Shown here: positions 1 to 40,551 of the stretch, piece after piece
How positions within the stretch are numbered: position 1 is the stretch's first letter
How the letters are laid out: each line of letters opens with the position of its first letter
Sequence record: DRR378314_1077
DNA length: 40,551 bases
Reading direction: 5' to 3' (one strand)
Notes under the pieces: model-generated
Told to the model about the DNA's origin: nothing
What the model saw: the letters and a program-made list of their open reading frames with translations, nothing else
Databases searched by the model: none
Translations under genes and position numbers: made by a program

Positions 1-137
1 GGATCTGACACCTTAAGGAAAGCCAATAAGGCTTTCCGAGGTTCGCGGCCGAAGGACGCTACGAAGCACGGCAAAGCCGAGCGCACGATAAATCCAACTC
101 ACACACTAAAGTGGATTTCCAGATGCTAACTGCTTCA
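1..137 (+). mobile_element. Possible right end of a degenerate IS3-family insertion sequence
   Basis: The window opens with GAT CTG ACA CCT (D-L-T-P, like the 'LGxLTP' C-terminal motif of IS3 transposases), followed by a stop. The segment ends ...GTGGATTTCCAGATGCTAACTGCTTCA at 137; its reverse complement (TGAAGCAGTTAGCATC...) resembles a 5'-TG...CA-3' IS3-type terminal inverted repeat. The partner end is outside the window. Confidence 0.35.
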
Positions 138-650
138 GTCCGACATTCTTTGAGATGGAAAACGATGCCGGGGAAAAGAGATCTTTTGCATCGATGGGGA
201 TTAAATCATCAAAAAGTTTGCCGCCACTAAGCTAATATGAAACCGCCATTGTGACGACGAGAAAGCCCAATGCTGGAATTTCGGAGGGCAAAGTCGCTAT
301 GGAAATTTACTGCTATTCATGCTCGAAAACGCAACCAGTTCAATCACTAACGGCACCTTTACAATCGGCAAGACTTCAAACTCAATCACTCTGTGGTTCT
401 GGAGGTATGGCAACCCATGGAACTTTATTGGACGGCAAATTTTCCTTTGGCACTGCCGTCGGGAAAATTGTGGGGGTTAGAACAAGGTCGTTTTGGGAAA
501 ATAGTGCGGCGAAAATGCGGCAACGGGCCATTTCTCAAGATTTTTCCACACGGGAAAACTAAAAATTCTTTATTAAAAACAATGGTATAGAAAATTTAAC
601 TAGGTATATGGTGTTAAATTTTTATGTCTTGGTCACGTTTTGTTCCGGGT

Positions 651-677
651 GGAACTTTTGTGCAGCTCAGAAGTCTT
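651..677 (+). promoter_or_regulatory. Candidate ECF sigma-dependent promoter (GGAAC-N17-GTCT)
   Basis: GGAACTT at 651-657 and GTCTT at 673-677, about 50 nt upstream of the 729 start. The spacing and bases fit the GGAAC/GTC pattern of ECF promoters, and an ECF sigma gene lies downstream in the same cluster. Confidence 0.55.
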
Positions 678-728
678 TTCTATAGGAGCCAACTGTTGTC
701 GGTTGGTACATGACTTGGACCGAAGGGT

Positions 729-1268
729 ATGAGCGAAATGTTAATTGCTTCAAATAACGATTACAGACCCGAGCGTAATGTTGAAGGCTATTTTGATCAG
801 GAAATATGGCTGGAGGCATTGAAGCGTCTAGATGTGTATTTTTTACAATTCGGTGTGCAGGACGCAGAAAAGCGTAACGATCTCGCTGCTGAAGTGTTGT
901 CTCGCGTTAAGTCTTGTGGTTCACCACCCACAATATCGATGATCATGCTGACAGTAGACCAAATGCTGGATGAAAGTCCTGAGCACTTTCATGGGGCAGG
1001 TATGTCCCGCCGCCTGGAATTGGTGATTGCATCTTCGGGTAATCATGAGACAGAGTCTTCACGCGATCTTCCTGCCGGCTTTGATGAGAAAACGGTGTTC
1101 CGTTGCCTGCCGGAAAGGGAGGCGCCACAACTTATGCTGACCCAATCAATTTCCTTTCCTATGGAAAGGACCTGGAGAGCCGTATCATTCAAGCTTAAGC
1201 AGTTACGTCGCCGCGCTTCGCGCTCAGGCCAAGTTCGTATTGGCAAACAAACCGAACCGGCAAGCTAA
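729..1268 (+). CDS. Hypothetical protein coupled to opgH (OpgI-like, or a detached OpgH N-terminal region)
   Basis: 179-aa ORF with GAAGGG RBS. Its stop overlaps the opgH start (TAATG, 1266-1270). The segment LPEREAPQLMLTQSI resembles the 'PxEAPLxMPxQSL' stretch at the N-terminus of many OpgH proteins. Confidence 0.7.
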   Translation: MSEMLIASNNDYRPERNVEGYFDQEIWLEALKRLDVYFLQFGVQDAEKRNDLAAEVLSRVKSCGSPPTISMIMLTVDQMLDESPEHFHGAGMSRRLELVIASSGNHETESSRDLPAGFDEKTVFRCLPEREAPQLMLTQSISFPMERTWRAVSFKLKQLRRRASRSGQVRIGKQTEPAS

Positions 1269-3298
1269 TGAGCTCTCATAAAGGTACCTTCATTCAGCGT
1301 TCGCCTATCCTGCGTATCGGCTTTGCATTTTTGTCTCTTGGGTCGATGGCGATCGGCTTGTGGGGTGCAGCCTCACTACTGGGGATAAACTCCCTGAAAC
1401 TCCAGTGGGAGGTTTTACCCCTCATAATTCTTCTGTTGAGTTTTACCTTACTGTTTGGGTGGATTTGCACAAATTTCTGGATTGCATTTATCGGTTTTTT
1501 CGGTGCGTTAACCGGAAAATTTCAAAAGAAAACTTTAAATGCCAATCCACAAGTTTGTGATGGGCGCACGGCGATTGTTGTGCCTATTTACAATGAAAAC
1601 GTTGATCTTGTCATGTCTGGTGTAAGAGCGATGCTAGCCTCCATACAGAAATGTGGATGGCTGGATCATTTTGATCTTTATCTTTTAAGCGATACGACAG
1701 ATCAGGTGATTGCCCTGGAAGAAGAAAAAGCTTGGGCCGAACTTTGCTGTTCTTCGTTATACTCTAATAAAGTGTTTTACCGCAGAAGACCTAAAAACGA
1801 ACAACGCAAAAGTGGAAATATCAAAGAGTTTTTAGAACGTTTTGGCGCCTTTTATCGTTACATGGTGGTTTTGGATGCCGACAGCCTTATGGATGGTCGC
1901 ACGTTTGTCGAAATGGTGACGCGGATGGAGGCCAATCTAAAATTGGGTCTGTTGCAGACTTGGCCGCAAATTCTTGCTGGGGATACTCTCTTCGCACGAA
2001 TGCAACAATTTTCCTCATGGATTTATGGACGACCACTTGCCTATGGTATGGCGATGCTTTTTGGAGCGCAGGGGAATTACTGGGGGCATAATGCTATTAT
2101 CCGGATTGAGGCATTCATTGAGTCTTGTGGACTGCCGACGCTTCCTGGAAAGGAACCCCTTGGCGGAGAGATCCTCAGTCATGATTTTGTCGAAGCAGCT
2201 CTATTGATCCGACGCGGTTGGGAAGTGCGGTTAGCACCTGATCTTGGGGGTAGTTTTGAAGGCGTGCCGGCCAACCTCCAGCAAAACCTCATGCGAGATC
2301 GTCGATGGTGTCAGGGCAACCTCCAGCATGGATGGTTGCTAATGGCCAAGGGATTTCATCCCATGTCTCGGATGACATTTTTTACGGGGATAATAGCTTA
2401 TTTAGCGGCTCCGCTTTGGCTGTTTTTTGTTGTCATGACGATCGTTGTCGCCACCCAAAGCGGATTTCTTTTTGAGACAGGGCTATCCATGACCGCCATG
2501 AGCGGAGACACGTGGGCATTACGTCCTTTTTGGAAAGATGAGTTAATGTCATATTTTCTCCTTGGCGGAACCCTTGTGTCTTTATTTGGGCCAAAAATTA
2601 TGGGGTGGGTGTTGGCAATACTCGAAACTCCTAAAAAGATTGCCGGTATTTCAATTGGTGTTGTGGTTGAGACGATTTTATCAATTTTGCAGGCACCAAT
2701 TGTAATGCTTCGCCACAGTCAGTTTATTTTCGGCCTGTTCATTGGGCAGGGCGTTCGATGGGACGCGCAACAGCGGGATATTGATAGATTGCGTTGGAGT
2801 GAAGCAATCCGCACTAACTGGGATATTACGCTTTTGGGTGCGGGACTTGTTGCCATCACAATTTTCTGGGCTCCAACGGCTCTAATTTGGATCTCGCCCA
2901 TTGCCGCTGGAACCTTGCTTTCCATTCCAGTCAGTGTGTTGATGGCGCATAGCGGTATCGGAAGATATTTGCGTGTCCATCGGCTGTTCGCTATTCCAAT
3001 TGAGCTTAGACCAAGTCAGCTTATCCAGCATACGCAGCGTTTGCGATTGGCGTTAGAGGGAACACCAAAGGAGGATTTAACGCGATCAGTGATTGAAAAT
3101 CCGGTTATGAATTCGATCCACCGCATCGTGCTTTCAAGTATGGAGCCAGGCGATGAGCATGATCTGAGAACAGGTAATGAAGCCGCTCATCAACACAACT
3201 GGATGTCCTCATCTGGGCAGATAAAGGTAGAACATCTCAAGTATTGGACTGGCAATATAGATAAAACAAAAGATCCCTTAGTTGATGATCGATCGTAA
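1268..3298 (+). CDS. opgH: Periplasmic glucan biosynthesis glucosyltransferase OpgH/MdoH (GT2)
   Basis: Motifs PIYNE, LLSDT, YRRR..N..RKSGNI, VLDADSLM, NYWGHNAIIR, ILSHDFVEAAL and RDRRWCQGNLQH; several TM helices. Confidence 0.95.
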   Translation: MSSHKGTFIQRSPILRIGFAFLSLGSMAIGLWGAASLLGINSLKLQWEVLPLIILLLSFTLLFGWICTNFWIAFIGFFGALTGKFQKKTLNANPQVCDGRTAIVVPIYNENVDLVMSGVRAMLASIQKCGWLDHFDLYLLSDTTDQVIALEEEKAWAELCCSSLYSNKVFYRRRPKNEQRKSGNIKEFLERFGAFYRYMVVLDADSLMDGRTFVEMVTRMEANLKLGLLQTWPQILAGDTLFARMQQFSSWIYGRPLAYGMAMLFGAQGNYWGHNAIIRIEAFIESCGLPTLPGKEPLGGEILSHDFVEAALLIRRGWEVRLAPDLGGSFEGVPANLQQNLMRDRRWCQGNLQHGWLLMAKGFHPMSRMTFFTGIIAYLAAPLWLFFVVMTIVVATQSGFLFETGLSMTAMSGDTWALRPFWKDELMSYFLLGGTLVSLFGPKIMGWVLAILETPKKIAGISIGVVVETILSILQAPIVMLRHSQFIFGLFIGQGVRWDAQQRDIDRLRWSEAIRTNWDITLLGAGLVAITIFWAPTALIWISPIAAGTLLSIPVSVLMAHSGIGRYLRVHRLFAIPIELRPSQLIQHTQRLRLALEGTPKEDLTRSVIENPVMNSIHRIVLSSMEPGDEHDLRTGNEAAHQHNWMSSSGQIKVEHLKYWTGNIDKTKDPLVDDRS

Positions 3299-3475
3299 TT
3301 ATAACAAGAATTTGCAATGCCTCATTCTTGACATGAGAGGGTCAAACTAACGCCGCCATAAGATGTGATTTTCCTTTGAATGTATCATTGGGTGGTCTTG
3401 TGATCCCAGCAATTTAATCAGGGGCAGCAGGCCACTGACGCTGACCTTGTTTTAGAATAAAGGGGTGCCGCTGTC

Positions 3476-4024
3476 GTGCAAAAAGGTGAAGAACTAAATC
3501 AATACATACATGGCCTGAGAAAATACGCATTCGCCCTTACCAGAAGCTGGTCAGAGGCCGATGATCTGGTTCAGGAAGCCCTGCGGCGGGTTTTGGAGCA
3601 CATTCGCAGAAATCACTCAATTGATAATTTGAAATCATATCTGTTCAAGGCACTCCGAAATGTGCGCATCGATCAATTGAAAATGACGCAGACACGAGGT
3701 GTTGAGGTTTCTATGGAGGACGCTGTGGGAATGCTCTCAACGTCAGCGCAGCAGGACACCCGGTTGCAGTGTCGCGATCTGGAGAGAGGTATGCTGACGT
3801 TATCGGAAGATCAGCGCCAAGCAATCTTCCTGATATGTATGGAGGGGCTTTCCTACGAAGAAGTGGCGGACATCGCCGAGGTTCCCGTTGGGACTGTTCG
3901 TTCAAGATTACATCGTGGCAGAGAAGTGCTGCGAGATTATATGAATTCTGGCCCTGATGGATCGCAGGTTATTGCGCCGGCATCAGAGTCCACCCAGGGG
4001 TTTAGCGAGGTAGGCAATGAGTGA
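3476..4024 (+). CDS. ECF RNA polymerase sigma factor (sigma-70 group 4; PrtI/ECF26-like)
   Basis: Region 2 'LRKYAFALTRSWSEADDLVQEAL' and region 4 'EGLSYEEVA...VPVGTVRSRLHRGR'; GTG start after AGGGG. Confidence 0.92.
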   Translation: MQKGEELNQYIHGLRKYAFALTRSWSEADDLVQEALRRVLEHIRRNHSIDNLKSYLFKALRNVRIDQLKMTQTRGVEVSMEDAVGMLSTSAQQDTRLQCRDLERGMLTLSEDQRQAIFLICMEGLSYEEVADIAEVPVGTVRSRLHRGREVLRDYMNSGPDGSQVIAPASESTQGFSEVGNE

Positions 4025-4949
4025 GGGAAAACTGTTCTTACTTGTCAGCGACAGCCTACTTCAGGATTTCGTCGATGGTCGCCTTGACCCGGAAATGGCC
4101 GCGAGAGTTGAAGGGTTAATTTGCTTTGATTCAGATCTTCGAGCGAAAGCGCAGGATTATGCAGCTCTGAATGGTCAGATTAAGAACTTTCATGCATACC
4201 CTGAAAATTCAAAAATTCCAGTTGGGGTTGAAAAGCTGGCGTCTGAACTAAATGACGAACTGAGAAAAAACAAAGCACTCCGAAGTGAAGATAAACCAGC
4301 AGTATATCAAGCTTTTAGGAAAATGGCTGCGGCTTGTGTGGTGGTCGTTTTAGGGGCGCTAGGCGGTTATTTCTATGGTCCAGGTATTCAGGATGCTGGT
4401 CGGGAAACTGCACAAGTCACGTCGCTACCAACCAGTGAAGGTATCGAACATACCATCGGCACGCGAACCGTGGTTTCTATGTCTCAAGAAGGGCAGGTAC
4501 AGGAAACCTTGCCCAACATCGTTTCCGCCCTGCTGTTCTCTTTGAAGAGTTTGAATTTTCAGCTGATTGAAACACGTATTTCAAACAATGCGGACAGCGA
4601 AATGGTGCAGGTAGAGTTTCAAACGGACACGGGAGAGCGTGTAATTTTGAAACATCTAAACCAGCAAGACGGTCAGAATGAACCGATTGTCGCGCGCCAG
4701 GAAGGAAATGAGTCGATGTTATCCTGGCAGGTAAATGGTCGTTCATTCACCATGTTGGGTGAGATGGATAAAAAGACATTGCTTGAGGTTGGCCATAAAT
4801 TAATTGAGCAATTGTCTGGAAACCAGCTGCCAGAGCTTGGTGAAAGCTATCAGAGGCAAGACGCGAACAGTGATTTTGACACAAAAGTGCAAACTGAAAA
4901 CTCTGCCCCGACAGAGCCTAAACCCATTGCGGGGGATGGCTCAATCTAA
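4017..4949 (+). CDS. Transmembrane anti-sigma factor (PrtR/RsiW-like)
   Basis: Overlaps the sigma gene by 8 nt. N-terminal 'LQDFVDGRLD' anti-sigma-type motif, one TM helix (MAAACVVVVLGALGGYFYG) and a predicted periplasmic C-terminal domain. Confidence 0.82.
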   Translation: MSEGKLFLLVSDSLLQDFVDGRLDPEMAARVEGLICFDSDLRAKAQDYAALNGQIKNFHAYPENSKIPVGVEKLASELNDELRKNKALRSEDKPAVYQAFRKMAAACVVVVLGALGGYFYGPGIQDAGRETAQVTSLPTSEGIEHTIGTRTVVSMSQEGQVQETLPNIVSALLFSLKSLNFQLIETRISNNADSEMVQVEFQTDTGERVILKHLNQQDGQNEPIVARQEGNESMLSWQVNGRSFTMLGEMDKKTLLEVGHKLIEQLSGNQLPELGESYQRQDANSDFDTKVQTENSAPTEPKPIAGDGSI

Positions 4950-4991
4950 AAAATGATCACCATAAATATCAATGTCCGAAAGGATTGAAAT

Positions 4992-6563
4992 ATGAACGGA
5001 AAGCCTAATCGGCGCGCGTTGTTGAAAGTACTTCTGGCAGGCAGTGGGTTGTCGCTGCTACCAATAGGATATACTCTCGCGTTGGAGAAATCAGTAAATC
5101 CGGAAGCCAGCTTTGATGAGCTGAGCCCAATCCGCTTGGCACAAGCGTTGGCGAATAAGCCTTATGACGATGACGCTGTTGATTTGCCCAAATCCTTGAT
5201 TGAAATGAATTACAATTCCTACCAAGCAATTCGACCTAAAGGAAAAGGTTTTCTATGGTCAAAGGACAAATCGGCATTTCGCGTGGATATGTTCCATGTC
5301 GGCCGAGGGTTCAGAAAACCAGTAAATTTATATGTTGTGGATAACGGAACGGTAAAGCCAGTCGAATATACGCCCAGTCTATTTGATTATGGGTCAGAAG
5401 ATATTCGCAGTGCAACGGCACAATTGGAAAACGGATTTGCGGGTTTTCGGGCCTATTATACCGCCGATTGGGAACGTGACTTCATTGCTTTTCTAGGGGC
5501 CAGTTATTTTCGTGCTGTTGGTGGTAATAAGCAATTTGGACTATCTGCCCGTGGTCTGGCCGTGAATACCAGCTTATTTGGAAAAGAGGAATTCCCGCGG
5601 TTCACAACATTTTGGCTGGAAAAACCGGCTGCAAAAAATCACAACTTAATTGTACATGCCTTGTTGGATAGCAAATCTGTAACAGGTGCCTATCAGTTTA
5701 CCATTCGCCCGGGTAACACGACGACCATTGATGTGGTCGCAACCCTATTTGGCCGGGAAGAAGTTCAGGAACTCGGAATTGCACCCATTACATCCATGTA
5801 TTTTTTCGGTGAAAATGATTATCGCAACAGGGATGATTTTCGCCCCGAAGTTCACGATTCAGACGGGCTCTATATGGTAAAGGGGAACGGAGAGCGTGCA
5901 TGGCGTCCTGTGACCAATCCCACATCGCCCAGAGCAAGTTTCTTTAGCGATCAAAGCCCAATAGGATTTGGCCTGAGCCAACGTGATCGTGATTTTGACC
6001 ATTACCAGGATGATGGTGTTTATTATGATCGACGCCCTAATCTGTGGGTTGAACCCGTTGGGGATTGGGGGGAGGGAGATGTTGTCTTAGTGGAACTCCC
6101 TGCTGGTGATGAAACCCAAGACAACCTTGGGGCTTACTGGCGCCCGGCTGAGAGTTTGAAGCCAGGGCAAAAACGCGAGTTCCGGTACAAATTGCATTTT
6201 GGTGCTGAACACCCGTCAGCACCTGCTGATTTGGCTTGGGTAGTTGCAACCAGAACGGGCGTTGGCGGTGTGCCGGGATTGAAGACGGATAATCCGGGCC
6301 GTAAGTTCGTTGTGGATTTTGAGGGTGGTGATTTGCCGATGCTTTCGAAGGATGCATCAATAAAACCGCAAGTCTCTGTTTCTTCCGGAAAAATATCTGA
6401 GCTTGCGGTACGTGAAAACCTCGAAACCGGTGGCTTACGAATGAATTTTGATTTTTTCCCGGATGGAAAAGACGATGTTGAAATACGCGCCTTTCTCACA
6501 CTTGATGGACGCCTACTGACCGAAACGTGGCTCTATCGGTGGAACTCAGAAGGATCGGCTTGA
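4992..6563 (+). CDS. opgD: Glucan biosynthesis protein, OpgD/OpgG family (GH186), OpgD-like with Tat signal
   Basis: Twin-arginine signal NRRALLK; motifs FLGASYFRA, GLSARGLA, EEFPRF, APITSMYFFG, RPEVHDSDGL, FGLSQRDR and ETWLYRW. The Tat signal and 'ATRTGxGG' favour OpgD over OpgG. Confidence 0.9.
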   Translation: MNGKPNRRALLKVLLAGSGLSLLPIGYTLALEKSVNPEASFDELSPIRLAQALANKPYDDDAVDLPKSLIEMNYNSYQAIRPKGKGFLWSKDKSAFRVDMFHVGRGFRKPVNLYVVDNGTVKPVEYTPSLFDYGSEDIRSATAQLENGFAGFRAYYTADWERDFIAFLGASYFRAVGGNKQFGLSARGLAVNTSLFGKEEFPRFTTFWLEKPAAKNHNLIVHALLDSKSVTGAYQFTIRPGNTTTIDVVATLFGREEVQELGIAPITSMYFFGENDYRNRDDFRPEVHDSDGLYMVKGNGERAWRPVTNPTSPRASFFSDQSPIGFGLSQRDRDFDHYQDDGVYYDRRPNLWVEPVGDWGEGDVVLVELPAGDETQDNLGAYWRPAESLKPGQKREFRYKLHFGAEHPSAPADLAWVVATRTGVGGVPGLKTDNPGRKFVVDFEGGDLPMLSKDASIKPQVSVSSGKISELAVRENLETGGLRMNFDFFPDGKDDVEIRAFLTLDGRLLTETWLYRWNSEGSA

Positions 6564-6667
6564 GTTCGCCAGATCAAAGTATAGATTTTTTCTGAACCCT
6601 TTTGGTCAGATTTTTAAAGATGTGTGTTGAGAAAATGTGCAAATAGACCCGATTTGACGGTGAAATC

Positions 6668-7759
6668 ATGAATTTGCAGAAAGACGATGTTGCGAAGCGT
6701 TGTCTCCTCTTTGAGTGTACAGTGTTGACATGTTTTGGGATGATGCTTCTAGCGAGCCAATCTCACGCTGCCACGGAAAATGCGGGGCTGTCGAGTGAAG
6801 AAGAAAGAGCACTCGCATCTTCGGTGGATCGAAATGATATCGTTGCTGCCCAGGCCATTGTCATTGCGGCCCTTGCGAGGGCGTCCAATGACACGACGGA
6901 GATAATTCGAGATCTTTATACTCTGGCACCTACGCATGTTGATCGAGTGTTGAAAACAGCAATAAAGACTTTTCCTGATCTGGGCGATCGTATTACGGCT
7001 GTTGCCACTGAAGTCGCAATGGAGGTTGCTGATAACCATCCGTTGAGCCAAGAGGAACCTGTTGAAATTGATCCCCAGCACTGGTCTGGAGAAGTGGCTG
7101 TTGGCGGCAGCTATCGCCAAGCAACAACAAATACATCGACAGCTTCGATCGCTGCAGATTTCAACTATGAAGGTGATTTATGGGAGCATTATCTCTCGGG
7201 AAGTCTTGATTATGGCAGAACCGGCGGCGTAACAGATACCCATCGTTTGGTATTGGATCTGAAAACACAGCGGCAGATTTCCGAGAGTTTTTATTTATTT
7301 AGTCTCGGAGCGTTTGAGGACGACCGATTTAGTGGATTTGACTATCAGTTCACTGAAGGGGCCGGCTTGGGCTATAAAATATTTGATACACCGGTTTTTA
7401 AATTGAACATTGAAGGTGGTCCGTCCGTTCGGCAACGCAAAGTGTCTGCTACGCAGGAAGTGACCAACGAAATCCTGGCGCGACTGGCCGTGGACGTGAA
7501 CTGGAATTTTTCAGATACGGCGACCTTTACAAATGAAACCAGTCTGTTCATTGCCGAGGGCAAAGTGGAAGTAGGCAGCAGTGGTGGCGTTGGCATAGAC
7601 AATGAGCAAACAGCGAGTAATTTATCTACGTTAGATATTAAGATCGTCAGTAATCTGTCCGCTCGATTGTCCTATGAGTTTCGCTATCGCAACAATCCGC
7701 CAATTGGCGCTCCCACGACCACGTCACTGGCAAAATTTATGCTGGTTCAGAGTTTTTAA
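6668..7759 (+). CDS. DUF481/YdiY-like outer-membrane beta-barrel protein with N-terminal extension
   Basis: Signal-peptide-like N-terminus (..LLASQSHA). The barrel region starts at WSGEVAVGGS and includes 'DDRFSGFDYQ..GAGLGY', with alternating beta-strand pattern and C-terminal Phe. Confidence 0.8.
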   Translation: MNLQKDDVAKRCLLFECTVLTCFGMMLLASQSHAATENAGLSSEEERALASSVDRNDIVAAQAIVIAALARASNDTTEIIRDLYTLAPTHVDRVLKTAIKTFPDLGDRITAVATEVAMEVADNHPLSQEEPVEIDPQHWSGEVAVGGSYRQATTNTSTASIAADFNYEGDLWEHYLSGSLDYGRTGGVTDTHRLVLDLKTQRQISESFYLFSLGAFEDDRFSGFDYQFTEGAGLGYKIFDTPVFKLNIEGGPSVRQRKVSATQEVTNEILARLAVDVNWNFSDTATFTNETSLFIAEGKVEVGSSGGVGIDNEQTASNLSTLDIKIVSNLSARLSYEFRYRNNPPIGAPTTTSLAKFMLVQSF

Positions 7760-7844
7760 GGGCTGAAATTCCAATCCGTAAATGTGCCCCTGAAAACAAG
7801 TGAAGCGTTTCAAATTACCTTTTACAATTAAAATCCTATAACCT

Positions 7845-8342
7845 TTAAACTCCCGAAAATTTCGATACGCTGCGTGCTTTCTCGATAGCGGCAATGTCGA
7901 TTTTTTTCATCGTCAGCATTGCTTCAAATGCCCGTTTGGCGTCTGCCCCACCGGAAGCAAGCGCCTCCATCAATATCCTGGGCGTGATTTGCCAGGAAAT
8001 TCCCCACTTGTCCCGGCACCAACCGCAGGCACTTTCTTCGCCGCCGTTTTCAACAATGGCATCCCAGTAGTGGTCGGTCTCCGCCTGATTTTCTGTGGAT
8101 ATTTGAAAGGAGAAAGCCTCGCTGTGCTGGAATGCGTTCCCACCATTTAAGCCAAGACAAGCTATACCGAGTACTTTAAAGTTTACGGTGAAAACATCAC
8201 CTGCTTTACCGGATGGAAAGTCGCTGGGGGCATGATTGACCCCAAGTACCTCACTATTTGGAAAGGTCTGCGCATAGAAATGGGCAGCGGCCTCGGCGCC
8301 TGTATCGTACCAAAGGCAAATCGTGTTCTTTGCGATGATCAT
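7845..8342 (-). CDS. VOC-family protein (PhnB/3-demethylubiquinone-9 3-methyltransferase-like)
   Basis: Motifs ICLWYD..AEAAAHFY, GLNGG, EAFSFQI, ESACGWCRDKWGISWQITP and MKKIDIA. Start moved to the ATG at 8342, which has a GAGGA RBS. Confidence 0.9.
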   Translation of the reverse strand: MIIAKNTICLWYDTGAEAAAHFYAQTFPNSEVLGVNHAPSDFPSGKAGDVFTVNFKVLGIACLGLNGGNAFQHSEAFSFQISTENQAETDHYWDAIVENGGEESACGWCRDKWGISWQITPRILMEALASGGADAKRAFEAMLTMKKIDIAAIEKARSVSKFSGV

Positions 8343-8376
8343 TCTTGGGAGTCCTCTTAAAAAGAGTAAGCAGTGA

Positions 8377-9102
8377 TCAAGCGGTGGTGGTTGAATCAAA
8401 CAAGGGCTCAAAGCCAGCCCACATCATTCGCATTCCGTCAAAAGGCATTTTGTTCATGTCTGTATTGTCCATTTCGGCTTCCATCATTTTAGATGCAGCA
8501 TCGCAAGTGGCGCGGTCAGGCCAGCATATCCAACTGAATACAGGCATTTCATCCGCTTCGGCTTTGGTCGCACGGTAAAAATCGGTTTTCTGACCGCGCG
8601 GTACGTCCTCTCCCCAACATTCGATAATACCCATAGCACCTAGTTTCTCGAACATGTCCCAACCTTCTTTGGCGGCTTCGATATAGGGCGTCTTGTTACG
8701 GGTTGGTACAGCCAGCAGGAAACCTTGATAGTATCCTACGTCATTGTGAATACCTTCCTCATAGATCGGCATAAATCCACCAAAGATCATGCGACTGCCG
8801 TCAAAAGGCATTTCTGGTAGTTCGGCCATGGCAGGATCATCCTGCATTTTTTGCCATGAGGCATCTGCTGTTGTTTTGTCCGGCCATTCGATCCAGGCAA
8901 AAACAATCGTCTCCAATTCGGTGGCGCTTACCGCTTCATAAAAATCGGTTATTTTTCCCTTGGGGACATCCACGCCCCAAGTTTCGATCATGCGGATCGC
9001 ACCATAAGATTTGAAGAGTGGCCAGGCAGCCTTGACATGTTTTTCGTACTCGTCTTTCTTGGCCGTTGGCACTGCTGCTAAGGATCCTGTGATATATGTC
9101 AT
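8377..9102 (-). CDS. Tandem (two-domain) DUF1428/YbaA-family protein
   Basis: Two homologous halves, each with WGxDVPxGxxTDFY...VFxWIxWPD...MPFDGxRMxxxGF. Confidence 0.88.
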   Translation of the reverse strand: MTYITGSLAAVPTAKKDEYEKHVKAAWPLFKSYGAIRMIETWGVDVPKGKITDFYEAVSATELETIVFAWIEWPDKTTADASWQKMQDDPAMAELPEMPFDGSRMIFGGFMPIYEEGIHNDVGYYQGFLLAVPTRNKTPYIEAAKEGWDMFEKLGAMGIIECWGEDVPRGQKTDFYRATKAEADEMPVFSWICWPDRATCDAASKMMEAEMDNTDMNKMPFDGMRMMWAGFEPLFDSTTTA

Positions 9103-9198
9103 ATAGTGTCTCCGTTCGTTCTGTGTATTTGTCGCAATCCCGCTTGTTAATTCATCATGACAAGGTTAGTATTAAAAAACAACTGAAAGTATGAAAAA

Positions 9199-9858
9199 AT
9201 GACTAAACTGGCAAAAGATACGCGTTTACGCTATGATGAAGGATGTTTGGTTTCCCATGCATTGAACTTGATTGGGGATCGGTGGGCGTTGCTGGTTGTG
9301 CGCGAGCTGATGTTCGCCCCTAAACGTTTTCAGATGATCCGTTCCGGTATACCGGGTGTTACAGCGAGTGTATTGACCGGGCGGCTCAATCAGCTTGTAC
9401 AAGCCGGAGTGATCGATCACGACGACCGATTTGGCATCTATACCCTTACTGAATCTGGGCGAAACTTACTTCCTGTTCTTGAGGCATACTGCCGTTGGGC
9501 CTTGACGATGCCGGGGCACGACCCATCGCGGTTTATCAGTCCTTCGGCGCTGATGATTTCCATGGGGGTTAATCTGAGTTCTGAATTATCGCAGGGGAGA
9601 GTGGTATTGGCAGGATTTGATTTTGCTAGCGAAGCCTTCGAAATGCAATTAGACGCTGGGCAACTCAAAACCAGGTCGGTGAGTAAGCCCAAGGCTCCAT
9701 TTGTGCTTTCTGGGAATGGAAACACTCTAGCAGCAGCCGTCTACGGCACCACCTCACTGCCTGTCTTGTGCCAGCAAGGTAGCGTCAGTGTCGATGGGGA
9801 TGCTGAGGCAGCAGAAGATTTCCTCACACTGTTCCGACTTGGAGCTGGGGCTGTTTGA
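9199..9858 (+). CDS. HxlR-family winged-helix transcriptional regulator with C-terminal (SCP2-like) domain
   Basis: Motifs YDEGC..SHALNLIGDRWALLVVRELM..PKRF, LTGRLNQL and YTLTESG; divergent from the DUF1428/VOC genes. Confidence 0.88.
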   Translation: MTKLAKDTRLRYDEGCLVSHALNLIGDRWALLVVRELMFAPKRFQMIRSGIPGVTASVLTGRLNQLVQAGVIDHDDRFGIYTLTESGRNLLPVLEAYCRWALTMPGHDPSRFISPSALMISMGVNLSSELSQGRVVLAGFDFASEAFEMQLDAGQLKTRSVSKPKAPFVLSGNGNTLAAAVYGTTSLPVLCQQGSVSVDGDAEAAEDFLTLFRLGAGAV

Positions 9859-9963
9859 AGAGAGTTGGCAAATTTAACTATTACCGGTGACCCAAGTACC
9901 GTCAAAAATTTTTGAATACTGAGCAGAATTACTTATGCATTTGCGTGCAACAGCAAATAAAGA

Positions 9964-9985
9964 TGGTTGCGTGCCCCCAAAACCA
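9964..9985 (+). other. Degenerate tRNA-Met 3'-end-like sequence (possible integration att scar)
   Basis: TGCCCCCAAAACCA (9972-9985) differs at 2 positions from the typical tRNA-fMet end TGCCCCCGCAACCA. It is directly preceded by TGGTTGCG (reverse complement of CGCAACCA) and followed by a strong terminator. No full cloverleaf is present. Confidence 0.4.
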
Positions 9986-9993
9986 AATCAATT

Positions 9994-10016
9994 AAACCCG
10001 CCATCCGGCGGGTTTT
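9994..10016. terminator. Rho-independent terminator, probably bidirectional
   Basis: AAACCCGCC-ATCC-GGCGGGTTT(T): perfect 9-bp stem between convergent genes. Confidence 0.8.
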
Positions 10017-10086
10017 GTTGATTATGATAGTGGAAGCTCGATGTGTGACTCTTTTCTCAGAAAATAACTCCATCAAGAGCCATCGA

Positions 10087-11370
10087 TCAGGTTTCTATGG
10101 CTTCAAGTCCGCACCAGTCTGCAATGAATAGGGCTATTGCGCCGGTGATCAGTTTGAGGGAGTTGAGGCTGACGCGTTCATCAAAGCCGTGAATGTTGTC
10201 TGAAACCGGACCATAAACCAAACAAGGGCAATTATCATACAGCATGAAGACACGGCCATCCAAGTAGGCTTGAGACACGGTCGTTTCCAAGTTGGCTTGA
10301 AAACTTGCGGTATGCGCTTTGCCAAGGCATTCTTCTGCCTCACTGCCTTCTTCAAGAATATATCCTTGAGCAAAGAAGCCATTATATTCTATTTCCGGCC
10401 GCAAGTTGGTTAATCCGGGTTCGGCAGCGCAGATTTTATCGATACAGTGTTCAATTTCAACCGCAGCATCCCGAGGGTCAACGCCAGGGTATATGGCGAC
10501 CCGCATATCAACCGAACACCAAGCCGGAACGGAAGAGGCCCAGTCACCGCCCTGGATTTTGCCGACATTAAAATTGATGGGATGGTCCAGATCCGCGAAA
10601 TGAGGATGATCAAGGCGTCGCTCATTCCATTCCTGTTCCAACGATTTTAGGCCAGAGATAATCTTATAAGCGGCTTCGATTGCATTATAACCGCTGCCGG
10701 CGTCACTCACATGAACGGGTATGCCGCGCACATGGAAGCGAAACCAAATGACACCCACATTTGCGCGAGTGAGTTTATTGTTCATAGGTTCCGGTATGAT
10801 TGCGGCGTCAGCTTTATACCCCCGCATGAGGCACGATAACGCGCCATTACCAGTGCACTCTTCTTCGGTTACGGATTGGATATAAACCGATGATGCAGGC
10901 TGTAAGCCGAGTTTTCTTAAAGAATCCAGCGCAAATATATTTGCCGAAATTCCGGCTTTCATATCTCCTGAACCACGACCATAAAGCCAGTCGCCGTCAA
11001 TCTTCGGCTTATAGGGTGGGGAAGTCCAGAGATCTATTGGTCCGGTTGGAACCACATCAATGTGTCCGTTGAGGATTAGGGAGCGTTTGGCTTCTTTTTG
11101 AGGGCGGTGAATTCCGACGACATTAATTGCATTCTCGTATGAGGTTTTGACCGGAGAGAAACCTGGATGGTGAGAAATCTCATCCACATCAATGGCCCAG
11201 CGATCCATCGCATAGCCTCTCTCTTGTAGGGCTTGGTATACATAATCCTGAGCCGTGTGTTCTTGCCCTCTTACTGACGGAAATCGGACTAAATCTTGAG
11301 TGAAAGAAACCTGATCATCAAACTGTGCGTCAACGGCCTCCAGGATTTGAGATTTTAGCTTTTCGTTCAT
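10087..11370 (-). CDS. ArgE/DapE-family M20 deacylase (acetylornithine deacetylase-like)
   Basis: Motifs LNGHIDVVP, YGRGSGDMKAG, VTEEECTG, IPEP and IHGFDERV (dinuclear metal ligands). Confidence 0.92.
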   Translation of the reverse strand: MNEKLKSQILEAVDAQFDDQVSFTQDLVRFPSVRGQEHTAQDYVYQALQERGYAMDRWAIDVDEISHHPGFSPVKTSYENAINVVGIHRPQKEAKRSLILNGHIDVVPTGPIDLWTSPPYKPKIDGDWLYGRGSGDMKAGISANIFALDSLRKLGLQPASSVYIQSVTEEECTGNGALSCLMRGYKADAAIIPEPMNNKLTRANVGVIWFRFHVRGIPVHVSDAGSGYNAIEAAYKIISGLKSLEQEWNERRLDHPHFADLDHPINFNVGKIQGGDWASSVPAWCSVDMRVAIYPGVDPRDAAVEIEHCIDKICAAEPGLTNLRPEIEYNGFFAQGYILEEGSEAEECLGKAHTASFQANLETTVSQAYLDGRVFMLYDNCPCLVYGPVSDNIHGFDERVSLNSLKLITGAIALFIADWCGLEAIET

Positions 11371-11415
11371 AGCGTCTCTTTTCTGATTAGTCTTGATAGA
11401 GAAATAGCCAGAGGG

Positions 11416-12288
11416 TCAATCCTCAAAAACACCAAAGGCGGATTGAAGTTCTCCCATTTGATTGATGCGCTCATTCAATGCTGCTTTAGTCTCATGCGCA
11501 ATTTGATCGGAAATGAGGCTTAGTAGACTGACAAATGGCAACTGACTATCCCAAAAAAGCTGACTCTCCGTATTGAGTGCGAAGACATTGGATGTGTAGT
11601 CGCGGGCCCAGTAACAATGTTGATCACAAATAATGATGACATCAATCCCCTTCTTTTGGGCCATTTCAGCAAGCTTTAGACTATATTTTGTATAACGTCT
11701 CATTTCGAATAAAATGAGGATGGGTTTCTTCGCGGACCCAACAAAAAGAGGTGCAAAAGTTCCATCGCCGCTGGCTAAAAAATTGACGTCAGGTCTCAAG
11801 TATTGCAAGCGGGCGCAGAAATCTGAGGCGATCCCTTCCAGTGTCTGAAAACCTGTTACGAAGACGGCGTCGGCGGAAATTATCTTTTCAATACTGTCTC
11901 GCCAAACCTCACTACCGATAAATTCATAAACAGCTATCTGGGCTTCAATATCACGCTGTAGGTTGGCTTGTAGGTCCTGACCTTCTCCACTGTGTTTGTT
12001 AAGGTTCTTCAGGCGATCCGTCACCATGAATCCTGGATTGATGGATTGGCTTCGCAAATCTTCTTTAAGATCTCTAAGGCGTTCATAGCCGATTGAACGC
12101 AAAAATCGGCCGACAGTCATTTGACTGACCCCGACCTTCTCGGCAATTGTGGCGCCCGTTTCGAACGGTATTTGCCTTAAATTTGCAAGCACATAGGCGG
12201 CGATTTCGCGCTCAGATTTGGTGAAGTCAGCAAAGTGTTTTTCAATTATTTTGACAGGGTCGCGCGTCAAATTCTCATTCCTCTGCAA
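11416..12288 (-). CDS. MurR/RpiR-family transcriptional regulator (HTH + SIS)
   Basis: FTKSEREIAAYVL...IAEKVGVSQMTVGRFLRSIGY HTH and SIS-like C-terminus; start overlaps the amidase stop by 14 nt. Confidence 0.9.
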   Translation of the reverse strand: MQRNENLTRDPVKIIEKHFADFTKSEREIAAYVLANLRQIPFETGATIAEKVGVSQMTVGRFLRSIGYERLRDLKEDLRSQSINPGFMVTDRLKNLNKHSGEGQDLQANLQRDIEAQIAVYEFIGSEVWRDSIEKIISADAVFVTGFQTLEGIASDFCARLQYLRPDVNFLASGDGTFAPLFVGSAKKPILILFEMRRYTKYSLKLAEMAQKKGIDVIIICDQHCYWARDYTSNVFALNTESQLFWDSQLPFVSLLSLISDQIAHETKAALNERINQMGELQSAFGVFED

Positions 12289-13711
12289 AAATTTCTGAAG
12301 TTTTGTCGAACCACGGAAGCTCAGTTTCTAGTTGACCTGCTAATCTAAGCAGCAGATCTTCCCTCCCAACGGCTGCCGAAAACATCATGCCAATGGGTAT
12401 ATTATCCCTACTCCAGAAAAGGGGAACAGACATACTAGGTTGGCCTGACATATTCTCAATATTAGTGAAGGGCGAAAACTCCAAAATTGCTTTTCTGTAG
12501 GCATCCTGATCGGGGTTGCTCATGGATTGAGGCCCTAACTTGACAGCGGGTTTGGCAAGTGTAGGGCTCAGAAGTATATCAAAACGTTCGTGAAACTGTG
12601 CCATTTCCCGTCCGAGCTGATGGATGATTTTTAACGCGTTTGGATAAGCTTCGGGCGTTAGGGATTTGGCAAATTCAATTGCGTTCCAAGTTACCGCCTC
12701 TACATCTTTATCCGTTAGCTCATGCCCCAGGTCATTAGCTCTTTTTTGAAGGGTGGCATAAACATTCGCGGCAACAAGTGTCCAGGATGCTATCCCTAAT
12801 TCTGCAGGATCACCCGGTGGTTGGACTTCATGTATCTGATGGCCCAGTTTTTGAAGCAGATCAATCGTTTTATCTAGCGCTTCAAGACAATCAGGGTCGA
12901 CGGGGACCCCAGACAAAGGGGCTCTTTGGACCGCTATGTTTAATATGCGGGGAGGGGCGTTAACCTCCTGAACATATGATCCTGAAAAATGAGGGGCAAA
13001 ATAGGGATCTCCCGGCGCGGGGCCGTGTGATATGTCCAGAAATAAAGCGCTGTCGCGAACGGATCTGGTTAAAACATGTGCGGTGCCCATGCTTCCCCAA
13101 CCCTCTCCAACTAACGGTCCAAGAGGAATGCGAGCTCGAGTCGGTTTCAGGCCGAATAGCCCGCAGCAGGAGGCCGGGATGCGGATAGAACCACCGCCAT
13201 CACTGCCATGTGCTGCAGGTACAATCCCGGATGCAATAGCAGCAGCCGTGCCGCCAGATGAACCGCCCGCAGTTCGCTCAAGATGCCAAGGATTGTGGGT
13301 TGTGCCAAAAAGGGCCGTTTCTGTGGATGCAGCCAACCCCATCTCCGGCGTATTGGTTTTGCCGAAAATATTGAGGCCTGCTGCCTTGTAGCGAGATACA
13401 AGTGTTGAGTTAGTTGTTTGGACAAAGTCACTAAAGAGCTTGGATCCCATTGATGATATGGTGCCCGCCATGGACCCGGAGATGTCCTTTAGTAGAAATG
13501 GTACCCCATAAAGCGGTCCATTCGGCAGCCCGGATTTCAACGCAGCCCGTGCCAGATCATAATGTTTTTGGACAACTGCGTTAACTTTAGGGTTGATTTT
13601 CTCAGCCCGTGTAATGGCTGTCTCCAGGAGTTCTTCTGGTGAAACCTCCTTCTGGCGCACAAGATCCGCTAATCCTGTTGCATCATAGCTGGCATATTCT
13701 TTGTAATGCAT
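12275..13711 (-). CDS. Amidase-signature family amidase (NylA/6-aminohexanoate-cyclic-dimer hydrolase-like)
   Basis: GVPFLLKD (catalytic Lys), GKTNTPE, AGGSSGG and SDGGGSIRIPAS (Ser-cisSer-Lys triad). Confidence 0.93.
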   Translation of the reverse strand: MHYKEYASYDATGLADLVRQKEVSPEELLETAITRAEKINPKVNAVVQKHYDLARAALKSGLPNGPLYGVPFLLKDISGSMAGTISSMGSKLFSDFVQTTNSTLVSRYKAAGLNIFGKTNTPEMGLAASTETALFGTTHNPWHLERTAGGSSGGTAAAIASGIVPAAHGSDGGGSIRIPASCCGLFGLKPTRARIPLGPLVGEGWGSMGTAHVLTRSVRDSALFLDISHGPAPGDPYFAPHFSGSYVQEVNAPPRILNIAVQRAPLSGVPVDPDCLEALDKTIDLLQKLGHQIHEVQPPGDPAELGIASWTLVAANVYATLQKRANDLGHELTDKDVEAVTWNAIEFAKSLTPEAYPNALKIIHQLGREMAQFHERFDILLSPTLAKPAVKLGPQSMSNPDQDAYRKAILEFSPFTNIENMSGQPSMSVPLFWSRDNIPIGMMFSAAVGREDLLLRLAGQLETELPWFDKTSEIFAEE

Positions 13712-13735
13712 CCGAACGACCCTGAAATTTTGTCT

Positions 13736-13784
13736 TGTTTATTTTATAACATTTATTGACATAATGAGATTTTTATAACATTGT
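13736..13784. promoter_or_regulatory. Divergent promoter with two related operator-like boxes
   Basis: TGTTTATTTTATAACA (13736-13751) and TGAGATTTTTATAACA (13765-13780), sharing TTTTATAACATT at a 29-nt period, flank a TTGACA at 13756-13761. Confidence 0.55.
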
Positions 13785-13900
13785 CGCTCCAGGTGGACAA
13801 CTCCTGTTTTAAAAAATATATGCCACAGTTTTGCTGCAAGGTGCAGGGGAGCTTCACCGAACGGGGAGAGTAATTGTTTTAAATGGATTGGGAGCTGCTA

Positions 13901-15526
13901 ATGATTAAGAGCATGATAGCAAAACATCGGACAATGGGATTTGTCTTAAGCGTCGTGGCTGCGACAAGCTTTGGCACCTATAGTGCGAAAGCTGACGATG
14001 TTATTGCCTGGGGAAAAACGGCTGATGTCACCAGCATGGATGTCCATATCGCCGGTACCGTTGCCTCATGGACAATGTATCAGATGGTATATGAAACACT
14101 TCTGACAACAGATGCAGAGATGAACTTAAAGCCGGGTCTGGCGAAAAGCTGGTCGCAGACTTCGCCAACGACTTATCAACTGAAACTGCAAGACAATGCA
14201 AAGTGGTCCAATGGTCGAGCAGTGACTGCTGACGATGTGATCGGAAGTCTTCGCCGTATTACAGGGCATGAAATGAACCCGGATGGCGTTGCCGCTGCGA
14301 AAACGGATGACGATAAAGCGGCTGCGAGCCAAAAGATTTCCTCATACTGGGCCCGCCAGTTTGGTGTTATCAAGAATATGAGTGCCCCTGACAATAAGAC
14401 AGTCATTGTTGAGTTGGAAGAGCCGCATACGGCATTTCTGCCAGCATTGGCCCATATTTCAGCGGCAATTATTCCCATTAAGGAGATGCAGGACGGAACA
14501 TTCGACCCTGCCACCGAAATGATGGGCTCTGGCCCGTTTATGATTAAAGAACATAAACCAAAGGAAAGCTGGACGCTGGTTAAAAATCCACACTACTGGA
14601 AAAAGGGGCAGCCCAAGGCAAGTCAAATTATTGTCCCAATCATTCCAGATGAAGCTGCCCGTATCGCAGCATTAAGAGATGGGCGTATTGATTACGCCAG
14701 TTTTGCCAACCCCGATATTAAACGCCTTGTTGCGGGTGACGAAAATCTGAAAGTGACATCGCAAAAAACTTCAAATTATTTCCGTATGGATATTAATGCG
14801 TTGTCAGATAAATCCGCATTTAAAGACAAACGTGTTCGCCAAGCAATGAACCTTGCAATTGACCGGAATGCCATTGCGAATATTGTCTTTGCTGGTACCA
14901 CTCAACCTGATTATCCTGTTCCGGCGGCGTTTGGCAAAGATGCGTGCAAGGATACAGATGCATATGCATTGTCGCGCGATGAAAAACTGGCCAAAGCCAA
15001 AACACTTATTGCCGCAACCGGAAAAGAGAGTGTGGATGTCAGTGTCATTGCACCCGCAAGTGATCCGATTTATGCGCGGATCGCGCAGGTGGTGCAGCAG
15101 AATGTTAAACAAGTTGGTATTAACGTCGAGATTCTACAACTGCCTACCGCTGAGTATCTATCTCGTGTGTTTACCAAAGGCGATTTTGATGCGTCATTGT
15201 CTTGGCTTGCGGGTTACAGTGATCCAACCATGGTAATTTCCTGGTGGAACCCAAAATTTGCAGTTTGGAACGGTGTTTTTCATGAATATGTTCCGGAATT
15301 AGCCGAAGCATTAACAGAAGTCAAAAAAGCGCCAAGCGGTGATGAGAGAGATGGCCAACTTGCTGAAGTTTGCCGCTTGATCCAGGATGGATCCAACATT
15401 CTGGCACTTGTAAGTAAGGTTGATTTTATTGTTCAGCGTACAGACAAGATTGACTTAAAAGTTGATCCAGTGTCCGGATCTTCAAATACCTTCCAGTATG
15501 TATCTGAATATAAATCTCTCGATTAA
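13901..15526 (+). CDS. Peptide/nickel-type ABC transporter substrate-binding protein (SBP family 5)
   Basis: Signal peptide ending ..SAKA; motifs VYETLL, PGLAKSW, KWSNGRAVTADDV, GSGPF, NPHYW and VRQAMNLAIDR. The ATG at 13901 has a GGAG RBS (alternative start 13883). Confidence 0.92.
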   Translation: MIKSMIAKHRTMGFVLSVVAATSFGTYSAKADDVIAWGKTADVTSMDVHIAGTVASWTMYQMVYETLLTTDAEMNLKPGLAKSWSQTSPTTYQLKLQDNAKWSNGRAVTADDVIGSLRRITGHEMNPDGVAAAKTDDDKAAASQKISSYWARQFGVIKNMSAPDNKTVIVELEEPHTAFLPALAHISAAIIPIKEMQDGTFDPATEMMGSGPFMIKEHKPKESWTLVKNPHYWKKGQPKASQIIVPIIPDEAARIAALRDGRIDYASFANPDIKRLVAGDENLKVTSQKTSNYFRMDINALSDKSAFKDKRVRQAMNLAIDRNAIANIVFAGTTQPDYPVPAAFGKDACKDTDAYALSRDEKLAKAKTLIAATGKESVDVSVIAPASDPIYARIAQVVQQNVKQVGINVEILQLPTAEYLSRVFTKGDFDASLSWLAGYSDPTMVISWWNPKFAVWNGVFHEYVPELAEALTEVKKAPSGDERDGQLAEVCRLIQDGSNILALVSKVDFIVQRTDKIDLKVDPVSGSSNTFQYVSEYKSLD

Positions 15527-15537
15527 TACTCTGAGTT

Positions 15538-15569
15538 TCGGAAGGAATGTGGCGAAATGTTCCTTCCGA
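15538..15569 (+). other. Intergenic hairpin after the SBP gene (mRNA-stabilising or attenuating)
   Basis: TCGGAAGGAA...TTCCTTCCGA 10-bp perfect stem without a U-tract, between the SBP and permease genes. Confidence 0.55.
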
Positions 15570-15618
15570 TATTCACTCAACAGCTTTCACATCTCGGGTA
15601 TGGTTCAGGTAAAATAAA

Positions 15619-16590
15619 ATGCGGATTGCCTATTTTTTAATTCCTCGTTTGCTGATCGCCGCGTTAACAATATTTGGCGTCTCCTTGCTTGTTTTCATAT
15701 CTCTCAGGTTAATTCCTGGTGAGTATGCGGATATCATTCTTGGACCTTTTGCATCACCCGAAATGCGGGAGATGTTAAGTGCCAAATATGGCCTTGATGA
15801 ACCTGTTGTTATTCAGTTTTTCAAATGGATTGGCGCGTTGGTAACCGGTGATTTCGGGGTATCGATGGCGACAAATATGCCTGTCCTGGATGAGTTGCTG
15901 CGCCGTGCGCCGGTAACCGCCCAATTGGCCTGCATGACGTTAATTCTTGCTGTTGGTATCGGTTTTCCTTTGGGGTTGCGCAGTGGATTAAGTGCCAGTG
16001 CAAAAGCGGGCCGCGGCAGCGGAGGCCGATTAGTCGGCGCGATGGGCGCCAGCGTGCCGGATTTCGTTATTGGAAGCGCCCTGATCTTTATATTCTCCAA
16101 ATGGTCGCTCGGCCTAAAAGTGGGCGGGTACGTTCCTTTGAGTGAAGGTGTCTTCGAAAATCTGAAGACAATGGTTTTACCAACCATATCATTGAGTGTG
16201 TTCGGAGTAGCCCTGATCCTTAGAACAACACGCGACTCAGTTCTTCGAACAATGACAGATGGACATATTTTAGCGGCTATCGGACGCGGTGAACCCCCCG
16301 CTCGAATTGTACGTCATCACGTCGTTAAAAATGCCGCGATCCCTATCGTAACCGTCGTCGCGACCTATTTTGGCTTTCTGCTCGGTGGAACTGTAATTGC
16401 AGAAGTCCTCTTTTCCATCCCAGGTATTGGTTATTACATTTTTAGCTCATTAGAAGAGCGGGACTATGCGGTAGTCCAAGCTGGTGTGATGCTGGCCGCA
16501 TTTGTGTTCGTGTTTCTTAACATGCTTGCGGATCTGACTTATGCGCTACTTGATCCTCGAATTGGTTCAACACAGTCCAAGACATCATGA
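15619..16590 (+). CDS. Peptide-type ABC transporter permease (DppB-like)
   Basis: Motifs YGLDEP, GDFGVS, HVVKNA, EVLFSIPGIG, RDYAVVQ and YALLDPRI. Confidence 0.93.
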   Translation: MRIAYFLIPRLLIAALTIFGVSLLVFISLRLIPGEYADIILGPFASPEMREMLSAKYGLDEPVVIQFFKWIGALVTGDFGVSMATNMPVLDELLRRAPVTAQLACMTLILAVGIGFPLGLRSGLSASAKAGRGSGGRLVGAMGASVPDFVIGSALIFIFSKWSLGLKVGGYVPLSEGVFENLKTMVLPTISLSVFGVALILRTTRDSVLRTMTDGHILAAIGRGEPPARIVRHHVVKNAAIPIVTVVATYFGFLLGGTVIAEVLFSIPGIGYYIFSSLEERDYAVVQAGVMLAAFVFVFLNMLADLTYALLDPRIGSTQSKTS

Positions 16591-17438
16591 AAATACTGAT
16601 TTCAAACGCAAGGCGCTTTTTATTCGGAGATCTCCTTGGCGGCGTGGGATTCTCGCTGCTTCTGATATTTAGTATTCTTGGGTTTTTTGGGCCCTATCTG
16701 CCCATCGGGGATGCTTTGACAATTGGCGCGGGACCTCGTCTGGGGGCGCCCAGTCTGCAGTTTTTGTTGGGTACAGATGATTTGGGGCGAGACTACTTAC
16801 CGCGAGTAGTTGAAGGCATAGGAGTAACGTTTTTATTGTCTTCGATAGCGGTAATGATCACCGCTGTTATTGGGACTCTCCTTGGTATGCTCGCCGGATA
16901 TCTACATGGGTTTACAGACAGTTTCATTGCACGTTTTGCCGATATTCTCCTGGCGTTTCCGGCTCTGTTGTTCGGATTGTTGACATCAGCTGTTATCGGC
17001 CCAGGCCAACTCTCGGCAATCGTTGTGATCTCGGCAGCCACAATTCCGCTATTTATTCGCGTGATACGGTCAGTGACATTGTCTGTAGCGGAAAGAGAAT
17101 TTGTAACGGCAGCCGTTGTCGCAGGGGCATCTACATGGCGGGTGATGATTGTACATATTCTGCCAAATATCCTGGGAGCCGCCATAATTCAGCTAACATA
17201 TGCCTTATCTGTCAGCATGATTATTGAAAGCGCGTTGAGCTTCTTAGGTCTGGGTGTGCAGCCTCCCGATGCGTCCTTAGGCTCCCTTCTAAGATTGGGA
17301 AGTGTGTATCTAACAATCTCCCCATGGCTTGTCCTGGCACCAGGTATCGTTTTGGCATTAGCGATCATGGCGGTGAATATTTTAGGTGATAGTATTCGAG
17401 ACGCGCTGGAACCACTTCGAGGGAGGCCATTGACATGA
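16587..17438 (+). CDS. Peptide-type ABC transporter permease (DppC-like)
   Basis: Motifs LGTDDLGRD, EREFVTAA..AGAS, HILPN and LSFLGLGVQPP; ATGA overlap with the upstream gene. Confidence 0.93.
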   Translation: MKILISNARRFLFGDLLGGVGFSLLLIFSILGFFGPYLPIGDALTIGAGPRLGAPSLQFLLGTDDLGRDYLPRVVEGIGVTFLLSSIAVMITAVIGTLLGMLAGYLHGFTDSFIARFADILLAFPALLFGLLTSAVIGPGQLSAIVVISAATIPLFIRVIRSVTLSVAEREFVTAAVVAGASTWRVMIVHILPNILGAAIIQLTYALSVSMIIESALSFLGLGVQPPDASLGSLLRLGSVYLTISPWLVLAPGIVLALAIMAVNILGDSIRDALEPLRGRPLT

Positions 17439-18418
17439 GTGCGTTGGTGCAAATCAAAAATTTGACCATCGCCTATCAAATGGCAGAGACGGCTATCTAT
17501 GCGGTTGATGCTGTCACTTTGGATATCAAGCAAGGCGAAACTATTGGTATCGTTGGTGAAAGTGGATCTGGGAAATCCACATTGGGGATGGCTATCGGTA
17601 AGTTGCTGGCGCAAAATGCGATTGTTAAGGGTGGACAAATTACCATTGGAACCGATCATGTACAGGATTGCTCAGACGAGGACCTTCGGAGGATCCGCCG
17701 GGATCGCTTAGGGTTTGTTTTTCAAAACCCAATGAGCGCCTTGGATCCGACAATGCGGATTGAGAAACAAGTCAGTTTGGCTTTTGCACGTAAATCCACC
17801 TCAAATGAGCGGTTAAGTCTGCTCCGGCGATCTGGGTTGGAGGATGCGGCGCAGGTCGCAAAAAGCTATCCGCATGAGCTTTCTGGTGGGATGGCACAGC
17901 GTGTTGTAATTGCCTTGTCAATCGCCCGTAACCCGGAACTGATCATTGCAGATGAGCCAACGGCTTCTTTGGATGCATCTATTCAGGATAAGATTTTGGA
18001 TTTGATGATCCAGTTAAGAGATGAAGCGGGCGCAAGTATGGTTCTGCTCAGCCATGACTTGGGCATGGTCGCCAAACGATGTGATCGAGTCGCTGTCATG
18101 TATGGGGGCCGTATCGTCGAGATAGGCAGCAGTAAAACCGTATTTGAACAGCCCAAGCATCCCTATACTCGGGCTTTAATTAAGGCGGCTGCCGGAAACG
18201 AAAAACCGGGTGGCCGGCTTGAACCTATTGGGGGGGTGCCGCCGGTCTTAAGGACGTCGCCGACATATTGTGCTTTCGCGGATCGGTGTGAATTTGCCAA
18301 GGATATCTGTGTTTCAAAGAGGCCCGAAGCGCACGCCGAAGAAGAAGTCATGGTGACTTGTCATTTTGAGGCGAGGCAACTCACGCAGGATAAACTAGCT
18401 GATGAGGTCCGTAGATAA
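17435..18418 (+). CDS. Peptide-type ABC transporter ATP-binding protein (DppD-like)
   Basis: Walker A GESGSGKS, signature LSGGM, Walker B IIADEPT, HPYT and C-terminal Cys cluster. Confidence 0.95.
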   Translation: MSALVQIKNLTIAYQMAETAIYAVDAVTLDIKQGETIGIVGESGSGKSTLGMAIGKLLAQNAIVKGGQITIGTDHVQDCSDEDLRRIRRDRLGFVFQNPMSALDPTMRIEKQVSLAFARKSTSNERLSLLRRSGLEDAAQVAKSYPHELSGGMAQRVVIALSIARNPELIIADEPTASLDASIQDKILDLMIQLRDEAGASMVLLSHDLGMVAKRCDRVAVMYGGRIVEIGSSKTVFEQPKHPYTRALIKAAAGNEKPGGRLEPIGGVPPVLRTSPTYCAFADRCEFAKDICVSKRPEAHAEEEVMVTCHFEARQLTQDKLADEVRR

Positions 18419-19188
18419 TGGAAGCCAAAAAAGTGATCGAGTTTCGGGACGTAGCAGTCACATATCACAAAGGACCTTTTTGGAATAGAAGCTCAACCAA
18501 AGCCGTAAAGCAGGTGAGTTTATCAGTTGCTGAGGGTGAAACCGTTGGATTGGTTGGAGAATCTGGCTCTGGAAAATCCACTTTGGGTCGGGTGGCCTTG
18601 GGGTTGATCAAGCCTTCAGGGGGAAGTTTTAAATTTGCAGGCCTTCCCTTTGATCCTAAGGTGCGCAAAGAAGGTGCCATGTCAGTTGTATTGCAGCATC
18701 CCGAATGGGCTCTCAATCCGCGCCTGAAAAATTGGGTCTCTATTTCTGAACCTCTGAAAATTCAAACTTCTCTTACGCGTCTGCAGAGATATGAGGCGAC
18801 CTTGAAAATGTTGGCGCAAGTGGGTCTGGATGAGGATTTTGCTGATCGCTATCCAGGTGAATTGTCCGGCGGCCAACGGCAGCGGGTGGCGATTGCGCGG
18901 GCCTTGATTACAAAACCTCGATTTATTTTGTTTGATGAGGCCGTGAGTGCGTTGGATGTATCCGTTCAAAGCCAAATATTGAATTTAATCAAGGAATTAC
19001 AAGAACTGCATCGCTTTGCGTCGATTTTCATTTCCCATGATTTAGCGGCAACTCGTTATGTTTCTGACCGGATTGCCGTTATGCTTGAAGGGGACATCGT
19101 AGAGGTCGCTGAGGCCGAAAAATTTTATGAGAAGCCTGACCATCCTTATAGCCAACAGCTATATGCAACAATCGCACAGACTGTATGA
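18418..19188 (+). CDS. Peptide-type ABC transporter ATP-binding protein (DppF-like, short)
   Basis: GESGSGKS, LSGGQRQR, LFDEAVSALD and HPYS; TAATG coupling to the upstream gene. Confidence 0.95.
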   Translation: MEAKKVIEFRDVAVTYHKGPFWNRSSTKAVKQVSLSVAEGETVGLVGESGSGKSTLGRVALGLIKPSGGSFKFAGLPFDPKVRKEGAMSVVLQHPEWALNPRLKNWVSISEPLKIQTSLTRLQRYEATLKMLAQVGLDEDFADRYPGELSGGQRQRVAIARALITKPRFILFDEAVSALDVSVQSQILNLIKELQELHRFASIFISHDLAATRYVSDRIAVMLEGDIVEVAEAEKFYEKPDHPYSQQLYATIAQTV

Positions 19189-19198
19189 AGGTCTCTCA

Positions 19199-20026
19199 AT
19201 GGTTAAATTATTTCACAAAATCAGTGTTTTTTACTTCATATGTTCATTGGTGCAGTTGGGCTTGAGCGCCGGGTTTTCAGGAAGTGCGCGCGCCGATACG
19301 GGGTTAGACCCGGCAGAGCTTGAACGCACCTGGCAGGGCGCAAAAATATTCCTGCCCCAGGGCGGTCCAATGCCGCAAACCCGCTTAAGCGGACGGGAAC
19401 TCACCCGTGATACAGATCTTTCTCACTATTCTGTTGTGGTATATGCCCACGGGTGCGCCGGGTTAGGAGAGGCTGCGCTGGATACTGGATTATTTTTAAG
19501 CCGCGCAGGTTTTGTCGTCATTGCACCGGATAGTTTTGCCCGCCGGACTAAACCACGCAGCTGTGAACTTTCAATTCCAAGAGGGGGGCTACACCGCGCT
19601 GTTCTTGGCTGGCGACATGCGGAAATAGATTACGCGATTAAGCGCCTCCAATCTTTTGATGATCATGCTCCTTCAAATATTTTCTTGATGGGTTTGAGCG
19701 AAGGCGGAATTACAACAGCAACCTATGAAGGGGCGGCGCTATCTGGCCGTGTCATAGAGGGGTGGACATGCCATGCTGGATGGCCGGAATATGTTGGGCT
19801 CAACAGTCCATCTACAGAACCCGTCCTGTCATTGGTTGCAGATCAAGACCCTTGGTTTGCCTTGCCCGTTTTACAGGGGGATTGCGGTGCGTATATGACC
19901 AATCATCAAAACGCGACCTCCGTTGTTTTTAGGAAAGGATCTCCTTTACGGACAAGCCATTGGCTGTCATTCGACAGATCGGTCAAAGCAATGATCTTAG
20001 AGTTTCTTGAGACCAATGAACGGTAA
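19199..20026 (+). CDS. Exported alpha/beta-hydrolase (dienelactone hydrolase-like)
   Basis: Signal peptide (..SARA), HGCAG oxyanion motif, GLSEGG nucleophile elbow, DPWF and a C-terminal His. Start moved to the ATG at 19199 to avoid a long overlap. Confidence 0.8.
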   Translation: MVKLFHKISVFYFICSLVQLGLSAGFSGSARADTGLDPAELERTWQGAKIFLPQGGPMPQTRLSGRELTRDTDLSHYSVVVYAHGCAGLGEAALDTGLFLSRAGFVVIAPDSFARRTKPRSCELSIPRGGLHRAVLGWRHAEIDYAIKRLQSFDDHAPSNIFLMGLSEGGITTATYEGAALSGRVIEGWTCHAGWPEYVGLNSPSTEPVLSLVADQDPWFALPVLQGDCGAYMTNHQNATSVVFRKGSPLRTSHWLSFDRSVKAMILEFLETNER

Positions 20027-20180
20027 ACTCATGAAATGCAAACATAGCTATTGCTCAAGAAGTGGCAGAAAACGCTCTTTGTTATGACCTATAGTGATTA
20101 AAAACAGGGCTGCTTAGGATTGTTAGCGAAGCGATCCAGCATTTTTTTAGTTTCCAACGCGGCATCACTAGGGTACAGCT

Positions 20181-20630
20181 TCACGACCGTTTCAGTTTTT
20201 GAAGCGTATTTTCCAGAACATTCAGGAAATTGCTGCGGTCTTTTTTTGAAAAAGCGGCATTGTAGCCAGTAATCTCGCCTGTATCGCGCAAATGTGTGTT
20301 GAGGTCCCGCATAGCTAGTTTCATACCGATGGAGCCGTCTGTGAAGGCTTTGCCAGTGGGTCCCAATACAATGCTGCCAGCTTTCAGACAGCGATCTGCC
20401 AAAGGGATGTCCGCAGTGATGACCACGTCTTTTGGTCCACAATTGTCGGCGATCCAGTTATCAGCAGCATCGAAGCCAGTATCGACAACAATTTGCTCGA
20501 TCAGGGGGCTTTGGGGTAATCGCATCCAGCTATTGCTGACAACGTAACTTAAGAGCTTATGTCGCCCCGCAACACGATAGATTTCGTCCTTCACTGGACA
20601 GGCGTCTGCATCAATAAAAATCCGTGTCAT
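20181..20630 (-). CDS. yaiI: YaiI/YqxD family protein (UPF0178)
   Basis: Motifs IFIDADACPVKDE, DAADNWI and DVVITADIPLA. Confidence 0.92.
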   Translation of the reverse strand: MTRIFIDADACPVKDEIYRVAGRHKLLSYVVSNSWMRLPQSPLIEQIVVDTGFDAADNWIADNCGPKDVVITADIPLADRCLKAGSIVLGPTGKAFTDGSIGMKLAMRDLNTHLRDTGEITGYNAAFSKKDRSNFLNVLENTLQKLKRS

Positions 20631-20891
20631 CTGTTCCCTTGGTTGAGCTTAGCGATCATTTTATTCTTCTATCGTCTAATCAGGATGGGCAATTCGGTTG
20701 CGGGAAAAGCCAGATTCTTGGGTGCCGCGCGATCTCAGAGGTGCTTTATGCGCAAAAGTATTAAACTTAAAATCATGAGAATTATCAACAAGAACTGTTA
20801 TTAAACCTTTTGCGGTAGCAACTCCGATACAAGTTTTATTGAACCCGCAAGATTTCTGTGAGCCAGTTGTCTTTTTTGTCAAAGCGATCAT

Positions 20892-22043
20892 TTAGCCTTG
20901 GCTTTCGATCAGCAGATCATGTTCCAACAGCTTTTTTAGTATGTCTCTATGATTGGTAAAAATATCTGCAGCAAAGGCACTTTCCTGTGCCATGGCATCG
21001 ACGAGAAACAAATCATCAAATTCCAGTTCAAAGGAATAGTCACCAACAGAGATGTTATAGGTGCGGGCGGCTTGTAAAGGGGCAAACATAATTTTCACGG
21101 ATGGGGGTTTGATCAAAAGGGTCTTCCTGGAGATGATGCCTTCGACATTGCCCTGCCCCTCATCAGTTTCAGGATCATAACCATCGTTGTGGGAAGGGCG
21201 GCTGAAATATTGAGTGAGCCACTTGCAATACAGATCTTGATCAAAAACAGTTGTCATAAATGACTTCAAGTCCTCAACATGATCTGGTGTAACCTGAAAA
21301 GGCGCCGCAGTTTCGGTGAGGTTCGGGCCCAAATAACGGGGAAGCTGAGGGTCATGTTCTTCGATATAATGTGCAAAATCGATTAACATCTCAGACAGCG
21401 AAGGTCCCAGGAAACCGACGGAGTAGGTGAGAGATGGTTGTAAGCTCACTCCTTGATGTGCGAATTTTGGGGGGATGTAAATGACATCTCCCTCTTTGAC
21501 GGTGATTTCCTCACCGTCAAATGATGTTTTCAAAATTTCCAGGGGAATGTCTTCAATATAATCTTCATGTTCAATAGCAGCCCGCGCAATCTTCCAGCGT
21601 CTTTCGCCTTTCCCTTGAACGAGAAACACATGGTAGCTGTCTGTATGTGCCCCGACTGTGCCGCCAGTTGGCGAAAAGCTAACCATAATGTCGTCAAGTA
21701 GCCAGCGGGGACAAAAATTGAAATACTTGAGAAGTTCTGCCGTTTTGTCGTCAAACTGGTCAATGTTTTGAACAAGCAGGCTCCAATCTTTCTCCCCCAG
21801 TTCGTTGAATATGCTTTCTTCCATGGGGCCGTAGTCGCATGTCCAGTCGGTTTGGTCTTGTCCTTTTCGAACGAGCCGTGATTTAACCTCTTCTTCCATG
21901 GAAAGGCCGGCAAGATGATTTTCATCAATTAATCCGTCTGTGACTGTCTTTGGGATCATGCCGCGGATAACAAAAGGTTTTTTGTTCCAGAAATCCTGGA
22001 AAAATTCCTCAGCTGTTGGAAGCGTATCGAGAATTAAAGACAT
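20892..22043 (-). CDS. roxA: JmjC/cupin 2-oxoglutarate oxygenase, RoxA/YcfD-like (ribosomal protein uL16 Arg hydroxylase family)
   Basis: Motifs FWNKKP..IR, LAGLSMEEEVKSRLV, WSLLVQ, PRWLLDDIMVS, GAHTDSY (HxD), QGKGERRW, YIPPKFAHQG (distal His) and YSVGF. Start probably 22043 or 22061 rather than 22187. Confidence 0.85.
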   Translation of the reverse strand: MSLILDTLPTAEEFFQDFWNKKPFVIRGMIPKTVTDGLIDENHLAGLSMEEEVKSRLVRKGQDQTDWTCDYGPMEESIFNELGEKDWSLLVQNIDQFDDKTAELLKYFNFCPRWLLDDIMVSFSPTGGTVGAHTDSYHVFLVQGKGERRWKIARAAIEHEDYIEDIPLEILKTSFDGEEITVKEGDVIYIPPKFAHQGVSLQPSLTYSVGFLGPSLSEMLIDFAHYIEEHDPQLPRYLGPNLTETAAPFQVTPDHVEDLKSFMTTVFDQDLYCKWLTQYFSRPSHNDGYDPETDEGQGNVEGIISRKTLLIKPPSVKIMFAPLQAARTYNISVGDYSFELEFDDLFLVDAMAQESAFAADIFTNHRDILKKLLEHDLLIESQG

Positions 22044-22325
22044 GAGCTTAAGTCTATTCATAGGTAAAAGAAGATAGGTAAATGCTTCACCTTGCAGAGT
22101 AAAGTAAAGAAGATATTGGCACGAATCACAACCGCGATTTGCAGGGAGATGACCGCACGCGGAACTTCCCGATAAAATCGATTTCATGAATTTGCTTGAT
22201 CAGGGCACAGTTAAGGGGGGTGACCGTTCATAAATCACACATTCAATATGGTATGATTTGACAAATTGCCTGATGTAAATGAAGACCTCTAACTTGATGA
22301 CACGTTTTGTGGGAAGAACAGCCAA

Positions 22326-24497
22326 ATGGAAATCACGGTTAATTTTCTGGACAATCTTCGGCTTGAAGCCAAGTTTGATGATTTTACGATAACGACCGAT
22401 CAGCCTATTCGCTATAAAGGGGACGGAACAGCACCAAGTCCTTTTGATTACTTTCTTGCCTCCTCCGCACTATGTGCCGCTTATTTTATAAAGGTCTATT
22501 GTCTGTCGCGGAACATCCCCACCGATGATATTCGGGTGTCCCAGAATAATATTATCGATCCGGAAAACAGGTATAATCAAACCTTTCAAATTCAGGTCGA
22601 ATTGCCGTCCAGTATTTCAGAACGTGATCGGATCGGTATCTTAAGGTCAGCCGATCGCTGCACGGTAAAAAAGGTAATTCAGCAATCGCCTAACTTTAAA
22701 ATTGAATCTGTTGAGGATTTGGATGATGCCTCGTTGTTGGACAGCTTCGAAGGCGATGGTAACACGTTGATTATGGGCAAAGATCTGCCGTTGGAACAAA
22801 CAATCGCCAATATGACCTCCATCCTCGCGGACATTGGCGTGAAAATCGAAGTCGCATCATGGCGCAATATTATACCAAATGTTTGGTCACTTCATATCCG
22901 TGAAGCGGCATCGCCAATGTGTTTTACCAACGGCAAAGGCGCGACAAGAGAAAGTGCACTTTGCTCTGCCTTGGGTGAATATATTGAACGCATGAACTGC
23001 AATTTCTTCTACAATGATTATTATTTTGGGGAAGAAATCGCCAACAGTGACTTTGTACATTACCCGAACGAAAAATGGTTTAAACCGGGCGCAGATGACG
23101 CCTTGCCTTCAGGGTTGATGGATGAACGGTGTCTACAGCTTTACAATCCCGATGGTGATTTAAAAGCATCTCACCTGATTGATACAAATTCTGGCCGTAT
23201 AGATCGTGGGATTTGTGCGTTGCCTTTCACGCGGTGTTCAGATCAGGAAACGATTTATTTTCCTTCGAACCTTTTGGAAAACCTTTTCGTTAGCAATGGT
23301 ATGAGTGCGGGAAATAATCTGTATGAAGCAAAGGTTCAGTGCTTATCCGAAATTTTTGAGCGGGCAATCAAACGGCAAATAATTGAGCAGGAGATTGTCC
23401 TGCCGGATGTGCCAAAGGAGGTTCTCGCCAAATATCCTGGGGTTTTGGCGGGCATAGAAGAACTTGAAAACAAAGGCTTTCCCGTTTTGGTCAAGGACGC
23501 TTCCTTGGGAGGAAAATTCCCGGTAATGAGCGTGACTTTGATGAACCCAAAGACAGGAGGCGTTTTTGCATCTTTCGGTTCACATCCCAGTTTTGAGGTC
23601 GCTCTGGAGCGCTCTCTCACCGAATTATTGCAGGGCCGTAGTTTCGAAGGCTTAAACGACGTTCCGCCTCCGACTTTTAACAGTCAGGCGGTTAGCGAGC
23701 CAAATAATTTTGTCGAGCATTTCATTGACTCAACGGGGCTTGTGTCTTGGAAGTTCTTTAGCCAAAAACAGGATTATGAGTTTTGTGAGTGGGACTTTAG
23801 CGGCACGACAGAGCAGGAGAATGAACGGTTAATGAATATCCTTAGAGACCTAGGCAAGGAGGCCTATGTTGCAACCTATGAGGAATTCGGTGCAGCGGCA
23901 TGCAGAATTTTGGTGCCGGGTTATTCAGAAATTTATCTTCCAGAAGATTTGATCTGGGATAACACCAATAAAGCGTTGATGTTCCGCGAAGATATTTTAA
24001 ACATCCATTCACTGTCAGATGAGGAATTGGAAGACCTGCTTGAACGTTTCGACGACATGCAACTGGATCATTACACGCTAATTTCGGATCTCATCGGGAT
24101 CGTGTTCGATGAAAACACAGTCTGGGGGAAACTGGATGTCGGTGAGCTGAAGATATTGACCTATCTCGCTTTGGGCCAGTTTGAGGAAGCGAAAGAGATC
24201 ATTATTGATTTCTTGAATTTCAACGACAATACGGTAGAGCGGATTTTGTTCTATCGGGCATTAAGTGCAGTCGTTGATATTGCAGTTGATGAAGCATTGG
24301 ACCTGGAAGATTACATTCCCAATTTGACCAGAATGTATGGGGCCGACCACATGCAGAGTGCTGTCGGATCTGTGACCGGTGCCGTTAAATTTGCCGGTTT
24401 AACAAAGACAAGCATGAAGCTGGAAGGCCTAGACAAGCACCTTAGATTGATTGAAAGTTATAAAAAACTCCACACAGCAAGGCAGATGAAGAGATAG
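22326..24497 (+). CDS. ycaO: OsmC-domain/YcaO-domain fusion protein
   Basis: N-terminal ~130 aa OsmC-like (TDQP, PSPFDYFLASSALCA, RCTVKK), followed by E. coli-type YcaO (GKDLPLE, FTNGKG, SALGEYIER, SNGMSAGN, CLSEIFER, ALERSLTELLQGR, HFIDS). Confidence 0.92.
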   Translation: MEITVNFLDNLRLEAKFDDFTITTDQPIRYKGDGTAPSPFDYFLASSALCAAYFIKVYCLSRNIPTDDIRVSQNNIIDPENRYNQTFQIQVELPSSISERDRIGILRSADRCTVKKVIQQSPNFKIESVEDLDDASLLDSFEGDGNTLIMGKDLPLEQTIANMTSILADIGVKIEVASWRNIIPNVWSLHIREAASPMCFTNGKGATRESALCSALGEYIERMNCNFFYNDYYFGEEIANSDFVHYPNEKWFKPGADDALPSGLMDERCLQLYNPDGDLKASHLIDTNSGRIDRGICALPFTRCSDQETIYFPSNLLENLFVSNGMSAGNNLYEAKVQCLSEIFERAIKRQIIEQEIVLPDVPKEVLAKYPGVLAGIEELENKGFPVLVKDASLGGKFPVMSVTLMNPKTGGVFASFGSHPSFEVALERSLTELLQGRSFEGLNDVPPPTFNSQAVSEPNNFVEHFIDSTGLVSWKFFSQKQDYEFCEWDFSGTTEQENERLMNILRDLGKEAYVATYEEFGAAACRILVPGYSEIYLPEDLIWDNTNKALMFREDILNIHSLSDEELEDLLERFDDMQLDHYTLISDLIGIVFDENTVWGKLDVGELKILTYLALGQFEEAKEIIIDFLNFNDNTVERILFYRALSAVVDIAVDEALDLEDYIPNLTRMYGADHMQSAVGSVTGAVKFAGLTKTSMKLEGLDKHLRLIESYKKLHTARQMKR

Positions 24498-24519
24498 GAT
24501 TTGCGAAACACCTATCTCT
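24490..24519. terminator. Hairpin between convergent ycaO and DUF4197 genes
   Basis: AGAGATAGG (24490-24498) pairs with CCTATCTCT (24511-24519); overlaps the ycaO stop and has no clear U-tract. Confidence 0.4.
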
Positions 24520-24536
24520 CCTCCATAAGGGGTGTC

Positions 24537-25295
24537 TTAGGCTCCGCCAAAAACTGATTTTAGGATGTCTGTCGTGCGGGCGACCGGGTTGTTTCGGATT
24601 GAGGCTTCTTCTGTGGCAAGGTAGTGAAACAATCCTTCAAGGGCGAGATCTGTAGCATGTTCCGTCAAATCGGATTGAATATCAGGAACCAACGGGATTT
24701 TCTTATATTCACTGACTAAATTATTGTAAGCAGTTATTGCGCCAACGTCTTGTAGGGACTGATTAATAACCGGGCGAACCGTGTCCATCAAATCATCGGT
24801 TGCAACTCTCCGGAAATATTGTGTCGCGGCGTCATCTGGTCCCTTATAGATTTTTTGGGCATCCTCTAAAGTCATTTCCGAGATAGCCTTCAGGATCAAT
24901 TCCTTGGCTTTAGGGGCCGCAGCTTCAGCTCCTTGGTTGAGTTTACTTTCAACATCATCGGCCATGGACGACAGTCCAAATTTCCGAAGATAGGATTGGG
25001 CCCTCTGCATGGTTTCAGGCAACGGAATATGAATAGAAGGATCGTTCTCATATCCACCATCTGTTCCAATTTGATTAACAACCCGGTCCGTTCCAACTTT
25101 AAGTGCTTCTTTTAATCCTTGGATAATCTGGGGAGTTCCAAGCTCACTGCTGGAGTTGGTCGTTGTGCTTTCGGTAGGAGATATGGATTTGGTGACTCTA
25201 TCTTTTAGGTTATTCAGCAAATCAGCGTTTGCGGTTACTGGACCCATCGACAGAGCAAGCGTAACAGCAAGCGATTTGATCAGAAGGCGGTGCAT
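24537..25295 (-). CDS. DUF4197 domain exported protein
   Basis: Signal peptide (..TANA); motifs GLKEALKVG, IHIPLP, LNQGAEAA, DAATQYF, GLFHYLATEE.SIRNNP and RTTDILKSVFG. Confidence 0.88.
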   Translation of the reverse strand: MHRLLIKSLAVTLALSMGPVTANADLLNNLKDRVTKSISPTESTTTNSSSELGTPQIIQGLKEALKVGTDRVVNQIGTDGGYENDPSIHIPLPETMQRAQSYLRKFGLSSMADDVESKLNQGAEAAAPKAKELILKAISEMTLEDAQKIYKGPDDAATQYFRRVATDDLMDTVRPVINQSLQDVGAITAYNNLVSEYKKIPLVPDIQSDLTEHATDLALEGLFHYLATEEASIRNNPVARTTDILKSVFGGA

Positions 25296-25440
25296 AGTGG
25301 TATCCTATAGTTTGATATTCAGCATCTTTAAAATTTCAAAAGAATGTGTTCAAAAATCGGCCTTGTTAAATTCAGGTGGATGGATTCCGTTTTGGTTTAG
25401 TTTCCATGTTCTGAAATAGGGGTGCAATCAATCTTCATAA

Positions 25441-25478
25441 AAACAAGAAGACGGACCCATAGGCCCGTCTTTTTGTTT
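25441..25478 (-). terminator. Rho-independent terminator downstream of katG
   Basis: AAACAAGAAGACGG...CCGTCTTTTTGTTT inverted repeat with A/T tails, about 30 nt past the katG stop. Confidence 0.7.
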
Positions 25479-25506
25479 AAGCGAAATCTGTCGTCTCGGT
25501 TTACGA

Positions 25507-27720
<2,214 letters not shown>

Positions 27721-27751
27721 TTAAAGGGCTATACGGATTTACGAACGCTCT

Positions 27752-27964
27752 TTAAGCGGTAACGATTTGTGCCGGGCTTCCAGTCGTCGTTTTAGGGCGC
27801 TCCCACAGAAATTCATGAACTGAGAACACGACTGTCTGGACAATCGGTTCCAGCAGGCCAATCCCCAACGCTGCCATCAAATTTCCGGTAAGAGTATAGG
27901 CCACAGCAGTTGCCACAATGATATGGAGTGCTCCGTAACTAGCGGTTTTTAATGCTAACCTCAT
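27752..27964 (-). CDS. Small DUF2061-family membrane protein
   Basis: 70 aa: KTASYG.LHI.VA..VAY.LTG...ALGIGLLEP.VQT...HE..W; AAGGAAG RBS; immediately upstream of katG on the same strand. Confidence 0.82.
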   Translation of the reverse strand: MRLALKTASYGALHIIVATAVAYTLTGNLMAALGIGLLEPIVQTVVFSVHEFLWERPKTTTGSPAQIVTA

Positions 27965-28034
27965 GACAGCTTCCTTGACGCTTTGAATGTTTATATTAGC
28001 TATGAAGGAAATGTAGGTGAGAATTTACGTTAAG

Positions 28035-28075
28035 TAAAATTGAATAAATCTTATTTCATGTTCAATTTTATTGAA
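28035..28075. promoter_or_regulatory. Candidate LysR/OxyR-type operator upstream of DUF2061-katG
   Basis: Perfect inverted repeat TAAAATTGAA-N16-TTCAATTTTA (28035-28070), overlapping the palindrome TTCAAT-TTT-ATTGAA (28061-28075), which contains T-N11-A. Confidence 0.45.
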
Positions 28076-28189
28076 TAATGAAATTTTGCGGACTTCTTAG
28101 CGTGGGAATGCGAGCTGCCTCTTGAGGATCGTAAGAAAGCTTATGTTTGGGTATTGAGTTTTTGACGACTTTCATGCATTGATCTTACA

Positions 28190-28314
28190 GGGAACGGCGA
28201 TGGCGTCGCCAGCGGTTTGAACGCACCCGATAATCCATCCTGAACGCCGGGATTTTACTTTGCCGATGCCACGGTAAGGGAAATCCTTTTTCCTTGGCAC
28301 GGCCGTTAGAAGGA
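28190..28314 (+). ncRNA. Candidate structured cis-regulatory 5' leader (riboswitch-like) of the creatinase gene
   Basis: GC-rich stretch within an AT-rich spacer, with several hairpins, a repeated TGAACGC loop sequence and mutually exclusive pairings next to the RBS (see findings). No known RNA family recognised. Confidence 0.4.
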
Positions 28315-28318
28315 AAAT

Positions 28319-29524
28319 ATGATGGATCGTCCGGAATTTTATCGTTTTCATCAGGGGGACAAGACACTTCCCTTTGCCCCAGCGGAATATGAAGCCCGAT
28401 TAAAAGGGCTGCGCCGCGAAATGGACCGTACAGGTGTGGATGCATGCGTTTTCACCTCCATGCAGAATATCGCGTATTATTCGGGGTTTTTATATTGCAC
28501 TTTTGGGCGGCCATACGGACTTGTTGTCACAGCGTCACAGAGCGTTACTATCAGCGCTGGGATTGACTGCGCGCAGCCCTGGAGGCGGTGTTATGGCGAT
28601 AACATCACCTACACAGATTGGCAGCGGAATAATTATTGGCGCGCGATCTGCTCTGTGACCGGTGAGAATAAAGTTATCGGATTTGAAGGGGATCACCTAA
28701 CTCTTCAACAAAAAAATTTATTGGACAGCTTTTTAAGTCCGGCTAAGGCTATCGATATGGCGACGATGACCATGCGCCAGCGAATGTATAAATCAAGTGC
28801 TGAAATTAAATTGATCAGACAAGGGGCTGCTGTTGCTGATGCTGGCGGGTATGCGATCAGGGATGCAATTAAGCCGGAGGCTAGAGAGATAGATGTAGCG
28901 ATGGCTGGGCGGAATGCAATGGAGCTGGAAATCGCACGCCGCTTTCCGGATGCTGAATACCGAGATACATGGGTTTGGTTTCAATCCGGAATTAATACGG
29001 ATGGTGCCCATAATCCGGTTACTGCCCGGCAATTGGAACGGGGAGACATTCTCAGCTTAAATACCTTTCCCATGATTTCCGGTTATTATACAGCGCTTGA
29101 ACGTACCTTATTCGTTCAAGAGGTTGACCCTGCCAGTTTAAAGATTTGGGAAACCAACGTCGCCGCTCATGAATATGGTATCAGCCTGCTGAAACCAGGG
29201 GTTTCCTGCGCTGAAGTGACAGAGAAGATCAACTGTTTCTTCGCGGAGCGGGATCTCTTGCAATATCGAACATTCGGGTATGGCCATTCTTTTGGTGTCC
29301 TGTCTCATTACTACGGCCGCGAAGCGGGTCTGGAGCTGCGCGAGGATGTAGATACGGTTTTAGAGCCGGGAATGGTGATTTCCATGGAACCGATGTTGAC
29401 CATTCCTGATGGGCAGCCTGGCGGGGGTGGTTACCGGGAACATGACATTCTTGTCATCATCGAAGACGGCAACGAGAATATAACTGGCTATCCTTATGGT
29501 CCTGAATTTAATTTGGTGGGTTAG
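28319..29524 (+). CDS. Creatinase (creatine amidinohydrolase), M24/pita-bread fold
   Basis: Motifs YYSGFLYC.FGRPYG, QPWRR, YTDWQR, WFQSGINTDGAHNP, FPMI.GYYTALERT and YGHSFGVLSHYYGREAGLELRED; AGAAGGA RBS. Confidence 0.9.
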   Translation: MMDRPEFYRFHQGDKTLPFAPAEYEARLKGLRREMDRTGVDACVFTSMQNIAYYSGFLYCTFGRPYGLVVTASQSVTISAGIDCAQPWRRCYGDNITYTDWQRNNYWRAICSVTGENKVIGFEGDHLTLQQKNLLDSFLSPAKAIDMATMTMRQRMYKSSAEIKLIRQGAAVADAGGYAIRDAIKPEAREIDVAMAGRNAMELEIARRFPDAEYRDTWVWFQSGINTDGAHNPVTARQLERGDILSLNTFPMISGYYTALERTLFVQEVDPASLKIWETNVAAHEYGISLLKPGVSCAEVTEKINCFFAERDLLQYRTFGYGHSFGVLSHYYGREAGLELREDVDTVLEPGMVISMEPMLTIPDGQPGGGGYREHDILVIIEDGNENITGYPYGPEFNLVG

Positions 29525-29552
29525 AAAAAAGCAGGGAAATGCTCCCCTTTTT
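29525..29552. terminator. Probable bidirectional terminator
   Basis: AAAAAAG-CA-GGGA-AATGC-TCCC-CTTTTT between the convergent creatinase and LysR genes. Confidence 0.4.
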
Positions 29553-29564
29553 GCAGTTCCAGAG

Positions 29565-30446
29565 TTATGTGCCAGTTATGGTTAGCCAATCAGCAAAAAT
29601 TCGGGCTTTTTCTGACGCTTTTTGATGAATGTTTAAGTAAAAGCCCATGGGGGCCGGGATGCTATCGGGGACCAGTTGAATCAACTGTTCTTCCTGGATC
29701 AGTTTTCTGACTAGCCGGTCCCACCCCAAAATGGCCCCCACGTCATCTTGTGCGGCTTGCAGGGCAATCATGTAGTTGTTGAGGAAAAAGCCACGTCCTC
29801 TGGGCCCGTCGTAATTCAGTTCAAGAAGCCAGTCATTCCAGGTTGTCCAGCCTGTCTCATCATTCTGGACATGAATTAAGGGGACTTTCTGGAGGTCTTT
29901 AACAGTGTGGATGTCATGGTCTTGAGCAAATTGCCGGGTGCCCAAAGCAATGATATTACCTTGGAAGAGCCTCCGCTCATCACTTCCATCGTCCATTGGG
30001 TTGCTATACTGAACGCTTAGATCGCACCGGGTTGTCATTTCCGAAACATCGCTGACGATTTGCGAAATAGTGATATCTGGATGTGTTTTCCAAAATTGTG
30101 AAATCTTTGGAGTGAGCCAGAATGAACTCACAGCCGTTGTTGTTCGAATGGTGACATCAACTGTTTCTGGCTGATCCCGGAGCAGGATCACCGTGTCAGA
30201 GATTGTCTCAAACCCTCTTTGCAACGCAAAAAGGAGGAAGGCGCCTTTTTCGGTAAGCTCGACGCCGCGGTTGCTTCGCAGGAAAAGGTTGCATCCTAGA
30301 TCGATCTCAAGTGCTTTAATCCTGTGGCTGATAGCGGCAGGCGTGACGTTCATCTCCTGCGCTGCATTTTTAAAGCTAAGATTTCTGGCAGCCGCCTCGA
30401 AACAGACCAATGCATTTATGGATGCGAGATCGTAGGGTCGCTTCAT
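29565..30446 (-). CDS. LysR-family transcriptional regulator (GcvA-like)
   Basis: NALVCFEAAARNLSFKNAAQEMNVTPAAISHRIKALE HTH and GcvA-type substrate domain; divergent from the Rieske operon. Confidence 0.95.
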   Translation of the reverse strand: MKRPYDLASINALVCFEAAARNLSFKNAAQEMNVTPAAISHRIKALEIDLGCNLFLRSNRGVELTEKGAFLLFALQRGFETISDTVILLRDQPETVDVTIRTTTAVSSFWLTPKISQFWKTHPDITISQIVSDVSEMTTRCDLSVQYSNPMDDGSDERRLFQGNIIALGTRQFAQDHDIHTVKDLQKVPLIHVQNDETGWTTWNDWLLELNYDGPRGRGFFLNNYMIALQAAQDDVGAILGWDRLVRKLIQEEQLIQLVPDSIPAPMGFYLNIHQKASEKARIFADWLTITGT

Positions 30447-30501
30447 TTTTGATGTCGCCTATAATTTGCCCAGAAAGAGATAATTTCTTGGGCGTTTAGA
30501 G

Positions 30502-30516
30502 GTTAGCTCAGCTAAT
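30502..30516. promoter_or_regulatory. LysR recognition box (T-N11-A palindrome)
   Basis: gTTAGC-TCA-GCTAAt between the LysR and Rieske genes, including the CTAAT core seen in GcvA sites; -35-like TTGTCA at 30538-30543. Confidence 0.65.
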
Positions 30517-30603
30517 CCAGGTTGAAAATAAATACTATTGTCAAATTATGCATAGGCGTCAAAACTTTCTGTAACTGAAATCTAAAATAGATGGAACTTG
30601 GCC

Positions 30604-31845
30604 ATGACGGTTGTTTCTCATTCTATCCTTGAAATGTTGGCTCGCCGAAGATCTGGGTTTTCCTTCGAACGGGACTTTTATAACTCTCAGTTCGTTTACG
30701 ATCTGGATTTGGAACATATTTTTTACAAGCAATGGCTTTTTGCCATACCTGCCTGTGAGCTTTCTAAAGCGGGTGAATATGTCCTGCATCAGGTTGGCGC
30801 ATTTTCAGTAATCCTGGTCCGAGGAGATGACGGAAAAATTAGAGCCTTCCATAACACCTGTCGGCATCGGGGGTCGGTGTTATGTAAATCCAGGAAAGGC
30901 CGAAACCCTAAACTTGTCTGCCCCTATCATCAATGGACCTATGATTTAGAAGGGGCACTTGTTTGGGCGCGGGATATGGGTGAGAGTTTTGAGCCTGGTG
31001 ACTATGGGTTAAAGTCGGTCCACTGTCGCAATATTCACGGTCTAATTTATCTTTGTCTGGCTGAGGAGGCTCCTGACATCGAGCCCTTTGCTGCAGCGGC
31101 CTCACACTATCTGGCGCCGCATGATCTGGAAAACTCCAAGGTCGCATATGAAAGTTCAATTATCGAAAATGGGAATTGGAAACTTGTCTGGGAGAATAAT
31201 CGAGAATGTTACCATTGCGGAGGTAATCATCCATCTCTTTGCCGAACCTTTCCCGAAGATGCGCGTTTGATCGGCAATATTGGCGACGGGTCCATGGCTC
31301 CACTATTGGAGCAGCATGTGCAGCGATGTGAAGCCGTGGGCGCGCCCTCAACTTTGACAACAGGCGAGGAGGGAGATTGGCGATTTGTACGTCCACCGCT
31401 TTTAGGCGCAGGTGAGAGTTATACGCTGGACACAAAAGCTGCTGTTGCAATTCCGAATTCCTCCATTCCTTTTAAAGATGCAGGCTCGCTTCTCTATTTT
31501 AATTTACCGACAACATGGAACCATTTTCTGGCAGATCATTCCCTTGTTTTCCGGGTGTCACCGATCAGTCCGACGGAAACCGAAGTCTGTACTAAATGGC
31601 TGGTCCATAAAGATGCCGAGGAGGGGCGGGACTATGACCTGAACCGCCTTACCGAAGTGTGGCTGACAACCAACGCTGAAGATAAAGAGGTGGTTGAGAA
31701 TAATCAGAAGGGGATTCAATCACCTGCTTATGAAGTTGGTCCTTATTCTGAAATTCAGGAGGGTGGTGTTATTCAGTTCACAGATTGGTATGTTAAATCT
31801 TTGAGTGAAGCACTTAGCCTCTCAACCCTGGTTGCGGCGGAGTAG
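30604..31845 (+). CDS. Rieske non-heme iron N-demethylating oxygenase, alpha subunit (Stc2/HpbB/GbcA family; probably proline betaine demethylase)
   Basis: Rieske CRHRG...CPYHQW; mononuclear Fe ligands NWKLVWENNRECYHC..NH and ED; KWLVHKDAEEG.DYDL. ATG at 30604 (TTG at 30598 possible). Confidence 0.9.
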   Translation: MTVVSHSILEMLARRRSGFSFERDFYNSQFVYDLDLEHIFYKQWLFAIPACELSKAGEYVLHQVGAFSVILVRGDDGKIRAFHNTCRHRGSVLCKSRKGRNPKLVCPYHQWTYDLEGALVWARDMGESFEPGDYGLKSVHCRNIHGLIYLCLAEEAPDIEPFAAAASHYLAPHDLENSKVAYESSIIENGNWKLVWENNRECYHCGGNHPSLCRTFPEDARLIGNIGDGSMAPLLEQHVQRCEAVGAPSTLTTGEEGDWRFVRPPLLGAGESYTLDTKAAVAIPNSSIPFKDAGSLLYFNLPTTWNHFLADHSLVFRVSPISPTETEVCTKWLVHKDAEEGRDYDLNRLTEVWLTTNAEDKEVVENNQKGIQSPAYEVGPYSEIQEGGVIQFTDWYVKSLSEALSLSTLVAAE

Positions 31846-31848
31846 GTT

Positions 31849-32916
31849 ATGTCGGGGCTCGAAAAACCAACGCTCGCCTTTTGGCGGGATATAGAATTTC
31901 TGGAATGCGTTTCATTCCTGCCAGAAGCACCGAATGTCATGACATTCTCTTTTCAGCCAATGTCGGGTGCTTTGTTTAGTTATGATCCGGGCCAGTTCCT
32001 GACGCTGGAACTACCCGTGGCAGATGGCCCCCTTTATCGGACCTTTACCATTTCGTCGTCGCCAACGCGGCCGACGTCGTTATCCATTACCGTGAAAGCT
32101 CAAGCTGATTCCATTGGAACCCGCTGGATGCTAGACAATTTACGGCCCGGAATGCAGTTAAAAGTCAGAGGCCCAGCCGGTGATTTTTCCCTCGTTCATA
32201 ATCCCTCTGATCGATATTTGTTTGTTTCTGCGGGATCTGGTGTGACACCGATGATGTCCATGACAACATATCTTTATGATGCGGGTCGTGACCCTGACAT
32301 TGTTTTCGTAAATTGTGCTCGCCGTCCCTCAGATATTATTTTTAAGGAAGCGCTGGAGCATATGGCTACGCGCATCACTGGAATTGATTTGAAATGGGTG
32401 GTGGAGGAAGCTGACCCTTTCAAACCTTGGACTGGTTATCTCGGAACCTTCAATCAGTTAATGCTGGGTTTGATGGCCCAGGACTATTTGGAGCGGGAAG
32501 TTTTCTGCTGTGGACCGGAGCCGTTCATGCAGACTGTCCGAGAGGTTCTCATCGGTTTGGGTTTTGATATGGATCACTATCATCAGGAGAGTTTCCATCC
32601 GCCGGCGCCAGACCATCAGCAACTTGCAGATGATGTGGTGCCTGATGAGAAAACCAATGCAGTCGTTGATTTTTTGTCTTCCGGCATTGTTGCCAACTGT
32701 GCCCAAACGGATACCATTCTTGCTGCGGCCCGGAATGCAGGGTTGGTGATCCCATATGGTTGCTCCATGGGAATTTGTGGCACTTGTAAGGTTCGTAAAT
32801 TGGAGGGCCAGGTTCACATGGTGCATAACGGTGGAATTACGGATGAGGATATTGAAGAGGGGTATATTTTATCCTGTTGTTCCAATCCGATCGGACATGT
32901 CAAGATCGAGGCATGA
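31849..32916 (+). CDS. FAD/NAD-binding reductase with C-terminal 2Fe-2S domain (GbcB/Stc3-4-like partner of the Rieske oxygenase)
   Basis: Motifs PGQFLT, RTFTISS, AGSGVTP, CCGPEPFM, ESF and C..GICGTC...C ferredoxin. Confidence 0.92.
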   Translation: MSGLEKPTLAFWRDIEFLECVSFLPEAPNVMTFSFQPMSGALFSYDPGQFLTLELPVADGPLYRTFTISSSPTRPTSLSITVKAQADSIGTRWMLDNLRPGMQLKVRGPAGDFSLVHNPSDRYLFVSAGSGVTPMMSMTTYLYDAGRDPDIVFVNCARRPSDIIFKEALEHMATRITGIDLKWVVEEADPFKPWTGYLGTFNQLMLGLMAQDYLEREVFCCGPEPFMQTVREVLIGLGFDMDHYHQESFHPPAPDHQQLADDVVPDEKTNAVVDFLSSGIVANCAQTDTILAAARNAGLVIPYGCSMGICGTCKVRKLEGQVHMVHNGGITDEDIEEGYILSCCSNPIGHVKIEA

Positions 32917-32970
32917 TCGAACCTTTAGGAGTTGCAGTTCCAATAACGAAGCCTGAAACAGAGGTTACAT

Positions 32971-35007
32971 ATGTCTTCTGATCCAATTCTCCAGCCCTAT
33001 CAGCTAAAGCATTTAACATTGCGAAACCGCATTATCATGACATCTCATGAACCGGCCTATCCTGAAGACGGTCTGCCAAAAGAAAGGTACAGAGCCTATC
33101 ATGTGGAGCGGGCAAAAGGGGGCGTTGCAATGACCATGACGGCTGGATCGGCCGCAGTTTCCAAGGATAGTCCCCCGGTTTTCAACAATCTGCTGGTGTA
33201 CAAGGATGAAGTCGTCCCATGGATGAAAGATCTGACTGATGCCATCCATGAGCAGGGGGCGGCAGTTATGATCCAACTCACCCATTTGGGGCGGCGAACG
33301 CGATGGGATAAAGAATATTGGCTTCCTGTTGTCTCTGCATCCCATGAGCGAGAGGCTGCGCATCGCGCATTCCCAAAGAAGGCAGAAGACTGGGATGTGG
33401 AGAGAATAATCAAGGATTATGCAGATGCTGCTGAACGGATGAAGGCCGGGGGCATGGATGGAATTGAATTGCAGGCCTATGGACATTTGCTTGATCAATT
33501 CTGGTCACCGCTCACCAACGATTTGGAGGGGCCTTATGGCGGATCTTTGGAAAACCGATTGAAGCTGACATTTAAAGTGTTGACTGAAATCCGCAAACGA
33601 GTGGGCCCGGATTTTATTGTTGGTATTCGATATACTGGCGATGAAGACTTGGCGGGAGGATTGAGTAAAGAGGATGGCCTTTCCATTTCAAAGCGGTTGA
33701 AAGACAGTGGCCAAATTGATTTTTTGAATGTAATTCGGGGACATATCGATACGGATGCTGGTTTGACGGATGTGATCCCAATTCAAGGCATGGCAAATTC
33801 ACCCCATCTGGATTTTGCGGGGGAAATTCGGGCGGCAACTGATTTCCCCACATTTCATGCCGCTAAGATTCCAGATGTTGCTACGGCTCGCCATGCTATC
33901 GCCTCTGGCAAGGTGGATATGGTTGGAATGACCCGGGCACATATGACAGATCCACATATTGTTCGTAAAATAATCGAGAAAAGAGAAGAGGATATTCGAC
34001 CATGTGTGGGGGCTAATTATTGCCTGGATCGGATTTATCAGGGCGGGGCAGCTCATTGTATTCACAATCCGGCAACGGGGCGTGAGACCGCCATCCCTCA
34101 TATTATGGAGAAGGCTGCGAAGCGTAAAAAAGTTGTCGTTATTGGTGCCGGTCCTGGTGGGCTTGAAGCTGCTCGCGTCGCGGGAGAACGGGGCCATGAT
34201 GTTGTGGTTCATGAAGCGGCAAGTGATCCCGGGGGTCAGGTCCGTTTGACGGCGCAAAGCACTCGACGCAAGGAAATGATCAGTATAATTGATTGGCGTG
34301 CTAATCAGTGCCTGTCATATGGTGTTCAATTTCACTTCAACAGTTGGGCCGAAATGGACACAGTGCGTGCGGAAAACCCTGATGTGGTCATTGTTGCAAC
34401 CGGGGGATTACCGCATACAGAGGTTCTATCTTATGGAAATGATCTGGTTGTTTCTTCCTGGGACATTATTTCTGGAGATGTGAAGCCGGGTAACACTGTC
34501 CTGATTTATGATGATGCGGGCGATCATGCTGCATTGCAAGCCGCCGAAATTGTCGCGCAAGCGGGTGCAAAGACTGAAATCATGACGCCGGATCGGTCAT
34601 TTGCGCCGGAAGTGATGGCAATGAACCTGGTGCCTTATATGCGAAGCCTTCAGAAACTCGATACGACATTTACTGTGACCTACCGGCTTATGGCCGTTGA
34701 AAAGCAGGGGAACCAGTTGATTGCTAAAGTTGGCAGTGATTATGGTGGCGTTTATCAGGAACGGAACGTTGATCAAATCGTTGTCAATCATGGCACCCTT
34801 CCTCTTGATGAGCTGTATTTTGATCTTCGCGGCGGTTCCACCAATCTGGGGGAGGTGGATTATGAGGCGTTCATCAACGGCAAGCCGCAAACGGTTGTTC
34901 GTAACGAAAAAGGATCTTATCAGTTGTTTCGAATTGGGGATGCTGTTGCAGCCCGGAACACACATGCGGCAATCTATGATGCGGTGCGGCTAATGATGGT
35001 TGTCTAG
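32971..35007 (+). CDS. stcD: NADH:flavin oxidoreductase, N-methylproline demethylase StcD/HpbA-like
   Basis: 678 aa; DP.LQPYQLKHLTLRNRI..T.HEPAYPEDG.PKERYRAY, TAGSAAVSKDSPPVFNN, CVGANYC...C Fe-S motif, VIGAGPGG and RIGDAVAARN. Closely resembles rhizobial StcD as recalled. Confidence 0.88.
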   Translation: MSSDPILQPYQLKHLTLRNRIIMTSHEPAYPEDGLPKERYRAYHVERAKGGVAMTMTAGSAAVSKDSPPVFNNLLVYKDEVVPWMKDLTDAIHEQGAAVMIQLTHLGRRTRWDKEYWLPVVSASHEREAAHRAFPKKAEDWDVERIIKDYADAAERMKAGGMDGIELQAYGHLLDQFWSPLTNDLEGPYGGSLENRLKLTFKVLTEIRKRVGPDFIVGIRYTGDEDLAGGLSKEDGLSISKRLKDSGQIDFLNVIRGHIDTDAGLTDVIPIQGMANSPHLDFAGEIRAATDFPTFHAAKIPDVATARHAIASGKVDMVGMTRAHMTDPHIVRKIIEKREEDIRPCVGANYCLDRIYQGGAAHCIHNPATGRETAIPHIMEKAAKRKKVVVIGAGPGGLEAARVAGERGHDVVVHEAASDPGGQVRLTAQSTRRKEMISIIDWRANQCLSYGVQFHFNSWAEMDTVRAENPDVVIVATGGLPHTEVLSYGNDLVVSSWDIISGDVKPGNTVLIYDDAGDHAALQAAEIVAQAGAKTEIMTPDRSFAPEVMAMNLVPYMRSLQKLDTTFTVTYRLMAVEKQGNQLIAKVGSDYGGVYQERNVDQIVVNHGTLPLDELYFDLRGGSTNLGEVDYEAFINGKPQTVVRNEKGSYQLFRIGDAVAARNTHAAIYDAVRLMMVV

Positions 35008-35031
35008 GATGATTGAAGTGGATTAAAGCCG

Positions 35032-35775
35032 CTAGATTTGAAACAACTGGCCTGGCCCAGCATGTTCAGTTGGTAGATTTGCTAGCTTCAGCATGTGCCA
35101 CAGAAGGACTTGGTTGCTTGTCATAATCGGTTTGTTGATTTGTTGTTCTGCTTTTTCGATGATGCCAAAACTATTGATGTTGGTGCAGGATACAAAAATG
35201 CCATCGACATTTTGCTGTGCGCCCATCTTAAGCAGAGCGTCATAGACTGATTGAGTGCTAATTCGGGCTACGAGGGCTTCTTCAACCTGTTCAAAAGAAC
35301 CGAAAGCTGTAATTTCAATCCCATTTTGTTCCAGTAAGCCTCTCATCGCGGCTGAGACTTCAGCAACATAAGGAGTGACAAAGCCAATTCGTTTGAGTTT
35401 CAGAGCCTCAATTGCGTTAAGGACTGCTGTAATCGGGTCTGTGACTTTTACGGATGGGTGGTGCTGTTGAATCAGGTTCCGAACCGTTTCTTGTCCTATA
35501 TAAGTTGCCCCTGATGTGCAGGCATACCCGATAACGTCAAAATTTGCGGTTTTAGGTAAAAGTGAGGCGGCTGTGGGCAGGTCCTCTTTCATCTGCATTA
35601 ATGTTTCCGGTGTTAGATCCTCGCCACTTGGAATTCGGCTATGGTAGAGGCGGATTTCAGAGTCTTTTAAGACAGATCGCACTTCGGTTTCGAGCGTTTC
35701 ATCGGCTTGCAAAACAATAAGTCCGAGGGCGGCTTTTCGTGCCTTTGGATCTTCAAGATCGTATTTAAGTTTCAT
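35032..35775 (-). CDS. Asp/Glu racemase-maleate isomerase family protein (EutA-like)
   Basis: Motifs LGLIVLQADETLE, YACTSG, VTPY, FVSCTN and TSNQ..WH; two catalytic-type Cys. Confidence 0.88.
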   Translation of the reverse strand: MKLKYDLEDPKARKAALGLIVLQADETLETEVRSVLKDSEIRLYHSRIPSGEDLTPETLMQMKEDLPTAASLLPKTANFDVIGYACTSGATYIGQETVRNLIQQHHPSVKVTDPITAVLNAIEALKLKRIGFVTPYVAEVSAAMRGLLEQNGIEITAFGSFEQVEEALVARISTQSVYDALLKMGAQQNVDGIFVSCTNINSFGIIEKAEQQINKPIMTSNQVLLWHMLKLANLPTEHAGPGQLFQI

Positions 35776-35816
35776 TGTCCTTCCCCTCTGGTATCGCTTT
35801 TTACTGGGCCTGGCTT

Positions 35817-36974
35817 TTAGTTCATAAGAACCGGCAATTCTTCCGGCGCTGGCCGGGAAAGATATCTGGGGGCGCCATCCTGAATAAGTATATTTTCTTC
35901 ATGAACCATTATCCTCCCGCCTCCGAGAGAAAGGCTCGGCTCCAAGGTGATCACCATGTTTTCTTCCAGAACGGTCTCATCAAATTCAATTAGGGAAGGG
36001 GCTTCGGTCAGTTGCAGCCCAAGCCCGTGACCATAACGCCCCACATCTCCTGTTTCCTGATTAATGACTTTCTGCATGGTCGCGTGCAGATCTTTGCATC
36101 GGGTTCCAGGGCGGGCGCTTTCAAATGCGGCCTTGGTGGCGGTGATTAAAGTTTGATATGCGGATTTTGCGTGGTCACTTGCTCGTCCAAAAGCATAGTT
36201 TCGATCAAAATCACAGTAATATCCCTTGAACGTAGCACCTGTATCCAACATGAGGATGTCACCCTCCTGTAGGGGAGTGTCATCGGGCGGAGAAATTACA
36301 TCCGCATACCCATCCTGACCTGCACCACCCACTAAATAAGGAACGTTATCTGCGCCCTGGGCTAGGAGATCCGTTCGGAATGCGCGAAAGACATTATCCA
36401 AGCTCATACCCGTATGAAACATAGAGGCGGCGTTTTCAAAGCTGCTAGAAGCAACCGCACAGATATGTGCAATGATATCTATTTCTGCTTCTGATTTGAC
36501 CATCCTCAAATGCTGAATTTCAGCCGTAAAATCAACAAATGAGACACTTGGCAATTTTTGCTGAAGTGTCAAGAAGCTCTGGAGTGGCATTCGCAAGATA
36601 CTCTCCCTCCCCATGAGCATTCCAACTTTCTGAAAGGGTTCAAGGATTTCCGTTAGCAAGGAAATACCATCATCGGATGCGTGCGGCGAAGACCAGCTTC
36701 GGACATCATCAAGCCAGGTTTTACGCATCAATGCGCCGCCAATTTCCGGAATAATGGCGATCGGTTTTCGATCCCGTGGGATGACAAGAAACCACGGACG
36801 GGTCGGGCTTTGCCAAAATAGTGTCCGAAAACCTGTAAAATAATGCATCTCCGCTTCACTTGTGAAAAAAAGTGCGTCAAGGCCAGCAGCGTGCATCTTG
36901 GCGTGGGCCTTTTGAAGGCGGTTTTCAAACTCAGAAATTGGAAAGTCTCCGGAGAAATCTGGTTCAGCCGTCAT
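35817..36974 (-). CDS. M24 (Xaa-Pro peptidase/EutD-like) family hydrolase
   Basis: EFENRL, YFTGF, RMVKSEAEI; metal ligands LDTG, CDFDR, GHGLG, LEP and HEEN. Confidence 0.9.
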   Translation of the reverse strand: MTAEPDFSGDFPISEFENRLQKAHAKMHAAGLDALFFTSEAEMHYFTGFRTLFWQSPTRPWFLVIPRDRKPIAIIPEIGGALMRKTWLDDVRSWSSPHASDDGISLLTEILEPFQKVGMLMGRESILRMPLQSFLTLQQKLPSVSFVDFTAEIQHLRMVKSEAEIDIIAHICAVASSSFENAASMFHTGMSLDNVFRAFRTDLLAQGADNVPYLVGGAGQDGYADVISPPDDTPLQEGDILMLDTGATFKGYYCDFDRNYAFGRASDHAKSAYQTLITATKAAFESARPGTRCKDLHATMQKVINQETGDVGRYGHGLGLQLTEAPSLIEFDETVLEENMVITLEPSLSLGGGRIMVHEENILIQDGAPRYLSRPAPEELPVLMN

Positions 36975-38049
36975 CCGTTGCCTCCTCGGACATGAAGGTC
37001 AGAACCGTTGATGAACTGGACAGACTATCCAGCGACCCTGCTTCGCACAGCGCTTTAAGACCCGCAATACCTGCAATCCCGGAGGGGGTTGAAGCTAAAC
37101 CCTGATTGCTAAGCCATTGGCAAGTGTCCTCAGCCATTTGATCATCAATCGTCATGAAGTAATCGGCTTCTTCAGATAAATAGCGAAGTGCAAGATGTGA
37201 TGGCTCTTTGCAATCAAGACGGCCCATATTGGAGACGCTGCCCTTGGCTTCGACGGGCTTACCTGCCTCTATGCTGTCAATGAGGCAGGGAGCCCTGGAC
37301 GGTTCAACGACAATAATCTCTGGCGTGTCCTGCCAGAGATATCGGCACATGGCGGCTGCGGCACTGGCCAGTCCGCCAACGCCAGCTTGCAGAAAAACAT
37401 GGCTTGGGGGCCTAGTTAGCTGAGATTCCAGTTCAGCTCCCATAATCAGGTAGCCTTCCATGACATCTTTTGCCGGTTCGGAGTAGCCCGGCCAACTGCT
37501 GTCTGACAGGAGCTGCCAATTATTGGTAATGGCGGCTTTACGGGCAGCGGACATGCTGGCTTCATAATCAGCCCCTTCGCGCACGACCACAGCATCTTTT
37601 GCTCTCAGTTTTTGCGCGAAACTCTCTGGAACGGTTTCGGCAAGATAAACAACTGCCGTGGCGCCAAAAATACGGGCACCAGCAGCCATGGAAAGTCCGT
37701 GGTTCCCCGCGCTCGCACAGACAAATGTTGTTCCGTTGAGGCTGGTCTCTGTGGAGCAGGCCGGGGAAGTTTCCATTGCGGTCGCTGCTTGTTTTGCAAT
37801 CGCAAAAGCGGCTCCAAGTGCCTTGAAGCTGCCAAGTCCCATCCGACCGCGCTCATCCTTGATATAGAGTTGGGATATGTTGAGCTTGTCAGCGACCTGC
37901 TTTTCTGCCCGCAAGGGGGTGATATTTGCCGCAGGGCACTTGGACATCAAGGCCTGGGCTGGCTTCGGATTGGTGATGATAGTGCCAGGCTCAAATCCAT
38001 CTTGGCTTGGCAAACCCTCTCCCCTATAGGGGTTTGCAATGAGTCGCAT
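36964..38049 (-). CDS. PLP-dependent fold-type II lyase (diaminopropionate ammonia-lyase-like)
   Basis: KDERGRMGLGSFKALG (PLP Lys), SAGNHG, LSDSSW.GY, VMEGY, LQAGVGGLA and MGRLDCKEPS; stop overlaps the M24 gene start. Confidence 0.88.
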   Translation of the reverse strand: MRLIANPYRGEGLPSQDGFEPGTIITNPKPAQALMSKCPAANITPLRAEKQVADKLNISQLYIKDERGRMGLGSFKALGAAFAIAKQAATAMETSPACSTETSLNGTTFVCASAGNHGLSMAAGARIFGATAVVYLAETVPESFAQKLRAKDAVVVREGADYEASMSAARKAAITNNWQLLSDSSWPGYSEPAKDVMEGYLIMGAELESQLTRPPSHVFLQAGVGGLASAAAAMCRYLWQDTPEIIVVEPSRAPCLIDSIEAGKPVEAKGSVSNMGRLDCKEPSHLALRYLSEEADYFMTIDDQMAEDTCQWLSNQGLASTPSGIAGIAGLKALCEAGSLDSLSSSSTVLTFMSEEATDDG

Positions 38050-38525
38050 GATATTCCCTTTAGCGTTTCGTTGAGAATCACACTAGCGACTCGACCCCAC
38101 AAAAGCCAGTCATGGACCCATACATTTCTGCTTTAACTGCCTTTTATGCCATTTCTCTTGTGGAATAACTTTGGAGTTGCGTGTAAATTAGTGTTATTTA
38201 ATGTTTCGGTGTGCGTTAGTCGTGGTTAGTAAAAACTGATCATATTTAAATTAAGTTGAAAAATAGAAAGAAATTTAATCATAGGTAAATCTAAATAAGT
38301 TGAGTAATACTTGTTTTAACTATAGACATTAAGGTTAGATGTATAAATTTGGATAATATGACTTTGAGTATTTGTTGATTTTTTTGATTATTCAGTGTTT
38401 TAAGCAATGAGCGCAAAAAAATATTTTAACCTGTTGTGTTATTAAAAAAATCTTGCTGTAATCGTGCATCGGTTAGGGAGCCAACGGACTAATAACTAGT
38501 AACTGAAGAGTATGGGGGACCAAAC

Positions 38526-39626
38526 TTGACTATGACAGGGGACGAGCAGGCGTTTGTGGAATTCGAACGCGTGCAAAAGAGCTATGATGGCGAGACCTTG
38601 GTCGTCAAAGATCTAAATTTGGCAATGCCGAAAGGCGAATTTCTGACAATGCTGGGCCCGTCAGGGTCCGGAAAGACAACTTGTCTTATGATGTTGGCGG
38701 GATTTGAAACGGCCACCCACGGTGAAATCCGACTTGATGGTCAAGAGATCAACAATATTCCTCCTCATAAGCGCGGCATTGGTATGGTGTTCCAGAACTA
38801 TGCTTTGTTCCCGCATATGACAGTCAATGAAAATTTGGCATTTCCGCTCGAGATCCGGAAAATGAACAAACCAGAGCGTGAGCAAAAAGTGAAGCGCGCA
38901 CTGGAAATGGTTCAGATGGGTGAATTTGGAAACCGCCGAATTGCGCAGTTGTCAGGTGGTCAGCAGCAGCGAATAGCTTTGGCGCGTGCACTTGTGTTTG
39001 ATCCTACACTTGTCCTGATGGATGAGCCACTTGGTGCTTTGGACAAGCAGCTTCGTGAGCATATGCAGTTCGAAATCAAGCGTATTGCGGACAATCTGGA
39101 CATTACCGTTGTCTATGTGACCCATGACCAAACCGAAGCCTTGACGATGTCGGACCGGGTTGCGGTTTTTGACGATGGACGTATTCAGCAATTGGCCCCG
39201 CCGGATCAATTGTATGAAGAGCCGGAAAATAGTTTTGTTGCCCAGTTTATTGGTGAAAACAACACCTTGGAAGGTGTTGTCCAGGAAATTAAGGGTGGTC
39301 AGGCTCTGGTTCGCTTGGATAATGGCGAACTTATCGACACGGTTCCCATTAACATCAACAATGTTGGGGACCGGACAAAGGTTTCTATTCGTCCGGAACG
39401 CGTTGAATTTGATCGCGAGCGACTGGGTGAAGATGTCCATACACTTAAAGCTGAAGTGCTGGAGTTTATTTACATGGGAGATATTTTCCGCACCCGTCTT
39501 CGGGTTGCCGGGAATGAGGACTTCATTGTGAAAACGCGAAACGCTGTTAATCAAACACGCTTTCAGCCAGGACAACAGATTGAAATCGGATGGTTGCCAG
39601 AAGATTGTCGGGCGTTGGACGCCTGA
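38526..39626 (+). CDS. Polyamine-type ABC transporter ATP-binding protein (PotA-like)
   Basis: GPSGSGKT, VFQNYALFPHM, LSGGQQQR, LMDEPLGALD, VTHDQ and C-terminal TOBE; TTG start after GGGGA (ATG at 38532 is an alternative). Confidence 0.95.
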   Translation: MTMTGDEQAFVEFERVQKSYDGETLVVKDLNLAMPKGEFLTMLGPSGSGKTTCLMMLAGFETATHGEIRLDGQEINNIPPHKRGIGMVFQNYALFPHMTVNENLAFPLEIRKMNKPEREQKVKRALEMVQMGEFGNRRIAQLSGGQQQRIALARALVFDPTLVLMDEPLGALDKQLREHMQFEIKRIADNLDITVVYVTHDQTEALTMSDRVAVFDDGRIQQLAPPDQLYEEPENSFVAQFIGENNTLEGVVQEIKGGQALVRLDNGELIDTVPININNVGDRTKVSIRPERVEFDRERLGEDVHTLKAEVLEFIYMGDIFRTRLRVAGNEDFIVKTRNAVNQTRFQPGQQIEIGWLPEDCRALDA

Positions 39627-39744
39627 CATCTGGGAAAACCATTTGCTGAGGCGCCTGCTGTGACCGGGACGCCTGAGCGGGGGATAAAGAATTCCCCAAA
39701 CTTGTACTCATTTAACTAGCATGAAAATGTCAGAGGAGAGCGAC

Positions 39745-40551
39745 ATGAATTTTTTAACAAAGCTGTCAATTGCGACTGCCTTTACAGCTGTCTGCGCGAC
39801 GGGTGCATCTGCAGCTGATATGGCAGATGAGATGACCATCGTATCTTGGGGTGGAGCGTATTCCAACTCGCAGATGAAGGCTTACCACGAGCCATATATG
39901 GAAAAAACCGGCATTAAAATCATTAATGACGAAAGTTCCGCTGAAGCCGTTGCTAAATTGCGGGCTATGGATGAAGCCGGAAATGTGACTTGGGATCTGG
40001 TGGACGTAGTGGCATCTGATGCCATTCGCCTTTGTGATGAAGGTTTGGCCGCAGAAATCGACCATGATAAAGTTTTGGCAAAAGCGCCTGATGGAACATC
40101 AGCCAGTGATGATTTCGGTGATCTGCTCGTTTCTGAATGCTTTATCCCACAGATCGTATATTCCACAGCCTTTGGTTATCGTACAGATCTCGTAGGTGAC
40201 AAAAAACCAACTGATATCTGCGCGGTTTTTGACACCAAAACATGGCCAGGTAAGCGGTCACTCGAAAAACGCCCAATCAACAACATGGAATGGGCATTGT
40301 TGTGTGACGGTGTTGCCAAGGATGAAGTCTATGACGTTCTGGCTACACCAGAAGGGCAGGAGCAAGCTCTTGCAAAACTGGGCACAATCAAGGATGACGT
40401 GATCTGGTGGTCAGCTGGCGCCGATACGCCTCAGTTGCTTGCTGATGGTGAGGTTGTCATGGGATCCACCTATAATGGCCGTCTTTTCTCCGTTATTGAA
40501 GAGCAGAAGCAGCCAGTTGCTATGCTGTGGGACGCACAGGTGTTTGACCTT
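39745..40551 (+). CDS. Polyamine-type ABC transporter substrate-binding protein (PotD/PotF-like), truncated by the window end
   Basis: Absent from the ORF track because it has no stop in the window. GAGGAG RBS, then MNFLTKLSIATAFTAVCATGASA-ADMADEMTIVSWGGAYSNSQ..., VTWDLVDV and GSTYNGR; frame open to the end. Confidence 0.92.
   Translation, partial: MNFLTKLSIATAFTAVCATGASAADMADEMTIVSWGGAYSNSQMKAYHEPYMEKTGIKIINDESSAEAVAKLRAMDEAGNVTWDLVDVVASDAIRLCDEGLAAEIDHDKVLAKAPDGTSASDDFGDLLVSECFIPQIVYSTAFGYRTDLVGDKKPTDICAVFDTKTWPGKRSLEKRPINNMEWALLCDGVAKDEVYDVLATPEGQEQALAKLGTIKDDVIWWSAGADTPQLLADGEVVMGSTYNGRLFSVIEEQKQPVAMLWDAQVFDL

Follow-up and report, generated by a model that had tools for sequence, protein, structure and literature searches.

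Why should two genes whose products are expected to modify neighbouring residues of one ribosomal protein lie head to head in a marine alphaproteobacterium? In Escherichia coli, RoxA (YcfD) and YcaO act on Arg81 and Met82 of uL16 (PMC13063428; Watson et al. 2020, PMC7550191). Their genes are separated by ~230 kb in E. coli K-12, with ycaO at 954872-956632, beside focA-pfl, and roxA at 1187119-1188240, in keeping with the original prediction that the two are not adjacent in that organism. In contrast, the window analysed here (the whole 40,551-nucleotide stretch of record DRR378314_1077) holds a divergent pair, comprising a RoxA-family JmjC oxygenase gene (20892-22043, minus strand) and an OsmC-YcaO fusion gene (22326-24497, plus strand), with 282 bp between them.

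The roxA-like gene encodes a JmjC/cupin-4 Fe(II)/2-oxoglutarate oxygenase, which matches JmjC_2 (PF08007, E 1.2e-28) over profile positions 1-126 of 127. Both open reading frames had been correctly predicted, the first at its maximal extent (20892-22187), which would leave 138 bp to ycaO. Translation most probably begins at M49 (base 22043), giving a protein of 383 amino acids, because 30 relatives share the N-terminal consensus MSLILD... in a 31-sequence alignment. The 48-codon in-frame extension (22044-22187, minus strand) is probably untranslated. With RoxA beginning at M49, the predicted spacer of about 280 bp is the 282 bp observed (22044-22325).

The product of the plus-strand gene has an OsmC-like N-terminal domain (residues 1-130, 22326-22715; PF02566, 39.7 bits, cut-off 27.5) followed by YcaO (PF02624) and TPR-like YcaO_C (PF18381) domains (residues 147-723, 22764-24497), which together are predicted to form an ATP-dependent uL16 backbone thioamidase. 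It matches TIGR03549, 'OsmC domain/YcaO domain-containing protein', with 1356 bits (cut-off 900) and NF040716 with 874 bits (cut-off 700). Residues 147-719 are collinear with residues 4-580 of E. coli YcaO (4q84; 583 bits, 47% identity). The assignment to the E. coli type is thus borne out by the TIGR03549 score and the end-to-end alignment.

The neighbouring genes vary. On the 3′ side of roxA lies a yaiI/DUF188 gene (20181-20630, minus strand; PF02639, E 2.3e-45), an occasional neighbour also found near roxA in G391. Beyond ycaO is a DUF4197 gene (24537-25295, minus strand; PF13852, E 2.7e-70), which is recurrent, not constant, adjoining the pair in four of 16 ycaO-holding loci (the window, L151, G391 and G468). 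Two genes past ycaO stands a katG catalase-peroxidase gene (25507-27654, minus strand; TIGR00198, 1222 bits), which also adjoins the pair in G462. No recurrent third gene beside the pair emerged when the 16 loci were compared. A Pfam scan of the 33 large open reading frames of the window revealed no TfuA, RRE, cyclodehydratase partner, precursor peptide or other RiPP family, as expected from the original prediction, and no Rfam family was found in the window. No sequencing run, RNA runs included, was listed as containing the locus. The alphaproteobacterial context was likewise confirmed, the source being a Sneathiella-like marine alphaproteobacterium.

The adjacency extends beyond this strain. 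In the order of genome G262 (alphaproteobacterial, Sneathiella-like), roxA and ycaO are divergent neighbours in seven of the eight ycaO-bearing genomes; across all 39 genomes of the order, both genes are present in eight and neither in 31. Every linked roxA falls into a single clade, hereafter type A (support 96/92). Scanning metagenomes with alignment A1, where a single-protein scan gave none, recovered 20 contigs with a type A roxA. Five of these were short of upstream DNA and were set aside; ycaO lies directly upstream in 14 of the 15 with enough sequence, among them L148, whose RoxA shares 99.2% identity with a protein labelled Paremcibacter congregatus. Two exceptions were observed: L163 has a type A roxA without ycaO within 6 kb, and G453 has ycaO together with an unlinked roxA of type B, the type of other Alphaproteobacteria. 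There was no trace of ycaO beside the former gene, nor of roxA beside the ycaO of the latter. Flanks differ among the 16 ycaO-holding loci, which have the pair alone in common, intact in 15. RoxA and YcaO also co-diverge (Mantel r 0.80 for 12 linked pairs, reached by 0 of 5000 permutations). Physical linkage in one marine alphaproteobacterial group is a new arrangement of a known system, and conserved adjacency, shuffled flanks, co-divergence and the distribution within the order make it genuine genomic-context evidence for functional partnership, as had been proposed.

Alignments of 12 short spacers and 13 roxA leaders identified two blocks conserved among linked loci. The roxA-side block (22054-22104), upstream of roxA and conserved at the DNA level, reads on the roxA strand CTTTACTC-N16-TTTAYCTATC..TTTTAC..TGAATAG. 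The ycaO-side block (22258-22318) reads TTGACAAA..GAT.TAAA..GTTTTC.GGAAAGAA. The in-frame extension of the roxA reading frame overlaps the roxA-proximal block. A sigma-70 consensus scan of 20000-25600 gave 8 sites against 7.9 expected, no better than shuffled sequences, and a terminator scan of the same interval likewise did no better than shuffles. An RNA element in the roxA leader was considered and rejected: folding gave three pairs at -0.81 kcal/mol, with no consensus structure across 13 leaders. Whole-gene insertions into the spacer are tolerated, with a YaeQ gene in L153-L158 and L196 and a Cys-rich open reading frame in L148.

Among the loci and genomes compared, linkage is confined to this group. 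It was absent from all 11 Kiloniella genomes, although these carry the same YcaO clade, from the best 80 OsmC-YcaO loci (79 of them non-Kiloniella, nearly all from Gammaproteobacteria), and from all 30 gammaproteobacterial genomes of the sample that carry the two genes. Since linkage is absent wherever else the two genes co-occur, it is not required for partnership. Co-occurrence itself is marked: among Gammaproteobacteria, JmjC_2 was found in 30 of 33 YcaO-bearing genomes versus 91 of 368 that lack YcaO, and in Kiloniellaceae roxA was present in 11/11 genomes with ycaO versus 4/35 without.

The fused YcaOs of Alphaproteobacteria form one clade (support 100) of a family centred on Gammaproteobacteria, and proteins of the two classes are 69-74% identical. 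E. coli-type YcaO, fused or unfused, occurs in 33 of 401 gammaproteobacterial genomes and in 3 of 401 alphaproteobacterial genomes (counting G001, the search centre), the latter all fused. A gamma-to-alpha direction of transfer is read solely from this distribution; the root of the fused-YcaO tree lies in a polytomy and the branch to the E. coli YcaO outgroup is 8.3 long, so the tree gives no direction. Nesting of Kiloniella ycaO in the linked group, seen with FastTree, was dropped after IQ-TREE placed Kiloniella in one clade (support 92.8). A YcaO tree with the linked sequences as one clade was not rejected (p-AU 0.46, IQ-TREE). The suggestion that both proteins look gammaproteobacterial therefore stands for YcaO and fails for RoxA: the RoxA of linked loci groups with RoxA proteins from Alphaproteobacteria (source names Sneathiella, Emcibacter, Paremcibacter and Temperatibacter) and is only 34-38% identical to the RoxA of gammaproteobacteria carrying OsmC-YcaO. 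A joint gammaproteobacterial import finds no support, given the alphaproteobacterial character of the linked RoxA and the presence of this YcaO clade in Kiloniella with roxA located elsewhere. Linkage has a single origin, within one clade, and so is to be weighed as one evolutionary event followed by retention.

We consider it probable that roxA and OsmC-ycaO form a conserved, divergent two-gene uL16 modification unit of this Sneathiella-like bacterium, their activities being assigned by orthology to characterised enzymes. The roxA product would hydroxylate the uL16 arginine that lies in the 'V-R-M-G-K-G-K-G' loop, equivalent to Arg81 of E. coli, and OsmC-YcaO, using ATP, would thioamidate the backbone at the residue that follows (Met82). 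A gamma-centred OsmC-YcaO may have entered Alphaproteobacteria and, in one lineage, settled in divergent orientation beside a roxA of alphaproteobacterial type; the two would since have been retained, and gained or lost together, amid rearranged surroundings. Their common spacer might allow them to be expressed in a coordinated way. A rationale is suggested by the published genetics: Rice et al. (2026, PMC13063428) report roxA/ycaO epistasis and genome co-occurrence, and growth lost on roxA deletion was restored in a ycaO roxA double deletion. A thioamide without the adjacent hydroxyl seems to slow growth of E. coli in poor medium; if so, both modifications are needed together.

The arrangement could instead be a historical accident, a one-off landing side by side in which a spacer of ~200 bp was merely spared rearrangement, so that linkage adds nothing to co-occurrence. 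The single origin of the linkage, the presence of both genes unlinked in Kiloniella and Gammaproteobacteria, and the chance-level sigma-70 promoter scan of the spacer all fit such a history, yet it sits poorly with a pair kept in nearly every ycaO-holding locus while both flanks differ in nearly every one, with survival of the pair across insertion of whole genes into the spacer, and with all-or-none presence within the order. We therefore judge it unlikely.

A smaller chance still attaches to a change of substrate or site in type A RoxA, such that it no longer acts on uL16 Arg81 and the pair modifies something else or each other's product. The long stem of type A (0.63 + 0.26 changes per site) and an identity to E. 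coli RoxA of 32% make such a shift possible; type A also shares 40-50% identity with type B RoxA from other Alphaproteobacteria. The top PDB entries are nevertheless the two validated uL16 arginine hydroxylases, those of R. marinus (4csw, E 1e-54) and E. coli (4ccl/4lit, E 1e-50), although the phmmer alignment to these structures spans residues 46-338, leaving the C-terminal 90 residues unaligned. The HxD...H motif had been described as intact, and the Fe(II) triad H181/D183/H244 does align with H125/D127/H187 of E. coli RoxA (numbering verified on the K-12 sequence) and is invariant in 31 relatives. Type A is moreover the sole RoxA match of the P0001 search in the seven linked-pair genomes. 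The substrate loop is unaltered too: the window has no uL16 gene of its own, and uL16 carries VRMGKGKG, as in E. coli, in all four related genomes compared (three with the linked pair, and G453). These observations weigh against such a shift.

For the second enzyme, the original prediction described YcaO as the proposed thioamidase; this has been superseded by experiment, as Rice et al. report thioamidation of uL16 Met82 by EcYcaO, KpYcaO and PaYcaO (from E. coli, K. pneumoniae and P. aeruginosa), with the E. coli assignment based on genetics and in vitro reconstitution as well as on binding, for which the constant is 9.8 nM (PMC13063428). According to the same paper, uL16-type YcaOs are marked by an acidic pI and their genes have no TfuA nearby. 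The window fusion has a computed pI of 4.57, compared with 4.38 for EcYcaO and a range of 4.32-4.93 for 105 fused relatives plus EcYcaO. The P. aeruginosa experiment (Q9I2H8) probably covers the fused subfamily, judging from the genomes of its relatives: in the family to which a Stutzerimonas genome belongs (121 genomes searched), YcaO is fused in 58 of the 68 genomes that carry it, and the ten unfused cases are confined to genomes of 1.9-3.3 Mb. That OsmC-YcaO is instead a RimO/uS12 accessory factor, as NF040716 is still titled ('S12 methylthiotransferase accessory factor'), or a redox enzyme with another target, as might be read from an OsmC domain that has no known role in thioamidation and goes unmentioned in the main text of PMC13063428, is very improbable given the published evidence tying EcYcaO to uL16, the collinearity and shared acidity of the window protein, and a validated Pseudomonas YcaO whose sampled large-genome relatives carry the fused form only.

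Set beside known systems, the preferred two-gene uL16 modification unit is closest to E. coli RoxA and YcaO, with which it shares the two enzyme families, the catalytic triad, the YcaO/YcaO_C architecture, an acidic YcaO, the substrate loop RMGKGKG, co-occurrence in genomes and the lack of TfuA or a RiPP precursor. It differs in the head-to-head arrangement, the alphaproteobacterial host and the N-terminal OsmC domain, which EcYcaO lacks. Like the TIGR03549 fusions, which come from marine Gammaproteobacteria and from Pseudomonas and probably include PaYcaO, the window protein gives a full-length equivalog match and has three invariant OsmC cysteines, whereas in the loci and genomes sampled from those bacteria roxA lies elsewhere, and the alphaproteobacterial fusions make up a separate clade. 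The predicted use of ATP by a YcaO domain to activate a backbone amide is shared with the methanogen YcaO-TfuA system (McrA glycine thioamidation) and with RiPP YcaO systems, and in the McrA case the substrate is likewise an entire protein; in contrast to these, the window pair has no TfuA, ThiS, RRE partner or precursor peptide, and its YcaO scores 34 bits against TIGR03266 (cut-off 365).

The uL16 thioamide was assigned to YcaO only in 2026, and PMC13063428 was the only literature found on roxA and ycaO together. The head-to-head clade provides natural genomic evidence that both modifications belong together, supporting the partnership published that year, and extends the uL16 RoxA/YcaO system to Alphaproteobacteria. 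It also offers cultured marine carriers (Sneathiella and Paremcibacter) and a short conserved putative control region for studies of regulation.

Structure prediction of the G262 YcaO domain with its own uL16, ATP and Mg scored 0.15 against a mark of 0.32. Matches to the OsmC part in the Protein Atlas were to OsmC/YcaO clusters only, all under 0.9, and mentions of OsmC and YcaO together in titles and abstracts look incidental. The domain resembles OsmC/Ohr thiol peroxidases in its Pfam-detected fold and in two cysteines ~60 residues apart, which may correspond to the OsmC/Ohr catalytic pair. It departs from them in its fusion to an amide-activating enzyme, in a third invariant cysteine and in conservation far above the family norm. 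C50, C59 and C112 are invariant in 105/105 fused proteins, and mean identity to the window protein is higher for the OsmC domain (0.82) than for the YcaO part (0.74) or the linker (residues 131-150; 0.37). A doubtful idea is that uL16 thioamidation draws on the OsmC domain for sulfur handling or redox gating, with the domain relaying persulfide to the YcaO active site or working as a peroxide-sensing switch; the divergent Sneathiella/Emcibacter pair might then be a redox-coupled module installing an O2-dependent hydroxyl and a sulfur-dependent thioamide together on a loop of the peptidyl-transferase centre. This reading draws on the three invariant cysteines and on conservation exceeding that of the fused catalytic domain, and the cysteines themselves present a sharply defined target for the question of sulfur delivery.

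The roxA-like gene of the window (maximal ORF 20892..22187, minus strand; protein P0001) and the OsmC-ycaO fusion gene (22326..24497, plus strand; P0002) are divergently transcribed. P0001 carries a JmjC_2 domain (PF08007, E 1.2e-28). Among solved structures it is closest to two proteins: a cupin-4 protein of Rhodothermus marinus (4csw/4cug, E 1e-54) and, from E. coli, the "50S ribosomal protein L16 arginine hydroxylase" (4ccl/4lit/4nub, E ~1e-50). By alignment, H181, D183 and H244 of P0001 are the counterparts of E. coli RoxA H125, D127 and H187, and all three are invariant across an alignment of 31 relatives. As this alignment opens with the consensus MSLILDTLPT, the real start of P0001 is most likely M49 (base 22043), giving a spacer of 282 bp. 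P0002 scores 1356 bits on TIGR03549 (cut-off 900), contains Pfam OsmC, YcaO and YcaO_C domains, and over residues 147-719 gives an end-to-end alignment with YcaO of E. coli (4q84) at 47% identity. A Pfam scan of 33 large ORFs of the window revealed no TfuA or RiPP partner. ORFs, domains and scan thus agree with the original prediction of a divergent roxA-like/OsmC-YcaO pair without TfuA, which had also stated correctly that the two genes are not adjacent in E. coli, where the K-12 copies lie ~230 kb apart.

The divergent roxA/OsmC-ycaO pair is real and conserved in Sneathiella- and Emcibacter-like marine Alphaproteobacteria. The expectation that adjacency would extend beyond one strain held in both metagenome contigs and genomes of the Sneathiella-like order represented by genome G262. 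Close relatives of P0001 (64-73% identity) have the source names Sneathiella sp., Emcibacter sp., Paremcibacter congregatus, Temperatibacter marinus and "Alphaproteobacteria bacterium", the named organisms falling in the NCBI orders Sneathiellales, Emcibacterales and Kordiimonadales. Scanning metagenomes with the RoxA alignment yielded 54 loci, which were screened by tblastn. RoxA was at least 63% identical in 20 of these, and 14 of the 20, which include near-duplicates and represent ~9 distinct lineages, had a divergent OsmC-ycaO (80-93% identity) directly upstream of roxA. Upstream DNA was too short for judgement in five (L150, L152, L159, L161 and L164), and in one, L163, 6 kb upstream of roxA held no ycaO. 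None of the remaining 34 loci (RoxA 40-57% identical) contained ycaO. Among 401 evenly sampled alphaproteobacterial genomes, TIGR03549 was detected in three: the search centre G001, G262 and G391, with roxA as the divergent neighbour of ycaO in the latter two. Across 39 genomes of the G262 order, both genes were present in the same eight, adjacent in seven of them, and neither was present in the other 31. Genome G453 has an unlinked ycaO (86% identical) and a roxA of a different type (43% identical).

The spacer measures 137-320 bp in 13 linked loci and 942-1420 bp in eight others, where it encloses an extra gene on the roxA strand. In L153-L158 and L196 the inserted gene belongs to the YaeQ family (PF07152, E 2e-70; L153:4421-5134, roxA strand), stretching the spacer to 1.1-1.4 kb and leaving the pair unbroken; in the Paremcibacter-like locus L148 it is a Cys-rich ORF of 191 aa. 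Two sequence blocks are conserved in the spacer, one beside each start codon, and are candidate promoter or operator sites. The blocks showed no conserved RNA structure, and a consensus promoter scan of the spacer performed no better than chance.

In the loci and genomes sampled outside this group, the two genes were not seen linked. No RoxA match was found in the flanks of the best 80 OsmC-YcaO loci of the genome collection, comprising 79 non-Kiloniella loci, nearly all from Gammaproteobacteria, and one from Kiloniella majae, whose contig ends 187 bp upstream of ycaO. In the K. majae family (46 genomes), OsmC-YcaO (80-84% identical) occurs in 11 genomes, all of which encode a RoxA only 44-48% identical; the genes are adjacent in none of the 11, lying on different contigs or ~300 kb apart (G023), and four further genomes have roxA alone. 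Among 401 evenly sampled gammaproteobacterial genomes, 33 encode an E. coli-type YcaO (10 fused, 23 unfused) and 121 a JmjC_2 protein; the latter is present in 30 of the 33 YcaO-bearing genomes, compared with 91 of the 368 without YcaO. Adjacency was seen in none of these 30, the six pairs on a shared contig being 29-800 kb apart. In five of the 11 Kiloniella assemblies, ycaO lies 0.1-4.3 kb from a contig start (G001:C4:187, G019:C9:106, G025:C245:1367, G016:C10:3169 and G017:C13:4310), a possible sign of a repeated or poorly assembling element upstream of the gene.

A RoxA tree (60 rows, IQ-TREE careful mode; an 80-row quick tree was also built) united the window protein, all linked copies, L163 and the named proteins in one clade, type A, with support of 96/92, or 99/100 once one outlier is counted in. 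Type A has a long stem and stands apart from type B, to which Kiloniellaceae, G453 and many metagenome loci belong. The two types were jointly split from six gammaproteobacterial RoxA proteins at 100/100, and P0001 is 34-38% identical to the RoxA of gammaproteobacterial genomes with OsmC-YcaO. Judged by this split and these identities, the linked roxA is of alphaproteobacterial descent, and the earlier view of the window RoxA as Gammaproteobacteria-like does not stand. For YcaO, the 26 alphaproteobacterial proteins formed one side of a branch (support 100); the root of the tree falls in a polytomy, and it is solely from distribution that we infer a gammaproteobacterial origin for ycaO. The OsmC-YcaO proteins of G262 and K. 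majae are 84% identical, above the 73% of their uL16 proteins (alignments A3 and A4). This high identity may instead stem from very strong constraint; taken together with the patchy occurrence of ycaO, it points to horizontal spread among these Alphaproteobacteria.

The linkage itself has a single origin. RoxA and YcaO distances correlate over 12 linked pairs (Mantel r 0.80, reached by 0 of 5000 permutations), and the pair is the sole feature common to 16 compared loci. The flanks vary: of the neighbours seen in the window, the Opp-type ABC operon recurs in G473, DUF4197 in three loci and katG in G462, and no sulfurtransferase, ThiS or TfuA recurs in the 16. In the window, katG (25507-27654) is no more than two genes away from the pair, and in G462 (L238) it directly adjoins roxA, a proximity that may be due to chance or to an oxidative-stress link.

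The proposed chemistry, a RoxA hydroxylation and a YcaO thioamidation of uL16, is already established in print: Watson et al. 2020 (PMC7550191) described a thioamide at Met82 and put YcaO forward as a candidate enzyme, and Rice et al. 2026 (PMC13063428) reported EcYcaO to be both necessary and sufficient for thioamidation. According to the latter paper, the Kd of EcYcaO for folded uL16 is 9.8 nM, the K. pneumoniae and P. aeruginosa enzymes thioamidate uL16 likewise, and the poor-medium growth defect of a roxA deletion is relieved in a ycaO and roxA double deletion. It describes uL16-type YcaOs as acidic, with TfuA absent from their vicinity and an unknown sulfur donor, and cites ycaO/roxA "co-occurrence" to its Figure S36. 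The words "OsmC" and "Alphaproteobacteria" are absent from its main text. A full-text literature search for roxA with ycaO found this paper alone, and OsmC with YcaO gave only matches that look incidental by title or abstract. What is new is thus the gene arrangement, the enzymology and co-occurrence of the system having been published.

In a comparison of 105 fusion proteins, C50, C59 and C112 of the OsmC domain (22326-22715, plus strand, in P0002) are invariant, and mean identity to the window protein is higher for OsmC (0.82) than for YcaO (0.74) or the linker (0.37); pI ranges from 4.32 to 4.93. In the family of a Stutzerimonas genome, YcaO is fused in 58 of the 68 genomes that carry it, and the 10 unfused proteins are confined to genomes of 1.9-3.3 Mb; judging from these relatives, the validated P. 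aeruginosa YcaO is therefore probably an OsmC fusion.

The uL16 loop reads VRMGKGKG in G262, G391, G470 and G453, matching E. coli. K. majae uL16 (L226) has VRQGKGKG, with Gln at the E. coli Met82 position, despite the OsmC-YcaO in its genome; an M82A variant of uL16 is still modified (PMC13063428). The most likely reading of the pair is a unit that modifies the uL16 loop, retained by selection for both modifications at once.

Type B roxA genes without ycaO linkage stand head to head with a gene for a 622-aa ABC-F-type ATPase in several metagenome loci. In L177 this gene (4013-5881, minus strand; two ABC_tran domains, ABC_tran_Xtn and ABC_tran_CTD) diverges from roxA at 5926, and the tblastn patterns of L171, L174, L189 and L198 resemble this arrangement. 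ABC-F-type ATPases include translation factors that bind the ribosome, and the gene would be a further ribosome-related neighbour of roxA. Within the window, 28319-38049 encodes a LysR regulator, a Rieske ring-hydroxylating oxygenase alpha subunit, a ferredoxin reductase, an Old-Yellow-Enzyme-type flavoprotein, two M24 (creatinase/prolidase-like) peptidases, an arylmalonate-decarboxylase-like protein and a PLP enzyme, and looks like a catabolic cluster without relation to the roxA/ycaO pair.

Follow-up and report, generated by a model that had tools for sequence, protein, structure and literature searches.

What kind of element, if any, is the GC-rich leader of the creatinase gene in the 40,551-nt stretch of DNA analysed here (record DRR378314_1077; hereafter the window), and what might it sense? 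By sequence, the gene downstream is a true creatinase homologue, with full-length matches to the solved creatine amidinohydrolases 7yto, 1chm and 1kp0 (E = 2e-151 to 4e-145); no NCBIfam model matched the protein at its cut-off. A preliminary description of the locus had proposed an undescribed RNA switch for creatine or a related guanidino compound, encoded in a GC-rich leader within an AT-rich spacer. The base composition is as described, with a GC content of 0.568 at 28190-28307 versus 0.342 at 27965-28189. The fold of the window sequence is unremarkable: 28185-28325 has a z-score of -1.32 at -45.6 kcal/mol, a stability equalled by 18 of 200 shuffled sequences. The leader does not stand out from chance in the window sequence alone, and it does so in the comparison with related leaders. 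The features discussed below are collected in Table 1.

Table 1. Features of the creatinase leader and its surroundings, in window positions.
Feature	Position	Strand	Description
Candidate promoter	28154..28183	+	-35-like TTGAGT (28154-28159) and extended -10-like TGcATTGAT (28175-28183), picked by eye
P1	28190-28192 with 28226-28228	+	GGG with CCC; encloses P2 and P3
P2 hairpin	28196-28210	+	GGCGAUGGCGUCGCC; GGCGAT/GTCGCC with GGC loop and U.G closing pair; core GAUGGCGUC invariant
P3, short variable hairpin	28212..28224	+	GCG (28212-14) with CGC (28222-24)
AUCCAUC with GAUGGAU	28233-28239 with 28321-28327	+	Linker and P4 5' arm, complementary to the start-codon region
P4 hairpin	28237-28253	+	AUCCUG-AACGC-CGGGAU; core CUG-N-ACGCC invariant
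Hb helix	28250..28286	+	GGAUUUUACUUUGCCG with CGGUAAGGGAAAUCC; in the free minimum-energy fold; inverted repeat I5
Hc helix	28262..28303	+	GCCG-A-UGCCA with UGGCA-CGGC; outer strands GCCGATGCCA (28262-28271) with TGGCACGGC (28295-28303); inner part AAGGGAAA with UUUUUCCUU
Hd helix	28288-28295 with 28310-28317	+	Anti-Shine-Dalgarno (anti-SD) UUUUCCUU with Shine-Dalgarno (SD) region AAGGAAAA; inverted repeat I2
Ribosome-binding AGAAGGA	28308-28314		Creatinase ATG at 28319
Creatinase gene	28319..29524	+	Creatine amidinohydrolase, EC 3.5.3.3, 401 aa; Pfam Creatinase_N and Peptidase_M24

The element itself is a structured leader of ~70 nt, in which P1 encloses P2 and the variable hairpin P3 and is followed by P4. 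RNAalifold recovered only the two conserved hairpins from a plain MAFFT alignment because P1 and P3 are misaligned there; the consensus structure was set by hand and then refined with covariance models. Pairing is found in 88.9% of cells in the MAFFT alignment versus 32-50% with slid partners, and in 93.2% versus 30-63% in the model-fitted alignment of 82 leaders. Two-sided changes occupy 189 cells of the latter, compared with 63.8 +/- 8.4 after shuffling (0 of 500 shuffles reach 189), and such covariation counts are inflated both by the relatedness of the leaders, which mostly come from one order, and by the fitting of the alignment (A3) to the structure. All four modelled pairs of P1 vary on both sides, and most of the 82 leaders form the enclosing helix in constrained folds. 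The P1 flank-to-interval duplex reaches -10.8 kcal/mol, which none of 200 controls with permuted flanks (-9.33 +/- 0.22) and none of 100 with shuffled flanks (-9.25 +/- 0.20) attain. P1 is weak in the window, having 3 bp that are perhaps lengthened by 28185-87/28231-33. The four modelled pairs of P3 likewise all change on both sides; this hairpin varies in length and sequence and is missing from some leaders.

The two conserved hairpins were compared among 134 unique leaders, which were chosen for carrying both exact cores and are identical in the cores by construction. Outer pairs covary in P2 (CG 130, UA 2, UG 1, AU 1; GC 111, AU 16, GU 7; the third paired in 130 of 134) and in P4 (UA 127, UG 4, CG 3; GC 58, AU 36, GU 13; CG 133, UA 1). 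Variants of the P2 outer pairs include AAUGAU..GUCAUU (L137) and GAAGAU..GUCUUC (L140). The variable base N of the P4 core is A in 98 leaders, U in 25 and C in 11, and U-C takes the place of U.G in the P4 interior in five. The inner pairs and loops of both hairpins never vary, and thus neither support nor test the closing or kissing of the hairpins. GGCGU in P2 is complementary to ACGCC in the P4 loop, both invariant, and a kissing contact between P2 and P4 is possible from this complementarity. One feature of riboswitches, a conserved 5' leader fold whose stems covary and whose unpaired bases include invariant ones, is present. The sequence features of the preliminary description lie where it places them, among them P2 (its P1), with an invariant core and covarying outer pairs, the conserved P4, and the complementary strands of the long hairpin Hc. 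The prospect raised there that orthologs might lack conservation or covariation clearly fails, as both were found.

Conserved blocks of this kind could also be DNA operators for a transcription factor, as the near-palindromic GGCGAT..GTCGCC and an adjacent LysR-family gene would allow, or the AUG of the P2 core could start a regulatory leader peptide, given an ATG within an invariant sequence. We consider this very improbable. Both cores contain invariant U.G pairs, and covarying positions hold G.U or U.G 29 times versus A.C or C.A 7 times (summed by hand), which fits RNA of this strand rather than duplex DNA; the long-range covariation of P1 also argues against operators. The leader peptide was rejected, since the frames opened by the P2-core ATG have lengths of 3 to >97 codons and share no conserved sequence past MAS.

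If the candidate promoter is used, transcription of the leader would begin at the foot of P1, around 28189-28191. The TTGAGT of the window lies at the same distance from the P2 core as a CTTGCC box found 45-49 nt upstream of that core in 43 of the 134 orthologous leaders; a consensus promoter scan of the window did not report the 28154..28183 site. Palindromes are present in the spacer upstream of creatinase in the window, a palindrome covers the putative -35 box in some relatives, and a LysR-family gene adjoins creatinase in the window. Judging from this neighbor and from the spacer and -35 palindromes, protein regulators may act in addition to the RNA leader, or instead of it.

The leader matches no known RNA family. 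Rfam 15 yields no gathering-score match in the window, and searches of 27960-28400 at E <= 10 and of 10 orthologous loci at E <= 1 give no match either. The preliminary description drew an analogy with guanidine-II. Guanidine-II (mini-ykkC, RF01068) is a small translational ON switch with two hairpins, each carrying an ACGR tetraloop, in loop-loop contact, and it is linked to genes for guanidine detoxification or assimilation. The analogy was based on two hairpins sharing the sequence TGAACGC. The heptamer indeed occurs twice in the window (28218-28224 and 28241-28247), but only one of the two hairpins is conserved. The first, placed at 28213-28229, is really the variable stem P3, in which CGC forms the 3' strand and does not lie in a loop. 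Of 134 unique leaders, just 2, the window and L079, carry GAACGC again between the conserved cores, and the twin loops are thus a coincidence of the window and not a feature of the element.

A divergent guanidine-II-type switch, with two same-loop hairpins dimerizing around a guanidino group, is hardly credible and already contradicted by the comparative data. The repeated TGAACGC of the window and the ACG within the P4 loop would fit such a switch, whereas the rarity of the twin among leaders, the five-base P4 loop (N-ACGC), an unrelated P2 loop (GGC or AUGGCGU) and the lack of any Rfam match even at E <= 10 speak against it. The two conserved loops differ from each other and neither is an ACGR tetraloop; the analogy through two identical loops is not supported. 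The likeness consists of a hairpin loop containing ACG and, if our reading is correct, of a guanidino-type ligand, a loop-loop contact and translational activation. The creatinase leader differs in lacking two like hairpins and ACGR, in having the P1/P2/P3 junction that guanidine-II lacks, and in the genes that follow the motif, namely creatinase, an amidinotransferase homologue, an EamA transporter and a short-chain dehydrogenase. The guanidine-II covariance model did not match the leader in the window or in 10 orthologous loci, and the leader is not a member of RF01068. Guanidine-IV (the mepA motif) has two unlike hairpins, whose complementary loops kiss upon ligand binding, and acts through a transcription terminator. 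The creatinase leader resembles it in having two unlike hairpins with complementary loops, which might kiss as well. It differs in the lack of an Rfam match, in phylum and genes, in the additional P1/P3 junction, and in a platform that appears translational, with anti-SD overlap, rather than a terminator. Our literature search found no description of a creatinase leader motif; supplements of motif-discovery papers, which lay outside the search, could list it. Neither creatin- nor amidinotransferase was found by word search in PMC5737381 and two 2026 bioRxiv preprints.

The motif is associated with creatinase, for which a search reported roughly 585 relatives. Both conserved blocks lie upstream of creatinase in all 81 sources (80 fetched related loci and the window), and the covariance model R1 gave 82 matches at E <= 0.001 over 81 sources, with a single match in the window. 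Creatinase is found downstream of the motif in all 80 fetched loci and also in 30 loci from the order-level search with the model R2. In that search the motif was matched in 103 of the 151 genomes sampled from one order; creatinase is found in 110 of the same 151, and motif and creatinase together in 100 (two tables compared by eye). Nine genomes that seemed to have creatinase only were re-examined, and four of them give a weaker motif match with filters off. A class-level sample had R2 matches in 4 of 151 genomes, two of which belong to the order with 103 matches, and the order of the syntenic relative of the window had matches in 1 of 39. The leader shape is conserved in most marine Rhodobacterales sampled. 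The motif also accompanies creatinase into distant lineages, including Thalassospira, the lineage of the window and G290. No shared operon partner is found 3' of creatinase, with ~35 of 79 loci lacking a close same-strand ORF and the others very varied in ORF length. In four genomes, on which this link rests, a second copy of the motif stands before a 373-aa homologue of L-arginine:glycine amidinotransferase (E = 5e-84 to 1jdx), for example in L134; single copies lie upstream of an EamA transporter and of a short-chain dehydrogenase. Recurrence before functionally linked genes in many species, another feature of riboswitches, is thus observed. The undescribed cis-acting RNA switch before creatinase that was first proposed, likely linked to creatine or another, related guanidino compound, agrees with the conservation, the covariation, the lack of an Rfam match and the gene context.

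Downstream of the sensor fold, the leaders carry complementarities that compete with it. The best ribosome-binding-site duplex takes at least 3 nt of the P4 3' arm in 26 of 26 short leaders and in 32 of 38 mid-length leaders, so that this arm is common to the anti-SD helix in 58 of 64. The duplex energies are -13.4 versus -7.1 when shuffled for short leaders and -9.6 versus -6.7 for mid-length ones. P4 followed by a U-rich tail was rejected as a terminator because of its short stem and because leaders in which GGGACCUUUCGGGG follows P4 have no U-rich tail. The pyrimidine run after P4 is better explained as an anti-SD than as a terminator tail. An expression platform competing with the sensor fold, a third feature of riboswitches, is therefore observed as well.

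The arrangement in the window is longer. Hb uses 28250-28253 of the P4 3' arm, which makes Hb and P4 mutually exclusive, and sequesters the purine run AAGGGAAA, as in the relative L135. Hc excludes Hb, captures the anti-SD, and forms when the aptamer is forced. L135 retains it as UUGCUGC/GCAGCAA, and two of the pairs there differ from those of the window in both bases (alignment read by eye). A further helix proposed to compete with P2 and Hc, AACGGC (28193-28198) with GCCGTT (28302-28307), can pair in the window, but the pairing is lost in L135, the closest syntenic relative, as read from the alignment. In the free minimum-energy fold of the window, the SD is buried in the eight contiguous pairs of Hd and the start region is also paired, through AUCCAUC and GAUGGAU. 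With the aptamer forced, this last pairing opens, the AUG is free and the SD is left with a broken 5-pair contact only; the forced fold has -49.4 kcal/mol, which is 2.1 kcal/mol above the free fold. Across 122 leaders, forcing the aptamer raises the modelled accessibility of the ribosome site in 43 and lowers it in 19. The shift is small (mean +0.027, with 60 of the 122 within +/-0.05), and amounts to +0.15 in the window.

We suggest, as the best and on balance a probable explanation, that the leader represents an undescribed class of riboswitches that sense creatine or guanidinoacetate and turn creatinase translation on; conservation, covariation, gene association and competing complementarities are direct observations here, and small-molecule binding, the ligand and the ON direction are what we infer. 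Positions 28190-28253 would be the sensor domain, within the creatinase 5' untranslated region. The loops of P2 and P4, if in contact, might form the ligand pocket, and the controlled genes point to creatine or its unmethylated relative guanidinoacetate as the most likely ligand. Bound ligand would keep P4 closed, and a closed P4 would deny its 3' arm to the alternative helix, leaving the ribosome-binding site free and translation on. The window would act through a relay, in which Hb (28250-28286) cannot form alongside P4, Hc (28262-28303) cannot form alongside Hb, and the anti-SD:SD pairing (28288-95/28310-17) cannot form alongside Hc. In many relatives with short leaders, the P4 3' arm and the following pyrimidine run would pair directly with the SD sequence.

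A riboswitch of the same structure could instead respond to free guanidine, to the products urea, sarcosine or glycine, to creatinine, to another guanidino acid, with 3-guanidinopropionate and taurocyamine as examples, or to a nitrogen-status signal. This is unlikely overall, even though creatine and guanidinoacetate are assigned from gene context only. Amidinotransferases as a family take several guanidino donors and acceptors, which leaves room for other ligands, as do the single copies before an EamA transporter and a short-chain dehydrogenase. However, in more than 100 genomes the motif precedes creatinase, an enzyme that acts on creatine, and an ON switch of a catabolic gene that senses the product would be unusual. 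The efflux pumps and guanidine carboxylase typical of guanidine riboswitches did not follow the motif in any of the examined loci.

The leader might also sense no small molecule at all and instead bind a protein, either the enzyme regulating itself or a dedicated regulator. A protein could equally well contact the two invariant loops that top the covarying stems, and the narrow distribution of the motif would fit, yet no conserved partner gene accompanies it, and its occurrence in Thalassospira, the lineage of the window and G290 would require the protein there too. The motif also precedes an unrelated enzyme, the amidinotransferase homologue, with a chemically related substrate. We thus judge a protein-binding site to be improbable and retain a riboswitch for creatine or guanidinoacetate as the preferred reading.

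Control of creatinase by CahR (GATR/AraC-family) in Pseudomonas putida and by AmtR in Corynebacterium glutamicum is described in the literature (abstracts and PMC12623156). The regulated function, induction of creatine catabolism, is the same; CahR and AmtR are DNA-binding proteins acting on transcription, whereas the leader here is structured mRNA. All regulators of the creatinase gene that our search found described are proteins, from other phyla.

A confirmed function would establish a new riboswitch class, with a guanidino acid rather than free guanidine as ligand. To our knowledge, a guanidino acid is not yet known as a ligand of any natural RNA. We see an even case for and against a fuller proposal, in which the leader is the first RNA sensor from nature that recognizes a guanidino acid, creatine and/or guanidinoacetate. 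Its new aptamer fold would use a small junction to bring one invariant loop up to the invariant loop of the second hairpin, and the two would form the pocket; the sensor would be present in about two thirds of marine Rhodobacterales and have spread with creatinase to other lineages. The amidinotransferase association suggests an undescribed bacterial route involving guanidinoacetate. A confirmed leader would also provide a ready-made creatine or guanidinoacetate sensor useful in biosensing; creatinase is already employed in clinical creatinine assays. It would further account for creatinase control in an abundant marine bacterial group. If the proposed mechanism is true, the leader gates a widespread route by which ocean bacteria obtain nitrogen from animal- and plankton-derived creatine.

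The creatinase gene follows a real, widely conserved and uncatalogued structured mRNA leader. The product of this gene contains Creatinase_N and Peptidase_M24 domains and has full-length matches to creatine amidinohydrolases of known structure (7yto, 1chm, 1kp0; E = 2e-151 to 4e-145); no NCBIfam model reached its cut-off for the window creatinase. The gene is followed by a LysR-family regulator gene on the opposite strand (29565-30446). Beside it, 30598-35007 (+) encodes proteins related to GbcA and GbcB, the subunits of glycine betaine monooxygenase, both scoring below the equivalog cut-offs, as well as an Old-Yellow-Enzyme/flavin oxidoreductase. Instead of glycine betaine, these enzymes may act on a related N-methyl compound, and the creatinase surroundings are a methylated-amine breakdown neighbourhood. 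Elsewhere in the window, 22326-24497 (+) encodes a 723-aa protein with an N-terminal OsmC-like domain followed by YcaO and YcaO_C, unrelated to the creatinase leader.

Features of the creatinase leader and its borders in the window
Feature	Coordinates	Strand	Remark
DUF2061 membrane-protein gene	27752-27964	minus	left border of the 354-nt gap holding the leader
P1	GGG 28190-92 with CCC 28226-28	plus	core-constrained fold
P2	28196-28210	plus	conserved hairpin
P3	28212-14 with 28222-24	plus	variable hairpin
P4	28237-28253	plus	conserved hairpin
Hb	28250-28286	plus	28250-53 common to P4
Hc (long hairpin of the preliminary description)	28262-28303	plus	28262-86 common to Hb
anti-SD:SD helix	28288-95 with 28310-17	plus	28288-95 common to Hc
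creatinase ORF, 401 codons	28319-29524	plus	right border of the 354-nt gap

Conservation and covariation among orthologs, proposed in the preliminary description as a check, are both present. We found 585 creatinase relatives at one genome per species and kept the best 80 (78-84% identical), which belong to Rhodobacterales, to several Thalassospira and to some metagenome-derived genomes of unclassified Alphaproteobacteria or Pseudomonadota. The window spacer has a BLAST match immediately 5' of creatinase in nearly all of these loci. Pattern searches recovered the invariant P2 core within GGCGATGGCGTCGCC and the invariant P4 core within (A/G)TCCTG-N-ACGCCGGGA(T/C) upstream of creatinase in 80/80 loci and the window, with one additional copy of the conserved blocks at a single locus (L073). 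In a MAFFT alignment of 30 leaders, the four-helix structure pairs 88.9% of cells compared with 32-50% for slid partners, and changes on both sides occur at 4/4 P1 pairs and 4/4 P3 pairs. A covariance model built from this alignment and run on the 81 sources gave 82 matches at E <= 0.001 and two further, weak ones at chance level; the only match inside the window is the creatinase leader. The model-derived alignment pairs 93.2% of cells (slid, 30-63%) and has 189 cells changed on both sides against 63.8 +/- 8.4 when shuffled, figures that are generous, given related sequences and an alignment fitted to the structure.

An alignment-free check tabulated pairs by their distance from the invariant cores in 134 unique leaders, all selected for both exact cores, so that core identity is by construction. 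The P2 outer pairs form in 134, 134 and 130 of the 134 leaders, using GC, AU, GU, CG and UA, and the P4 outer pairs in 134, 134 and 107. Divergent stems include AAUGAU..GUCAUU (L137) and GAAGAU..GUCUUC (L140) for P2 and GUUCUG..CGGAAC (L129) for P4. For P1, the duplex energy between the 14 nt 5' of P2 and the interval 3' of P2 is -10.82 kcal/mol, compared with -9.33 +/- 0.22 for flanks permuted among leaders and -9.25 +/- 0.20 for shuffled flanks; no control set reached the real value. Summed over the 134-leader pair tables, the covarying positions hold 29 G.U/U.G and 7 A.C/C.A combinations, a bias unexpected if the motif were a palindrome acting as duplex DNA, and both cores contain invariant U.G pairs. 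A leader peptide starting from the ATG in the P2 core is unlikely, since the frames run from 3 to >97 codons and encode no conserved peptide.

All elements listed in the preliminary description were found at their coordinates, and the leader is indeed GC-rich (0.568) compared with the preceding AT-rich spacer (0.342). Taken alone, the window leader is unexceptional, with a fold of -45.6 kcal/mol (z = -1.32) matched by 18/200 shuffles. Folding 82 leaders one by one with only the two hairpin cores constrained yielded a P1 enclosing P2 and the variable P3 in most; P3 is absent in some, and one subgroup has an extra hairpin 5' of P4. The proposed twin hairpins carrying TGAACGC did not hold up. The first of them is P3, which is free to vary in sequence, GAACGC is repeated between the cores in only 2/134 leaders, and the conserved loops of P2 and P4 are unlike each other. 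Both loops are invariant, and the exact complementarity of P2 GGCGU and P4 ACGCC makes a kissing contact that would form the pocket an attractive hypothesis. The likeness to guanidine-II riboswitches fails on the defining features examined, as the creatinase leader differs in loop type and gene context and has no model match. Guanidine-IV resembles it only in the idea of kissing loops, hypothetical for the creatinase leader. Rfam 15 gave no match at gathering scores across the entire window, only three chance-level matches to unrelated families at E <= 10 in 27960-28400, and no family for 10 orthologous loci. Conserved, structured, covarying and absent from Rfam, the leader fits the earlier proposal of an undescribed RNA switch ahead of creatinase.

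The genes behind the motif point to a ligand. Creatinase lies 3' of the motif in nearly all loci examined. Among five two-copy genomes, one has both copies 5' of creatinase paralogues, and four (G001, G066, G114, G133) have the second copy 5' of a gene for a 373-aa protein homologous to L-arginine:glycine amidinotransferase (1jdx, E = 5e-84). At L134 (3018-4258 (+), about 4391-5775 (-)) and L118, the genes for the amidinotransferase homologue and creatinase lie side by side in convergent orientation, and a separate leader copy precedes each of them; L134 also has a MarR-family gene upstream. Creatinase acts on creatine, and the amidinotransferase family interconverts arginine and glycine with ornithine and guanidinoacetate. 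The chemistry common to both enzymes is N-amidino-glycine, and creatine or guanidinoacetate are therefore the leading ligand candidates. We found no relevant published literature on a creatine or creatinase riboswitch, and the main text of the motif-discovery papers examined mentions neither creatin- nor amidinotransferase. The creatinase regulators found in published sources (including PMC12623156) are proteins, namely Pseudomonas putida CahR and Corynebacterium glutamicum AmtR.

The expression platform appears in three designs. In 26 leaders where P4 and the start codon are separated by at most 32 nt, the P4 3' arm and the next nine bases form a duplex of -13.4 kcal/mol with the ribosome-binding site (shuffled, -7.1), and 26/26 of these duplexes include 3 or more nt of the arm. 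At 33-60 nt (38 leaders) the values are -9.6 and -6.7, and the arm is used in 32/38. The 58 longer leaders show no direct complementarity (-6.8 vs -6.2 shuffled), and neither does the window, where helices instead form a series, each excluding the next: P4, the alternative helices Hb and Hc, and the pairing of the Shine-Dalgarno sequence (SD) with its partner (anti-SD). The free minimum-energy fold of the window (-51.5 kcal/mol) contains Hb, eight anti-SD:SD pairs and pairing of 28233-39 with the start region 28321-27. Forcing P1, P2 and P4 (-49.4 kcal/mol) forms Hc and opens the AUG, leaving a broken five-pair SD contact. The closest syntenic relative (L135) retains Hb, Hc and the anti-SD with other bases, two Hc pairs being changed on both sides as read from the alignment. 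In all three designs, closing of P4 is predicted to open the ribosome site. The designs thus predict an ON switch, a direction fitting the catabolic role of creatinase. Ensemble modelling with a forced aptamer weakly agrees, ribosome-site accessibility rising by >0.05 in 43/122 leaders, falling in 19 and remaining nearly unchanged in 60.

Some Rhodobacterales might add a protein operator on top of the RNA switch. In 43/134 leaders, the P2 core is preceded at 45-49 nt by a CTTGCC box. In 11/134 (L048, L057, L061, L062, L066, L076, L096, L100, L112, L116, L140), a CTTGCC-N15/16-GGCAAG palindrome overlaps the putative -35 box, about 11-31 nt 5' of the leader, and hints at such an operator. In the window, this position is taken by TTGAGT, followed by an extended -10-like TGcATTGAT; this putative promoter, inferred from sequence and not reported by a promoter scan of the window, would start the transcript at the P1 foot. 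AT-rich overlapping inverted repeats (28030-28087), e.g. TTAAGTAAAATTGAA / TTCAATTTTATTGAA, also lie in the spacer that separates the divergent DUF2061 and creatinase genes; a DNA-binding regulator, for instance the LysR-family protein, could use them as its operator.

A refined model matched 5/5 genomes behind chosen loci, 103/151 genomes in a sample of the order to which one Rhodobacterales locus belongs (mostly with a single copy) and 4/151 in a class-wide sample, two of these belonging to that same order. It matched 1/39 genomes in the order of G198, a genome that shares synteny with the window to either side of the creatinase gene and has a similar leader. Creatinase occurs in 110/151 genomes of the order sample; reading the two tables together, 100 genomes have motif and creatinase, 10 only creatinase and 3 only the motif. 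When nine of the creatinase-only genomes were rescanned with filters off, four gave weaker matches (29.5-37.4 bits) and the other five, whose creatinases are just 43-58% identical to that of the window, gave no motif. A second creatinase paralogue in G006 likewise had no motif with filters off. One motif-only case has its copy 5' of an EamA-family transporter. In another, at L124 (3001-3090 (-)), an intact leader precedes a short-chain dehydrogenase and then a beta-lactamase-family/META-domain protein, and the query used found no creatinase in that genome. Remnants also occur. A further motif-only case joins an intact motif to what is left of a creatinase gene after an internal deletion (G118/L139, 3012-3078 (-)), and elsewhere there is a degenerate motif (32.3 bits) 5' of a creatinase fragment carrying a stop codon (G108/L122, 301-367). 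Beyond Rhodobacterales, occurrences are scattered and the motif accompanies the creatinase gene, which suggests that the two move together. The leader most likely represents a new riboswitch class, with creatine or guanidinoacetate as the candidate ligand, a pocket inferred from its conserved loops and translation that would be switched ON.
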